Positions 1-55,807 of a DNA stretch of 55,807 nt are shown here, in pieces (the first letter of the stretch is position 1; the number at the start of each line of letters is the position of its first letter). The stretch is from Gammaproteobacteria bacterium. Its GTDB lineage: Bacteria; Pseudomonadota; Gammaproteobacteria; GCA-001735895. Made by a program: the position numbers and the translations under genes. The DNA lies in contig JBNKUM010000110.1 in NCBI GenBank assembly GCA_050298595.1, positions 1 to 55,807 on the forward strand. The letters run 5' to 3'. The notes below the pieces were generated by a model. The model ran no database searches, had not been told where the DNA came from, and saw only the letters and a program-made list of their open reading frames with translations.

Positions 1-40
1 ATTGAATAGAATGACAAAATTAAGGAAATTCTCTATCTTA

Positions 41-90
41 CTAAAACATGATAATGAGACCCGGGGGTCTCGTTTATCATTCTGTTATAC
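41..90 (+). repeat. Compact attC-like site, copy 1
   Basis: TAAAAC-ATGATAA-T-GAGACCC-GG-GGGTCTC-GT-TTATCAT-TCT-GTTATAC hairpin; 42-87 is identical to 653-698. Confidence 0.7.
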
Positions 91-112
91 CAAATTAAGG
101 TTCTGAGTAAGT

Positions 113-655
113 ATGGGTGTTGACTACAGGCTTGCATGCAATAGATGTCATGAATTTCTGGAACTCCACAAATGGTTTCCAGATGACGAGCTGTCAATGA
201 GTTACCCTGCTGATTTGAAATACGACAAGTATCGTGGATCAGTCACAAACAAGGATAAATTGGAGAGGGCAATTCTCACATTTGAAGACGAACTCGAAAA
301 GGAGTGCCCTGGCCATTGGATAGAGAATTTGGTTCCTTACGTGAGGTCATTTGTTAAAAAGCATGATGGGCATAGTCTAGTAATCTATAACGATACCGGC
401 GATATGCCTTGGTATCCGTTCGAGCCAGACTGGCACAAATGGAAGGAAATCAAAGGTCCAATGTCATGCTGGGATGAACACTACGGCGATGTGGATCTTC
501 CAAGAAATATTATTGATGATATTGGTATCGACAATTGGGGTGATGCATTAAAACATTATGTGGACAATTGCCCATGTGTTACGTATCCAAGAATGCCAGA
601 CGATATGGAAAGTATATTTGAGATGTATTTAAAGAAACGTAGGCCAAAGGTATAA
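113..655 (+). CDS. Cassette hypothetical protein with N-terminal CxxC
   Basis: 180-aa ORF bracketed by the two compact attC-like sites; its stop codon lies within the start of the site. Confidence 0.75.
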   Translation: MGVDYRLACNRCHEFLELHKWFPDDELSMSYPADLKYDKYRGSVTNKDKLERAILTFEDELEKECPGHWIENLVPYVRSFVKKHDGHSLVIYNDTGDMPWYPFEPDWHKWKEIKGPMSCWDEHYGDVDLPRNIIDDIGIDNWGDALKHYVDNCPCVTYPRMPDDMESIFEMYLKKRRPKV

Positions 656-701
656 AACATGATAATGAGACCCGGGGGTCTCGTTTATCATTCTGTTAGG
701 C
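650..701 (+). repeat. Compact attC-like site, copy 2
   Basis: GTATAAAAC...GTTAGGC. GTATAA complements TTATAC at the cassette start, and GTTAGGC pairs with GCCTAAC at 1092. Confidence 0.75.
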
Positions 702-707
702 ATAAAT

Positions 708-1097
708 ATGAACACTTTCAACAGATTTAGTGCTGCTTTAATACTCGTTTCATTTTTTATGTTTATAACCACGAATATTTATCACCAGCGTACGGTAGAT
801 AATCAGTTAAAATTTTCCAAAATTATAGCCTCAATAACTTCTACATTAACGCCAAACTCGGAAAGAACAGATTCTTCTTTCACATCTAAAGGTTATGTAT
901 TGACCGAGGAGCGCGGAATACTGATAACTATGCTGTTTTGTGTTTTTTTACTTTTTGTCGCAGTAGTTCTCAATTATATTGGTCAGAATAAATTTGGTAA
1001 AAATAAAGCTCATTTACCATTGTCATTTTCGGCTGTTTTAATTGCTGTTATGATTCTTACCACTATAAAGAACGTGGGTTTATTTAATTATGCCTAA
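708..1097 (+). CDS. Cassette hypothetical membrane protein (about 3 TM)
   Basis: 129-aa ORF with three hydrophobic segments; stop lies within GCCTAAC. Confidence 0.75.
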   Translation: MNTFNRFSAALILVSFFMFITTNIYHQRTVDNQLKFSKIIASITSTLTPNSERTDSSFTSKGYVLTEERGILITMLFCVFLLFVAVVLNYIGQNKFGKNKAHLPLSFSAVLIAVMILTTIKNVGLFNYA

Positions 1098-1181
1098 CAA
1101 AGGCCTTCAAAGGACTCGCGACACTGTTCGTGCCGCTTCGGTGAGAGCTGTGGCGCTCGCCTCTGAGGCCGAGCGTTAAGC
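1092..1181 (+). repeat. attC site (90 bp)
   Basis: GCCTAAC...GTTAAGC with GC-rich internal dyad symmetry. Confidence 0.9.
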
Positions 1182-1203
1182 ATAAAATAAATAAGGAGAA
1201 TTA

Positions 1204-1635
1204 ATGAAAATTATTTCAATAAAGGGGGTGATATTCGGGTCACTAATGGACATAATTTCAACAAATATCCTGATTATTCCTTTAATGATATATGTCTTAG
1301 TTTCTAATGATTTATTAAACCTTCCTGAGTCAGAATTACAAGCTGCATTAATGGATAAACTGCAAAATGACCAAACAATATATATTTTAAAAATATTTAT
1401 TGGTTCTCTTTGTTCAATCTTTGGTGGTTATATTGCTGCAAGAATTGCAAAGCATCATGAGCTTCTAAATAGCGCCTTGGCTTCCATACTATGTGTTGCT
1501 GGTGGGATTTACTCGTTTTTATCAGGGGGTATGGATGGTGAATACATCAAATTTATTTCATTGCTCCTATTTAGTCCTTTACTATCAATGACGGGTGGGT
1601 ATTTAAGGTTACAACAGGTAAGATCCAATGCTTAA
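1204..1635 (+). CDS. Cassette hypothetical membrane protein (about 4 TM)
   Basis: 143-aa hydrophobic ORF, AAGGAG RBS, GGYIAARIA motif; stop within GCTTAAC. Confidence 0.8.
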   Translation: MKIISIKGVIFGSLMDIISTNILIIPLMIYVLVSNDLLNLPESELQAALMDKLQNDQTIYILKIFIGSLCSIFGGYIAARIAKHHELLNSALASILCVAGGIYSFLSGGMDGEYIKFISLLLFSPLLSMTGGYLRLQQVRSNA

Positions 1636-1705
1636 CAACCTCCACAGGAAAAACAAAAGCGCCGCTGCGCTCTGCTTTTGTTTCCCTGTGAGGTAGGCGA
1701 TATCC
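1630..1705 (+). repeat. attC site with degenerate right core
   Basis: GCTTAAC, then a CACAGG..AAACAAAAGC / GCTTTTGTTT..CCTGTG stem; right core reads GATATCC instead of GTTRRRY. Confidence 0.75.
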
Positions 1706-1719
1706 GTAAGGATGATGAA

Positions 1720-2094
1720 GTGAAAAATAATTACACTGTAGAGTTTTCTAAAAAACTGACGCTATACAAAGTCAGATTATTTGATGAAGTATCCGAATTA
1801 ACCGTTGAATCCTGTTTTGGTGCATACGAGAGGATAGTTGAGCAGCATTTTGATGGTAATCCATTTAAATTAATGATTAATAATTCGGGTTATCGTCCTA
1901 CTACTGAGAGAGCGCATTTTCTTATTCGACACCTGTTTTCAGGTCAAACTTATAAAATGAAATGCGTAAAGGTAGCAATTGTCAACGAGAGCATACCTGT
2001 AATCGAAAAAAGGAAAGAGCTTGGCATCAAGGAAATAGAAGGTTTCTTTTCAAATGAAAAAGAAGCATTAGAGTGGCTAGAAAATGAAATATAA
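1720..2094 (+). CDS. Cassette STAS/SEC14 (SpoIIAA-like) domain protein
   Basis: The track start (1678) lies inside the attC; GTG at 1720 follows AAGGA. The KVAIV...FFSNEKEALEWL C-terminus is typical of the family. Confidence 0.65.
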   Translation: MKNNYTVEFSKKLTLYKVRLFDEVSELTVESCFGAYERIVEQHFDGNPFKLMINNSGYRPTTERAHFLIRHLFSGQTYKMKCVKVAIVNESIPVIEKRKELGIKEIEGFFSNEKEALEWLENEI

Positions 2095-2149
2095 CAAGCC
2101 CGCTCCATCCGACGCGCCAAAGGCACGCGGCTGAGCGGCAACGTAGTAT
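2089..2149 (+). repeat. attC site (about 61 bp) with degenerate right core
   Basis: ATATAAC..CCGCTC..CGCG / CGCG..GAGCGG..GTAGTAT. Confidence 0.75.
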
Positions 2150-2175
2150 TTCATAGGAGGTTAAATTATCTATCA

Positions 2176-2895
2176 ATGGCAGTAACTTATTCTAACTTTT
2201 CTGAAGTATGCACAAAGTTCTATGATTTGGTGGTTGACCCTATTGAAGTAGCTAATTTCGTATATTCGAAAATATCTAATTATAATCACCAAAAATGCCT
2301 ATTTGTAGGTAGTTTTTTTCTTGTTGCTGTTGAACTTCAAAAATTAGGTATTGAAATTGTACTGACTGATTATTCGAAAGATATGATTGGAGAGGCAAAA
2401 AAGCGCTTTCCAAATACAAGGGCGGAGGTTGCCGATCTTCGAAGCCTCCCATTTCGTGGTGAATTTGACGCAATTATTGTTATTGGCAGGGTTTTTACAC
2501 ATATGCTTACTTGTAAAGATTCAGCACAAGCATTAATAAGTATGCACAAAGCCCTAAAGCCTGGAGGAGTAGTTCTTATAGATAACTATGAAGATGCCAA
2601 AATTCAAACTACAAATTATTTTAACGGCAGTATCTCTGTTGAAAATTCTGCCGCTAAAATAACCCGTGAATCCTCTACAGATTTGATTAGCGAAAACCCC
2701 ATGATTGTTAATTGGAAGGCAGTATACCGGGCAACTCTCGAAGGTAATTCAGTAGTGTTCGAAGATGAAATACTACATCGAGCTTTTTCTCGTAGTGAAA
2801 TATATAATTTATTTGAGGCTCATGATTTTAAAGTTATTAGCCAAGGAGATAACTTTGATGAAACAAGCTTTTATACAGTTGCTAGCCATCAGTGA
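2176..2895 (+). CDS. Cassette class I SAM-dependent methyltransferase
   Basis: DYSKDMI, ADLRSLPF, FDAII, LKPGGVVLID motifs; AGGAGG RBS. Confidence 0.8.
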   Translation: MAVTYSNFSEVCTKFYDLVVDPIEVANFVYSKISNYNHQKCLFVGSFFLVAVELQKLGIEIVLTDYSKDMIGEAKKRFPNTRAEVADLRSLPFRGEFDAIIVIGRVFTHMLTCKDSAQALISMHKALKPGGVVLIDNYEDAKIQTTNYFNGSISVENSAAKITRESSTDLISENPMIVNWKAVYRATLEGNSVVFEDEILHRAFSRSEIYNLFEAHDFKVISQGDNFDETSFYTVASHQ

Positions 2896-2901
2896 TCTAA
2901 A

Positions 2902-2984
2902 ACACAACAAGGCAAAGCACTCAAAAGTCAAAACTTGCGCTCCTCGTCACTACAGTTTTGCCCCTGGTATTTACGGCGTTAAGC
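2902..2984 (+). repeat. attC site
   Basis: ACACAAC...CAAAACT / AGTTTTG...GTTAAGC. Confidence 0.7.
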
Positions 2985-3003
2985 ACAAAGAGAAACCATA
3001 GGT

Positions 3004-3606
3004 ATGAGCAATATTACAAATAAATTTATCCTGTTGTTATTCGTTTCCTTCACCCTTGTCTCCTGCGCGACGGTGCCTTCGCAAGCGCCCAAACCAGTCC
3101 CTGCCAGTTACCTATACAAAGGTGGCTATATCAATGTGCGTGTACCAAACTCTGACGGGTGGCATCTTGTAAGTTCTTCACCGACTGGCATGGAGTTCGC
3201 GCGTAGTGGCGCCGAGCTAGGGGAGAGCTTTGGTGCTCAGGTGCTAATGTTTCCGCTGCCGGAAACAAAAAGCGAAGAAAAATTCATCACACTTATAAAA
3301 AGGAGTTTTGAGTCCGACACCGATTCCGCTCGTTTTTCTATTGTAAAGTCGGATTTTCAATATTCTGGAGAAAGAGGTTATCCCTGCGTGCGTGTTTCAA
3401 GTGTCGTCGTAGACAAGCAGGCCAAGACATCGCCGAGCCATAGCGAGAAGCTGCTCCTGCAATCACGTTCTCTTTATTGCAGGCATCCGGTGCGCCGAGG
3501 CACCGGTTTCGCTATCATTTATTCTCATCGTGGAAAAACGCAATATGAGAACCTAAGCACTGAAGCAACAGACTTTATCGGCGGAGTTCAGGTGCCAAAA
3601 CAATGA
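3004..3606 (+). CDS. Cassette lipoprotein, unknown function
   Basis: Signal peptide with LVSC lipobox; 200 aa. Confidence 0.75.
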   Translation: MSNITNKFILLLFVSFTLVSCATVPSQAPKPVPASYLYKGGYINVRVPNSDGWHLVSSSPTGMEFARSGAELGESFGAQVLMFPLPETKSEEKFITLIKRSFESDTDSARFSIVKSDFQYSGERGYPCVRVSSVVVDKQAKTSPSHSEKLLLQSRSLYCRHPVRRGTGFAIIYSHRGKTQYENLSTEATDFIGGVQVPKQ

Positions 3607-3622
3607 GACCAATTGACACAAT

Positions 3623-3689
3623 GCCTAACCAGGCGCTCGTTCGGACGCAAACTACGCTCCGTTTGCGCCGCACAACTTCAACGTTAGAT
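3623..3689 (+). repeat. attC site (67 bp)
   Basis: GCCTAAC..CGCAAAC / GTTTGCG..GTTAGAT. Confidence 0.85.
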
Positions 3690-4116
3690 GTTTTATGGAA
3701 AATTTTTTCTAATGTTTAATAAAACAATTGCTTATTTGTTTATATGTTTATTCTTTGCATTTTTGTTTGGTTTATGGAGTATGAATGGTTCTCATACTTA
3801 CCATGATGAAGCCACTGTGTATGCAGAGGGCGTGCAAAAGATTTTAATTCAACACAAAGTCTGTTCAGATGTAGAAGACTGCATAAAGAAACATTTATTA
3901 TTTCAGGAAGGAGCAGTAATTAAAATATTTGGATACGAATTTGGTGGAGTAGATATTATGCTCTATACCATTTCAAATTCTGAAATAGTAGGAGATGTAA
4001 TAAAAGAGTTGGGTGAAAAATACAAAAAACTTAGGGGTCCTAAAGTACATCTTTATGTATATGAATCAGCGCATAGAGAATCAGAAATTATTTATGCTAA
4101 TGTATTTATCAAATAA
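3688..4116 (+). CDS. Cassette membrane-anchored hypothetical protein (start may be 3712)
   Basis: N-terminal TM helix, CxxxxxC pair; flanked by attC sites. Confidence 0.7.
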   Translation: MFYGKFFLMFNKTIAYLFICLFFAFLFGLWSMNGSHTYHDEATVYAEGVQKILIQHKVCSDVEDCIKKHLLFQEGAVIKIFGYEFGGVDIMLYTISNSEIVGDVIKELGEKYKKLRGPKVHLYVYESAHRESEIIYANVFIK

Positions 4117-4205
4117 TCCTAACAAGGTAACTCAAACCCGACCCGCGGCGCCTGTGCGCTGCTCCGTTAACAGCCTGGCGCGGGCTGTTTAGTTAATTGT
4201 TAGCC
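4117..4205 (+). repeat. attC site
   Basis: TCCTAAC..CCCGCG / CGCGGG..GTTAGCC. Confidence 0.8.
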
Positions 4206-4220
4206 TAAAAAGGATTTAAT

Positions 4221-4805
4221 GTGAGAACCGTTATAATTTTACTATTATTTACTACCTTAAATGCCTGTATCTCTTATTCAGGCCCGAAAGATAGAGTTGA
4301 ACTATCAACCGCTACAACAATTAATGAACTAGGTGGGATATATCTCAATACAGGAGAGCCACATGGCTATTTGTCACAATTTATATGGGGTCGCGGCCCC
4401 ATCAATTCCCGCATATATAGAACTTTCTTAAATCATAGAGATATAAAATATATAAAAGTTATTCCAAATGAAAAATCAATTATAGTTAAAGCCATAGTCG
4501 GAAATTGTTCTGCATACGAAAAAGAATATTTTCTTGGTAGTGACTTCGAAATAAATCATGGTGAAATAATTCTATCTAGTAAAGCTTCCGCAATTTCAAG
4601 AGGTGCAGGTGATCCATTAGTTGGTCCTTCATTTGAAAAGACTTCCTTAAGTTTAGATACTAAAGGGAATGGAATATACACTAATCAAGCTATTGCAGCG
4701 GGTCTCATCTACCTACTAGTGCCAGCGGCCATATCTGATAAAACTGAAATACGGTTTATGAAAACTATTAACAATAAATCATATATAAAATGTTATGACC
4801 GCTAA
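4221..4805 (+). CDS. Cassette lipoprotein, unknown function
   Basis: LNAC lipobox after a hydrophobic signal; stop within CGCTAAC. Confidence 0.75.
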   Translation: MRTVIILLLFTTLNACISYSGPKDRVELSTATTINELGGIYLNTGEPHGYLSQFIWGRGPINSRIYRTFLNHRDIKYIKVIPNEKSIIVKAIVGNCSAYEKEYFLGSDFEINHGEIILSSKASAISRGAGDPLVGPSFEKTSLSLDTKGNGIYTNQAIAAGLIYLLVPAAISDKTEIRFMKTINNKSYIKCYDR

Positions 4806-4889
4806 CAACACGCCTCAAAAGGACTCGTGGCACTGTTGGTGCCACTTAGGTGAAAGCTGTGGCGCGAGCCTTTAGTATAACCGTTTGTG
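4800..4889 (+). repeat. Terminal, degenerate attC (same family as 1092-1181)
   Basis: Shares AAAGGACTCG..CACTGTT.GTGCC.CTT.GGTGA.AGCTGTGGCGC with the 1092 site and has the same 90-bp length. Confidence 0.75.
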
Positions 4890-4928
4890 AATGATTTGAG
4901 GCGTTAGTGAATGACAGCTTTGGGTCCA

Positions 4929-5094
4929 GGCTGTGTGAAAACTCGCTTCAAACTGATGACACAAACAATATTTCCCACTACGGGGTAATTTTTCAGAAAT
5001 ATTTAGAGTTCAATTACCACAAAATATACGAAATTTATTCTATATAAGATCCCATATTTCACTTGAAAAATTGGAAAATAGTTTTCACCCGCCC
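4929..5094. mobile_element. Putative MITE / internally deleted IS with IS1182-like ends
   Basis: GGCTGTGTGAAAACT ... AGTTTTCACCCGCCC imperfect terminal inverted repeats, no ORF, nested in a further inverted repeat. Confidence 0.45.
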
Positions 5095-5266
5095 GGGGCG
5101 AAAGCTGCCATACTAGCTAGAATACAAATAATGAATGTCCGCTATGTGTGATTTTGCAGGATAAAATCAAGACCTGATTCACTGCTTGTCAGATCAAATA
5201 TAAGTCAGTACATTTGAATACAGCTACAACCTGCCGACTTGCTCTTCTTCGTGTCCTCGGCAACTG

Positions 5267-5395
5267 CTCGGCTCTGGCATCCTGCATTGTTCTACCTTCG
5301 CTCATCCTTGAGCTCGTAGCACCTAAATCCCTATAGGCGTCCTGCGTTGTTCTACTTACGGGCGTCCTCGGCTCTAGCATCCTGCTTCGCTCTAC
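5267..5395. repeat. REP-like composite repeat (3 related units)
   Basis: (CTCGGCTCT)RGCRTCCTGC.TYGYTCTAC units at 5267, 5336 and 5367. Confidence 0.55.
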
Positions 5396-5447
5396 CTCCT
5401 CCTTCCTTGGAGTCGTGCCCTAATCTGTGGTTTAAGGATTTAAATTT

Positions 5448-6245
5448 TCAACCCAGCAACAAGGCATCATCATCCAGCTGTTCTCCACCCTGGGCCTTGC
5501 TGAATAGATCGAGCAGGTCTTTGACCGTCAGTCCTTTTCTATCATCACCCTGGATATCAAAGATAATATTGCCCTGATGCAACATGATGGTTCTGCTACC
5601 TACCTCCAGCGCCTGCTTCATGCTGTGCGTGACCATCAATGCCGTGCACTGTTTTTCCTGAATAATTTGATTGGTCAGCTCGAGCACGAACTGACTGGTT
5701 TTAGGATCCAGCGCAGCAGTATGTTCATCCAGTAGCAATATTTTTGATGGCTGTAAGGTTGCCATCAACAGACTCACCGCCTGACGTTGACCACCTGAAA
5801 GCAGGCCCATCTTATCTTCCAGTCTATTCTCTAATCCCAGATTGAGACGACTTAGATATTCGCGGTAAGGCTGTTTGCGCTCATCATTCAGTGCGCTTTT
5901 AAAACCTCGCTTGCGACCTCGTGCATCGGCAAGGGCGAGGTTTTCTTCGATTGATAAAAATTCACAGCTACCACCCAGAGGATCCTGAAACACGCGTGCC
6001 ACCATACCCGCACGGCGTGAGGTATCCAGTCGGGTTACATCTTTGTGGTCGATTTCGATGCGCCCTTTGGTGATACGGATTTCACCACTGATAGCATTCA
6101 ACAGGGAAGACTTGCCTGCGCCATTACTGCCAATAACGGTAACAAATTCACCTTCATTTATTTCTAGATTAAGACCTCTCAGTGCATGGGTTTCCAGAGG
6201 AGTCTTAGCACCAAAGGTGACGTGTATATCCTGTAAACTGATCAT
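5448..6245 (-). CDS. ABC transporter ATP-binding protein
   Basis: Walker A GSNGAGKS, LSGGQRQ signature, LLLDEH Walker B. Confidence 0.95.
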   Translation of the reverse strand: MISLQDIHVTFGAKTPLETHALRGLNLEINEGEFVTVIGSNGAGKSSLLNAISGEIRITKGRIEIDHKDVTRLDTSRRAGMVARVFQDPLGGSCEFLSIEENLALADARGRKRGFKSALNDERKQPYREYLSRLNLGLENRLEDKMGLLSGGQRQAVSLLMATLQPSKILLLDEHTAALDPKTSQFVLELTNQIIQEKQCTALMVTHSMKQALEVGSRTIMLHQGNIIFDIQGDDRKGLTVKDLLDLFSKAQGGEQLDDDALLLG

Positions 6246-7123
6246 GATGCTGGTTTCCTCAGCCTATAGCGCGGCAATACAATGGCTATCATGACCAAAA
6301 CAGATGTCACCAGATTAAGATCCTGTGCCTTTAATCCCAGCATATCCAGGTTGAGTGCAAATGCGATCGCCAGTCGATAAAGTATTGCGCCCACAATGCA
6401 GGCGATAGTCGCTTTGACCACACTGCTGGGTGTAATGATGGCTTCACCACCAATCACCGAGGCCAGACCCACCACGATCACGCCAACACCCATAGTGACA
6501 TCGGCACTGCCCTGACTTTGCGCAAACAGGCTACCCGCGAGCGCAACCAGTGCATTAGAAACCGCCATGCCAGATAGAATCATCCATGCTGTTTTTACTC
6601 CCTGTGCCCTCGCCATACGCGGATTGGCACCGGTCGCGCGCATGGCCAGACCGGTTTCTGAATTCAAAAACTTGATCAGTATCAGTGCGCAGATAACCAC
6701 CACGAAAAAAAAGATAATCGGCGTGGAAACATAGAAAGGTGCCGCCCAGTTTTCGATAGGGGACAGAATGGTATTCTCACCCAGCAGGGCAATATTGGGC
6801 CGGCCCATGATGCGCAAATTAATCGAATACAGGGCAATCATAGTCAGGATAGAAGCCAGCAGGTGCAGGATCTTAAGCTTTACGTTTAACCAGGCCGTAA
6901 CCATGCCTGCCATTGCCCCCGCTACCATCGCAAGTCCGGTAGCCAGCCAGGGATCCCAGCCACTAACGATCAGGGTTGCACTGACGGCAGCGCCCAGCGG
7001 GAAGCTGCCATCAACGGTTAGATCTGGAAATTCAAGCACCCTGAAAGACAGGTAGATACCCAACGCCACCAGAGCGTAGATTAAGCCGCTCTCTATGGCG
7101 CCTAGAAATGCAATCAGGCTCAT
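6242..7123 (-). CDS. ABC transporter permease (BPD_transp_2 type)
   Basis: PDLTVDGSFPLG motif, multiple TM segments, overlaps the ATPase start. Confidence 0.92.
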   Translation of the reverse strand: MSLIAFLGAIESGLIYALVALGIYLSFRVLEFPDLTVDGSFPLGAAVSATLIVSGWDPWLATGLAMVAGAMAGMVTAWLNVKLKILHLLASILTMIALYSINLRIMGRPNIALLGENTILSPIENWAAPFYVSTPIIFFFVVVICALILIKFLNSETGLAMRATGANPRMARAQGVKTAWMILSGMAVSNALVALAGSLFAQSQGSADVTMGVGVIVVGLASVIGGEAIITPSSVVKATIACIVGAILYRLAIAFALNLDMLGLKAQDLNLVTSVLVMIAIVLPRYRLRKPAS

Positions 7124-7124
7124 A

Positions 7125-8081
7125 TTATTTGATAACTTCTTTGGCCTCTGCGATCAGGTCCTTGCCCAGAGTAATGCCCATTTGTTTCGCTGATTCTGGA
7201 TTCACGAATAGCTCCATTTTCTCAACACCCTGTACCGCAATTGAACCTGGCTTTGTGCCATTCAAGATTTGCAGCACGATTTTTCCAGTCTGACGGCCTA
7301 CGTCGTAGTAGTTGAAACCCAGTGCCGCAACAGCGCCCTGTTTTACCGAATCGGTATCACCGGCTACCACGGGTATTTTGGCTGCGCGACCGACTTTAAC
7401 TACGGCTGAGAATGCAGATACCACGGTATTATCAGTAGGAATATAAATCACGTCAGCCTTACCCACCAGTGAACGCGCTGCCGACAGTACTTCGGATGAT
7501 TTGCTGGCACTGGCTTCAACGACGTTCATGCCCTGCATAGGCGCATATTTTTTCACCAGATCAAGCAGAGTGACCGAGTTCGCTTCACCTGGATTGAAGA
7601 TAACACCAACCGTTTTGGCAGAAGGCACGACGCGCTTCACCAGCGCCATATGTTTATCAATCGGAGTCAGGTCGGTGACACCAGTGATATTCTTACCGGG
7701 TTTTTGCATATTGCTCACCAGCTTGGCACCCACAGGATCGGTAACAGCAGAGAATACGATAGGTGTATTGCGGGCTGCGGCTGCCATGGTCTGAGCCGAT
7801 GGGGTAGCGATAGCAACGATGACATCAGGACTATCACCAGCAAATTTTTTGGCGATTTGCGCGGCAGTTGCACCATTACCCTGCGCACTTTCATAATTCC
7901 ATTTCAGGTTTTTACCCTCAACTAAACCGGCAGCAGCCAGCTCATCTTTTACACCCTGTCGTACCGAATCCAGCGCTGGATGTTCCACTATCTGGGTGAT
8001 TGCGACTGAGGTCTCAGCCATGCTGCTGAGTGGATTTAATAACAATAGACAAGCGCTAACTGCGGCTAGAAATTTATTCAT
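7125..8081 (-). CDS. ABC transporter substrate-binding protein (TrpX-like / aromatic amino acid type)
   Basis: Signal peptide; QIVEHPALD, IATPSAQ, AVTDP, PTDNTV motifs. Confidence 0.9.
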   Translation of the reverse strand: MNKFLAAVSACLLLLNPLSSMAETSVAITQIVEHPALDSVRQGVKDELAAAGLVEGKNLKWNYESAQGNGATAAQIAKKFAGDSPDVIVAIATPSAQTMAAAARNTPIVFSAVTDPVGAKLVSNMQKPGKNITGVTDLTPIDKHMALVKRVVPSAKTVGVIFNPGEANSVTLLDLVKKYAPMQGMNVVEASASKSSEVLSAARSLVGKADVIYIPTDNTVVSAFSAVVKVGRAAKIPVVAGDTDSVKQGAVAALGFNYYDVGRQTGKIVLQILNGTKPGSIAVQGVEKMELFVNPESAKQMGITLGKDLIAEAKEVIK

Positions 8082-8186
8082 GCTGAGAAACTCCGGGCAA
8101 GGTTATAGTTTGAGCGCAGTATAAGTCAGATACGACTTTACGATAACCCCTTTCTTGCCTCAAAAGCTTTTAATCGACCTTTTACA

Positions 8187-9677
8187 TTAGCTGGGAAAAG
8201 AAAAAGTAGCTCCCTCTCGAACACCAGTTGATGGCCAGCGCTGTGTAATGGTCTTACGACGCGTATAAAATCTGACCGCATCTGGTCCGTAGGCGAATAA
8301 ATCGCCAAACAAAGAACGCTTCCAGCCACCAAAACTATGGTATGAAACCGGTACCGGTAGCGGTACATTGATACCCACCATACCGACCTGAATATTGTCT
8401 GAGAAATATCGCGCTGCTTCACCATCACGGGTAAAGATGCAGGTACCATTGCCGTACTCGTGATCATTAATCAACTGCATCGCTTCATCCATGTTCGCAA
8501 CCCTCATCACCTGTAGTACGGGTCCAAATATCTCTTCCTGATAACTCACCATTGATGGCGTTACCCTGTCTATCAGGGTCGCCCCAACAAAGAAGCCATC
8601 TTCATATCCTGCGACTGCTGATGCACGACCATCAACCACCACTTCTGCACCATCCTGTTCTGCACTATTAATGTAACCGACAACTTTCTGTTGGTGTTCG
8701 CGAGTGATCAATGGTCCAAAGTCATTGCTACTATCAGCGGCAGCGCCTACTTTGAGTGGCGCCATACCAGCCTTCATTTTTTCGATCAGAGTATCTGCTG
8801 TTTTATCACCGACCGCAACAGCAACTGACAGTGCCATACAGCGTTCACCGGAAGAACCAAACGCGGCGCCAAGCAGCTGATTGACCGCATTATCAATATC
8901 AGCATCCGGCATTACAATCGCATGATTCTTGGCACCACCCAGCGCCTGACAGCGCTTGCCGTTAGCAGTAGCTGTGGTATAGATATACTCTGCAATTGCC
9001 GTAGAACCCACAAAACTGACGGCCTGTACACGCTTATCGCTTAACAGTACATCCACCGCTACCTTGTCACCATTGACCACATTCATCACACCTTCTGGCA
9101 GGCCTGCCTGCTGCAGTAATTCGGCAATGAACAGGGTTGAAGAGGGATCGCGTTCAGAAGGCTTCAGAACAAAAGTATTACCACAGGCTATAGCCATCGG
9201 ATACATCCATAAAGGTACCATAGCGGGAAAATTAAATGGCGTAATGCCAGCAACCACACCCAGAGGCTGAAACTCACTCCATGAATCGATATTGGGGCCG
9301 ACATTTTTACTATGTTCACCTTTTAACAGCTCCGCTACACCGCAGGCATATTCAACATTTTCTATGCCGCGTTGTAACTCCCCTGCTGCATCATGACTAA
9401 TCTTGCCGTGCTCTTCTCCGATTAACGCGCAAATCTTATCTGCGTTTTGTTCCAGCAGGGCTTTAAAACGGAACATAACTGCGGCCCGTTTTCCAACAGG
9501 CGTGTTTCTCCATGCAGGAAAAGCTTCCTGAGCAGCAGCAATTGCCTGCTCTACAGTTTGTTTTGAGGCGAGAGCAACCTGCCTGGAAACAGCACCTGTC
9601 GCCGGATTAAATACATCTTGCCTGCGCTCGGCATCGGCTACAATTTCACCGTTAATAAAATGGCCAACAGTTGTCAT
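8187..9677 (-). CDS. mmsA: CoA-acylating (methyl)malonate-semialdehyde dehydrogenase
   Basis: ITPFNFPAMVP, GGAKNH, GERCMA, EEIFGPVL motifs; downstream of the omega-aminotransferase. Confidence 0.93.
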   Translation of the reverse strand: MTTVGHFINGEIVADAERRQDVFNPATGAVSRQVALASKQTVEQAIAAAQEAFPAWRNTPVGKRAAVMFRFKALLEQNADKICALIGEEHGKISHDAAGELQRGIENVEYACGVAELLKGEHSKNVGPNIDSWSEFQPLGVVAGITPFNFPAMVPLWMYPMAIACGNTFVLKPSERDPSSTLFIAELLQQAGLPEGVMNVVNGDKVAVDVLLSDKRVQAVSFVGSTAIAEYIYTTATANGKRCQALGGAKNHAIVMPDADIDNAVNQLLGAAFGSSGERCMALSVAVAVGDKTADTLIEKMKAGMAPLKVGAAADSSNDFGPLITREHQQKVVGYINSAEQDGAEVVVDGRASAVAGYEDGFFVGATLIDRVTPSMVSYQEEIFGPVLQVMRVANMDEAMQLINDHEYGNGTCIFTRDGEAARYFSDNIQVGMVGINVPLPVPVSYHSFGGWKRSLFGDLFAYGPDAVRFYTRRKTITQRWPSTGVREGATFSFPS

Positions 9678-9711
9678 ATTGAGTGTCTCTTTCTAAATTC
9701 TGTGTATGTTA

Positions 9712-11058
9712 TTAATCGAGTTCATTGATTGCATCACCTAATGCATTGATCAGACTATCAATCTCTTCTTTTTCAACGGTAAAAGGCAGGCCCAGTTGAA
9801 TGGTGTCTCCGCCATAGCGTACATAGTAGCCCTTCTCCCAGCACTTCATCGCAATCTGGTATGGCCGCAGTGCAGGCTCACCGGGAAAGGCTTCAATCGT
9901 CAGCGCACCGGCCAGGCCGTAGTTTCGAATATCAGTGACATATTTGCAGCCATTGAGGCCATGTATAAGCGCTTCGAAATAAGGCGCCATAGATTTTACG
10001 CGCGCTATCAGATTGTCATTCTTCAAAATATCCAGCGCGGCAAGACCAGCCGCACAGGCCACTGGATGTGCTGAATAGGTGTAACCATGCGGCAGTTCCA
10101 GCATATACTCTGGCCCACCTTGCTGCATAAAGGTGTCGTATATTTCCTGCCTGGAAACTACTGCACCCATGGGGATAACGCCATTAGTTAGCTGTTTAGC
10201 GAGTGTCATCATATCAGGCACTACCCCAAATTCTTCGGCACCCGTATTTGAACCCATACGACCAAAACCCGTGATAACCTCATCAAAGATCAACAGGATA
10301 TTGTGCTGATCGCAGATTTCCCGCAGGCGCTTCAGGTAGCCAACAGGTGGAGGAATAACACCGGCAGACCCCGCCATTGGCTCTACGATGACGGCGGCGA
10401 TATTGGATGCATCGTGCAGTGCTATCAATTCACTCAGCTGATCTGCAATAAAAGCCCCTTGTTCAGGCATACCTTTGACAAACTTGTTTTCCGGCAACAT
10501 CGTGTGAGGGATATGTATCGCATCTATGCCCTGACCATAAAGCGCACGATTGGGACTAAGACCGCCAACACTGATACCGCCCCAGTTCACACCATGATAG
10601 CCCTTAACCCGACCGATAAAACGCGTCTTGCCTGCCTGACCCTTTTTTCTCCAGTAGGCACGCGCAATTTTCAATGCCGTTTCAACTGACTCGGAACCCG
10701 AGCCGGTAAAGAACACTCGATTCATTCCTGCTGGCATGAATTCAGTGACACGATGCGCCAACTCAAACGATTTGGGGTGTCCAAACTGGAATGCTGGCGA
10801 GTAATCAAGATTCCTGACCTGCTCACTAACCGCCTCTGAGATCTCAGGTCGACCATGCCCGGCGCCACAGGTCCATAGACCTGACAGTCCATCGAAAATA
10901 CGGCGACCGTCAGCGGAGGTGTAATAATGCCCCTGCGCGGAAACCATCAATCGGGGATTCTGCTTGAACTCTCTATTACCCGTAAAGGGCATCCAGTGCG
11001 CATCCAACTGCTGCTGAGTTAGACCACAGTCAGCTTGCATATCTGTCTTATTGAGCAT
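9712..11058 (-). CDS. bauA: Beta-alanine/omega-amino acid:pyruvate aminotransferase (class III)
   Basis: HWMPFT, FDEVITGFGR, TLAKQLTNG, HGYTYSAHP motifs. Confidence 0.88.
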   Translation of the reverse strand: MLNKTDMQADCGLTQQQLDAHWMPFTGNREFKQNPRLMVSAQGHYYTSADGRRIFDGLSGLWTCGAGHGRPEISEAVSEQVRNLDYSPAFQFGHPKSFELAHRVTEFMPAGMNRVFFTGSGSESVETALKIARAYWRKKGQAGKTRFIGRVKGYHGVNWGGISVGGLSPNRALYGQGIDAIHIPHTMLPENKFVKGMPEQGAFIADQLSELIALHDASNIAAVIVEPMAGSAGVIPPPVGYLKRLREICDQHNILLIFDEVITGFGRMGSNTGAEEFGVVPDMMTLAKQLTNGVIPMGAVVSRQEIYDTFMQQGGPEYMLELPHGYTYSAHPVACAAGLAALDILKNDNLIARVKSMAPYFEALIHGLNGCKYVTDIRNYGLAGALTIEAFPGEPALRPYQIAMKCWEKGYYVRYGGDTIQLGLPFTVEKEEIDSLINALGDAINELD

Positions 11059-11140
11059 TTCTACCCCGGGTAATTGTTTCTAAAGTTAACTTATATTACG
11101 AGGTTTATATTAGGTTAGTAAATCATTAAAATTTTAACTA

Positions 11141-11162
11141 TAGTTAACCAATTACTTAACTA
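11141..11162. promoter_or_regulatory. Candidate LysR operator
   Basis: TAGTTAA-N8-TTAACTA inverted repeat between the divergent aminotransferase and LysR genes. Confidence 0.4.
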
Positions 11163-11173
11163 AATAAACACTC

Positions 11174-12094
11174 ATGCCCCGTTCCAGAAATTTATTGCCA
11201 CGCAAACTCGGAGATTCACATATCCGACTGCTGAGAATCTATAAATCAGTTGTAGAATGCGGCGGGTTTGCAGCCACTGAGATTGAGTTAAACATCAGCA
11301 GGCCCGCCATCAGTATGGCGATCACCGAACTGGAAAGTCTGCTCGACATAAGGCTCTGTAATCGTGGCCGTTCCGGCTTTTCAGTGACGGATGAAGGCGT
11401 AAAAGTCTATGAAGCGACGCTGCAGTTGTTATCAGGACTGGAAAACTTCAGAACTCAGGTCAACACGATCAAACAGGAGTTAAGAGGAGAGTTAAATATA
11501 GGCATCACCGATAACCTGGTTACCTTTCCCAAAATGCGCGTCACTCGCTCTCTGACAAAACTAAAGGATAGAGGCCCCGAGGTTGTTATCAATATCCGAA
11601 TGATTCCACCCAATCAGATTGAAACAGGTATTCTTGATGGACAGCTTCAGATTGGTGTCGTGCCAGACCTGCGCAGGCTGCCAGATCTGAATTATATCCC
11701 TCTCTACAAGGAAAAGTCCCTGCTGTACTGTAGCAGGGAACACCCTCTGTTCGAACAGGACAACTCGAGTCTAAGCGATACAGAGCTGGCCGCATATGAT
11801 TCCGTACTACCCGCCTACCCTCAGGCTGCTGACATAAAACAACAGCAGAAAGTACTCTCTGCAAGCGCTTCCTCAACTGATAGAGAAGGTGTAGCGTTTC
11901 TTATACTCAGTGGACGATATCTGGGATTTCTTCCTACCCATTTTGCGCAACGCTGGGTTAAGGAAGGTGAGATGTATGCAGTACAGCCAGAGAAGAGAAA
12001 ATTTATTACTCATTATTCGGCCATCACCCGCAAGGCGGGCAGGCCGAATTATGTTCTTGAAGTGTTTCTGGAAGAATTACTAAAGGAATCGTAA
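11174..12094 (+). CDS. LysR-family regulator (BauR-like)
   Basis: N-terminal HTH (VVECGGF..LNISRPAIS..LESLLDIRLCNRGRSGF); divergent from bauA. Confidence 0.9.
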   Translation: MPRSRNLLPRKLGDSHIRLLRIYKSVVECGGFAATEIELNISRPAISMAITELESLLDIRLCNRGRSGFSVTDEGVKVYEATLQLLSGLENFRTQVNTIKQELRGELNIGITDNLVTFPKMRVTRSLTKLKDRGPEVVINIRMIPPNQIETGILDGQLQIGVVPDLRRLPDLNYIPLYKEKSLLYCSREHPLFEQDNSSLSDTELAAYDSVLPAYPQAADIKQQQKVLSASASSTDREGVAFLILSGRYLGFLPTHFAQRWVKEGEMYAVQPEKRKFITHYSAITRKAGRPNYVLEVFLEELLKES

Positions 12095-12101
12095 TTGCTT
12101 A

Positions 12102-13046
12102 TTAAGACAGTGCTTCGGTCATCGCTGGCACGGCTTCAAATAAATCTGCCACCAGTCCATAATCAGCAACCTGAAAAATCGGCGCTTCACTATCAGTATT
12201 GATAGCCACAATAACCTTACTTTCTTTCATACCAGCCAGATGCTGAATAGCACCAGAGATACCAACAGCAACATATAAATCAGGCGCAACAACCTTACCG
12301 GTTTGACCTACCTGGTAATCATTGGGGACATAACCTGCATCAACCGCTGCACGGGAAGCACCTACAGCCGCACCCAGCTTATCGGCCAGTGCATACAGCA
12401 GATCAAAATTCTTACCATCTTTCATGCCACGCCCACCAGAAATAATAATTTTAGCTGATGTTAGCTCAGGTCTTTCTGATGCTGAAAGCTGTCGCTCGAC
12501 AAAAGTGGAAAGCCCGCTATCGGCTACCGCCTCTACCCTCTCAACTGAAGCACTACCTGCGCCAGTTTCAGCGGCAGGAAATGACGTAGTACGTACGGTA
12601 ATCACTTTTAAGGCATCAGCCGACTGTACTTTGGCTAATGCATTGCCTGCATAAATCGGACGCACAAAAGTATCCGCAGAAACTACCTCGCTGATTTCAG
12701 ATATCTGTGAAACATCCAGTAAGGCCGCCGCACGCGGCATAAAGTTTTTACCAAAGGTGGTTGCAGGCGCTAATACATGGCTGTAAGCGGATGCAATTGC
12801 TACCACCTGTTTCGCCATATTCTCAGCCAGGTGATCTTTCAGCGCAGCACTGTCTGCCAATAGCACTCGAGCGATACCATTGATATTGCTACAGGTCTGT
12901 ACGACTTCATCACAGTCACTTCCAGCAACCAGAATATCTATATCACTAGCGCTATGCTTTGCTATCTCCAAAGCCGCTGCTACGCAATTTAATGAAGCAG
13001 CTGCAAGCTCTTTATTGTTGTGTTCAGCAATTACTAAAATAGTCAT
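12102..13046 (-). CDS. etfA: Electron transfer flavoprotein alpha subunit
   Basis: GASRAAVDAG, QVGQTGK, GISGAIQHLAGM motifs. Confidence 0.97.
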   Translation of the reverse strand: MTILVIAEHNNKELAAASLNCVAAALEIAKHSASDIDILVAGSDCDEVVQTCSNINGIARVLLADSAALKDHLAENMAKQVVAIASAYSHVLAPATTFGKNFMPRAAALLDVSQISEISEVVSADTFVRPIYAGNALAKVQSADALKVITVRTTSFPAAETGAGSASVERVEAVADSGLSTFVERQLSASERPELTSAKIIISGGRGMKDGKNFDLLYALADKLGAAVGASRAAVDAGYVPNDYQVGQTGKVVAPDLYVAVGISGAIQHLAGMKESKVIVAINTDSEAPIFQVADYGLVADLFEAVPAMTEALS

Positions 13047-13048
13047 GA

Positions 13049-13798
13049 TTAAATTACTCCTGCCTCATTTCTTAACTTATCGACCAGCTCAGTAACACTT
13101 TCGACAATGATTCCAGCACTGCGAGCTTCCGGCTCCTTAATTTCGAGGGTACTCAAACGAGGTGCAACATCCACCGCCAGGTCAGCAAGCTGGATTTTTT
13201 CCAGTGGCTTCTTTTTAGCTTTCATCACATTTGGCAGCGTTGCATAACGCGGCTCATTCAGGCGTAAATCAACCGTAATCACGGCTGGCATTTTGATTGA
13301 AATGGTTTCCAGACCACCATCAATTTCGCGTGTAGCTGTAGCCGAACCATCTGATAATTCCAGCTTTGAAGTGAAGGTGCTCTGTGACCAGCCCAGCAAG
13401 GCTGACAACATTTGTCCGGTTTGATTGGAATCGTCATCTATCGCCTGTTTACCGACCAGGACCATACCCGGGGCTTCCTTTTCCACCTGAGTTTTTAACA
13501 ATTTGGCAATAGCCAGAGGTTCCAGTTGCTCATCGGTAACGATATGTATCGAGCGATCTGCTCCCATCGCCAGTGATTGACGCAGGCTATCCTGAGCTTT
13601 TTCCGGGCCAATAGAGACAGTTACTACCTCATCCACATGCCCGGCTTCTTTCAGACGCAACGCTTCTTCCACTGCATTTTCATCGAAGGGGTTCATCGAC
13701 ATCTTTGCGTTTTCCAGGTCCATGGCTGAGCCATCGGGTTTTACTCTGGCTTTTACCTGCGGATCAAGAACGCGCTTTACACCTACTAAAACTTTCAT
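13049..13798 (-). CDS. etfB: Electron transfer flavoprotein beta subunit
   Basis: [30 protein letters not shown] motifs. Confidence 0.97.
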
Positions 13799-14090
13799 AT
13801 AGTCATTCTCTAAACTTATTAATTATGAACGCAGACAGGCATTGTCTGGATCAAATGGTGACTCTTTAATCACGCTCGCTTTATACATTTCACCTAAAAT
13901 TTCTATCTCAAGGCTACTGCCTACTTCTGCATATACAGGTTCCACCAGACCCGGGATACCCGAACCGACGACCTCGCAGCCAATAACAACGACTTTAGCT
14001 GGGTGTCGATTATTAAGAAGGATTAAATATTTAGCTGTAAAAATACAGAGCCTGAAGTATATATTCCGGTCAATCCTCTATTGACCATTT

Positions 14091-14118
14091 TGCGACAGTA
14101 ACCTATCCATATGCGTCA
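14091..14118. promoter_or_regulatory. Tandem GCGWC site, period 21 (candidate GlxA/GbdR-type box)
   Basis: TGCGACA at 14091 and TGCGTCA at 14112; similar pairs at 38661, 49126 and 51493. Confidence 0.5.
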
Positions 14119-14251
14119 AAGGGTTATGCCGCTTTGGAACAGATCAAAGTCGCGAATAGATCAGATGATTCAGTCCTTACTCAGCATACTTTTGAGTATA
14201 TTCTCGCAACAAACCTGTTTCAAACCCTGGCCACCCTATTGAGTAATAATT

Positions 14252-15820
14252 ATGACTGAAAACGCAACACCAGAACGCGCAAAAAAAAGACGTGGAGGGA
14301 GAGCTGACAGAATAGCCCGTGCCAGCAATAACGCCGCAACCATCGTACCTTATATTACGCGCAAAATTCCTTACACTGAAGTACTGGATGAAGAAGGTCT
14401 ACAACTGATAGAAGCCAATGCCGAAACCATACTCAATGAGACAGGCATAGAGTTTCGCGATGATCCAGAAGCCTTACAGATCTGGAAAGATGCTGGCGCT
14501 GATGTTCAGGGAGAAAGAGTGCGCTTCCCTAAGGGTTTATGTCGCTCAATTATTCAGGCCTCAGCCCCGGCTGAGTATACCCAGCACGCCAGAAATCCAG
14601 CCCGCAACGTTCAGATTGGTGGCAAAAATACAGTCTTTGTACCCGCATACGGCAGCCCTTTTGTTTATGACATCGATCAGGGACGACGCTATGCCAAGTT
14701 AGAAGATTTCCAGAACTTTATTAAACTCGCTTACTCTTCACCAAGCATGCACCTTTCAGGTGGCACCATTTGTGAACCCGTAGACCTGCCTGTGAATAAA
14801 CGTCATTTCGATATGATTTACTCACACATGAAGTATTCTGACAAATGCTTTATGGGATCTGTTACCGCGCCAGAACGAGCGGAAGACACCGTTGAAATGT
14901 GCAAAATACTGTTTGGTGACAACTACCTTGACCCTGTATCCGGTAGACCAAAAACTATCACCACCAGCCTGATCAATGCCAATTCTCCACTAACCTTTGA
15001 TGCCACAATGCTAGGCGCTGCCAAGGTTTATGCGCGCAACAATCAGGCCTGTATCATTACACCTTTTATCCTTGCGGGTGCCATGTCACCGGTTACCGTG
15101 GCGGGTACCGCCGCCCAGACTCTGGCAGAGGCTATGGCGGGTATGGCATTTGTACAACTGGTTAACCCGGGAGCACCGGTTATTTTCGGCAGCTTTGCCA
15201 GCTCGATCTCCATGCAATCCGGTGCACCTACCTTCGGCACTCCAGAGCCCGCTCTGGTACTATATGTAATGGCCGCACTGGCCAGACGACTTGGCGTTCC
15301 TTTCCGTTCCGGCGGTAGCCTGTGTGGCTCAAAACTACCCGATGCTCAGGCTGCCAGTGAATCTGCCAACACCCTCATTCCAACTGTCATGGCTGGCGTT
15401 AACTTTGTGCTGCACTCTGCCGGCTGGATGGAAGGCGGACTTAGTATGGGCTATGAAAAATTCGTCATGGATACAGACCAGACCAACATGATGGAAATAG
15501 TGCTAAAAGGCGTCGACCTGAGTGAAAACGGGCAGGCGATGGACGCAATTCGTGAGGTGGGTCCGGGTAATCACTTTCTGGGCTGCTCGCATACCCAGGC
15601 TAACTTTAAAACCGCTTTTTACCGCTCACCAGTGACTGACAATAACAGTTTTGAACAATGGACTGCAGATGGTGGTCTTGATCAGGCCCAACGAGCGAAT
15701 GCGCTGTGGAAGAAAACCCTGCAGGCCTATCAGGCGCCAGAACTGGATCCTGCCATCGATGAAGCACTACTTGCCTATATACAACAGCGCAAAGCATCGT
15801 TTCCAGACTCCAACGTATAA
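14252..15820 (+). CDS. Trimethylamine methyltransferase family (MttB superfamily, non-pyrrolysine, MtgB-like)
   Basis: NANSPL, PFILAGAMSPVT, SGAPTFGTPE, EVGPGNHFL motifs; no in-frame amber codon. Confidence 0.92.
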   Translation: MTENATPERAKKRRGGRADRIARASNNAATIVPYITRKIPYTEVLDEEGLQLIEANAETILNETGIEFRDDPEALQIWKDAGADVQGERVRFPKGLCRSIIQASAPAEYTQHARNPARNVQIGGKNTVFVPAYGSPFVYDIDQGRRYAKLEDFQNFIKLAYSSPSMHLSGGTICEPVDLPVNKRHFDMIYSHMKYSDKCFMGSVTAPERAEDTVEMCKILFGDNYLDPVSGRPKTITTSLINANSPLTFDATMLGAAKVYARNNQACIITPFILAGAMSPVTVAGTAAQTLAEAMAGMAFVQLVNPGAPVIFGSFASSISMQSGAPTFGTPEPALVLYVMAALARRLGVPFRSGGSLCGSKLPDAQAASESANTLIPTVMAGVNFVLHSAGWMEGGLSMGYEKFVMDTDQTNMMEIVLKGVDLSENGQAMDAIREVGPGNHFLGCSHTQANFKTAFYRSPVTDNNSFEQWTADGGLDQAQRANALWKKTLQAYQAPELDPAIDEALLAYIQQRKASFPDSNV

Positions 15821-15822
15821 AA

Positions 15823-15855
15823 CTTAAGCGGGAGGTAACAGGCCTCCCGCTTAAG
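15823..15855 (+). terminator. Hairpin, likely terminator after mttB
   Basis: Perfect 13-bp stem CTTAAGCGGGAGG / CCTCCCGCTTAAG immediately after the stop; weak U-tract. Confidence 0.65.
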
Positions 15856-16018
15856 ATCTCTTACCCCAAAAACCTGCAATCAAACGATATAAATCGTCAG
15901 TTTCGGTATCCTTTCATTTTATGTTGATTTATTTACCTTCTACTGCCAATATGAATGAATATTAAGTTACGTAAAATAGCAATAAGTATTTCTCCTGTTT
16001 TTCCCTGAGATTGTAACA

Positions 16019-17011
16019 ATGCCACAACCGGACAAACCTTTTCATTTTGCTTTTCTACTGGTACCAAACTATTCGATGATTGCTGTGAGCTCGGCCATAG
16101 AACCTCTACGCATGGCAAACCAGATCTCGCAAAAAAAACTATATGACTGGACAGTTGTCACTCTTGATGGAAACCCAGTAGCCGCCAGTAACGGACTCAA
16201 AATGCAGCCCAACTGCTCGCTGGAGAATATACCAGGAGTAGACGCATTATTTTTATGTTCCGGAGTAAATGTCGCTGAGAATTTTACAAAACAACTGAAA
16301 TCAGCACTTAGTAAATTCAAAAATAAACACATCATTCTCGGCAGCCTTTGCACTGGCGCTTACCTGCTTGCTCGGAGTGGTTTACTGGATGGTTATCGCT
16401 GTACCTTACACTGGGAAAACATGGCCAGCTTCCGAGAAGATTTTCCTCAGATTCAAGTGAGTAATGAGCTTTTTGAGATTGATCGTGATCGTTACACCAG
16501 TGCTGGTGGAACTGCTTCTTTAGATATGATGCTACAACTCATTAGCAAGGGACACTCTGTAAATTTAGCCAACGAAATTTCAGAACAGTTCATGTGTGAT
16601 CGTATCCGAGATCATCACGATCATCAACGCATCCCCCTGCAACTACAACTAGGTTCCAATCAGTCAAAACTGACTGAAGCCGTCATGCTCATGGAATCGA
16701 ATATTGAAGAACCCATATCGTTAGAGGAACTATCCCATTACCTTGGTGTATCGCGCCGACAACTGGAACGATTATTCCGCAAATACCTTGACTGTGTCCC
16801 CACGCGTTACTATATGAACATCAGACTAAAACGAGCCAGACTGCTACTGCTACAAACCAACAAATCCATTATCGATGTAGCGCTTGCCTGCGGATTTGTT
16901 TCAGCGCCTCATTTCAGTAAATGCTACAGGGATTTATTCAAGGTTTCTCCACGCGAAGAAAGACAAAAGCCCTCACAGACAACCGCCCAAACAACTAGCG
17001 GAAATCAGTAA
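16019..17011 (+). CDS. GlxA-family AraC regulator with amidase-like domain (GbdR-like)
   Basis: IEPLRMAN, LCTGAYLLA, CTLHWEN, SRRQLERLF, HFSKCYR motifs. Confidence 0.92.
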   Translation: MPQPDKPFHFAFLLVPNYSMIAVSSAIEPLRMANQISQKKLYDWTVVTLDGNPVAASNGLKMQPNCSLENIPGVDALFLCSGVNVAENFTKQLKSALSKFKNKHIILGSLCTGAYLLARSGLLDGYRCTLHWENMASFREDFPQIQVSNELFEIDRDRYTSAGGTASLDMMLQLISKGHSVNLANEISEQFMCDRIRDHHDHQRIPLQLQLGSNQSKLTEAVMLMESNIEEPISLEELSHYLGVSRRQLERLFRKYLDCVPTRYYMNIRLKRARLLLLQTNKSIIDVALACGFVSAPHFSKCYRDLFKVSPREERQKPSQTTAQTTSGNQ

Positions 17012-17055
17012 TTCTTTGTTATGAACACATAACCATTAACCCCCAAAACCTCAAT

Positions 17056-17474
17056 TGAACTGCTTTCAGGTTGATAATACAGACAGCCCACCCTACCTGT
17101 AATGAGGCATATATTGCCCAATATCCATACATATAAAGTCAGCACCTTATGCATCGTCAATTTGATGTAGCACAACTGGTCTGAGATGCGTTGCAGATGG
17201 GGATTTGGCGGCTCGACCAAAAGCGGGACAGATCCATTATTCAGATCAAGGAAACCAGTATACAAGTGAAGTATTCAGCAAACTGCTCAAGACCAATGCT
17301 ATACAGAGTAGCATGAGCCGAAAAGGTGACTGTTTGGATAATACTGTGGTGGAAAGCCTCTTTGACACCTTAAAGTAGCAACAGGTACAAAGAAAAAAAC
17401 ACCAGACCCGACTTGAAACTCAGCAGGATTTTTTGCAGTACATTACCAGTCACTGGGTTGAGAGCTGCAGTTAA
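17056..17474 (+). pseudogene. IS3-family transposase remnant
   Basis: From 17235 it translates HYSDQGNQYTSEVF...SMSRKGDCLDNTVVESLFDTLK* (IS3 DDE core). Possible ends TGAACTGC (17056) / GCAGTTAA (17467). Confidence 0.75.
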
Positions 17475-17479
17475 GGCGT

Positions 17480-20400
17480 TTAATACCGCGCGCCAATTCC
17501 AATCAGCCAGGCATCAACATTGACTCCTGAAAAACGATAGCTCTGCCAGCCCAGACGTATAAACACTTCGCTACGCGGGGAATACTCCAACGCCAACCCC
17601 AGATGAGTGTTTACGCCATCATCCTCAAATTTTTTGTTGATGTTTGTACCACTCAGACTGTAGTCTGCCTCCCACAGAAAAGCACCCAATGTCAGCGACC
17701 CGGTTAACTGCTCGTTCAGCGCTTTGCTCAATACTAAATCCGTAGTCCAGCCAGAGGCCGTCACCGGGTATACCGCTGCGAGTGTATTCACGAATGTGTC
17801 TACATCTGGGGCTACACCCGAAACAGTCGTCGTTACGTTTCCCAAATCCACGTATCCAATCTCCAACGCCAGCTGTTCATATAACTGGTAACCGATAAAG
17901 GGTGACCAGCCATTACGACTCAAATCAGTTTGGCTTACGGAGGCCGTTAACGATAATGCATCTATCTCCGCCTGAAAGTCACTACTACGTTCATCACTTT
18001 TTACTTTTAACAAAGCAAGTCCCAGATAATCGGGTTTCAGAAATGACTCAGCCTGCGCGCTGGTGACAAACCCTGATAAGCACAGGAGCATAAGCAGCCT
18101 ACTCCTGCCAACATAGCGATAAGCAAAGGCAAATGCCAGTAACGCTAGCCATGCGCCCGACAGCGCACCGCTACCATTAATGGTGACCTCGACCGGTGTT
18201 GCCGTCTTTACCGCTACGCCACCGGGATCATCCACTGATTGATTTACCTCGCCATCCGTATCATTCGGGCCACCATCTTCAATAGTCAGTTGCACACACC
18301 AGTGACCTTCGGTCAGTCCATTGGTGTAGCTGGAATCCCCAGGGGGAGGACAGAAGCCTTCAGTCCCTGACGCAGAAGCTACACTATTGTTGGCATCGAT
18401 AACAAAATTCTGCCAACCCGTGGGCATCAACTTGCGATATACCGCATCTGCAGGTATAGCAGCAAACTGTGCCAGCACTATGCGTACCTGTTGGCCTGCA
18501 ACAGGCAACTCATTAACATTGAAGTCAAATAGCCCTCCTGAGTAACTATAGCTTTCATCTAGCCCAGCTCCAGTACCGTTGTTGGCATGCTCCTCGATCT
18601 CTTCTTCAGTTACAGCCGTTTTGGCTCCGTTCGCGCGGAATGCAACCTGTCCCAATGATAATGCCAATCCAGGTTCGGTCTCCATGAGGAACTGATCAGT
18701 TACACTTCTTTGCTCCTGAACAACGTTACGATGCACACCCATATGATCCAGGTAATCAGGTATGCCATCACTATCACTATCACCGGCCCCTTCATCATCA
18801 TCATTGCTGCCATCACCATCGGTATCAGATGCGGTTAGCGTGGGTATAGCTGCAATGACATTTAGCCGCAGCGCTGCGCGCCTGGTATCAGTACCATCAC
18901 TCACTACTACATCCATCTTGTACACGCCTGGTGTTAAAACTGAAGGATCGAACGTAAAGGTGCTTGCACCTGAATCAGTATCAATCAGTGAGTTATCGGT
19001 ACCAGACCAGTCATAGGTATGGCTATCGCCATTAGAATCTACAACTGTCGCAGTGACAATCACATTGCCATCACCCTGACCAATCATGCGCGTATTACCG
19101 CTACCCTGATCAGCAGTTAAAGAGACCAGCGGCACAACATTAACCTCACGTATTTCAATCGTATGCGTTGCTACTGGTCCTGCTATCGCATTAGTCGGCG
19201 ACCCCATGCTAAGCAGCAGTGTTTCAACTCCCTCGCCTGCCCCATCATCCACCACATTCACAGTCACCGATGCTTCGAGGTTGGAGGCTGTTATGTCGAC
19301 ACTGCCATTGACTAGATTATGATCTGAACCATCTGTCGCCGCAGTCCCCCCCACCGTATATGGAACCGTAACAGGGTAAGTTACTGCCGGTCCGTTGAGA
19401 ATGACTTTGAATGTAACGGTATCACCTTCTCGTGCAGTCTGGTTTTTACTAAATTCGACCATTGGTGTTACGTTCACGGTTTGTATTGCTGAAGCAGAAT
19501 TGGATGCAGCATCCGTAGCTGTCCAGGTGAGCACATGAACGCCCGGACTAAAGTAGCCTGGATTGCTAGTTAGAGCTTTTGCAGTACCACTATTACTAAC
19601 GATCTGAGTTACGCGTGGAGTTAGTGGACCATCTTTATAGTCCTCTGCAGTAACCAAACCGGTCGTTACAGCTGTAAACAGACCTGTGGCATTGACGTTC
19701 ACATCGCCAGGCACAGTGACTACGGGTGGCTGGTCATCAGCATTGGCATTTGAATTGGCTTCTGACTCATCATAATTGAGAACGCCGTCACCATCGAGGT
19801 CAGTATCTCTATCTGACGCGTCCAGTTTGTTGAGACCATTAGCGTCTTCATAACTATTGAGCATGCCATCACCATCGATATCAGTGTCACTGGCATCCCC
19901 TGTTCCATCGCCGTCCAGATCACCATCGATCACTCCGCTACTGCTACTGCTCACAGATTCAGAGAAACCCTGACCGTCCACGTAACTGGCGACAACTGAA
20001 ATCAAGCCCCCTACGTCCGACGCTATCAATGTATAGGTACTTGACGTTGCACCGCTGATATTGCTCGCACCACGCTGCCATTGATAGCTGACCGAACCCA
20101 GGCCATCAATATCCGCCAGCGTATTGCTAGCCGTTAAGGTGTAACCCTCTACCTCTGTACCCGTAAAACTCACACTACCAGTTGGCGAATCATTGACATT
20201 AGCAACGGTTGCTGTGGCACTACTGGTAACACTTTCTGCCGTGCCGTGATTATCCGTATAACTAGCTGTCACGGTGATACTTTGCCCAACATCACTATCA
20301 CCCAGAACATAGGTGCTACTAGTTGCGCCACTGACCGCTGAACCACCACGCAACCATTGATAGGTAATGGTACCAAGCCCATCCGCATCGGCCAGTGTAT

Positions 20401-23400
20401 TGATAGCTGTCAGTGTTTGATCTTCGGTCACCGTGCCACTGATGGTCACACTACCGGTAGGAGCATCATTCACATTGACAACAGCGCTGGTTGCACTGCT
20501 AGTTGAACTCTCAGCTGTACCCTGCGCATCGGTATAACTGGCGGTAACGGTGATGGATTGCCCAACGTCGTTATCACCCAAAACATAAGTGCTGTTGGTC
20601 GCGCCAGTAATATCAGTACCAGCTCGCTGCCATTGATAAGTAATCGTACCAAGCCCATCCGCATCTGCCAGGGTATTAGCAGCAGTTAGTGTTTGATCTT
20701 CGGTGGCTGTGCCACTGATTGTGACACTACCTGTAGGTGCGTCATTCACATTAACAACAGCACTGGTTGCACTGCTGGTTGAGCTTTCAGCCGTACCAAA
20801 ACCATCGGTGTAACTTGCGGTAACCGTTATGGTTTGACCAACGTCGTTATCACCCAGGGTATAAGTGCTATTGGTGGCAGAGCCAATATTCGTACCACCA
20901 CGTTTCCACTGATAACTAATGGAGCCTAAACCATCGGCATCGGTCAGTGTATTACTTGCGGTCAGGGTTTGATCTTCAGTAGCCGTGCCGCTGATGGTCA
21001 CACTACCGCCAGGTAAGTCATTGACATTCATTACCACTGTTGAGGCTGTGCTAAGCACACTCTCTGCATTACCATTGCCATCGGTGTAGCTTACGGTCAC
21101 CGTCATGGTGTTTCCTATATCCGTTGCCGTCAGGGCGTAACTCGCACTGTTACTACCGACATTCGAAGCTGCAGATTTCCACTGATAGCTAAAGCTTCCC
21201 AGGCCATCAGGATCAGCCAATGCAGTCGTTACTGCCGTTAAGGTTTGATACTCAAGCGGACTACCACTAATGGTAACTGACCCTGTTGGCGAGTCGTTAG
21301 TTTCGGTAATAGCAACGGTTGTGCTTCCTGTCGCTGTTAACGCGCCGCCACTGCCCTGGCTACCGCTGTTGCCATCGTTAAACGTCCAGTCAATTTGAGT
21401 CGTACTTGCTGGTGAATTATTGCTATTACTGTAAGCAATGCTCTGCAACACGCTATCTACATTGGCAGCAGTTGCACTGGCATTAAAGGTAACAAGCAAT
21501 GTGCCAGCACTGTTGGTGGTAACGGTTCCAATATCTGCGCCTCCCAGATTGAAAGCGCCGCCTTCGATCAGCGCACTTAAACTACCACTAGCGCTAAACT
21601 GATCGTAACTGCTTGCGCCACCATTACGAACGAGGGTTAAGGTTGCAGCACTGTAATTATCAGTATCATCCAGTTCGGCATCAGCAACAACAACATTGCT
21701 ATCCAGGACTACCGCTGCTCCATCTTCTGTAAAGGCAGGTGTACCATCCAGACCACTAAAAACGGGTTGATCATTGGTTGCTGTAACACTAATGGTTGAG
21801 GTTGATTCAACGCCTGTATTATCAGCATTATCCACTGCAACAAAGGTAACCGAACGATTCGTTGTATCGGGTGCACTGGAAGTATTGTTATATCGGGTCG
21901 AAGCGATCAGTTGTTGCATGGTCGCTGCACTTGCAGAACCATCATCTACTGTGATCGTCAATACTCCAGTACCACCATCATAGGCAGCAATAGTAACAGC
22001 TTCACTGTTAACTGTTTGTCCACCTGTACCCAGGGTTGAGGCCAGGCTTTCAGCCGTAGTATCAGGCCTGTTGGATAAAGTCACTGTCAGCGATTTAAAC
22101 GTGCCATCATCGGAGATTGTATTATCGCTATCTGCAACAGCGACTGCACCGCCATCTTCAGTAAAACTACCGTTGTATCCACCGCTAGTATTGCCACTAC
22201 TGTCATCACCATCCAGGTCGATTATTGGTGCGCGTACTAAACTCACCGTAACATCCTGATTGGCTGATATAGCACTTGCGCCATCGCCATCGTTTGCAGT
22301 GACACGAACCGTTTTCGCAGCTGTGCTAGTTGTTGAAGCATTTGTATTGGTATATTGCAACGCTGAAAGCAGATCCTGAACGCGTGCCAATGTGGCGTTA
22401 ACATTGAGGGTAATCACTAAACTCGTGCCCCCAGTCCCCCCTGCCGCAGTGCCAATTGTAAAACCATCGCTGTGCGTTATGTTACTGCCTGAGGTAGCAA
22501 TATTACCAACCGCACCAACCTGCAATACATCCTCTGCTGACTGCTGATTGGCAACTATGCTGACGGTAATATTGCCACCATTGAAATCGGCAGAATCACC
22601 ATCTGTTAGAGAAGCATCTGCAGCATCATCCAGAACAGTTGCTCCCCCCCCAATGTTAAAGCTCACTGCATCGCCGTCCAGATTCGTAATAACAGGCGCT
22701 TCGTTAACATTATTTACCGTCACCGCTAATACTGTATCAGTTGTATTGCCTCCCGCGTCAGTCACTCGAACCGTAATATTGTGACTACTATTGGCTTCGT
22801 AGTTCAGCAAGCTACCGTCGGCAACGGTCACTATGCCTGTACCTGAAGCAATGGCAAAACGTCCGCCAGCATCGTCGAACAAGCTATAGCTAGTGGCATC
22901 AGAAGCTGAAACGGTGCCCACTGTTGTACCGTTGGATACATTTTCATCTACGACTAACGTACCGCTCGCTGAGCCAGGGCTGTTGGCATCAATACTATCT
23001 GCACCTTGAACAATCGCCGTCGTATAAGTCGTACTATTATTGCCGGCACTGTCCTGTAAGATAAATGAAACAGGAATGCTGTCACCTGCTGCGCGGTCGG
23101 TATTTCCTTCAGCTACTGTGTAGGTTGCACTGTAGCTACCACTGCCACCATCGGTAAAACCGGTGACAGCAACATCATTGATGGTGCCGCTATTTAAGCT
23201 AAGCCCGGCTTCACTGGCCGTAATGCTTACCGTTACAGCATCACCCACTTTCATAGCACTGTTGGGAATGCTCACTGTACTGATAGCAGGCCTGTTTGCA
23301 TCAATGCTATCGGCGTTTTGTGTGATCGCTGTGGTGTAGGTGCTACTGATGTTGCCCGCTGCATCCTGTAGAACAAAAGACACCGGAATAGAGTCACCGA

Positions 23401-26400
23401 CAGCACGATCTGTATTCCCTTCGACAATGGTATAGGTGGCACTATAACTGCCGCCACCATCATCGCTAAACCCAGAAACAGCAACGCCATTTACACTACC
23501 ACTCGACAAACTTAAGCCAGCTTCACTTGCGGTAATACTCACCGTCACAGCATCACCAATTTTCATAGCAGTATTTGGAATGCTCACACTGCTAATAGTG
23601 GGTACATTTGCATCTATACTATCCGCTCCCTGACTAATCGCCGTGGTGTACGCTGCACTATCGTTTCCTGCAGCATCTGCCAGAACAAAATTCACAGGGA
23701 TAGGACTTCCCGCTGCAATATCAGTACCACCATCGAGAACTGTGTAGGTTGCACTATAGTTACCGCTGCCGAGGTCCGAGAAAGCAGTAACCACTACACC
23801 GTTAACCGTTCCTGTTGTAAGCGAGAGCCCAGCTTCACCCGCAGTAATACTTACAGTGACAGCATCACCTACTTTCATGGGGCTGTTAGGAACTGTGACA
23901 CTGGAAATGGTCGGCACCACGCTATCCACCAACACTGACGTTAAACTGCCCACCGAATTGAGCGTTGTGGAGAGGTCATTCGTCACTGCATCTTTCATCG
24001 TGCCAGAGTTCAGAGAAATGCTCCCCCCCAGCGCAATGCCATCACTATCTATCAACCCGCTTTCAACGGTATAACGGAAAAGCAGTGCAGTTGTGCCGGA
24101 TCCACTCACGTAGCTGGCGGTTTTACCGGTAGCGCCAATCGTTAACGCCAAGGTTGGTGTGCCGCCGCTCGTTACTACCGTCACCGCTTCTGAGGTGTTC
24201 ACCGTAAAATCGAGATTCTGCCCTGCCACATAGGTTGCGTTTGAGGGAACAGAAACACTGGCAACCGTCGGTGCCGTACTATCCACTAATACAGACGTTA
24301 GGCTGCCCACCGAATTAAGCGTGGTGGTGAGGTTATTCCCTACTGCATCTTTCATCGTACCTGAGTTCAATGCGATAGATGCACCTAACGCAATACCGTC
24401 GGTATCGCTTAACGCGTTTTCAACGGTATAGCGGAAAAGCAGTGCAGTTGTACCCGATCCACTCACGTAGCTGGCAGTTTTGCCTGTAGCGCCAATCGTT
24501 AACGCCAAGGTTGGCGTGCCACCACTCGTCACCACCGTAACCGCTTCCGAGGTATTAACCGTAAAGTCAAGATTCTGCCCTGCTACATAAGTAGCATTTG
24601 ACGGCACAGAAACACTGGAGACGGTCGGTGCTGTGCTATCCACTAATACTGAAGTTAACCCACCTACTGAATTAAGTGTTGTGGTTAAATTGCTACCACC
24701 AGAATCCTTCATAGTGCCGGAATTCAGGGAAATACTTCCCCCCAGCGTTATACCGTTGGTATCGCTTAACCCACTTTCAACGTTATATCGGAACAGTAGT
24801 GCCGTTGTGCCTGACCCACTTACATAGCTGGCGGCTTTACTGGTGGCACCAATCGTTAGCGCAAGCGTTGGTGTTCCGCCAGAAGTAACCACGGTTACCG
24901 CTTCTGAGGTATTAACGGTAAAATCGAGATTCTCTCCTGTCACATAGGTAGCATTTGACGGAACAGAGACACTGGAAACCGTAGGCACTACGGGATTGGC
25001 TGTAATCTGCGTTGTCGCATTTGCTGTGCCATCGATGGTGCCATCATTTGGCGTAAGGGTAAACGTCGAAACAACAGGTGAAGAGGACTGATTATTCGTG
25101 GGTGTAAACGTAAGCCCTTGCAGGTTAGTGGTAGCTTCTGCAGGTGCCACAGATGTCACCGTATAGCTACCAGCACTCCCCGTTATGCCTGTACCAGTTA
25201 ATGTGCCATTCGCACCGGTATAGGTAATAGATACACTGACATTGTCAGCATCTGAATCTGATACCGTAACACTGCTAAATGGCGATATGGTTGCATTATC
25301 ATTTACTACACCAGCAGTGGTGAAGCTACCACCTAAGGTTGGAGCCGTATTGGACGTCAGCTTGTTATCAACGGTAAAATTATTCAGTCGTATAGGCCAA
25401 TAAACCTTTTGATCACAACCAGAAGCTGAAACCCTAAACTTAGTAAGCTGCTCTCCCGCCAGATTCGTTAAAGCTACAGAACCAGCCCCAATTAAGGTAA
25501 AACTATCTGACTGAGTGCCTCCTGCCGCCAGATATCCAATCACATTTGCCGTTGAGCAAGAGGCACCATTCTTAGCTGAAAAGTTAACGGCTGTCAGCTG
25601 GAACGATGCGATATTAGTGCCATCAGCTGAAAATTGTAAAAACCCTGCTGTAGCAGTAGTTGCATAGTCTAAATAAAGTCCGGAGTCGGCATAGGTTCCA
25701 GCATAAGCATAGACAATGTGTGAACCATCAAACACAATGTGCCCATCACTTGATGTGTGCGAAGCCGATGCAGTAAAACAGCCTGAACTACAAAAATCCG
25801 AAGGAATATAGGTAGTTGGCGCTAACACATCAGAAAAGTCTTTAAGCGCGATTTCACTCCAGGGTAAAGATGCCTCTATATTGCCGCGTTTAATTTCCAG
25901 ATCCCAATCGCCCTCTTTTGAGCCCGCACCTGTAAAATCATCCGAAGCAGCAACATCGGCATGGGTATTGCCAACAATAATTTCAAGTAGCTCCTCCCCC
26001 GCTCTGTCGGCCGCCAAATTACAACCGTACAGTAATATATCCCCACCGGGTTTAACCGATTTATTAATCTGGCTAAAGGCCTGTATGTTCCCCTCCAAAG
26101 ATTGCGCATCAATTTGGCTATTCCCCAACAATAACGTACCTTCCTTCGCATGGGATACAATATGCAGAGCACTGAGAGAACGATAGCTTTCCAGAGTAGT
26201 TAAAAGTTGCTCCAGGCCATCATTATTACCGTCTAATTCAACAACATCCGTACCTGGCTTTAACAGTTGATAAAATAAGTGTTTGTTAGGCACTGAGGCA
26301 TCAATGAGAATCAATTCCGTAATCGGATGTTTTTTCTCCAGGCATAGGTCATGAGATGTACTGGAATCTGGAGGCATCCGATACAGTTCCGATTCAGGCG

Positions 26401-26542
26401 GCCCAGGGATAACAGCGCATTTCTGATTTGTAGTAGGCGAAGCGTGTTTTCGACCTACATATCCTGAGTATGATCCTATCGCCCCATAACTTCCAAAGGG
26501 TAAAACTAATGCAGCTAAACAACCTAAGTTCTTTTTTTTCAT
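17480..26542 (-). CDS. Giant surface protein: signal peptide, DUF4347-like domain, Ig/cadherin-like repeats, Ca-binding DxDxDG repeats, GlyGly-CTERM-like segment, C-terminal outer-membrane beta-barrel
   Basis: 3020-aa ORF with LHIVSH..ILLYGC..DWDLE, three repeat families, DGGPNDTDG..DDPGG, GSGALSGAWLALL and terminal IGIGARY. Confidence 0.88.
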   Translation of the reverse strand: MKKKNLGCLAALVLPFGSYGAIGSYSGYVGRKHASPTTNQKCAVIPGPPESELYRMPPDSSTSHDLCLEKKHPITELILIDASVPNKHLFYQLLKPGTDVVELDGNNDGLEQLLTTLESYRSLSALHIVSHAKEGTLLLGNSQIDAQSLEGNIQAFSQINKSVKPGGDILLYGCNLAADRAGEELLEIIVGNTHADVAASDDFTGAGSKEGDWDLEIKRGNIEASLPWSEIALKDFSDVLAPTTYIPSDFCSSGCFTASASHTSSDGHIVFDGSHIVYAYAGTYADSGLYLDYATTATAGFLQFSADGTNIASFQLTAVNFSAKNGASCSTANVIGYLAAGGTQSDSFTLIGAGSVALTNLAGEQLTKFRVSASGCDQKVYWPIRLNNFTVDNKLTSNTAPTLGGSFTTAGVVNDNATISPFSSVTVSDSDADNVSVSITYTGANGTLTGTGITGSAGSYTVTSVAPAEATTNLQGLTFTPTNNQSSSPVVSTFTLTPNDGTIDGTANATTQITANPVVPTVSSVSVPSNATYVTGENLDFTVNTSEAVTVVTSGGTPTLALTIGATSKAASYVSGSGTTALLFRYNVESGLSDTNGITLGGSISLNSGTMKDSGGSNLTTTLNSVGGLTSVLVDSTAPTVSSVSVPSNATYVAGQNLDFTVNTSEAVTVVTSGGTPTLALTIGATGKTASYVSGSGTTALLFRYTVENALSDTDGIALGASIALNSGTMKDAVGNNLTTTLNSVGSLTSVLVDSTAPTVASVSVPSNATYVAGQNLDFTVNTSEAVTVVTSGGTPTLALTIGATGKTASYVSGSGTTALLFRYTVESGLIDSDGIALGGSISLNSGTMKDAVTNDLSTTLNSVGSLTSVLVDSVVPTISSVTVPNSPMKVGDAVTVSITAGEAGLSLTTGTVNGVVVTAFSDLGSGNYSATYTVLDGGTDIAAGSPIPVNFVLADAAGNDSAAYTTAISQGADSIDANVPTISSVSIPNTAMKIGDAVTVSITASEAGLSLSSGSVNGVAVSGFSDDGGGSYSATYTIVEGNTDRAVGDSIPVSFVLQDAAGNISSTYTTAITQNADSIDANRPAISTVSIPNSAMKVGDAVTVSITASEAGLSLNSGTINDVAVTGFTDGGSGSYSATYTVAEGNTDRAAGDSIPVSFILQDSAGNNSTTYTTAIVQGADSIDANSPGSASGTLVVDENVSNGTTVGTVSASDATSYSLFDDAGGRFAIASGTGIVTVADGSLLNYEANSSHNITVRVTDAGGNTTDTVLAVTVNNVNEAPVITNLDGDAVSFNIGGGATVLDDAADASLTDGDSADFNGGNITVSIVANQQSAEDVLQVGAVGNIATSGSNITHSDGFTIGTAAGGTGGTSLVITLNVNATLARVQDLLSALQYTNTNASTTSTAAKTVRVTANDGDGASAISANQDVTVSLVRAPIIDLDGDDSSGNTSGGYNGSFTEDGGAVAVADSDNTISDDGTFKSLTVTLSNRPDTTAESLASTLGTGGQTVNSEAVTIAAYDGGTGVLTITVDDGSASAATMQQLIASTRYNNTSSAPDTTNRSVTFVAVDNADNTGVESTSTISVTATNDQPVFSGLDGTPAFTEDGAAVVLDSNVVVADAELDDTDNYSAATLTLVRNGGASSYDQFSASGSLSALIEGGAFNLGGADIGTVTTNSAGTLLVTFNASATAANVDSVLQSIAYSNSNNSPASTTQIDWTFNDGNSGSQGSGGALTATGSTTVAITETNDSPTGSVTISGSPLEYQTLTAVTTALADPDGLGSFSYQWKSAASNVGSNSASYALTATDIGNTMTVTVSYTDGNGNAESVLSTASTVVMNVNDLPGGSVTISGTATEDQTLTASNTLTDADGLGSISYQWKRGGTNIGSATNSTYTLGDNDVGQTITVTASYTDGFGTAESSTSSATSAVVNVNDAPTGSVTISGTATEDQTLTAANTLADADGLGTITYQWQRAGTDITGATNSTYVLGDNDVGQSITVTASYTDAQGTAESSTSSATSAVVNVNDAPTGSVTISGTVTEDQTLTAINTLADADGLGTITYQWLRGGSAVSGATSSTYVLGDSDVGQSITVTASYTDNHGTAESVTSSATATVANVNDSPTGSVSFTGTEVEGYTLTASNTLADIDGLGSVSYQWQRGASNISGATSSTYTLIASDVGGLISVVASYVDGQGFSESVSSSSSGVIDGDLDGDGTGDASDTDIDGDGMLNSYEDANGLNKLDASDRDTDLDGDGVLNYDESEANSNANADDQPPVVTVPGDVNVNATGLFTAVTTGLVTAEDYKDGPLTPRVTQIVSNSGTAKALTSNPGYFSPGVHVLTWTATDAASNSASAIQTVNVTPMVEFSKNQTAREGDTVTFKVILNGPAVTYPVTVPYTVGGTAATDGSDHNLVNGSVDITASNLEASVTVNVVDDGAGEGVETLLLSMGSPTNAIAGPVATHTIEIREVNVVPLVSLTADQGSGNTRMIGQGDGNVIVTATVVDSNGDSHTYDWSGTDNSLIDTDSGASTFTFDPSVLTPGVYKMDVVVSDGTDTRRAALRLNVIAAIPTLTASDTDGDGSNDDDEGAGDSDSDGIPDYLDHMGVHRNVVQEQRSVTDQFLMETEPGLALSLGQVAFRANGAKTAVTEEEIEEHANNGTGAGLDESYSYSGGLFDFNVNELPVAGQQVRIVLAQFAAIPADAVYRKLMPTGWQNFVIDANNSVASASGTEGFCPPPGDSSYTNGLTEGHWCVQLTIEDGGPNDTDGEVNQSVDDPGGVAVKTATPVEVTINGSGALSGAWLALLAFAFAYRYVGRSRLLMLLCLSGFVTSAQAESFLKPDYLGLALLKVKSDERSSDFQAEIDALSLTASVSQTDLSRNGWSPFIGYQLYEQLALEIGYVDLGNVTTTVSGVAPDVDTFVNTLAAVYPVTASGWTTDLVLSKALNEQLTGSLTLGAFLWEADYSLSGTNINKKFEDDGVNTHLGLALEYSPRSEVFIRLGWQSYRFSGVNVDAWLIGIGARY
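19919..21298 (-). repeat. Five intragenic 92-aa (276-bp) Ig-like repeats
   Basis: NDxPTGSVTISG.. units starting at 21298, 21022, 20746, 20470 and 20194. Confidence 0.85.
22979..23914 (-). repeat. Three intragenic 104-aa (312-bp) repeats
   Basis: PxISxVxxPNxxMKxGDAVTVSITA units. Confidence 0.85.
23915..24985 (-). repeat. Three intragenic 119-aa (357-bp) repeats
   Basis: PTVxSVSVPSNATYV..NLDFTVNTSEAV units, nearly identical in protein but synonymously diverged in DNA. Confidence 0.88.
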
Positions 26543-26620
26543 CCTGGCGTCCCTAAATCATATTTTTAGCTGCCTGCGACATGCAGTCTGGATTAGATAA
26601 ACTAAAACAAACAAAACAGG

Positions 26621-27442
26621 CTAATCAGTCTTCGAAGAGATAATACTCGCCTCCGTCCCAGAACCATCCATCCAAAACGCCATCTCGCTATACTTGCTAA
26701 ATAGATCTGGCGGCAAAACCGTCCTTCTAGAACTAAATTCCACTTTTTTCTTTACTGTATGTAATCCGTTAACACCCAACTTACTGTCAAATTCACTTTC
26801 TGAGTATTCAACACAATTAAAGTCATGGTTATATTCAGGCTCACCTATAAAGTCATATAACAAGCCTATCGACTTCTTTGGATATTTGGTGAGCAGGTCA
26901 TAATCTATAAGCAATAACCGATCTGAATACTCGCCGTAGTAAGCTTCCTTCAAGGCTGTCCACGCGCTACCAACACTACCGGCAGAGTTCATCAATGCCT
27001 CACAGCGGCTATACACCGTCATGCGACTTGCAGGGTTAAACATGCGACTGTAGTCAAATGGGTTCTTTCGGTAGATGCACTCAAAACTATCCATAATCCA
27101 AGACGGATTCCTGACACAACAAATCACTTTAAAGCCATCAAATAGCTCGACCAACTGATGTAATCTTGCTGTCCAAATTCGATTTGTATCAAAAACAATC
27201 TCTTTAGCACCCTTGTCGTGGTAATAGCTTTCAAAAAGTCCTTTACTCAAATGCCTACGCCCAGCGTCATTAAAAAAAGTATAGTACTCCCCTCCTGCTC
27301 CAATCTGTTCCAGACAGCCGTTAAGTAATGCAGCCACTGGACTGGAGATGGCAGCATGAAACCGTGGATTCTGTCTCAATAGACCTGCAAGTAGTGTCGA
27401 GCCAGATCTAGGTAGCCCCGAGATAAAATGAATTTTTTGCAT
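26621..27442 (-). CDS. Sulfotransferase family protein
   Basis: 5'-PSB loop ISGLPRSGSTLL; 3'-PB motif CCVRNP..IMDS. Confidence 0.9.
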   Translation of the reverse strand: MQKIHFISGLPRSGSTLLAGLLRQNPRFHAAISSPVAALLNGCLEQIGAGGEYYTFFNDAGRRHLSKGLFESYYHDKGAKEIVFDTNRIWTARLHQLVELFDGFKVICCVRNPSWIMDSFECIYRKNPFDYSRMFNPASRMTVYSRCEALMNSAGSVGSAWTALKEAYYGEYSDRLLLIDYDLLTKYPKKSIGLLYDFIGEPEYNHDFNCVEYSESEFDSKLGVNGLHTVKKKVEFSSRRTVLPPDLFSKYSEMAFWMDGSGTEASIISSKTD

Positions 27443-27480
27443 TAATCCTCACTGGCTAATAAGTTGTTTATAATTTAACT

Positions 27481-28269
27481 GGGGCAGAGTAAATTTAAAC
27501 AGCGCGGCTCTTCCGCCACCCCTTGCGTCTTCCAACTTTGAGTGTTTTTTGTCTCCTACCGGTTAGCTTCCCTATCTCTTCTATAAAGCTCTCATTTCCA
27601 ATCGCCATGCCTTTATTAGAACCTTTCCTGATCTCTTCCAACACCGGGTCATCTACCTGATGTACAACTTGTGACCGATAGTTTTCCTTGCCAAGCTCCT
27701 TTGTTCTTCCCCGCTGAAGGTATTCGGAATGGGGGATACATAACTCAGACTCTTTTTCCAATGCAACGCATTGATCTGATAACCTGGCCAGATCTAATCA
27801 GCAGGATCATCCACCATATCCGCTCTGACCGGGTTGAGTTCGATATAGCGGTAAACTTAAAGTAGATATCGTTCAGTTTGAACCAAACGGATTTATAGCA
27901 ACCGTACCAGAGTGTACCTATGCGTCTATTCTGATAGTTAAAAATGCGGACATACTTACGCCCCAATGACTGCATCATTTCACTGATTCCGCCGTTTTGT
28001 CGTGGCGTACACAGTAAATGCACATAACTAGAAATCAGTACCCAGGCGTGAACATCTACATTATATTTCGCTGGATAGCCTTTTAACCACCCCATAAAAG
28101 CCATCAGATCCTCTTCTGGGCCAAAACAAACCTGGTGATAATCACCTCTCTGGATTATATGGATAGGAACTCTGACTGGTGCACCCATCTGTATTTTGGG
28201 CATATTTTGATCCTTCCTTGTTGTTTCTGTGAGAATTAGAGTTTAGCACATCAAATTTTACTCCACCCC
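27481..28269 (-). pseudogene. Frameshifted REP-associated tyrosine transposase (RAYT) with terminal inverted repeats
   Basis: HIIQRG, VHAWVLISSYVHLL (HUH decayed), GTLW..YKS, split into 27745..28203 and 27495..27761. Ends GGGGCAGAGTAAATT / AATTTTACTCCACCCC. Confidence 0.85.
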
Positions 28270-28527
28270 TAAATGTGCTCCTGCTAAGTTAAACTTCGAA
28301 CAAATTAAATATATAGCATCTGGAACAGCAACTTTCTACAAATCATTCAGGTAATTAACCGGGGTAATAATATAGAGCGACAAAAATAATATACACTTAG
28401 ACAATTTAAACCAAAAACATTTACAGGATATTAGAGGCAAACCCGTGCCTGGAATTTAGAGGGGTATATCCGACGATAAGCATTCAATTTATAAGTCTTA
28501 TAGCAATTAATTACACGGAGCGATATT

Positions 28528-29040
28528 ATGCAAAAAATAGATTTACCTGACGGCCTTGGCCTGAGGCTTTCCACAGCCAACGACAACGCGTTTATTTCAT
28601 CTCTGTTTCACACCACCCGGGAGCACTTTTTCCTCGCCGAACAGGAAGCTGAATACATTCAAGAAGTTATTGATAAACAACTCGAGCTTCAAACAACTGG
28701 ATACGGTGCACAATCGCCAAATTCAATAACCTTTATCGTCGAAAAACAAGGTACTGCAATTGGACGTCTTATACTGGATTTTGGAAAAAATATCGCTCAC
28801 ATTATAGATATTGCTTTAATAAAAGAAGCCAGAAACAAAGGATATGGAAAATCCATTATCCAGGCGGTTCAATACACAGCTACCAAACAATCGCTCCCCG
28901 TCGGTTTAACCGTGGCCAAGCAAGATAGCGCAGCAGCTGCGTTATATCAAAAGCTCGGCTTCATAGCAGAAGAAAGTAATGAGACGCATAGCTTTATGAT
29001 GTGGTACCCACCTGCACAAAAAACCTATATTAACGCCTAG
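28528..29040 (+). CDS. GNAT N-acetyltransferase (tail-collar-cluster type)
   Basis: IDIALIKEARNKGYG and AAALYQKLGF motifs. Confidence 0.88.
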   Translation: MQKIDLPDGLGLRLSTANDNAFISSLFHTTREHFFLAEQEAEYIQEVIDKQLELQTTGYGAQSPNSITFIVEKQGTAIGRLILDFGKNIAHIIDIALIKEARNKGYGKSIIQAVQYTATKQSLPVGLTVAKQDSAAAALYQKLGFIAEESNETHSFMMWYPPAQKTYINA

Positions 29041-29051
29041 CCTTCACTTAA

Positions 29052-29075
29052 AAAGGGGCAGCATCCCGCCCCTTT
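29052..29075. terminator. Hairpin terminator between convergent genes
   Basis: AAAGGGGC-N8-GCCCCTTT. Confidence 0.6.
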
Positions 29076-29117
29076 AAAAACATCATATACGACTCACACC
29101 CGATATATGGTCAACAT

Positions 29118-29747
29118 CTAGTTTCGAGTGGGGAAAAGACCCTGAATTGCAATACTAAAGTTAATTGCTATAACCGGATTCATGATACTAAAAGACTGCC
29201 CCTCCCCTGTATCACCCACCTGGACAGTTCCACCTGAAGCCCCTCCACCCGAGACCCCTCCCAGTGAAACCAAAGACCCTGGCGTCGGACCACTCTTGTA
29301 GATATTTTCCGGATGGTCCTGAGGACCACCAGTAGCCTTAGTTTGCGAAAGGTATGCACCCGGTGACGGTGTAGATGCATCCCCTTCTTCAGTAGTCGCC
29401 TCAAGCTGAGCCGGTCCACCCTCCCCTTCAGCTGTAAACGTTGCGGAGTGGTTATGCAAGGGCATCTCAAAAACTTGTAGCGAGTGATGTTGACTTCCCA
29501 TCATTGTCCCAGGAGGATATGCCTGCAACCCTTGAGAATCCCCCATATTGAACCCCATGGGTAATCTGGAAGTCAGGTTTGGCAAGCCAAATGTTGTACG
29601 CCCATCACCTCCATACTGCGTAGCCAACAGCGCAAACAGTGCCTGGTTTTCAGCTATCGGCATCAACTGACCAGCACAAAAAGTAAAGCCCCGTGGAGAG
29701 AAAGAAAACCCCAGCATTTTTATTTCACCTAGAAACGGTTCCGACAT
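29118..29747 (-). CDS. Phage tail-collar domain protein (microcystin-dependent protein, MdpB-like)
   Basis: EPFLGEI..GQL....NQALFALL..YGGDGRTTFGLPNL, MPxHxH, NFSIAxxGxFPxRN. Confidence 0.9.
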   Translation of the reverse strand: MSEPFLGEIKMLGFSFSPRGFTFCAGQLMPIAENQALFALLATQYGGDGRTTFGLPNLTSRLPMGFNMGDSQGLQAYPPGTMMGSQHHSLQVFEMPLHNHSATFTAEGEGGPAQLEATTEEGDASTPSPGAYLSQTKATGGPQDHPENIYKSGPTPGSLVSLGGVSGGGASGGTVQVGDTGEGQSFSIMNPVIAINFSIAIQGLFPTRN

Positions 29748-29833
29748 ATTGATCTCCTATACTATATAAATTAAGTTATTAACTTACCACTATCCAACCA
29801 TCAGCTTTATATCCATAAAGCTCAATTAACACA

Positions 29834-30148
29834 TCACAATTCATTACCTGCCGAACCACTATGTTTGGCTATGGTTATCGCTGACTCATAATCCACTGTA
29901 CTCAGCGGAGAGAGATACAAACTTCTTTCCCCCGCCGTCTCATGACGAAATAAGTATGTTCCCGGAGTTAAGGTAAAATCACTTTCGCTATTCTTGAAAT
30001 GAATAGAAAAAGCGCTCCACCTATCATCATCAGGTTGTGCTTTTTTCACGTCGGTAATAGACAGTACTCCTGTATTTCCCTCGCTATCCACCACCTCCAC
30101 TTGATCCCCCACCAGTTTTGTAAACTGATCATATTTGTAATCTTTCAC
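29834..30148 (-). CDS. Small DUF6916-like protein
   Basis: 104 aa; FSIHF..LTPGTYLFRH..LYLSP..YES pattern; lies between two tail-collar genes. Confidence 0.7.
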   Translation of the reverse strand: MKDYKYDQFTKLVGDQVEVVDSEGNTGVLSITDVKKAQPDDDRWSAFSIHFKNSESDFTLTPGTYLFRHETAGERSLYLSPLSTVDYESAITIAKHSGSAGNEL

Positions 30149-30240
30149 TTTCTACTTTCTCCAATCTAAACTCTACTATCAGTGCCCCAATAAGCGCATA
30201 CAAGAAACGGCGAAGCTTCCTTCCCAGCCCTTTCTCAAAA

Positions 30241-30876
30241 CTAATTACGTGATGGATATATACCTAGAAGTGCAATACTGAAGTTCAACGCAACAACAGG
30301 GTTTAATATTGCAAAAGACTGCCTCCCTCCATTATTATCAACGGTAACACTCCCTCCACTTCCGCCACCTCCTGAAACGCCTCCCAACGTCACTAACGAG
30401 CCTGGGGTGGGATTACTTTTGTAGATATTTTCCGGTTGGTCCTGCGGTCCACCGGTGGACTTGGTTTGAGACAGATACATTCCTTCGCCTGGTGTAGAAG
30501 CCTCCCCCTCCTCTGTCGTGGCCTCAAGCTTGGCGCTACCTCCACCTCCCGAAGAGGTAAATGTTGCGGGGTGATTGTGCCTTGGCATTTCAGGAGTGGT
30601 TAACGTATGGATCTGATTCCCTACCATAAACCCTATCGGATAGCTTTGAAAATCTGGCGGATTCGGGGTCCCCATACTACACCCCATTGGCATTCGGGAT
30701 GTTAAATTTGGCAACCCGAAGGTAACTCTTCCATCACCACCGTAATTGGTACCAAGCAAAGAGAATAACGCATCATTTTCTGATACAGTTACAAATTGTC
30801 CTGCGCAAAAAGTCCATTGCTGCGGTGCATACGTAAACCCAAAAGTCCTAATTTCACCAATAAACGGTTCTGACAT
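30241..30876 (-). CDS. Phage tail-collar domain protein (MdpB-like), paralog 2
   Basis: ATG at 30876 after GGAGGT; same motifs as 29118..29747, including the shared LEATTEEG..GGPQD.PENIYKS insert. Confidence 0.9.
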   Translation of the reverse strand: MSEPFIGEIRTFGFTYAPQQWTFCAGQFVTVSENDALFSLLGTNYGGDGRVTFGLPNLTSRMPMGCSMGTPNPPDFQSYPIGFMVGNQIHTLTTPEMPRHNHPATFTSSGGGGSAKLEATTEEGEASTPGEGMYLSQTKSTGGPQDQPENIYKSNPTPGSLVTLGGVSGGGGSGGSVTVDNNGGRQSFAILNPVVALNFSIALLGIYPSRN

Positions 30877-31206
30877 AATGACCTCCAATATCAAATTTTA
30901 TTTCTAGTGCAGATAGTTGATGCTACCTGTCACCACCAAAATCAGCTCCCAAAGGCCATGAATATGGGGACCATACTCAGTGGAGACTAATGATATATCT
31001 ATTCATTTCGCTTCATGCTAAAACTCCACGCATCCAACATTTCGATCTCTATATTTTTGAAGCTCTCACATTTCTGAATAAATTCATTGCTGTTAGTGCA
31101 CTACAGAAAAATATTTAAAATTAACATTTTCTAACTCACTCCTTTTTTATGATTCATCATCCGCAAGAAGCTTTCTTGCATATTCCAGCATGAACCATGC
31201 TCTAAT

Positions 31207-31458
31207 TTAACTATAGATATTGTTTAGTTTGAACCAAACAGAATTTATAGCGACCACCACAGAGTGGCCTATGCGTCGATATTGATAGTTAAAATAGTGG
31301 ACATACTTGCTCCCTAATGACTGCATCATTTCACTGATTCCGCCGTTTTGTCGCGGCGTACACAGTAAATGCACATGATTAGACATCACTACCCAGGCGC
31401 GAACATCTACATTATATGGATAGGAACATCGACCAGTGCCCCTCCGAATTCTGGACAT
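31207..31458 (-). pseudogene. Second RAYT fragment
   Basis: VRAWVVMSNHVHLLCTPRQNGGISEMMQSLG; DNA closely matches 27875-28070. Confidence 0.85.
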
Positions 31459-31878
31459 ATATTATCCTTACTTGTTGTTTAGGTGAGAATTAAAGTTTAG
31501 CACTTTATAATATTTCTCTGCTCCCTTTTAGCACCTGTTAAGTTCAACCTAAAGTCAGTTAAACGTATAGCATCTGGAAAAGCACCTTTCAACAAATCAT
31601 TCAAATTAATTAACTGGGACCAGAGTAGAATGGCACTTACTTAATGACCATATTTTCTTATCAACTCCCTGGTTTTATTCTGAATCACTCGCGGTACGCA
31701 TGTGTCATCCATCAGATAGATTTAGTTTTTGCATTCCTCCTCCTATGCATAAATTGGCACTACACAGTGCTTACATATTCCCCTGGTCGAACTTCAATTG
31801 TCTCAATTACATCTAACGCCTGCTGTAAAGAATTAGCCAGGAGAAATATCAGGCGAATACAGTCCGAGATGCAGGCAT

Positions 31879-31909
31879 AAAGCAGACTCACAAATGAGCC
31901 TGCTTTTTT
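31879..31909. terminator. Intrinsic terminator downstream of the PSD-like gene
   Basis: AAAGCAGACTCA-CAAA-TGAGCCTGCTTTTTT. Confidence 0.65.
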
Positions 31910-31916
31910 CAGTATT

Positions 31917-33356
31917 TTAATCCAACGACCATGGTGACTTTGGCGATTTACCAATATTAATGATACCAATCTGATTCCCCATACGGGTCTGTACTGCTGG
32001 TGAAATCATATCCCTGGAGAAAAGCATAATATTTAACGATCCACCAAAGAAGAAGTTACCAAACTTGGTTTTTCCTTTGGTGACTTTTTTACCAACTTCA
32101 AAACAGTTAACACCATCTGTTTTTCTATGTTTGTCATTACATTGATTTAGAACCACAGAACTTACAGAATCCAGACCTACCGGAATCGATGCTACATAAC
32201 CTGTCTTAGTTGATTTTTTCTTTTCATCGGTTGATAAACGATCATCATATGTCACTTTTATGATAATAACACCACGCTGAAATGCCTGAAATTGACTAAA
32301 GTCAGTACCTGGTCGACCAACGTTGCCATCACCTGGAACCCAGTTAGGAAAGTCCAGATAACCAAAAGTGCCTGGTGTACCAGGTGTACCTGTTTTCACA
32401 ACCTCAGCATGTATCACTATGCCATCAACAGGTGAGTGGAAATGATGATAGGTATTCGGCATTAATACACAGGTCAGGCCATTACCTCCGACAAACTTCT
32501 GCTTAATATCATCAGGAACAGTGCCCAGCATATCATTCACAGATATAGGAATATTTTTAACATCCAGAACAGTATCAAGCTGAAGTGGATTTTCGACATA
32601 ACGACGTTCATAGGTCTCATTAAATTTAACAAGCTGTACTAACGGATTCATGATGCAGTCTGTTGGTGAAACAATGACATAATCATGCTCAGGAAATGTT
32701 ACAGGGCGACTGGGATAGTTACCTTGTTTGTCACTCTGTAGATTGCGTGCGAAAAACTCATTCCAGTTTTTATACTCTTTGGCTGTTTTCTTTCTGTAAT
32801 CCCCAATCTCAATCCGAGGATCTTTAATCCACTCCTTCACATATTTATATGATGCAGAACTGTTCATAAAGCCAAGATATTCATCACTCCATTTTTTCAG
32901 GAAAACTGTACCTGTCTTCAACATTTCAGAAGGTTTGGAAGGGTTACGCCCCTGTACAAAATCCTGCCCCGCAGGATTTTGATAGTAAAACCATGCAAAG
33001 TAGAGAATGGGGTCTAATGCATTATCAGAGTCGCCTTTAATCTGTGGTAATGCGGTGCACCATGTTTTAAACATTTTGTGCATCATCTGCATCAAGCCTT
33101 CACCACTACCCGCTGACTTCCATGGATTTACTCTGGACCTGTTATAGGAATAACCTTGTGGGAGATCAACCAGACCATCATAAACCTTATCATAGGCATC
33201 TCTGGTAACTGAGTCGAGTTTGTATTGTGATTTGAGATATTTTAACGAGTCATAGCATGGAGATTGCTCAGCCATGATCTGGGTTGAAAACAAGAGTAAC
33301 GCAGTACCAGTTACCCAATAAATAGAACGCTGAAAAAACGTTTTTATTGTAAACAT
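31917..33356 (-). CDS. Phosphatidylserine decarboxylase-family (pyruvoyl) protein with signal peptide
   Basis: WNEFFAR, VSPTD, YHHFHSPVDG and FFFGGS cleavage motif; N-terminal Sec-type signal. Confidence 0.82.
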   Translation of the reverse strand: MFTIKTFFQRSIYWVTGTALLLFSTQIMAEQSPCYDSLKYLKSQYKLDSVTRDAYDKVYDGLVDLPQGYSYNRSRVNPWKSAGSGEGLMQMMHKMFKTWCTALPQIKGDSDNALDPILYFAWFYYQNPAGQDFVQGRNPSKPSEMLKTGTVFLKKWSDEYLGFMNSSASYKYVKEWIKDPRIEIGDYRKKTAKEYKNWNEFFARNLQSDKQGNYPSRPVTFPEHDYVIVSPTDCIMNPLVQLVKFNETYERRYVENPLQLDTVLDVKNIPISVNDMLGTVPDDIKQKFVGGNGLTCVLMPNTYHHFHSPVDGIVIHAEVVKTGTPGTPGTFGYLDFPNWVPGDGNVGRPGTDFSQFQAFQRGVIIIKVTYDDRLSTDEKKKSTKTGYVASIPVGLDSVSSVVLNQCNDKHRKTDGVNCFEVGKKVTKGKTKFGNFFFGGSLNIMLFSRDMISPAVQTRMGNQIGIINIGKSPKSPWSLD

Positions 33357-33472
33357 CCTAACTCCCTTAGTTTTGTTTATTTGTAACTGCTCGCCCCCTC
33401 ATCTACTGGCACAATCCAACAGCAAAACATGCACGTCATTTCAAAGAGCCTTTAGCCGTGAACAAAGTGTAG

Positions 33473-33537
33473 TGTGAGGCAATCCAGTAACGCCAGACCT
33501 ATGGATTGCCGCGTCGCAATCGCGACTCGCAGTAACG
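33473..33537. repeat. Degenerate REP-like element (GGCAATCC / GGATTGCC family)
   Basis: GGCAATCCA..TGGATTGCC..CTCGCAGTAAC; related to 44738-44885. Confidence 0.5.
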
Positions 33538-33874
33538 AGGTTTGTACAGTAACGCTTATTTGTAAAAAAATAAATGCTTATTAACTTTTACTTCTAACCT
33601 TCCTGAAATCATTACTTCCTTCATGATAAACCTGATCACGACTTTAAACACTCTGGTCTTATGAATGAGCGCATCAATATACCTGGCACCCTGTCAAACT
33701 CAAAGGCCAATCGAGGCTGTAAGGCGTCGCTCCTCCTGATCCATATAAAACCTACGGGTAAGGATTCCAACTTTAAGACTGATTCTATATGACCCCACAT
33801 ATTCCACTTGAACTTTCTTTCAGCGTCTTGCGCTGGGTCCCGCCCTACCAATCTTTTGATGATCAAAACAATGC

Positions 33875-36142
33875 CTATTCGTCCTTCTGCAAGGCCTGCA
33901 GGATGATCGCGTAGTCAAAGTTCCTTGCGAGATCCATCAGCTTTTTCTGTAGTGCTTGATCGTGCGTCACAACCCGTTGGATGACCGTCACAATTTGCTC
34001 ATGTTCAAGGCTTTCCAGCGCCTTAACAAGCTCTTCACGAAACGCCTCGGGCAATCCATTCAGCATCTCCGGCGTTAATATTACCTCCTGCTCCGGCGTT
34101 TCTCGGGCTCCCTCGAAAAGATATTTAACACCCAGGTGTCTCGCCAGACAGTCGTAGACATCGCTTGCACGGTAGGGCTTGCGTACGTAACCGTCCATGC
34201 CAACTGCGTAGATCTTGCTGCGTTCTTCAGACAGCACCGAAGCGGTCACCGCGACGATCTTAACCTCCTTGCCATCGGGCAGTTCACGGATACGTCGTGT
34301 CGCTTCCATGCCGTCCATTATGGGCATGCGCAGATCCATCCAGATAAAGTGCGGATGCCAATTCTGGAATAGTTGTACTGCCTGCGCTCCGTTCTCAGCT
34401 AGCTCGACCCGGAAGCCAACGGATTCATGTAGTTGAGAGAGTAGTAGCTGGTTATCGGGTTGATCTTCGACGATCAGAATACGATATTCGGGTTGCTCCG
34501 GAGCCAGCTTCGACACGTTGTTTTTGTCTGCCTTTTTCAGTTTGTTGATATCGCTTTCCTTCGCTTTGATCAGCGGTAGTTCAACGCTGAACCGCGAACC
34601 TTTACCTGGTTCACTTTCCAGGTTTATGCTGCCGCCCATCATTTGCACGAATTGGTGGGTGATGGCCAGCCCGAGTCCAGTGCCTTTGCTGATGCCATGT
34701 TTACCCAGTTGCACAAAAGGTTTGAAGATCTGCTGTTGCTCTTCAGGTGGGATGCCAACACCGGTATCCTCAACCTCAATTAGAAGTTTGGAGCCTTTCT
34801 CTTGCTTCGTACTCAGGCGCAAGGTAACGCAACCTCGCTGAGTGTATTTGATGGCATTGCTTAGCAGGTTGTTGAGTATCTGGCGAAGACGCGCCTCGTC
34901 TCCAACAATGTAGGATGGGAAGTGTGATGACTGCTCGAGCGATAGTTGCAAGCCGTGTGCTCGCGCACGTTCCGCCATCATGTCGGTGACGTCTCGTATC
35001 ACGGCGCTCAGGTCGAAAGGGACGTCTTCATGCTGCAACTGACCAGATTCTATCCTGGCCATTTCCAGGATGTCGTTAATCAGGCTCAATAGATGTTCGC
35101 CACTACGGTTAATGATGTCGGCATTCTGCCGCACCCCTTCGGATAGCAGCGGGTCTTGACGCATGAGGGTGGAGAATCCGAGGATAGCGTTCAGCGGTGT
35201 GCGCAGTTCATGACTCATATTCGCCAGTAAAACGCTCTTCGCCTTATTGGCCGCCTCAGCTGCGTCGCGTGCCAGCCGTAGCCCCTCGGTGCTTTGCTTC
35301 AACTTGTAGCGGTCCTCCTGAAAGAGTTCGACCGCGTGTGTCATTTCGTCGATCTCATCGCGGACCGACGTGCTTGCTGGTCTCTCCTGAGTGCCATCAT
35401 CGTGGTCACCAAGTCTGAGACTGCTACTTATCTGCAGTAAACGCCCCAGTACATGGTGCCCCAGGAACCAATGTGCCACGACCCAGGCCAATAGGAGGCA
35501 AGCTGCCAACAGCAACATCACCCAATATGTGTTGCGCTGAGTCAGCTCATCAAGTTGTTGCATGGCCTCGCGGTAGCGTTGGACGAAGTCTTTTGAACTT
35601 AACAGGGCTGTCGTCGTCAGCACTTCGGCCTGGACGTGCAAATCGTGAAGATAGTTCTGGTTCTTCAGGGGGGAGTTCTGGGCCGTGTCTCCAGTTGTTT
35701 CTACAGCATGCAACTCACGCTCTCGCAAATAGACGACGATATTCACCGTATTGCGGAACGATTGACTCGACTGGTGCAGGTCAAGCAACGCTTTGCCACC
35801 AACGTTGACGGCAAGGCGGTCAACGAAATCGTCGAATTGCCCCAGCAGTTTGAAAATCTTTTTATGGCTGTCCTGCAGATCGGCTATACTTTTCGAGTCT
35901 GCCAGATTGTAGGACTCGTGCATGATCAGAAATGTATGCTGCACCATATCCTGTGCCTCCAGCATCTGCACCAGGCTCTCTTCCCCTAGTTCGTGGATCG
36001 TCGTTGTGGAAGTGTGCAAGGCATAAACTGCCGTTATTCCAGCCGCCAAAATCAGCAGGGTCAGGGCGATGACTGCAAACAGGAACTGCTGCCGCAGTGA
36101 ATGGGGTAACCAGGAGGCGGGATGGGGGCGGGGGAACGACAT
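33875..36142 (-). CDS. Hybrid sensor histidine kinase (2 TM, HAMP, HisKA, HATPase, REC)
   Basis: ANMSHELRTPLN, NLLSNAIKYT, GTGLGL, WMDLRMP motifs. ATG at 36142 preferred (just after the upstream gene's stop). Confidence 0.92.
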   Translation of the reverse strand: MSFPRPHPASWLPHSLRQQFLFAVIALTLLILAAGITAVYALHTSTTTIHELGEESLVQMLEAQDMVQHTFLIMHESYNLADSKSIADLQDSHKKIFKLLGQFDDFVDRLAVNVGGKALLDLHQSSQSFRNTVNIVVYLRERELHAVETTGDTAQNSPLKNQNYLHDLHVQAEVLTTTALLSSKDFVQRYREAMQQLDELTQRNTYWVMLLLAACLLLAWVVAHWFLGHHVLGRLLQISSSLRLGDHDDGTQERPASTSVRDEIDEMTHAVELFQEDRYKLKQSTEGLRLARDAAEAANKAKSVLLANMSHELRTPLNAILGFSTLMRQDPLLSEGVRQNADIINRSGEHLLSLINDILEMARIESGQLQHEDVPFDLSAVIRDVTDMMAERARAHGLQLSLEQSSHFPSYIVGDEARLRQILNNLLSNAIKYTQRGCVTLRLSTKQEKGSKLLIEVEDTGVGIPPEEQQQIFKPFVQLGKHGISKGTGLGLAITHQFVQMMGGSINLESEPGKGSRFSVELPLIKAKESDINKLKKADKNNVSKLAPEQPEYRILIVEDQPDNQLLLSQLHESVGFRVELAENGAQAVQLFQNWHPHFIWMDLRMPIMDGMEATRRIRELPDGKEVKIVAVTASVLSEERSKIYAVGMDGYVRKPYRASDVYDCLARHLGVKYLFEGARETPEQEVILTPEMLNGLPEAFREELVKALESLEHEQIVTVIQRVVTHDQALQKKLMDLARNFDYAIILQALQKDE

Positions 36143-36152
36143 GCAGGATATC

Positions 36153-37424
36153 TCACCGCTTCCAGATGCGCCGATAGGCCTCCCTGTAACCGTTGCTGGG
36201 ATCGAACAGCATACTCTTGCCACCATCGAAGGCAATGTTGTCCGGTGTCACCAGGTGGACAGGCGTCACGTAGCCGGTGACTGGGCGTCCCGCTAATAGT
36301 CGGTTCAGCTCGTCAACCAGTTGCCAGCCCTGCAGGTTCAACGGCTCTGCCACCGTGCCGTATTGGAACGCCGCAGCGTGGATTCGCAGAAACGCCGCCG
36401 TGCTCCCGTCTCCTGCAGAAAACAGGTGGATGTCCCGCCTCGCCTGGGTGAATTCGGGGACTGCATAGTCAAAATAGATGTCGTTGATTGCAAGGGCATG
36501 GGTCCACCGGTCTCCGTATCGATTCAGGAGTTCCCGCGTCACCTTCGGCATCTGCTGCGCACTCAGCGAGATCGGCGTCTTGCGCATTTCCAGTAACGTG
36601 CAGCCTTTACATTCCCGGATCACCTCCGCCATCACATTCGCCTTGCGCATTGCGATCTCGAAGTTGCTGTCCGTGAAAATGACCACACCGGCGGTTCCAT
36701 GGCTCTCGATGATAGCCGCCATCGCCGTCACGCGAGCCACCTGAAGCGGGTCGGTGGAAACGTTTATTGCCACACTTCCCGAAGACAGCCTTCCTGCCGT
36801 AGGCCCCACATGCCAGCCGACCAATGGGATGCCGCGTTTCACGAAAGGCGACAGACGGGATTCCAGGCTCCTGGCATCGCTTCCAACCAGAATCGCCCCG
36901 TCAGGGTTCATCGCCAGCGCTTCGGCAAGTGCCTGGTTGCGACCCTCTGGAGTGCCATGGGCATCAAACATTCTAGTCTGCCAATCCATCACCTCGGCCG
37001 CCTCACCAATACCCCTGGCGACACCCAGCACCCCTCCGTTGCGCAAATCCTCGCAAATCACCGCCACCTTCATACCAGGCCTTCCGGCCGGACCGTGGAT
37101 CGGACCGTCCCAACGGGTAACGCGTCCACTCCTGCTTGACACAACTTCCTGCATTTCGGCGAGTGACCACTTCGCGTCCGAGATAGTAGGATCACTTTTC
37201 CCGATATACAGTTGATTGTCTGACGTCGCGAGTTTGACTGTTTCTCCGGCAGCCGCGCTCCATGCTGATAAAATTAACGCCATGCATAATGCAAAAAATA
37301 GAAGTTGAGTGAAACCGCATCTATCTGGAAATCGTCCCACATCAACAGAATCGTTTGCGTATGGCGCATCATCCAGCGAAATAAATTGTCCTTTGTTCAT
37401 CATGATACTCCCATCAGTTTTCAT
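36153..37424 (-). CDS. Periplasmic sugar-type (PBP1) substrate-binding protein (true start may be further in)
   Basis: Signal-like segment, ALAINDIYFD, SAGDGS, TVAEPLNLQGWQLVDELNR motifs. Confidence 0.85.
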   Translation of the reverse strand: MKTDGSIMMNKGQFISLDDAPYANDSVDVGRFPDRCGFTQLLFFALCMALILSAWSAAAGETVKLATSDNQLYIGKSDPTISDAKWSLAEMQEVVSSRSGRVTRWDGPIHGPAGRPGMKVAVICEDLRNGGVLGVARGIGEAAEVMDWQTRMFDAHGTPEGRNQALAEALAMNPDGAILVGSDARSLESRLSPFVKRGIPLVGWHVGPTAGRLSSGSVAINVSTDPLQVARVTAMAAIIESHGTAGVVIFTDSNFEIAMRKANVMAEVIRECKGCTLLEMRKTPISLSAQQMPKVTRELLNRYGDRWTHALAINDIYFDYAVPEFTQARRDIHLFSAGDGSTAAFLRIHAAAFQYGTVAEPLNLQGWQLVDELNRLLAGRPVTGYVTPVHLVTPDNIAFDGGKSMLFDPSNGYREAYRRIWKR

Positions 37425-37640
37425 CTATGGCTCTCAGTATCGCCGGGTAGTCGAAATCCCCAGCCACCTGACTCAGCTTCTTTTCTAAAGCCTGATCGCT
37501 CATCGCAACCTTTCTGGATGACCGCCTCAATGCGTTCAGGTTCAAGGCTTTCCACCGACTCCTTGAGCTCGCTGAGCAATCCTCTGGGAAAACCATCCAG
37601 CATCTCAAGTATAGGAAAGAAAACACTCTTTTTCGTTGAA
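37414..37640 (-). pseudogene. Frameshifted C-terminal remnant of a paralogous hybrid kinase
   Basis: MLDGFP..ESLEPERIEAVIQK / SDQALEKKLSQVAGDFDYPAILRAI matches the C-terminus of 33875..36142. Confidence 0.8.
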
Positions 37641-37893
37641 AAAACACCCAGCCGATCTTAGAAGTATAGTAAGCGCTCCATAATCAGCATCTGTTTTTCC
37701 TGATAGATTTCCAGAACACTTATCGTGTTTTTGATCACACTGGTTTTGGAATCAAGGTGCAGACTCGATGATTTAGATCTACCCATTCGATCTTCTCTTA
37801 TTGATATCTAACTTCCTGTCTCCACCATGCCCTCGAGATTATACTGACCTATTGTTTTTATCATCAAAGAGCTTGCCCCCTTGATTCGGGTTA

Positions 37894-38135
37894 TTAATTG
37901 AATTGTATATCGGAGAGTCTATTATATTGACGACGCCAATTATAGATTTGTCCAGGATGAATACCCAGTTCTCGAGCAATGTCTACAGCTGAAACAATCG
38001 GATCTTCCGATCTACGCACCGCTTCTCGACGGAAGTCTTCGGTATAGTGATTGTATTTATTCTTCGTTTTCTTTGTCATTTCAAGACCCTCATTAGGTTG
38101 TAGTGAGGTGTCTACTTTTCATGAGTAACTTGGCA
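37894..38135 (-). pseudogene. IS3-family OrfA fragment with left end
   Basis: YTEDFRREAV..IARELGIHPGQIYNWRRQ HTH; upstream TG..AAAAGTAGACAC IR-like end. Confidence 0.8.
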
Positions 38136-38209
38136 GCCTAACGCCCGGCTAACTGAAATATTGCGGCGCGCAGCAGAGCAAAACATCCGTATGAATCAGA
38201 TTGTTAGAA
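38136..38209 (-). repeat. Solitary attC-like site
   Basis: Minus strand reads TTCTAACAA...GCGTTAGGC, 74 bp, with imperfect internal symmetry. Confidence 0.6.
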
Positions 38210-38660
38210 GATGCTTTAAACACGGCCACGTAATTTATTAAATAGGAAAGCCCACCAACCTGGGTGAATAGTCGCTAATGTGCATGTTACCTCTGACCTT
38301 TAAAGCTGGTTACTTTTAAGTCTTTAATGATCTACAAAAACTAGCGCCATATCTGAATGAAAGCAAGAACTTAGTTTCATCAACCGTTTCTCTTTAACGA
38401 TGAGCGATACGTTTTTCCTGACACATAACCTCTCCCCGAAAAAGCTCTCAAGCACCAACCTGATATCACAGGTTACAGAATCATTTTGTCTTGAGATGCA
38501 ACCCAGATGACTTTTCCAGGGAACCTCTGATTGAGTCTGTATCGAGCAGGCTGGTAAAAAACAAACTCTGGATTCAGCATGCATATGAATATCAATCTCC
38601 TTATGTAGGGGGAGTATTTTACGTTGTGTGGGTTAGGGATGATACATACGACCAACCAAA

Positions 38661-38689
38661 TGCGACCCCTATTATGCAGTAATGCGACC
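38661..38689. promoter_or_regulatory. Tandem TGCGACC site, period 22
   Basis: AATGCGACC direct repeat about 90-120 bp upstream of ATG 38779. Confidence 0.5.
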
Positions 38690-38778
38690 AAAATAAATAA
38701 ACCGGTTGTTGAGGCCAAAATCAGTTGCTTATAATGGCGATTTTTTACCCGCTACAATCAAAGAGGATCAGTAAGGTC

Positions 38779-41343
38779 ATGGCAAAGTTTCCAGAAAAAG
38801 CAAATGTCGTCATTGTTGGGCTCGGCGGCATCGTCGGTGCATCGGTAGCACACCACCTGATTGAACGCGGCTGGGACGATATCGTCGGTATCGATATGAC
38901 ATCGATTCCTACCGATTGCGGATCAACCTCGCACGCCTCTGACTTTTGTTATGCTACCGATCACAGCAATTTTACATGCTATACCACCGGCTACAGCATC
39001 GACTTCTTCGATAAGCTGGGACACTACGACCGTATAGGTGGAATCGAAGTCGCCCGCGTTGGCGATGATGACCGCATGCTGGAGTTAAAACGCAAGGTTG
39101 CCTCCGGCAAAGCCTTTGGTACCAATGTAAGCATGATCACCCCGGCTGAAGCCAAAGAGAAATTTCCATTGCTGGAAGAAGACCTCATTCAGGGCGCAAT
39201 GTGGGACCCTGACGCCGGACTGGTTAAACCGCGTTCGCAAACCGTGGTCGGTATCCTGACCGATATGGCGGAAGCCACTGGCAAGCTGCAGGTCTTTGCT
39301 AATACCCCGGCTACCGGTCTTGATATCAAGGATGGTCGCATCGTCGGCGTGGAAACCAGCCGCGGCTATATTGCAGCCAATTATGTGGTCGTTTGTACCG
39401 GTCTGTGGGGACGTACTATTGCCGACATGGCGGGCGAAGATCTGCCGGTGATGCCAGTCGACCACCCGCTGTCATTTTTCGGCCCCTTCAACGAATTCGA
39501 GGGCACCGGCAAGGATATCGGCTACCCTCTGCTGCGCGACCAGGGCAATTCTGCCTATATGCGCGATACGGGTGACCCGAAGACCGCCGAAGGTGGCCAG
39601 ATTGAATGGGGTTATTACGAAGAGAAAGAGCCACGCCTGGTACATCCGCGTGACCTCCCAGAAAAAGGCGAGACCTATTGGTCACCCTCGCAGCGTGACC
39701 TCGAACTCGAGCAAATCATGGAACCGCTGGAACGTGCCATAGAGCTGACCCCTATTCTGGGTGAACTGGGTTTTAAAGACGACCATTCCTTTAACGGACT
39801 GCTGCAAGTCACGACCGACGGGGGCCCCTCCATCGGTGAGTCTACACAAACCCGCGGCCTGTGGTACGCAGTGGCGGTGTGGGTTAAGGATGCACCGGGA
39901 ATCGCCAAGGTGCTGGTCGACTGGATGACTGATGGCTATGCCGAGCGGGATTACTTCGGCATCGACACTGCACGTCATTACCCGATTCAGAAAACACCAA
40001 GCTATATCTATGATCGCTGCTACGAATCTGCCTTCAAGATCTACAATCCACCGGTACACAACCGTGAACCCTACAGCAAAGGCCGTAATCTGCGCCGCAG
40101 TCCGTTCTGGCCGCGTGAAAAGGAACTGGGCGGTTATTTTATGGAACTGGCAGGTTGGGAGCGCGCACACGGCTACGCCTCCAACGAACACCTGCTGGAA
40201 AAATATGCCGACCAGGTACCGGTACGCGAACACGAATGGGATAATCGCCACTTCTGGCGCGTTTCCAATGCTGAACAACTGGAGATGTCAGCAAACGTTG
40301 GCATGATCAATCTGTCTCACTTTGCGGTATATGATGTCATGGGTCCTGACGCCGAAACATTGATGGAGTACACCTGCGTCGCTAAAGTCGGTGCAGACAC
40401 CCCGCTTAATAAAGGCGTATACACACATTTTCTCGACCAACGCGGCGGTGTCCGCGCAGACCTGACAGTCATTCGCCACGCGGCCAACCGTTTCCGCTTC
40501 ATCGATGGTGCCGATGCCGGTCATCGTGACTACGTCTGGCTTAAGCGTATGGCTGAAGACAATGGCTGGGATGTGACCATCGATGATCGCTCGGATCATA
40601 TCGCCTGTCTGGGTGTTTGGGGTCCAAACGCACGCAAAACCATCCAGGCCATCGCCGATGATCCGGCCGCCTGGGACAACGAAAACTTCCCCTTCGCACA
40701 TACCAAACATTTAACATTGAAAGGTATTCCGGTCGAGGCTTTTCGTATCTCTTATGTCGGTGAACAGGGCTGGGAATTGCACGTTGCATTCAGCTACGGG
40801 CTGGCATTATGGGATTTGCTCTACGAACAGGATGTGACCCCGGTTGGTGTTGAAACCTACGCCAATACCCGACGCATGGAAAAAAGCCTGCGTCTGCAGA
40901 ATGCTGACCTGTTGACTGAGTACAATCTGTACGAAGCAGGGCTTGCACGACCCAAGGTTAAAGCTGCAGATTTTTATGGCAAAGAGGCCTACGTTGCACA
41001 ACGTGAGCTGGAACATCAGGAGGCTTACCTGTGCACCTTTTCGATGATAGACAACACCGATTCGACCGGAATGGCCCGTTTTCCTGTTGGCAACTGCCCA
41101 CTCATCGATCCTGAAACCGGCGAGGTACCTGTTGACTCAAAAGGCCGTCGCTCGTTCCTGACCAGCATCGCCTTCGGCCCCAGTATCGGCAAGAATATCG
41201 GACTGGGTTACATGCCCTACGAATACTGCCAGGAAGGTCGTGAGATGCTGATCGAATACCTCGGTGAACAGTTCCCAATGAAACTGGAAGCTGTGGGCTA
41301 CAAAGCACTATACGATCCTGACAATGAGTTGCCACGCTCCTGA
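38779..41343 (+). CDS. FAD-dependent GcvT-family oxidoreductase (dimethylglycine dehydrogenase-like)
   Basis: GLGGIVG FAD site, GSTSHA, GWER, RISYVGEQGWE motifs; ATG 38779 preferred over the track start 38725. Confidence 0.9.
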   Translation: MAKFPEKANVVIVGLGGIVGASVAHHLIERGWDDIVGIDMTSIPTDCGSTSHASDFCYATDHSNFTCYTTGYSIDFFDKLGHYDRIGGIEVARVGDDDRMLELKRKVASGKAFGTNVSMITPAEAKEKFPLLEEDLIQGAMWDPDAGLVKPRSQTVVGILTDMAEATGKLQVFANTPATGLDIKDGRIVGVETSRGYIAANYVVVCTGLWGRTIADMAGEDLPVMPVDHPLSFFGPFNEFEGTGKDIGYPLLRDQGNSAYMRDTGDPKTAEGGQIEWGYYEEKEPRLVHPRDLPEKGETYWSPSQRDLELEQIMEPLERAIELTPILGELGFKDDHSFNGLLQVTTDGGPSIGESTQTRGLWYAVAVWVKDAPGIAKVLVDWMTDGYAERDYFGIDTARHYPIQKTPSYIYDRCYESAFKIYNPPVHNREPYSKGRNLRRSPFWPREKELGGYFMELAGWERAHGYASNEHLLEKYADQVPVREHEWDNRHFWRVSNAEQLEMSANVGMINLSHFAVYDVMGPDAETLMEYTCVAKVGADTPLNKGVYTHFLDQRGGVRADLTVIRHAANRFRFIDGADAGHRDYVWLKRMAEDNGWDVTIDDRSDHIACLGVWGPNARKTIQAIADDPAAWDNENFPFAHTKHLTLKGIPVEAFRISYVGEQGWELHVAFSYGLALWDLLYEQDVTPVGVETYANTRRMEKSLRLQNADLLTEYNLYEAGLARPKVKAADFYGKEAYVAQRELEHQEAYLCTFSMIDNTDSTGMARFPVGNCPLIDPETGEVPVDSKGRRSFLTSIAFGPSIGKNIGLGYMPYEYCQEGREMLIEYLGEQFPMKLEAVGYKALYDPDNELPRS

Positions 41344-41673
41344 TTTTGAACGGCAGCGTGACACAGAAAGTAGAATCCAGGTCAGATAGATAAGCTTAAT
41401 ACCGCGAGCAACGGGGCTACTGGGATACGCCCCGTGAAGTCAAACTACTGGCATCTTCAGTGAGACAGTGTCGCGTTCATGAGAACGCGATGACTACGAG
41501 TTTCGCCGTGTGATCCATCTGAGTGAAAGAAGCATCGAAAAACACGGGCAGGCATTACTCATCCTTGAAATTGAACTGGAAGGCCGGTGGATAGTCTGCC
41601 TGGAATACGAGCTACTCGTATGTTACGGATTCAGGTAAGCGCCAATCTTTTTGGGACACCCAATCTTTTTGCT

Positions 41674-41778
41674 TTAGGTTTCAGAATAGTGAACAAATAT
41701 ATCTTTCCCTCCATCGTCCGGGGCAATGAAACCAAAACCTTTATCCGCATTAAAGCTCTTTACTATACCTGTGCTCAT
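41674..41778 (-). pseudogene. Truncated cold-shock (CspA-family) gene
   Basis: Translates [34 protein letters not shown]; RNP1/RNP2 present, C-terminal half missing; not in the ORF track. Confidence 0.85.
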
Positions 41779-42165
41779 TCCTGATTTTCATCGATTTATA
41801 GTTGGATTAACTTACTTTCTTTCTGGTGCTTCTTTAGAGCTCTTTCATAAGTACACGCATTAAACCTGAAACGTATTGTTGCTGCTTTCGCCACAGGCAG
41901 AAATTAACAAAGCAGAAGGAAGAAGATAGATAAATCGAGCCATAGACAGGATAAGAACTGCGATAATGTGAGCACCGAAAGAGGAACTACATCTCCTTCT
42001 CGATCTTGACTGAATATGGGAAGCTCATCATGTGAGTTGAATATTTCTACATGCAAGTCTTTTTGGCTTCTGAGGCTATGTGAGCAATTTCTCTCAAGAA
42101 ATATGTATTCGTAGATTCTGATCGAACACTTCCAGAAATCGCTAATATATTCATTGATTGAAGAC

Positions 42166-42600
42166 TCAATTTTCAGTTGCTTTACGGACAGTAGGTTTCT
42201 TGCTTGTTAGTTTTACAGACTTTCTGTTAACGCGATTTACAGAGTCTGTAAAACCCGGTATACGAGAAAAGTTAAAACGTCTCCTAATGGCTGAAGCCGG
42301 TCTTTCCATATAGTAGAAACAATGCCTGTTTAGTCGCTTGCCTGTATGTCGGCGATCCTTTGAGGAACTTCTCCGGTCAACACATTTGAATCGGCGCGAT
42401 ACTCCAGAACAGTTTGGTTTTACTGATGATCGTCGATCAGATGGTTTACGTCGATCCTGTGCTAACTTTCTCTTTTCAATGAATTGAATCTCAGGCAGGG
42501 TAGATTTTTTGTTTTTCCGTGAAAACAATGATTCAAACAACATGTAGTTAAACTCCTCTCTACAACTTGAAATATGTCGATCTGAAAATAATGGATGCAA
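42166..42600 (-). CDS. Hypothetical basic protein with DRR repeats (start probably 42543)
   Basis: Four DRR motifs; AGAGGAG precedes the ATG at 42543. Confidence 0.5.
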   Translation of the reverse strand: MHPLFSDRHISSCREEFNYMLFESLFSRKNKKSTLPEIQFIEKRKLAQDRRKPSDRRSSVKPNCSGVSRRFKCVDRRSSSKDRRHTGKRLNRHCFYYMERPASAIRRRFNFSRIPGFTDSVNRVNRKSVKLTSKKPTVRKATEN

Positions 42601-42708
42601 AGTGGTAATACCCTGAAATAAATCAAGGTTTTATAACGCCATTCTTCATAGTCTGAGCTGCCAGCTATGAGATTTCAACCACTCACAATGACTCGTGCTA
42701 CAACTCTA

Positions 42709-44709
42709 TTAGACTGTGCTACGCCGGCGACGCTTACGCCTGGTAGTGTCTTCATCTGCTGTTTTGACTTCGAACTTTGGCAAAGAAACCCTCCTGGATA
42801 ATTCTTCAAATATCTCTGTTTTATGCGGTATCGCCATCGCCTCTATAAAGTACTCCTGAAACTTTTCCTCTATCGCCGTTTCAACCTTTTCTACTCTGGG
42901 CAAGATTTCACTTATTTCAAGACGAGAAGGAAAATTAAGTAATGCAATGCGTGCACCAGTTCCTGCTGCATTACCTACTGAGCCCACCTTATCCAGATCA
43001 CAATCGGGAATCAGGCCCAGTATCATGGCGTATTTCACATCTATATGACTGCCAAAGGCTCCGGCCAGGCCAATGCGATCGACTTTTGCTATGCCAAGGC
43101 GATTGATTAGTAGACGTATACCTGCATGCAGAGCGGCCTTGGCTAATTGAATAGCGCGCACATCATTCTGCGTGATTAGAATAGGCTTTTCAGCTGAGTA
43201 AAGCCGGTAAGAGTAGGTACGACCATCCTGTATAATTCTATCACTCTGCCTGCCTGCAACGGGGCCAATCACTCCATCCTGATTAATGATACCCGCCAGG
43301 AACATTTCAGCGACCACTTCAATAATACCTGACCCACAGATACCACTCACAGCCACTCCGCCGCTTTTATCATCCAGCCAGGCATCAGAGCCTATAACAC
43401 GAAATCGTGGTTCCAGTGTTTGTGTATCAATACGTACCCGTTCTATGGCACCCGGTGCGGCACGTTGACCGGAGCTTATTTGCGCACCTTCAAATGCCGG
43501 CCCCGTGGGGCTTGAGGCAGCAAGCAATCGATGTTTATTGCCCAATACAATTTCAGCATTAGTGCCTACATCAACCAACAATACATTTTCCTCTGCCAGG
43601 TCAGGACGCTCCGCCAGGATCACTCCAGCCGTGTCTGCCCCGATGTGACCTGCAATACAGGGTAAAACACAAACCCTGGATTCAGCATGCAGATGAATAT
43701 CAATCTCCCTTGCACGGACAACCACCATCTGATCAGTCACCAGCGTAAAAGGCGCGCTGCCTAGCGGGGTGGGATCCAGGCCTAACAGGATATGGTGCAT
43801 TATCGGGTTAGCGACTACAGTCACATCCATTATCTCATCAAGCTGTATGCCAGCTGATTTAGCGGCGCGACTACATAGTTGATTTAATGCATCCCGAACG
43901 ACACGGGTTAACTCAACCTCACCACCCTCATTCATCATAATGTAAGACACGCGACTCATCAGGTCTTCACCAAAACGAATTTGTGGGTTCATCATATCGG
44001 CTGTAGCGACCACTTCACCCGTATCCAGATTGCATAATTGGGCAGCTATGGTGGTTGAACCCAGATCAATCGCCAATCCATAAACTATCTTTTTTTCAGC
44101 TGGCCAGATGGCTATGATTTTCTGATGCTGATAAACCGCAACTGTAATGCTACGGTTAGATTTTTCTAAAGTTTTTTGCAGTAGACCAAGTTGCGATAAC
44201 TCACAGTCCATAACGGGTAGATCAAACTTTATCTTTAATTCATTTTGCAGACGACGCTTATCCGATATGGGTGATTGCATATCCGGTTCCGGCAAAGTCA
44301 CCTCATACAGACGCAGCGCAGGTTGAACCTGAATATCATAGGCAGTAACGGCTTTGGCAATATGTTGTTTATGCTGCTGGCTTGACTCAGGTACATCAAT
44401 CACCAGGTCGCCAAGAATATGGGCATTACAGGCCAGTCGTTTGCCCGGTTGCAGCCAGTTTTTATGAATATGATGGTGTTCGGTATCGGTTAATTCAGAC
44501 AGGTGGCTGGCAGCCGATACGATGTTGTGTTTTGGAAACTCACCCAACTGAGGCAGGACCTGACAGCGTCGGCATTTACCCTGTCCTCCGCAAACTGATT
44601 CCAGGTCAACCCCCAGACGTTGAGCCGCCTGAAGAACGGTTGTGCCTACATCAATCTGCCCGCGTATTCCGGATGGCATAAATAACACGGTGGCTTCTTT
44701 ATTATTCAT
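42709..44709 (-). CDS. ATP-dependent reductive activator of corrinoid enzymes (RACE; 2Fe-2S + ASKHA)
   Basis: CGGQGKCRRC..RLAC ferredoxin; DLGSTT, DVGTNAE, GPAFEG, GICGSG, AGAFGS motifs. Confidence 0.92.
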   Translation of the reverse strand: MNNKEATVLFMPSGIRGQIDVGTTVLQAAQRLGVDLESVCGGQGKCRRCQVLPQLGEFPKHNIVSAASHLSELTDTEHHHIHKNWLQPGKRLACNAHILGDLVIDVPESSQQHKQHIAKAVTAYDIQVQPALRLYEVTLPEPDMQSPISDKRRLQNELKIKFDLPVMDCELSQLGLLQKTLEKSNRSITVAVYQHQKIIAIWPAEKKIVYGLAIDLGSTTIAAQLCNLDTGEVVATADMMNPQIRFGEDLMSRVSYIMMNEGGEVELTRVVRDALNQLCSRAAKSAGIQLDEIMDVTVVANPIMHHILLGLDPTPLGSAPFTLVTDQMVVVRAREIDIHLHAESRVCVLPCIAGHIGADTAGVILAERPDLAEENVLLVDVGTNAEIVLGNKHRLLAASSPTGPAFEGAQISSGQRAAPGAIERVRIDTQTLEPRFRVIGSDAWLDDKSGGVAVSGICGSGIIEVVAEMFLAGIINQDGVIGPVAGRQSDRIIQDGRTYSYRLYSAEKPILITQNDVRAIQLAKAALHAGIRLLINRLGIAKVDRIGLAGAFGSHIDVKYAMILGLIPDCDLDKVGSVGNAAGTGARIALLNFPSRLEISEILPRVEKVETAIEEKFQEYFIEAMAIPHKTEIFEELSRRVSLPKFEVKTADEDTTRRKRRRRSTV

Positions 44710-44737
44710 ATAGACTCTATAACAAAATCATCCGACT

Positions 44738-44885
44738 GGTCATTGCGAGCTTTAGCGAGGCAATCTATGCGGTATTACAATTTTAAAACTATTTCAAATT
44801 ACTTCCCTTAGTTTCGTGAACGCTACATCCATGTAGCACTTCTGCTTCGCGAAGTTTATATCCTTTTTGGCTACTCGCAATGACC
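44738..44885. repeat. REP/MITE-like element bounded by a 12-bp perfect inverted repeat
   Basis: GGTCATTGCGAG ... CTCGCAATGACC. Confidence 0.7.
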
Positions 44886-44918
44886 GCTTCGTAAAGCGTA
44901 CTTAAAAACAATAAAGCA

Positions 44919-45827
44919 CTAACTACTACGTCTACGACCACCAGCACGACGCCCGGTACCTCTGGTTCTGGCTCCTTCTGCAGGCGGTTCTCTAAATTTC
45001 TGTATCCAGCGCGCACAATCCGGGTCTTTACCTAACATAACATCCGCACCCATACTGGCACTCACCACTTCAGCATGCAGTGGGTTGGTAATGGCTGAGG
45101 TCATTCCTGCCTGAATAGCCATGCTGATAAAAGCACCATTAAAACCATTACGATTCGGTAACCCAAAACTGATATTGGATGCTCCACAGGTCGTATTCAC
45201 TTTCAGCTCAGTGCGTAGGCGGTGGATCAGTTTTAATACTTCCTTGCCCGCATTATTGATCGCACCTATCGGCAAAACCAATGGGTCCACAACAATATCA
45301 CAGGCGGGAATGCCGTAATCCGCTGCTCGCTCTACTATCTTTTTGGCAACGTCATATCTAACATTAATATCTTCAGAGATACCTGTTTCATCATTGGATA
45401 TTGCCACTACTGCGGCTCCATATTTTTTAACCAGTGGCAATACTCTTTCCATATTCTCTTCTTCACCGGTTACCGAGTTAACAAGAGCCTTACCCTGATA
45501 CACTGAAAGACCTGCTTCCAGCGCTTCGATAATGGAAGAATCGATACTTAGCGGGACATCGGTAAGGCTTTGCACCAGCTGTAATACTTCTGCCAGAATA
45601 CGTGGCTCATCTGCCAATGGAATGCCTGCATTTACATCAAGCATATGCGCACCCGCTTCAATCTGAGCGATAGTATCTGATTCGACGCGACTGTAATCAC
45701 CGTTTTTCATTTCTTCAGCCATGATCTTACGGCCAGTAGGATTGATACGCTCTCCGATAATGACGAACGGACGATCAAAACCAATCACTAACTCTTTAGT
45801 TGCTGAACTAATTACAGTTTCAGTCAT
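44919..45827 (-). CDS. Methyltetrahydrofolate:corrinoid methyltransferase (pterin-binding domain)
   Basis: IIGERINPTGRK, LDVNAG, IDSS, DPLV, GASNISFGLP motifs. Confidence 0.92.
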   Translation of the reverse strand: MTETVISSATKELVIGFDRPFVIIGERINPTGRKIMAEEMKNGDYSRVESDTIAQIEAGAHMLDVNAGIPLADEPRILAEVLQLVQSLTDVPLSIDSSIIEALEAGLSVYQGKALVNSVTGEEENMERVLPLVKKYGAAVVAISNDETGISEDINVRYDVAKKIVERAADYGIPACDIVVDPLVLPIGAINNAGKEVLKLIHRLRTELKVNTTCGASNISFGLPNRNGFNGAFISMAIQAGMTSAITNPLHAEVVSASMGADVMLGKDPDCARWIQKFREPPAEGARTRGTGRRAGGRRRSS

Positions 45828-45874
45828 TTTAAAATCCTCTTGATTACTAAATTAAATACTACTTGATGGTGGCG

Positions 45875-46894
45875 TTATGAACGAATAACAAGAGAATCAT
45901 CCTCACACCCCGGATACCACGGTACCCGATCACCTAAAACCCCTGACTGCTGAATAATATCTTTTACTGTTTCTTCCTGCCGATAAGCCATCACGTGAAC
46001 CCCGGAAACACCTTCTATTTCACTCAGTTGCTGTACAAGTTCGACGCAGAGTTTCTGGCCTTCCAACTTTTGATTTTCTGCACCTTCCAGGCGTTTGATA
46101 ATGGTCTCCGGGATATGAATACCCGGTACATTTTTACTGATCCAGCTGGCTGTTTTTGCAGACGCAAGCGGGCCTACACCTGGCAAAATAAAACATTTTT
46201 CCAGCAATCCAAGATCTCTGGACTTTGCCATAAATTCTTTAAATTGAGATACATCAAAGATATATTGCGTTTGTATAAAATCAGCACCGGCAGCAATCTT
46301 TTTGGCCAGACGATGAGGCCGAAAATCGATAGGTGGTGCAGAAGGATTTTCTGCTGCACCGAGAAACATTTTAGGTGGCGAGGTAATTGCACGACCACTA
46401 AGATAACGGGACTCATCGCGCATGATACGGATAGTTTCCAGCAGTGAGATACTATCCAGATCAAATACCGGCTTGGCTCCCGGATGGTCTCCCACCTGAA
46501 CGCCATCACCACTCAGGCACAATACATTTTCCACACCCATGGCCGCAGCGCCCAGTACATCACCCTGTATAGCAATACGGTTTCTATCGCGACATGAGAT
46601 TTGCATGACCGGCGCATAACCCAGATTAGTCAACAAGGCGCACATGCCGATACTGGACATATGGCAATTGGCTCCTGAACCATCGGTTGCATTCATGCCA
46701 TCAACAAAGCCATCAAATATCTGCGCGCGTTGATAAACATCATCAGCCAGCGCTGAATCTGGTGGAGCCAGCTCAGCAGTTACGGTGAAATGCCCGGCCC
46801 GTAATAAGCGCTCGAGTCGGCCCCGCGATACATGCCCCTCTTTTTCGGGTAATGGCTTCGCCGCTGGATTATCGTTTTTGCCGAACATCATCAA
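45875..46894 (-). CDS. metF: Methylenetetrahydrofolate reductase
   Basis: CRDRNRIAIQ, LSGD, KKIAAGADFIQTQ, GVHVM motifs. Confidence 0.88.
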   Translation of the reverse strand: MMMFGKNDNPAAKPLPEKEGHVSRGRLERLLRAGHFTVTAELAPPDSALADDVYQRAQIFDGFVDGMNATDGSGANCHMSSIGMCALLTNLGYAPVMQISCRDRNRIAIQGDVLGAAAMGVENVLCLSGDGVQVGDHPGAKPVFDLDSISLLETIRIMRDESRYLSGRAITSPPKMFLGAAENPSAPPIDFRPHRLAKKIAAGADFIQTQYIFDVSQFKEFMAKSRDLGLLEKCFILPGVGPLASAKTASWISKNVPGIHIPETIIKRLEGAENQKLEGQKLCVELVQQLSEIEGVSGVHVMAYRQEETVKDIIQQSGVLGDRVPWYPGCEDDSLVIRS

Positions 46895-47354
46895 GCCACT
46901 TCTTTTTAGTTTCGATTTCTGATTTCACTACGCTTAACCAGGAGGATTTTTTTACCAGTAGATGATTAACAGGCAGTTGAATTTGTTTAATTTTTTCTGA
47001 ATCTCGCATATTCTGACTACCACGCCAGGCCTCAACCCAGACGCAGCGCATATCCGGTTTAACTTCACAGTTCCCATTCAATCTTACACCACCGCAGGGA
47101 CCGTTTCGTAGTGACTTTGGGCAATTCATGCTGCACGACATTCCGGTCGAACTGAGTATGCATTGACCGCACATCTGGCAGTCGAACATCAGCCCTTTTG
47201 TTGTTTTCTCAATAAAACTTATGGGCTTTTCAGCGCGATCATAACCAATTGAGTTCCACAGTGGATGCAGTTTGACAATAACTGGCTGGAAGATGTTATA
47301 AACAACTTCCAGAAATCTCGACTGAGATACCGACCATTTACGAATTAGATACAT
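46869..47354 (-). CDS. MTHFR C-terminal-domain (MetV-like) Cys-rich protein
   Basis: CQMCGQC..CSMNCPKSLRNGPCGG..CEV..CVW. Confidence 0.88.
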   Translation of the reverse strand: MYLIRKWSVSQSRFLEVVYNIFQPVIVKLHPLWNSIGYDRAEKPISFIEKTTKGLMFDCQMCGQCILSSTGMSCSMNCPKSLRNGPCGGVRLNGNCEVKPDMRCVWVEAWRGSQNMRDSEKIKQIQLPVNHLLVKKSSWLSVVKSEIETKKKWLDDVRQKR

Positions 47355-47361
47355 AGAGGTT

Positions 47362-47682
47362 TCAACCGTTCACACTTACAATCAGAGACAGATCCTTACC
47401 GCTTGCCCGAATGAGTTTATCCAGTACTTCGTCGGTATATTCCTGCTCCAGTCTTTTAGCCAGTAGTTCAGCCTGTTCGTTTATATCGCCTTCGAAGTCC
47501 TGATCTACCGAATGCCATGGATCAAACAGCGCATCTTCACCCTTCTTTTTGATCCGGTTAGAGGCTCGATCAATCGCATTTGCAAAACGGTAAGACAGAC
47601 GTAGGCGAGAATTCTTACGCCCATTTCTAACAACAACCTGACCTGGTATATCAAACCAGTAGACAATTTTTAGCTGGCCCAT
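47362..47682 (-). CDS. 'Virulence factor' domain small protein (corrinoid-cluster associated)
   Basis: IVYWFDIPGQV..L..RF..AIDRA motif. Confidence 0.75.
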   Translation of the reverse strand: MGQLKIVYWFDIPGQVVVRNGRKNSRLRLSYRFANAIDRASNRIKKKGEDALFDPWHSVDQDFEGDINEQAELLAKRLEQEYTDEVLDKLIRASGKDLSLIVSVNG

Positions 47683-48308
47683 TTGATCTCCGGTATTATC
47701 TCATGCGAAACCTGATGCATGGCGTGCTCAAATGCTGACAATATGTCTCCAGTACCCGTAAAAATACGTTCGAAACGTAGATTGAGATAATCAGCTGCCT
47801 GTTGGGCTAACTCGGTCAGTTCGCTTGAATCAGTTTGAGCCAGATAAACCAGCCGTGTGTAGTTTCCAAAATACAGAGGTAACAGCTCAGGGTGTTTGTC
47901 CAGTCCCAGAGAGCCTATCACCAGACGTTGAAAATGGCGTGCGAGAAAATCGGTGAGATAAAAGGTTCCAGGCTCTTCATCCTGTAACTGTGCATACTGC
48001 TTCTCACCTGCCAGAAAATCATAACAATGCGCACCGGGTAAACGAGAAACTCCTCGTTGCTCAAGCACTTTGTCTAAGGCGCCACTGGTGCCACAGTCAC
48101 CGTATGCAACAAAGATAGCGTCATAGTCCTGCTGTGCCCGGTCAATCCTGTCAGCAACCACCTGTGGAATTTTCTCTGGCGTGACATGCAGGTCGGCAGT
48201 AATAGCCTGCATATCAATTTTCAGGAATGGGCTCGATTTCCTGATTTCATTGAACTCATTGGCAATAGCAGCACAAGTAATCACCAAAATTCGAGCCGGA
48301 TTATTCAT
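47670..48308 (-). CDS. DUF1638 protein
   Basis: LHVTPEKI, YGDCGT, AHCYDF, TFYLTDFL, FGNYTRLVYL motifs. Confidence 0.85.
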   Translation of the reverse strand: MNNPARILVITCAAIANEFNEIRKSSPFLKIDMQAITADLHVTPEKIPQVVADRIDRAQQDYDAIFVAYGDCGTSGALDKVLEQRGVSRLPGAHCYDFLAGEKQYAQLQDEEPGTFYLTDFLARHFQRLVIGSLGLDKHPELLPLYFGNYTRLVYLAQTDSSELTELAQQAADYLNLRFERIFTGTGDILSAFEHAMHQVSHEIIPEIKWAS

Positions 48309-48324
48309 TGCATAATGACTTAGT

Positions 48325-49038
48325 TCAAGCCGCAGCTCGGCGTTCTGAAATCAGCTGTTTGGCGATATCCGTAGTCACCGCAGCATCACGGCAATAGGCA
48401 TCAGCCCCTACCGCATCACCAAACTCCTGATTCAAGGGCGCGCCACCGACCAGTACGATGTAGTCATCGCGTATGCCTTTTTCTTTCATGGTATCTATGA
48501 CGACTTTCATATACGGCATGGTAGTGGTTAACAATGCAGACATACCCAGGATGTCGGGCTTATGTTCTTCCAGTGCGGCCAGGTAGGTTTCTACTGGAAT
48601 ATTTATCCCCAGATCGACCACTTCAAAACCGGCACCTTCCATCATCATGCACACCAGATTCTTACCGATGTCATGGATGTCGCCCTTGACGGTACCTATG
48701 ACCATTTTGCCCGCTCTTGGCTCTTCCGATTCAGATAGCAATGGCTTTAAAATTTCCATGCCTGCTTTCATGGAGTTGGCTGACATCAGTACCTCAGGTA
48801 CGAATAAAATGCCATCACGAAAATCTATACCGACGATGGTCATGCCCGCCACCAGCGCTTCATTCAGAACCTTATTGGCATCCCAACCACGTTCGAGCAG
48901 GATTTCAGTACCTTCGGCAACCTCTTCCTTTAATCCGTTATAAAGGTCATCGTGCATCTGTTCTACAAGCTCTTCATCAGATAACGAAGAAAGATCCAGC
49001 TCTTCTTCATTATCGTAGTCATCATCGAAATCAGTCAT
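48325..49038 (-). CDS. Corrinoid (B12-binding) methyltransferase protein
   Basis: GTVKGDIHDIGKN, MSALLTTT, VGGAP motifs. Confidence 0.95.
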   Translation of the reverse strand: MTDFDDDYDNEEELDLSSLSDEELVEQMHDDLYNGLKEEVAEGTEILLERGWDANKVLNEALVAGMTIVGIDFRDGILFVPEVLMSANSMKAGMEILKPLLSESEEPRAGKMVIGTVKGDIHDIGKNLVCMMMEGAGFEVVDLGINIPVETYLAALEEHKPDILGMSALLTTTMPYMKVVIDTMKEKGIRDDYIVLVGGAPLNQEFGDAVGADAYCRDAAVTTDIAKQLISERRAAA

Positions 49039-49125
49039 AGGTATATCCGCGTAAAATGGGTATAAAAATAAAGTACAACAGTAGCTGCAAGAATAGATTC
49101 AGCTTGAATACTGATCTGACATACC

Positions 49126-49153
49126 AGCGACAAAATATGATTGAAACGCGACA
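49126..49153. promoter_or_regulatory. Tandem GCGACA site, period 21
   Basis: AGCGACA at 49126 and CGCGACA at 49147, upstream of the corrinoid operon. Confidence 0.55.
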
Positions 49154-49233
49154 CAAGGGCTTTTTTTGAATGCCAAATTGAATCAACGGACGATGCTGAG
49201 TCAGGCCGAGTCTCTACCTAAATGGATAGCGCG

Positions 49234-49662
49234 CTAACCCTCACCAATAAGGTCCTGCTTATACTGAGGAGCACTACTACTAATTTCATGATAATCACAT
49301 TTATCATCAACAAAAATATGGGCTTTCACCTGAAGTCCTGTATCCCTGGAAAGACAGCCCGCCATCACACTTACACTCCCATTTTCCGGTTGTTTTTTCC
49401 ATAGCAGACTGGATCCACATATCTGGCAAAACCCTCTGCTTGCCTTCTCTGTGCTAAACCAGGCCAGACCACACTGCTCAATGAAGTGAATCCGGCCCTC
49501 AGGAACGGCCGTGGCAGAGACAAAATTACCACTAGACTTACGGCACTCAGAACAATAACAACTGATAATCTCTCTGAACGGAGCAGTCAGCTCAAATTTT
49601 ACGCTGCCGCAAAGGCATTCACCGATCAATTTCTGCTGACCTTTATCTCTGTTTGTCATCAT
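49234..49662 (-). CDS. GFA (glutathione-dependent formaldehyde-activating) family protein
   Basis: GECLCGSV, CYCSECRK, RGFCQICGSSL motifs. Confidence 0.9.
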   Translation of the reverse strand: MMTNRDKGQQKLIGECLCGSVKFELTAPFREIISCYCSECRKSSGNFVSATAVPEGRIHFIEQCGLAWFSTEKASRGFCQICGSSLLWKKQPENGSVSVMAGCLSRDTGLQVKAHIFVDDKCDYHEISSSAPQYKQDLIGEG

Positions 49663-49692
49663 GTGCGCTCCTTCACATTGCTCTCCATCGCT

Positions 49693-51387
49693 CTAGAAAA
49701 GGCCCTCGATTTGCCCATCTTTATTTACATGTATCTTTTCAGCAGCGGGTACTCTGGGCAAACCCGGCATAGTCATCACATCACCGCAAATTACCACCAG
49801 AAATCCTGCGCCATTAGAAAGGCGTATTTCACGAATAGGCACCACGTGGTTGCTCGGCGCATTCTTTAAAGCCGCATCGGTAGAAAACGACAACGGAGTC
49901 TTGGCAATACAGACAGGTAAATGCCCATATCCTTCCTCCTGCAAAGCATGAAATTCATCTCTGACTTTCTGGTCAGCTATGATACCTTGAGCGCCATACA
50001 GCTCCTGAGCAATGGTACGCACCTTATCCATCAGAGGCATATCGTCCTCATATAAATAATGAAAATTAGCAGGTTCGTTTTCTATCATTTCGACAACATT
50101 TTTTGCCAGCTCTACCGCCCCTTTACCACCTAAAGCCCAGTGGTCACACATAAACGCCTTAACCCCAATTTCTGCACATAATTGACGTAATAGACTAACT
50201 TCAGCCGGAGTATCTGCACTGAACTTGTTGATCGCAACCACAACAGGAACGCCAAACTTTCGTGTGTTTTCAACATGTCTGGCCAGGTTATCAAAACCTT
50301 TAACCATGGCACCAATATTCTCGCTTTTCACCTGTTCTTCATCGCATCCACCATGCATTTTAAGCGCTCTGATGGTGCCAACAATGACGGCGGCATCCGG
50401 TTTTAAACCAGACTTTCGCATTTTGATATCAAAGAATTTTTCGCCACCCAGATCAGCGCCAAAGCCTGCCTCAGTGACCACATAATCAGCCAGTTTCAAT
50501 GCGGTAGAAGTCGCCAGTACCGAGTTACACCCATGCGCAATATTTGCAAATGGGCCACCATGAATAAACGCAGGAGTCCCTTCCATGGTTTGCACAAGAT
50601 TAGGTTGTAAGGCATCCTTCAGCAATGCCGTCATTGCGCCCTGAGCGTTAATATCTCGTGCATAAACCGGCGATTTATCGCGCCGGTGGCCGATAATGAT
50701 ATTCGCCAGCTTTTCCTGTAAATCGTCCACATCTTTGGCCAGACAAAAGATAGCCATCACTTCAGAAGCCACGGTAATGTCATAACCATCGGTACGCGGA
50801 AAGCCATTAGTCACAGCACCCAGACCATTGGTGATTTCACGCAACGCGCGATCATTCATATCCACCACTCGACGCCAGGTAACACGGCGAAAATCCAGCT
50901 TTTGCTCATTGCCCCAATAGATATGATTATCGATCATGGCTGCCAGTAAATTGTTAGCCGCACCTATAGCATGAAAGTCACCGGTAAAGTGCAGGTTGAT
51001 ATCCTCCATCGGAACCACCTGCGCAAAACCACCACCAGCAGCACCGCCCTTCATTCCAAAGCAGGGGCCTAAAGAGGGTTCTCGTAAACAGACAGCCGTT
51101 TTTTTACCTATCCTGCTCAACGCATCGCTAAGACCAACAGAAGTCGTAGTTTTACCTTCACCGGCTTTGGTTGGCGTCATACCCACCACTAAAATCAGCT
51201 TTCCATCCTTCTCTTTCTGTAACGAACGAATGAAAGGCAAAGATACTTTTGCTTTATCCTGGCCATATAACTGAAGGTGTTCCGCAGGAATGCCAAGCTT
51301 TGCAGCAATCTTAGCTATCGGCTTTACTTTCGCCTTACGCGCAATATCAATATCTTGTTCAGGGTTCGTATGTTGGGTTGCAGCCAT
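49693..51387 (-). CDS. fhs: Formate--tetrahydrofolate ligase
   Basis: [32 protein letters not shown] motifs. Confidence 0.97.
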
Positions 51388-51492
51388 GTTTAGTTAATCC
51401 TCAATAGGTTGTAGCGATTAGCGTTAAGAAATCAATTCCACTATTTACTGCGTTTAATATTGAAACAATCTTAAAAATGAAAATAACAGGCG

Positions 51493-51521
51493 AGCGACAC
51501 ATCACTGCCTGTTAACGACAC
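51493..51521. promoter_or_regulatory. Tandem CGACAC site, period 21
   Basis: AGCGACAC at 51493 and AACGACAC at 51514, upstream of fhs. Confidence 0.55.
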
Positions 51522-51654
51522 GCCCTGTCTACAGGATGATAGAACTCAGGAACAGGCTTAGGGACAACCGTTTGCGGTCAACAGCAGAATTCAGGGTGAT
51601 TAGCTTTGTATAGAGCCTGGTAGTCCCTGAAAAACAAAGAGTAAATCGTCCGAA

Positions 51655-52941
51655 TTACCATAGCAATTTATTGAACTCCAGGAGGATTAACCAAATGGCA
51701 AGCGCTATAGGAACTAATATTTTCAACACAAGCGCCCAATATGAAATATCGTACAAACTCTTAGAGGCTTCAGGATTATATCTCGCCAGATAAAACCTTT
51801 TAATTGCCAGATATACAAAAAATACAGCTAGAAACACCCCAAAAATTATGCACATAAACTGGAAAACCGTGATCTCTATTTTTAGGGAGTTATCGGTTTT
51901 CAGGTTAAAATTAATAGCTCCCCAGATTGATAACAATAAAAAACCCAACCAGACTTTAGACTTAGATTTAACCAGCTCTATATTATTTTTTTCGTTGCTC
52001 ATCTTTGAATTTTGTGCGGAAAATGAATCTCTAAGATGATCAAACCGCCCCTGTTCTCGTACAGCCACTTTCTGCTCAATCATGCCCACATCTTCAAGAG
52101 AGGTAATAAATGACTTTGTATAGGCAATAATTCCAAGCGCATTATTAGTGGGATGCTCTCTACTATCCAAATTTTGAATGCGTTTTATTGAAGTCAATTC
52201 TCTTTTGAGCTGACAAATCAATCTAACAGCAGCATCCGTTTCAGGCTTACTGCTGTCTTCATAAACTGGCGTGATAGAGGTTAATGAGTCCTGCTCGTCA
52301 ATGTGGTGCTTATGCACATGCAGTGAATACTTCAAATAATAGAAAGCCTGTCGAGCAATGACAAATAACGAATCATTATCCAGATTAGAGCTCTTTTCAT
52401 TATATTGAAGTCGTATAATCCCATTTGGGTGGATATTAAAGCTGAGGGAACTAAAAAAATAGGTGAGGAAATCAACCCTGCTCCTGCCAGAGGTTATTTC
52501 CACCAACTGAGCAAACACCTTCTGAAACTCGCATTCACTAGTTTCCAATTTTATACACTCACGCAATGAGTGGCATAGCCTGTGCACATTCATCTGATGT
52601 CTTTGCTTTTTATCTTCAGGCTCTCCCTCAACTGGATAGATTAGAATATTGCCAGTGAGGCAGCGATCATCCATTGAGTATGACTCATTAACTTCTGCCG
52701 TAACCACAACACGAAATTTTCCAGCATCAGGGGGGAATTTTTCTGAGTCTCTCCAGTCGACTTTTGACTGTAATATGATGTGACGATGATGGGAGTCGGA
52801 GTTTTTGCAGAGGGAAGTATTTATTTCTATTGCATGCTCATCTTTTGAGCTTTTATTGGTGAAACCTCCCTGTATTCCAGGCTTCATTAAGCCGAAATCC
52901 AGATGTCCATTGATACATGGAATCCATCCAATATATTCCAT
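51655..52941 (-). CDS. Hypothetical protein with three C-terminal TM helices
   Basis: 428-aa ORF, soluble N-terminus, HVHKHH motif, hydrophobic C-terminus. Confidence 0.75.
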   Translation of the reverse strand: MEYIGWIPCINGHLDFGLMKPGIQGGFTNKSSKDEHAIEINTSLCKNSDSHHRHIILQSKVDWRDSEKFPPDAGKFRVVVTAEVNESYSMDDRCLTGNILIYPVEGEPEDKKQRHQMNVHRLCHSLRECIKLETSECEFQKVFAQLVEITSGRSRVDFLTYFFSSLSFNIHPNGIIRLQYNEKSSNLDNDSLFVIARQAFYYLKYSLHVHKHHIDEQDSLTSITPVYEDSSKPETDAAVRLICQLKRELTSIKRIQNLDSREHPTNNALGIIAYTKSFITSLEDVGMIEQKVAVREQGRFDHLRDSFSAQNSKMSNEKNNIELVKSKSKVWLGFLLLSIWGAINFNLKTDNSLKIEITVFQFMCIIFGVFLAVFFVYLAIKRFYLARYNPEASKSLYDISYWALVLKILVPIALAIWLILLEFNKLLW

Positions 52942-52976
52942 AACTTCCCTGAATAATAATCCTTATAATTATTGAG

Positions 52977-53216
52977 TTAAATTAAACGGCTATACCAGGA
53001 TGGCGATTTTTTCCAGTCGCGTAGCACACCATTTTTATCATTATTTAATACCATGCCATGAGATACGCCTGAGCCAGCAGGATAACTACCTGCTTTATGA
53101 AGACGAGCCTCTTTCTTATGCATTTTAATTTTTCTAATTAAGTACATTATTTGGAGCCCTGCAAAGACCAACAGTGCAGAAGCCACAACAAAGGTAACAA
53201 ATAAAGATGTAGTCAT
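52977..53216 (-). CDS. Small single-TM hypothetical protein
   Basis: 79 aa, N-terminal TM, co-oriented 35 bp upstream of the 428-aa gene. Confidence 0.6.
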   Translation of the reverse strand: MTTSLFVTFVVASALLVFAGLQIMYLIRKIKMHKKEARLHKAGSYPAGSGVSHGMVLNNDKNGVLRDWKKSPSWYSRLI

Positions 53217-53471
53217 AATCGTGTTCCCATCATTTTTACTCTTGCTTCGGCTTAGTTGTATATTTCATTAGCCAACAAATAAACAATTTCAATCACAAAC
53301 ATCCTTTAAAAAAGCCAGTATACGCCTGAAAGATACTAGTCTATACAGCAACTCATTACAAGATTTAACCAGATTTAAACACGTTTAAGAGGAGCCTTAA
53401 GCAGCTTTAACCCCAAAACCGATACAGCTTCAATCGCCTTAAATTCAACACCTTAGGACACTGCACTAGCA

Positions 53472-54437
53472 TCAATACCCTTGCAACAGATCAACACATG
53501 GCGGCAACCCCTTCCCTGCCCGGTAATCAGAGATATGTTGCGCAACTATACGGCTAGCGGTCAACGGATGGGTAGGTGCAGAGATATGCGGTAGTACGGT
53601 CACTGAAGGGTGCACCCAGAAAGCATGATTAGGGGGCAAAGGTTCGATATTGAACACATCCAGCACTGCATGCCCCAGAGCCCCACTGTTGAGCGCGTCC
53701 AGCAACGCTGTCTCATCAATAACAGGACCACGCGCAAAATTGATTATCGATGCACCTGCTGGCAGCAGCCCAAGCGTTTCAGCATTCAGTAAACCTCTGG
53801 TGTCTTCAGTCAATGGCAGCAGGCACAGCAGAATATCGCTACTGCTCAACAATTTATGCAAACCCTCTGCACCACTAAGGCAGGCTATGCCGCTGAATTC
53901 ATGAGGGCGTCGACTCCAGCCAGACACGGCAAATCCATTGTCACGCAATCGAAATGCAGCGGCACGCCCGAGTTCACCCAGTCCCAGAACACCAACCCGG
54001 CGCTCTCTGGATTGGATAAAAGGTAGCGGTTGCCATAACCGCTGTGCCTGCTGTTGGGCATAACGTGGCATATCCCGATGCAGATAAAAGGTCCAGGCCA
54101 AAGCCGCCTCGGCCATGGTTTCGGCAAGTTGCGGATCAACCAGACGAACGATTTTAAATGGCGGATCTCCTAGTTCCTGCAGCATACGCTCAACACCGGC
54201 CCAGGTGCTATGCACCCACTCCAATGCCGGTAACTGTTTCAGCTCAGCCGGATCAGGATTAGCTACAATGGCAATTTCACACTGCGAGCGCTGCGTTGGA
54301 TTGAGATCCGAAAAATCGACAATTAACTCTTCGGGCATAGCCTCAGCCAGAATTTGTATCCATGATTCTCTTTCTTTTTTATCAGCCCGGCTGACATAGG
54401 CAATAGCAGGTTTATTCAAGGGTATAATTCCAGTCAA
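53472..54437 (-). CDS. ghrA: Glyoxylate/hydroxypyruvate reductase A (2-hydroxyacid dehydrogenase)
   Basis: WAGVE, GVLGLGELG, LLPLT, NFARG, LDVF..EPLP, PHISA motifs. Confidence 0.88.
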   Translation of the reverse strand: MTGIIPLNKPAIAYVSRADKKERESWIQILAEAMPEELIVDFSDLNPTQRSQCEIAIVANPDPAELKQLPALEWVHSTWAGVERMLQELGDPPFKIVRLVDPQLAETMAEAALAWTFYLHRDMPRYAQQQAQRLWQPLPFIQSRERRVGVLGLGELGRAAAFRLRDNGFAVSGWSRRPHEFSGIACLSGAEGLHKLLSSSDILLCLLPLTEDTRGLLNAETLGLLPAGASIINFARGPVIDETALLDALNSGALGHAVLDVFNIEPLPPNHAFWVHPSVTVLPHISAPTHPLTASRIVAQHISDYRAGKGLPPCVDLLQGY

Positions 54438-54638
54438 GGTTCTAAAATAACCATATCATCAGTGACTATTGAGCGCAAAAGAAGCTGCTTCATGCAATGT
54501 TAACTTATGATTCTTAAGCACCAAGGAACCTAAAACACATGATCTATTTATGTTAAATATTTATTGTGCCTACATAAATAAAACCAGACATTAAGATCAG
54601 CAACCTTTGAATTAGATTGTTATGAAAAAAGAAAATCA

Positions 54639-55209
54639 ATGAAATATAAATTACTCTGTTTACACTATTTACAACAATATCAGCTCAAATAAATGCAGAA
54701 GAATTGACATATGGTCCAGGCATTGGTTTTAACGATGGGATAAGAATATTTTTCCCTATTAATGCTGGTGATTTATTAATTGAACCAACATTTGTAATCT
54801 ATTGTAGTAATTCTCAGTCTTCAAACTCTATAAGTCATTCAAAGTATGATACAGAGGTTATGGAATTAGGGGTTGGGGTATTCAAAAAGAAGGAAATATT
54901 GGAGAGTACATATATGTACTATGGCAGCAGGCTCGGCTACATTGACAATAAAACCGACAATAGGTCGATAGATTCGTCATCCACTTACACGTATTCAACT
55001 GATTAGAATGGCTATTTATTGCACCTACTATAGGTGTTCAATACTATTGGACACCTAAATTCAGCATTGGACTTGATGCAGCCTTAATGTATTCTAAGAC
55101 AGAAGGAACAAGCATCCAGGAAAGTGGATATTCAGACAAACAAATCTTAGATACAACAAAAACTGGGCATAATTCAAGAACAGAAGTAATTCTAAGATAT
55201 CAATTTTGA
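54639..55209 (+). pseudogene. Disrupted outer-membrane beta-barrel protein gene
   Basis: Signal peptide split across frames, middle ORF 54704..55006, then after a stop and frameshift APTIGVQYYWTPKFSIGLD...VILRYQF*. Confidence 0.7.
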
Positions 55210-55235
55210 TTAACTGCAGAACAAGATTAAAAATC

Positions 55236-55736
55236 GTGGAAGTAATAATAAAGTCCGATTTAAGTGTCAATGATTCGGATCACCTGTTCAAATGGAGTGA
55301 CTGTGTTTTTCCGGCAGAAGGTCTTAGATTTGTGTGGGCCAGACCTGAGCGTCATATTGTTGCGTTTGTAAATGACAGTGCTGTCGGACACATCGGATTC
55401 GGCAGGTTTTCGGTCTATGACGGAGAAGACAGGAAGGATGTGATTGGAGTCGGAGGTGTTGTGGTTCGACCAGAGTTTCAAGGCCAGCGAATTCCCAAAA
55501 AAATGTTCAACCTGTTAAACACAACTGAAGTTTTAGATTCAGCGCATTTACCCAAAACTTTATTCTGCCCCAAAAGGCTGGTTTCATATTATGCCCGGCA
55601 CGGATATTCAGAATTCGGCTACCCACTGAAGTTCAAGCAAGACTGGGGCTTTGTAGAAAGCAGCGAGTTTTCCTTTATGGTTAAAGGTGAACTTGGTTTT
55701 TCATGTGCCGTTAGTATCCCATCCTATCCATGGTGA
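55236..55736 (+). CDS. GNAT acetyltransferase (AAC(2')/Eis-like appearance)
   Basis: VGHIG..IGVGGVVVRPEFQGQ..LVSYYARHGY; GTG at 55236 preferred over the track start 55206. Confidence 0.8.
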   Translation: MEVIIKSDLSVNDSDHLFKWSDCVFPAEGLRFVWARPERHIVAFVNDSAVGHIGFGRFSVYDGEDRKDVIGVGGVVVRPEFQGQRIPKKMFNLLNTTEVLDSAHLPKTLFCPKRLVSYYARHGYSEFGYPLKFKQDWGFVESSEFSFMVKGELGFSCAVSIPSYPW

Positions 55737-55807
55737 TTATACTAAGCAGCGCCTTCAACGAAATTCAGTACCTCTGCCCACAGAGGGAAATATTACAACT
55801 ATTATCT

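Follow-up and report, generated by a model that had tools for sequence, protein, structure and literature searches.

The region spanning positions 17480 to 30876 of the window (i.e., the whole 55,807-nucleotide stretch of DNA analyzed here) consists of two conserved modules that are joined. Module 1, which by homology is present in many phyla, comprises shaft-less tail-collar proteins, a GNAT acetyltransferase and a DUF6916 protein; module 2, likewise delimited by sequence comparison, comprises a sulfotransferase and a giant protein headed by a DUF4347 domain. The explanation we favor, which as a whole we give about an even chance of being correct, is that the region represents the local form, with two collars, of a fibre-tip cassette that is widespread outside phages, placed upstream of a sulfotransferase-giant pair, and that the collars act with the giant. 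That bacteria carry tail-collar (MdpB/RhiB) proteins has been recognized since the description of the rhi operon, and these proteins have never been assigned a function; here they are part of a conserved cellular cassette, which is repeatedly found beside giant surface proteins with quite different secretion and anchoring signals. If collars give giant adhesins ligand specificity, this would represent a general, phage-derived form of bacterial recognition of surfaces, hosts or kin.

Gene content and layout of the region

All genes that a first-pass annotation had listed in this region were recovered in place by ORF calls and Pfam searches. The minus strand encodes a giant surface protein of 3020 aa (17480 to 26542; characterized with Pfam, NCBIfam, AF2 and Foldseek), a PAPS-type sulfotransferase of 273 aa (26621 to 27442; Pfam Sulfotransfer_3), tail-collar protein A of 209 aa (29118 to 29747; PF07484), a DUF6916 protein of 104 aa (29834 to 30148; PF21880) and tail-collar protein B of 211 aa (30241 to 30876; PF07484). 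The plus strand encodes a GNAT acetyltransferase of 170 aa (28528 to 29040; Pfam Acetyltransf_1), which belongs to a subfamily specific to the cassette. A single RAYT (IS200-like Y1 transposase) remnant had been reported; Pfam and a repeat search revealed two, both on the minus strand, i.e., remnant 1 (27495 to 28203; Y1_Tnp, 6.1e-5), which is now split between two frames that overlap (27745-28203 and 27495-27761), and remnant 2 (83 aa, 31207 to 31458; Y1_Tnp, 2.2e-7). The two remnants are direct repeats of approx. 500 nt with 75-90% identity, the repeat at remnant 2 spanning 31214-31618, and they flank the GNAT-collar A-DUF6916-collar B block that makes up module 1. As a RAYT remnant and the GNAT gene on the opposite strand lie between the collars and the sulfotransferase-giant pair, co-transcription of the collars with this pair is doubtful.

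A Pfam scan of 34 of the 37 ORFs with at least 150 aa (three shadow ORFs overlapping longer ones were omitted) found no other phage gene in the 55.8-kb window, in agreement with the first-pass annotation, which had noted none nearby. Other matches in the window represent C1/quaternary-amine metabolism, transporters and regulators, and the genes adjoining the region encode an AraC-type regulator, a hybrid histidine kinase and a PSD-like protein. Profile searches of the whole genome (98.6% complete) recovered two collars and one DUF6916 protein and no more. Among the PADLOC models of anti-phage defence, no family matched any of the 7 proteins of the region at E 1e-3 or better.

Conservation of the collar cassette and its association with giant proteins

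PF21880 is rare, occurring in 10 of 400 genomes of the class; all 10 of these genomes carry collars, as compared to 37 of the 400 class genomes overall. Among 12 loci anchored on DUF6916, collars were present in 9 and a homologue of the window GNAT (25-43% identity) in 8. We also gathered related loci using the collar alignment as anchor; the resulting 79 loci, which represent many phyla, included a GNAT of the same subfamily in 31 cases, DUF6916 in 23 and both in 21. GNAT and DUF6916 genes were usually immediate neighbours, being no more than 150 nt apart in 18 of 21 loci and in 7 of 9 loci.

A large ORF directly adjoins the cassette in 34 of the 79 collar loci, with the same orientation in 31. 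Given the background rate of large ORFs in the same loci (55 of 711 genes), adjacency would be expected in approx. 15%; the corresponding binomial P of 1.7e-9 overstates the evidence, as the loci are related to each other. The ORF calls and four of the five census HMMs were made in this analysis and are crude. Pfam assigned 20 of 28 giant neighbours to surface-repeat, T9SS, SLH or DUF4347 proteins, while 5 had no match and 3 were of other types. Overall, these gene-neighbourhood data bear out the earlier suggestion that this neighbourhood recurs in non-phage loci. In the literature searched, we found no study of the cassette's function and no paper describing the cassette.

Some collar loci contain further genes that could indicate that collars are modified, secreted lectin-like or bacteriocin-like agents, which would use dedicated ABC or HlyD-type export and act independently of the giant. 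Genes found near collars include those for an Asp/Asn beta-hydroxylase (7 loci), an Fmt/ArnA-like formyltransferase (7 loci), a second type of sulfotransferase (6 loci) and an Asn-synthase-like protein (3 loci); moreover, two loci (L045 and L082) carry HlyD, OEP and M50-HlyD genes and another (L025) carries an ABC transporter together with lasso-cyclase-like, transglutaminase-like and radical-SAM genes. However, such exporters and enzymes are absent from the window, which has no toxin domain and no immunity gene, and the accessory sets represent minorities of the approx. 90 loci examined, with the association with giants being much stronger. We consider it unlikely that the window collars are agents of this kind.

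The sulfotransferase and its giant partner

The sulfotransferase matched Sulfotransfer_3 (1.2e-12, 49 bits) and Sulfotransfer_1 (43.5 bits) and carries P-R-S-G-S-T at residues 11-16; an N-terminal 5'-phosphosulfate-binding loop is the motif of PAPS-dependent sulfotransferases. Its gene is separated by 78 nt from the giant gene downstream. In 19 of 23 metagenome loci, the sulfotransferase is immediately followed by a DUF4347 ORF, and collars lie just upstream in 11 of the 23; of the 15 such sulfotransferase-giant loci in which 2 kb or more of upstream sequence is available, 8 have no collars. In two genomes (G269 and G332), the sulfotransferase-DUF4347 pair is present and no collar is found anywhere in the genome. 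As the giant follows the sulfotransferase in most loci and both of these genomes have the pair without collars, the sulfotransferase is, on comparative grounds, a fixed partner of the DUF4347 giant and not of the collars. The gene set proposed in the first-pass annotation thus holds up in that it recurs outside phages; the place of the sulfotransferase in it is corrected here, since that gene tracks the giant and not the collars. No collar was found within approx. 1.5 kb in 28 of 29 foreign DUF4347 loci; together with the collar-free sulfotransferase-giant loci and genomes, this means that the giant works without collars.

The order collar-collar-sulfotransferase-giant is common to the window and Photobacterium, where the gene at the same position encodes a protein that is 65-69% identical to the window sulfotransferase. 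Collars adjoining DUF4347 giants group together in a single clade (FastTree support 0.909), which includes collars from the window's genus, the genome G143, Photobacterium, Marinomonas and a Pseudomonadales MAG. These observations bear on whether the two modules were brought together by chance, i.e., by RAYT-associated rearrangement in a variable island, as the direct RAYT repeats flanking the GNAT-collar block and the opposite orientation of the GNAT gene might suggest. The modules are joined repeatedly, though, and without RAYT, in Photobacterium, Marinomonas, G143, a further genome (G204) and the 11 metagenome loci with upstream collars, and the joining follows the single collar clade; a chance juxtaposition is very improbable and is disfavoured here.

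We also weighed whether the sulfotransferase sulfates a tyrosine of the collar head, in the motif D-x-x-E-x-I-Y-K, in the manner of RaxST or TPST. This motif occurs in 6 of 6 collars of three sulfotransferase-linked loci (the window, L036 and L037) and in 0 of 6 collars of sulfotransferase-less relatives, and the variant D-x-x-E-x-I-Y-R occurs in three more sulfotransferase-linked metagenome loci. On the other hand, the motif is absent from the collars of seven further sulfotransferase-linked loci, the sulfotransferase-giant pair exists in collar-free genomes, and a PDB search with the sulfotransferase gave no significant match, the only one being to the loop region of TPST2 (E 0.15). As the motif is confined to one clade and the sulfotransferase is found without collars, we rejected tyrosine sulfation of the collar head, which is quite improbable.

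The DUF4347 giant

Pfam matches in the giant included DUF4347 (7e-47, residues 77-240), Cadherin (1.8e-8), Calx-beta (6.6e-7) and, at the C-terminus, OmpA_membrane (1.5e-8, residues 2869-3000). A signal-peptide-like N-terminus is followed by DUF4347, Ig/cadherin/Calx-beta repeats and a choice-of-anchor U domain, after which come a hydrophobic helix with basic residues from approx. residue 2790, a second signal-like stretch and the C-terminal OmpA-like beta-barrel. This C-terminus is conserved in locus L031.

The AF2 model of the DUF4347 domain (pLDDT 90.6) shows a caspase-like alpha/beta fold. Foldseek returned five matches with an E-value of at most 1e-3 (prob 0.99-1.00), i.e., Tce1 (9qpe_G, E 1.1e-4), two chains of SAVED-CHAT (2.5e-4) and two caspase-3 entries; the best matches overall were Tce1, SAVED-CHAT and caspase-3/6. 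In 33 DUF4347 sequences, one His and one Cys were invariant (H71 and C114 of the alignment, corresponding to His131 and Cys174 of the giant). DUF4347 thus models as a caspase/CPD-like (clan CD) cysteine-peptidase fold with an invariant, putatively catalytic His-Cys pair, a point that is new here. Tce1 (PA0256) of P. aeruginosa is reported to contain DUF4347 (PMC8262886) and, in another paper, to be a putative His/Cys cysteine protease that was aligned to the TcdB CPD (PMC13323088). While Tce1 is a small T6SS cargo, the window DUF4347 heads a 3020-aa repeat protein with a predicted outer-membrane anchor. This comparison set also includes caspases, CHAT proteases and the cysteine protease domains found in TcdB/MARTX toxins; activity is putative for the window giant and Tce1 alike.

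Tail-collar proteins

Collars A and B matched PF07484 with E-values of 7.3e-22 and 3.3e-22 and scores of 77.5 and 78.6 bits, respectively, as compared to a cut-off of 24 bits. Both consist of a collar domain and a variable head, with no shaft and no signal peptide. The HNH previously noted in both paralogs was located at residues 98-100 of collar A and 100-102 of collar B, and both His of this HxH (H98 and H100) were invariant in alignments of 20 and 12 sequences. Per-position entropy was 0.5-2.0 bits in the conserved scaffold and 2.3-3.1 bits, with indels, in the variable head. That the collars have no signal peptide, as the first-pass annotation stated, is confirmed by the position of the conserved domain, which begins at the N-terminus and leaves no space for one; among 177 collars, the conserved start was located 3-4 residues ahead of the domain and none had a signal peptide. 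For collar B, translation from the ATG at 30876 yields the conserved N-terminus MSEPF, and a longer alternative TTG start exists at 30894.

Collar B is 67% identical to collar A and the two are sisters on the tree (support 0.997), where the window collars fall among lineage-specific duplicates and outside three distinct paralogue classes. This placement indicates that collars A and B represent a recent duplication and not the ancient triad that is otherwise usual, which had not been pointed out before.

The collar profile matches long and short phage tail fibres in the PDB (8kec, 4e-10; T4 gp12, 1.8e-7), which supports the fibre-tip nature of the collars. The collars also match PHROG tail families as well as PF07484, which speaks for the genes being the remnant of a decayed prophage tail fibre. 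However, the 55.8-kb window contains no other phage gene, and none of 50,697 phage records gave a match spanning at least 80% of collar A; phage matches were confined to the N-terminal 49-69% of the protein, with E-values of 3e-13 or weaker. The closest relatives of the collars, which the first-pass annotation had singled out for checking, were located outside prophages. Moreover, the partner genes (GNAT, DUF6916 and giants) are cellular and conserved across phyla. A prophage origin of this kind is effectively refuted here.

GNAT and DUF6916 proteins

The GNAT matched Acetyltransf_1 (4.6e-12, 46.7 bits) and its translation contains R-N-K-G-Y-G; the acetyl-CoA motif of GNATs is R/Q-x-x-G-x-G/A. 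Compared to the Rim-type N-terminal acetyltransferases (RimI/J/L), the best NCBIfam match was rimI with 35 bits, which is far under the 86.4-bit cut-off, so that by score the window GNAT is not a member of this group. Its proposed substrate would be an N-terminal Ser or Ala bared by removal of Met. Collars starting with M-[S/A/T/G] represented 90 of 100 collars in GNAT loci as compared to 16 of 77 in GNAT-less loci; as judged from these start residues, the presence of the GNAT tracks collars starting with Met-Ser/Ala, a new point here, with the correlation being confounded by phylogeny, as the GNAT-less loci are mostly from Bacteroidota.

The protein previously described as DUF6916-like represents a true member of the family (PF21880, 6.4e-13, 49 bits as compared to a cut-off of 27), which comprises 10,392 representative clusters. 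It is predicted to form a six-stranded beta-barrel (AF2, pLDDT 90.1), and all of its nearest ESM Atlas entries were DUF6916 clusters. Among YcgR-N/PilZ-type split beta-barrels, the best VIA match was YcgR-N (Z 8.1, rmsd 2.5 A over 82 residues); this Z is at a level that VIA deems typical for models without a true match, the identity is 6%, and we make no claim for c-di-GMP. Foldseek gave no match to the model with an E-value of 1e-3 or below, the window protein recovered only itself in a single-sequence search, and a comparison with PHROG gave no match. We found no longer, fused forms of DUF6916 among those searched for; an apparent GNAT-DUF6916 fusion (P0183) was set aside as a singleton on an 868-nt contig. 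Our literature search found no paper on DUF6916.

The window DUF6916 protein has no Tat signal and is the sole PF21880 match in the genome, so that a Tat-bearing paralogue is absent there; among 43 DUF6916 ORFs from elsewhere, at least 6 carry twin-arginine signals. Together with the collar data, these results bear on whether the collars, the GNAT and the signal-less DUF6916 stay in the cytoplasm instead of being displayed, and serve the giant from inside, for example by helping to assemble it, by holding it, in its quality control or as a sensor. None of the 177 collars has a signal peptide, the acetyl-CoA that the GNAT requires is cytoplasmic, the only DUF6916 protein of the window has no Tat signal, and collars from Bacteroidota do not have the T9SS C-terminal domain that the adjoining giants have. 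Conversely, a conserved scaffold with a hypervariable head is the arrangement typical of a ligand binder that faces outward, and the twin-arginine signals found elsewhere point to export in those genomes. We regard a purely cytoplasmic role as rather unlikely, although it is the alternative that we take most seriously.

Proposed mechanism

Under the favored explanation, in which the collars act with the giant, the collars would form trimers around a metal ion held by the HxH, like the tips of T4 gp12 and gp37, and the variable head would bind a carbohydrate-like ligand. Recognition or adhesion would be a joint task of the collars and the giant surface protein, with the collars as an optional addition to a giant that often occurs without them. 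The GNAT and DUF6916 would work on the collars in the cytoplasm; our specific guess for the GNAT is N-alpha-acetylation of collar Ser2 once the initiator Met is removed. The substrate of the sulfotransferase would be the giant or a glycan that the giant carries. Export of the folded collar trimer may, in other genomes, depend on a DUF6916 paralogue with a Tat signal; the window genome has no such paralogue. The absence of a signal peptide on the collars and of a Tat-bearing DUF6916 in the genome argue against this explanation, and the collars may never reach the surface.

A bolder extension, which we offer as speculation with a rather low probability, is a modular "cellular tail fibre," in which a domesticated phage receptor-binding head, acetylated at its N-terminus by the dedicated GNAT and escorted by DUF6916, would be mounted on, or freed beside, a giant adhesin that is anchored in the outer membrane, sulfated and possibly self-processing by means of its CPD-like domain. 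The swappable hypervariable head would set ligand specificity, and gain or loss of collars would re-target a constant stalk. The window offers several handles on these proposals, i.e., a sulfotransferase-giant pair that is open to study in the presence or absence of collars, a DUF4347 domain that is caspase/CPD-like in its predicted fold, and a collar N-terminus that represents a testable candidate target of the GNAT.

Comparison with known tail-collar systems

The tips of the T4 fibres gp12 and gp37 resemble the window collars in the sequence of the PF07484 domain, the HxH, and the combination of a conserved scaffold with a variable head. In gp12 and gp37, the HxH holds a metal ion on the trimer axis. 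Unlike the T4 fibres, the window collars have no shaft or baseplate-attachment part and start 3-4 residues before the domain, and their genes occur in cellular rather than phage loci, together with those for a GNAT, DUF6916 and giant surface proteins.

The tripartite tail proteins that the virophage DSLV2 encodes, which are reported to form a heterotrimer and to bind Synechococcus cells (PMC12724248), are likewise short stand-alone PF07484 proteins encoded by tandem genes. The DSLV2 proteins are three distinct paralogues encoded by viral structural genes beside capsid genes, whereas the window collars are two recent duplicates in a cellular cassette.

Cellular tail-collar proteins without an assigned function include RhiB (Rhizobium rhiABCD) and MrpB (Microcystis), i.e., COG4675 "microcystin-dependent protein" (PMC13133039, PMC6969944 and PMC3328848). 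The rhiD product is an opacity/OmpA-like outer-membrane barrel (COG3637), and an OmpA-like barrel likewise forms the C-terminus of the window giant; LuxI/LuxR genes flank the rhi genes, which are located among nod/nif genes, whereas the Pfam scan found neither in the window. A link to Microcystis MrpC and the CT pilus was rejected, as the published gene cluster lists no collar gene. A plasmid search aimed at rhiB yielded other collar loci, which are annotated as "tail fiber protein."

Gene content of the collar region

Every gene that the first-pass annotation had listed in this region was recovered in its place. The minus strand encodes a giant protein of 3020 aa (17480-26542), with Pfam matches to DUF4347 (7e-47), Cadherin, Calx-beta and a C-terminal OmpA-like barrel, and, 78 nt upstream of its gene, a sulfotransferase (26621-27442), followed by a first remnant of an IS200-like Y1 transposase (RAYT; 27495-28203), tail-collar protein A (29118-29747), a DUF6916 protein (29834-30148) and collar B (30241-30876); a GNAT (28528-29040) is encoded on the plus strand. 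The gene annotated as "DUF6916-like" encodes a true PF21880 protein (49 bits as compared to a cut-off of 27), and H-N-H, noted previously for both collar paralogs, was read in collar A as well as in collar B, each of which starts MSEPF, directly at the collar domain. In this 98.6%-complete genome these are the only two collars and this is the only DUF6916 protein, and a second DUF4347 protein is found elsewhere without an adjoining collar.

Instead of the single RAYT remnant claimed initially, two are present, the second at 31207-31458. The two are direct repeats of ~500 nt (75-90% identity) which bracket exactly the GNAT-collar-DUF6916-collar block, and recombination between them could thus delete this block. 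The pseudogene copies with their upstream sequence span 27863-28364 and 31214-31618, 3.25-3.35 kb apart.

The collar profile matched long and short phage tail fibres in the PDB (8kec, 4e-10; T4 gp12, 1.8e-7) as well as PHROG tail families, and phage records matched only the N-terminal 49-69% of collar A. Entropy computed over 177 collars was 0.5-2.0 bits for the scaffold (residues 1-100 and 181-209), as compared to 2.3-3.1 bits, with indels, for the head (residues 101-180). We give almost no credence to a prophage remnant: the Pfam scan, which covered 34 of the 37 window ORFs of at least 150 aa (three shadow ORFs were left out), found no phage family among these 34, in agreement with the earlier statement that no other phage genes lie nearby, and the flanking genes belong to MttB/corrinoid/folate C1 metabolism or encode transporters and regulators.

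Collars, GNAT and DUF6916 recur together

PF21880 is rare, occurring in 5 of 61 relatives, including 4 of the 13 other genomes in the genus, and in 10 of the 400 class genomes; both tallies take in the unpublished genomes G075 and G177. Collars were present in all 10 class genomes with DUF6916, as compared to 37 of the 400 overall. Among 12 loci centred on DUF6916, 9 contained collars and 8 a homologue of the window GNAT, and 3 (L032, L033 and L035) contained DUF6916 alone. Running the collar alignment against species-representative genomes yielded 79 loci from Pseudomonadota, Bacteroidota, Chloroflexota, Planctomycetota, Acidobacteriota, Myxococcota, Actinomycetota, Bacillota and others. In a census of these loci with HMMs purpose-built from Pfam-confirmed members, the cassette GNAT was found in 31, DUF6916 in 23 and both in 21, which bears out the earlier statement that this neighbourhood recurs outside phages. 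For the window, a chance juxtaposition of these genes appears very improbable. In 18 of 21 and 7 of 9 loci, no more than 150 nt separates the GNAT gene from that of DUF6916, and the two often overlap. Loci carried one (37 loci), two (16), three (22), five (1) or six (3) collars.

A profile search (E of 1e-3 or better) found 10,392 representative clusters of DUF6916, mostly 96-106 aa in length, with a minority carrying an N-terminal extension of 40-57 aa. In one metagenome protein of 267 aa (P0183), GNAT and DUF6916 are fused; this singleton comes from an 868-nt contig and may represent read-through or a sequencing error.

Modifying enzymes near collars

Collars starting with M-[S/A/T/G] represented 90 of 100 in loci with GNAT as compared to 16 of 77 in loci without it, a pattern that, as far as sequence can indicate, fits N-alpha-acetylation of Ser/Ala after removal of the initiator Met, with phylogeny as a confounder. 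The best NCBIfam match of the GNAT was rimI, far below cut-off.

A minority of loci contain additional modifying enzymes near collars, i.e., an Asp/Asn beta-hydroxylase (7 loci), a Fmt/ArnA-like formyltransferase (7 loci; L036, L037, L041, L045, L046, L062 and L113), a second sulfotransferase type (6 loci) and an Asn-synthase-like gene (3 loci); an uncharacterised 415-445-aa protein is found in 6 loci. None of these five is present in the window. The formyltransferase, a second N-acylating enzyme besides GNAT, is encoded directly upstream of the collars, with the 415-445-aa protein alongside in most of these seven loci.

In another genome of the genus (G001), the genes surrounding the collar cassette form a lasso-peptide-like set (L025, 4830-17338) with an ABC exporter, a transglutaminase-like protein, an Asp/Asn hydroxylase, a TPR-sulfotransferase, an Asn-synthase-like protein (best NCBIfam match lasso cyclase, 333 bits, under the cut-off of 525) and a radical SAM protein that weakly resembles the YydG peptide-epimerase family, below threshold (69 of 300 bits).

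Sulfotransferase and DUF4347 giant form a fixed pair

A giant ORF (at least 800 aa, or at least 500 aa if truncated by the contig) was the immediate neighbour of the cassette in 34 of the 79 loci, co-oriented in 31 of them. As such ORFs represent 55 of 711 genes (7.7%) in the same loci, ~15% would be expected for two neighbours (binomial p 1.7e-9, overstated since the loci are not independent). Of 28 Pfam-scanned giant neighbours, 20 carried surface-repeat or anchoring domains (Big_x, Cadherin, Calx-beta, HYR, SprB, DUF11, FG-GAP), including T9SS sorting domains in Bacteroidota, SLH in Paenibacillus and DUF4347 in Gammaproteobacteria; 5 had no Pfam match at 1e-7 and 3 were of other kinds (TPR/GT41, PriA and a caspase-domain protein).

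Collars adjoining DUF4347 giants form one clade (support 0.909), comprising those of the window (two), G143 (locus L031), two Photobacterium loci (two each), Marinomonas (two) and a Pseudomonadales MAG. Collars A and B are sisters (0.997) with 67% identity, and thus represent a lineage-specific duplication rather than the ancient three-paralogue triad. The Photobacterium order is collar-collar-sulfotransferase-giant, without RAYT, with sulfotransferases 65-69% identical to that of the window.

The sulfotransferase family is large (at least 7,208 matches, with identities of 68% or more for each of the best 120). Close homologues in the class sample were found only in G332 (69%) and G269 (63%), both directly upstream of a DUF4347 gene, and collars are absent from both whole genomes. 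When the sulfotransferase was used to retrieve 23 metagenome loci, it was followed by a DUF4347 ORF in 19; almost no downstream sequence is available for two of the remaining four, and the other two are distant (43-45% identity). Collars occur just upstream of the sulfotransferase in 11 of these 23 loci; where 2 kb or more of upstream sequence is available (15 loci), 7 show collars and 8 do not. A collar within ~1.5 kb was found in only 1 of 29 foreign DUF4347 loci, and 11 class genomes encode both collar and DUF4347, adjacent in three (G000, G143 and G204). As sulfotransferase and giant co-occur with and without collars, they represent a fixed pair, the collar cassette being an optional extra that recurs beside it; the sulfotransferase, initially assigned to the collar system, thus tracks the giant instead. 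Tyrosine sulfation of the collar head is quite improbable, being undercut by the collar-less G269 and G332, which keep the pair, and by motif-less collars in sulfotransferase-linked metagenome loci.

Predicted folds and possible function

The DUF4347 domain (25763-26362, minus strand; giant residues 61-260; pLDDT 90.6) models as a caspase/CHAT/CPD-like fold with His131 and Cys174, both invariant in 33 sequences; the best Foldseek matches were Tce1 (E 1.1e-4), a SAVED-CHAT protease and caspases 3 and 6. DUF4347 has been reported in PA0256/Tce1 (PMC8262886), and another study aligns this protein with the TcdB CPD and describes it as a putative cysteine protease (PMC13323088). In 48 of 400 class genomes a DUF4347 domain is present, nearly always as the N-terminal part of a very large protein. 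DUF6916 was modelled as a six-stranded barrel (pLDDT 90.1) without a significant Foldseek match; its best structural match was YcgR-N (Z 8.1, a level common for unmatched models).

The giant C-terminus (17480-18200, minus strand; residues ~2660-3020) is unusual: a choice-of-anchor U domain precedes G-S-G, a hydrophobic helix and R-S-R, which resemble a GlyGly-CTERM-type sorting signal, and the frame runs on through a second signal-peptide-like stretch (ending A-Q-A) into an OmpA-like 8-strand barrel. This arrangement is kept in G143's giant (L031:726-1940; 39% identity).

We place about half of our confidence in a reading in which the phage-derived collars would form a trimeric ligand-binding head, matured in the cytoplasm by GNAT and DUF6916, that would be exported to work with a giant outer-membrane adhesin, sulfated and carrying a CPD-like domain, as its optional specificity module. 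Of this, the genes present, their conservation, the joining of the modules and the folds are shown; export, trimerisation, ligand binding and what the two enzymes act on are inferred. Because the window cassette lacks an export signal, the main rival is a purely cytoplasmic role, which we consider rather unlikely; a twin-arginine signal was found in at least 6 of 43 DUF6916 ORFs of the examined loci, the window copy having none. A secreted, modified lectin or bacteriocin-like protein appears improbable. In L045 (10975-13284) and L082 (536-4932), collars and DUF4347 giant are separated or flanked by TolC-like OEP, HlyD and M50-HlyD fusion genes, which represent candidate exporters there; the window contains no comparable genes.

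Our literature search found neither a DUF6916 paper nor a study describing the collar-GNAT-DUF6916 cassette. Known cellular relatives of the collars, RhiB and MrpB, have no assigned function, and the nearest characterised system is the heterotrimeric tail of virophage DSLV2. New here are the pairing of sulfotransferase and giant, the reading of DUF4347 as caspase/CPD-like, the duplication that gave two collars and the correlation of GNAT with the collar N-terminus.

Other genes in the window

A 479-aa protein (31917-33356, minus strand) that combines a phosphatidylserine-decarboxylase domain (5e-17) with an N-terminus resembling a signal peptide had no homologue in any of ~90 related loci. C1/methylamine genes (MttB-family methyltransferase, corrinoid protein, RACo activase, pterin-binding methyltransferase, MTHFR, formate-THF ligase and DAO/GCV_T oxidase) are dense at 38725-51387 and 14252-15820. 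At the contig end, a 176-aa protein (55206-55736, plus strand) showed weak matches to NodA (2.3e-6) and GNAT.
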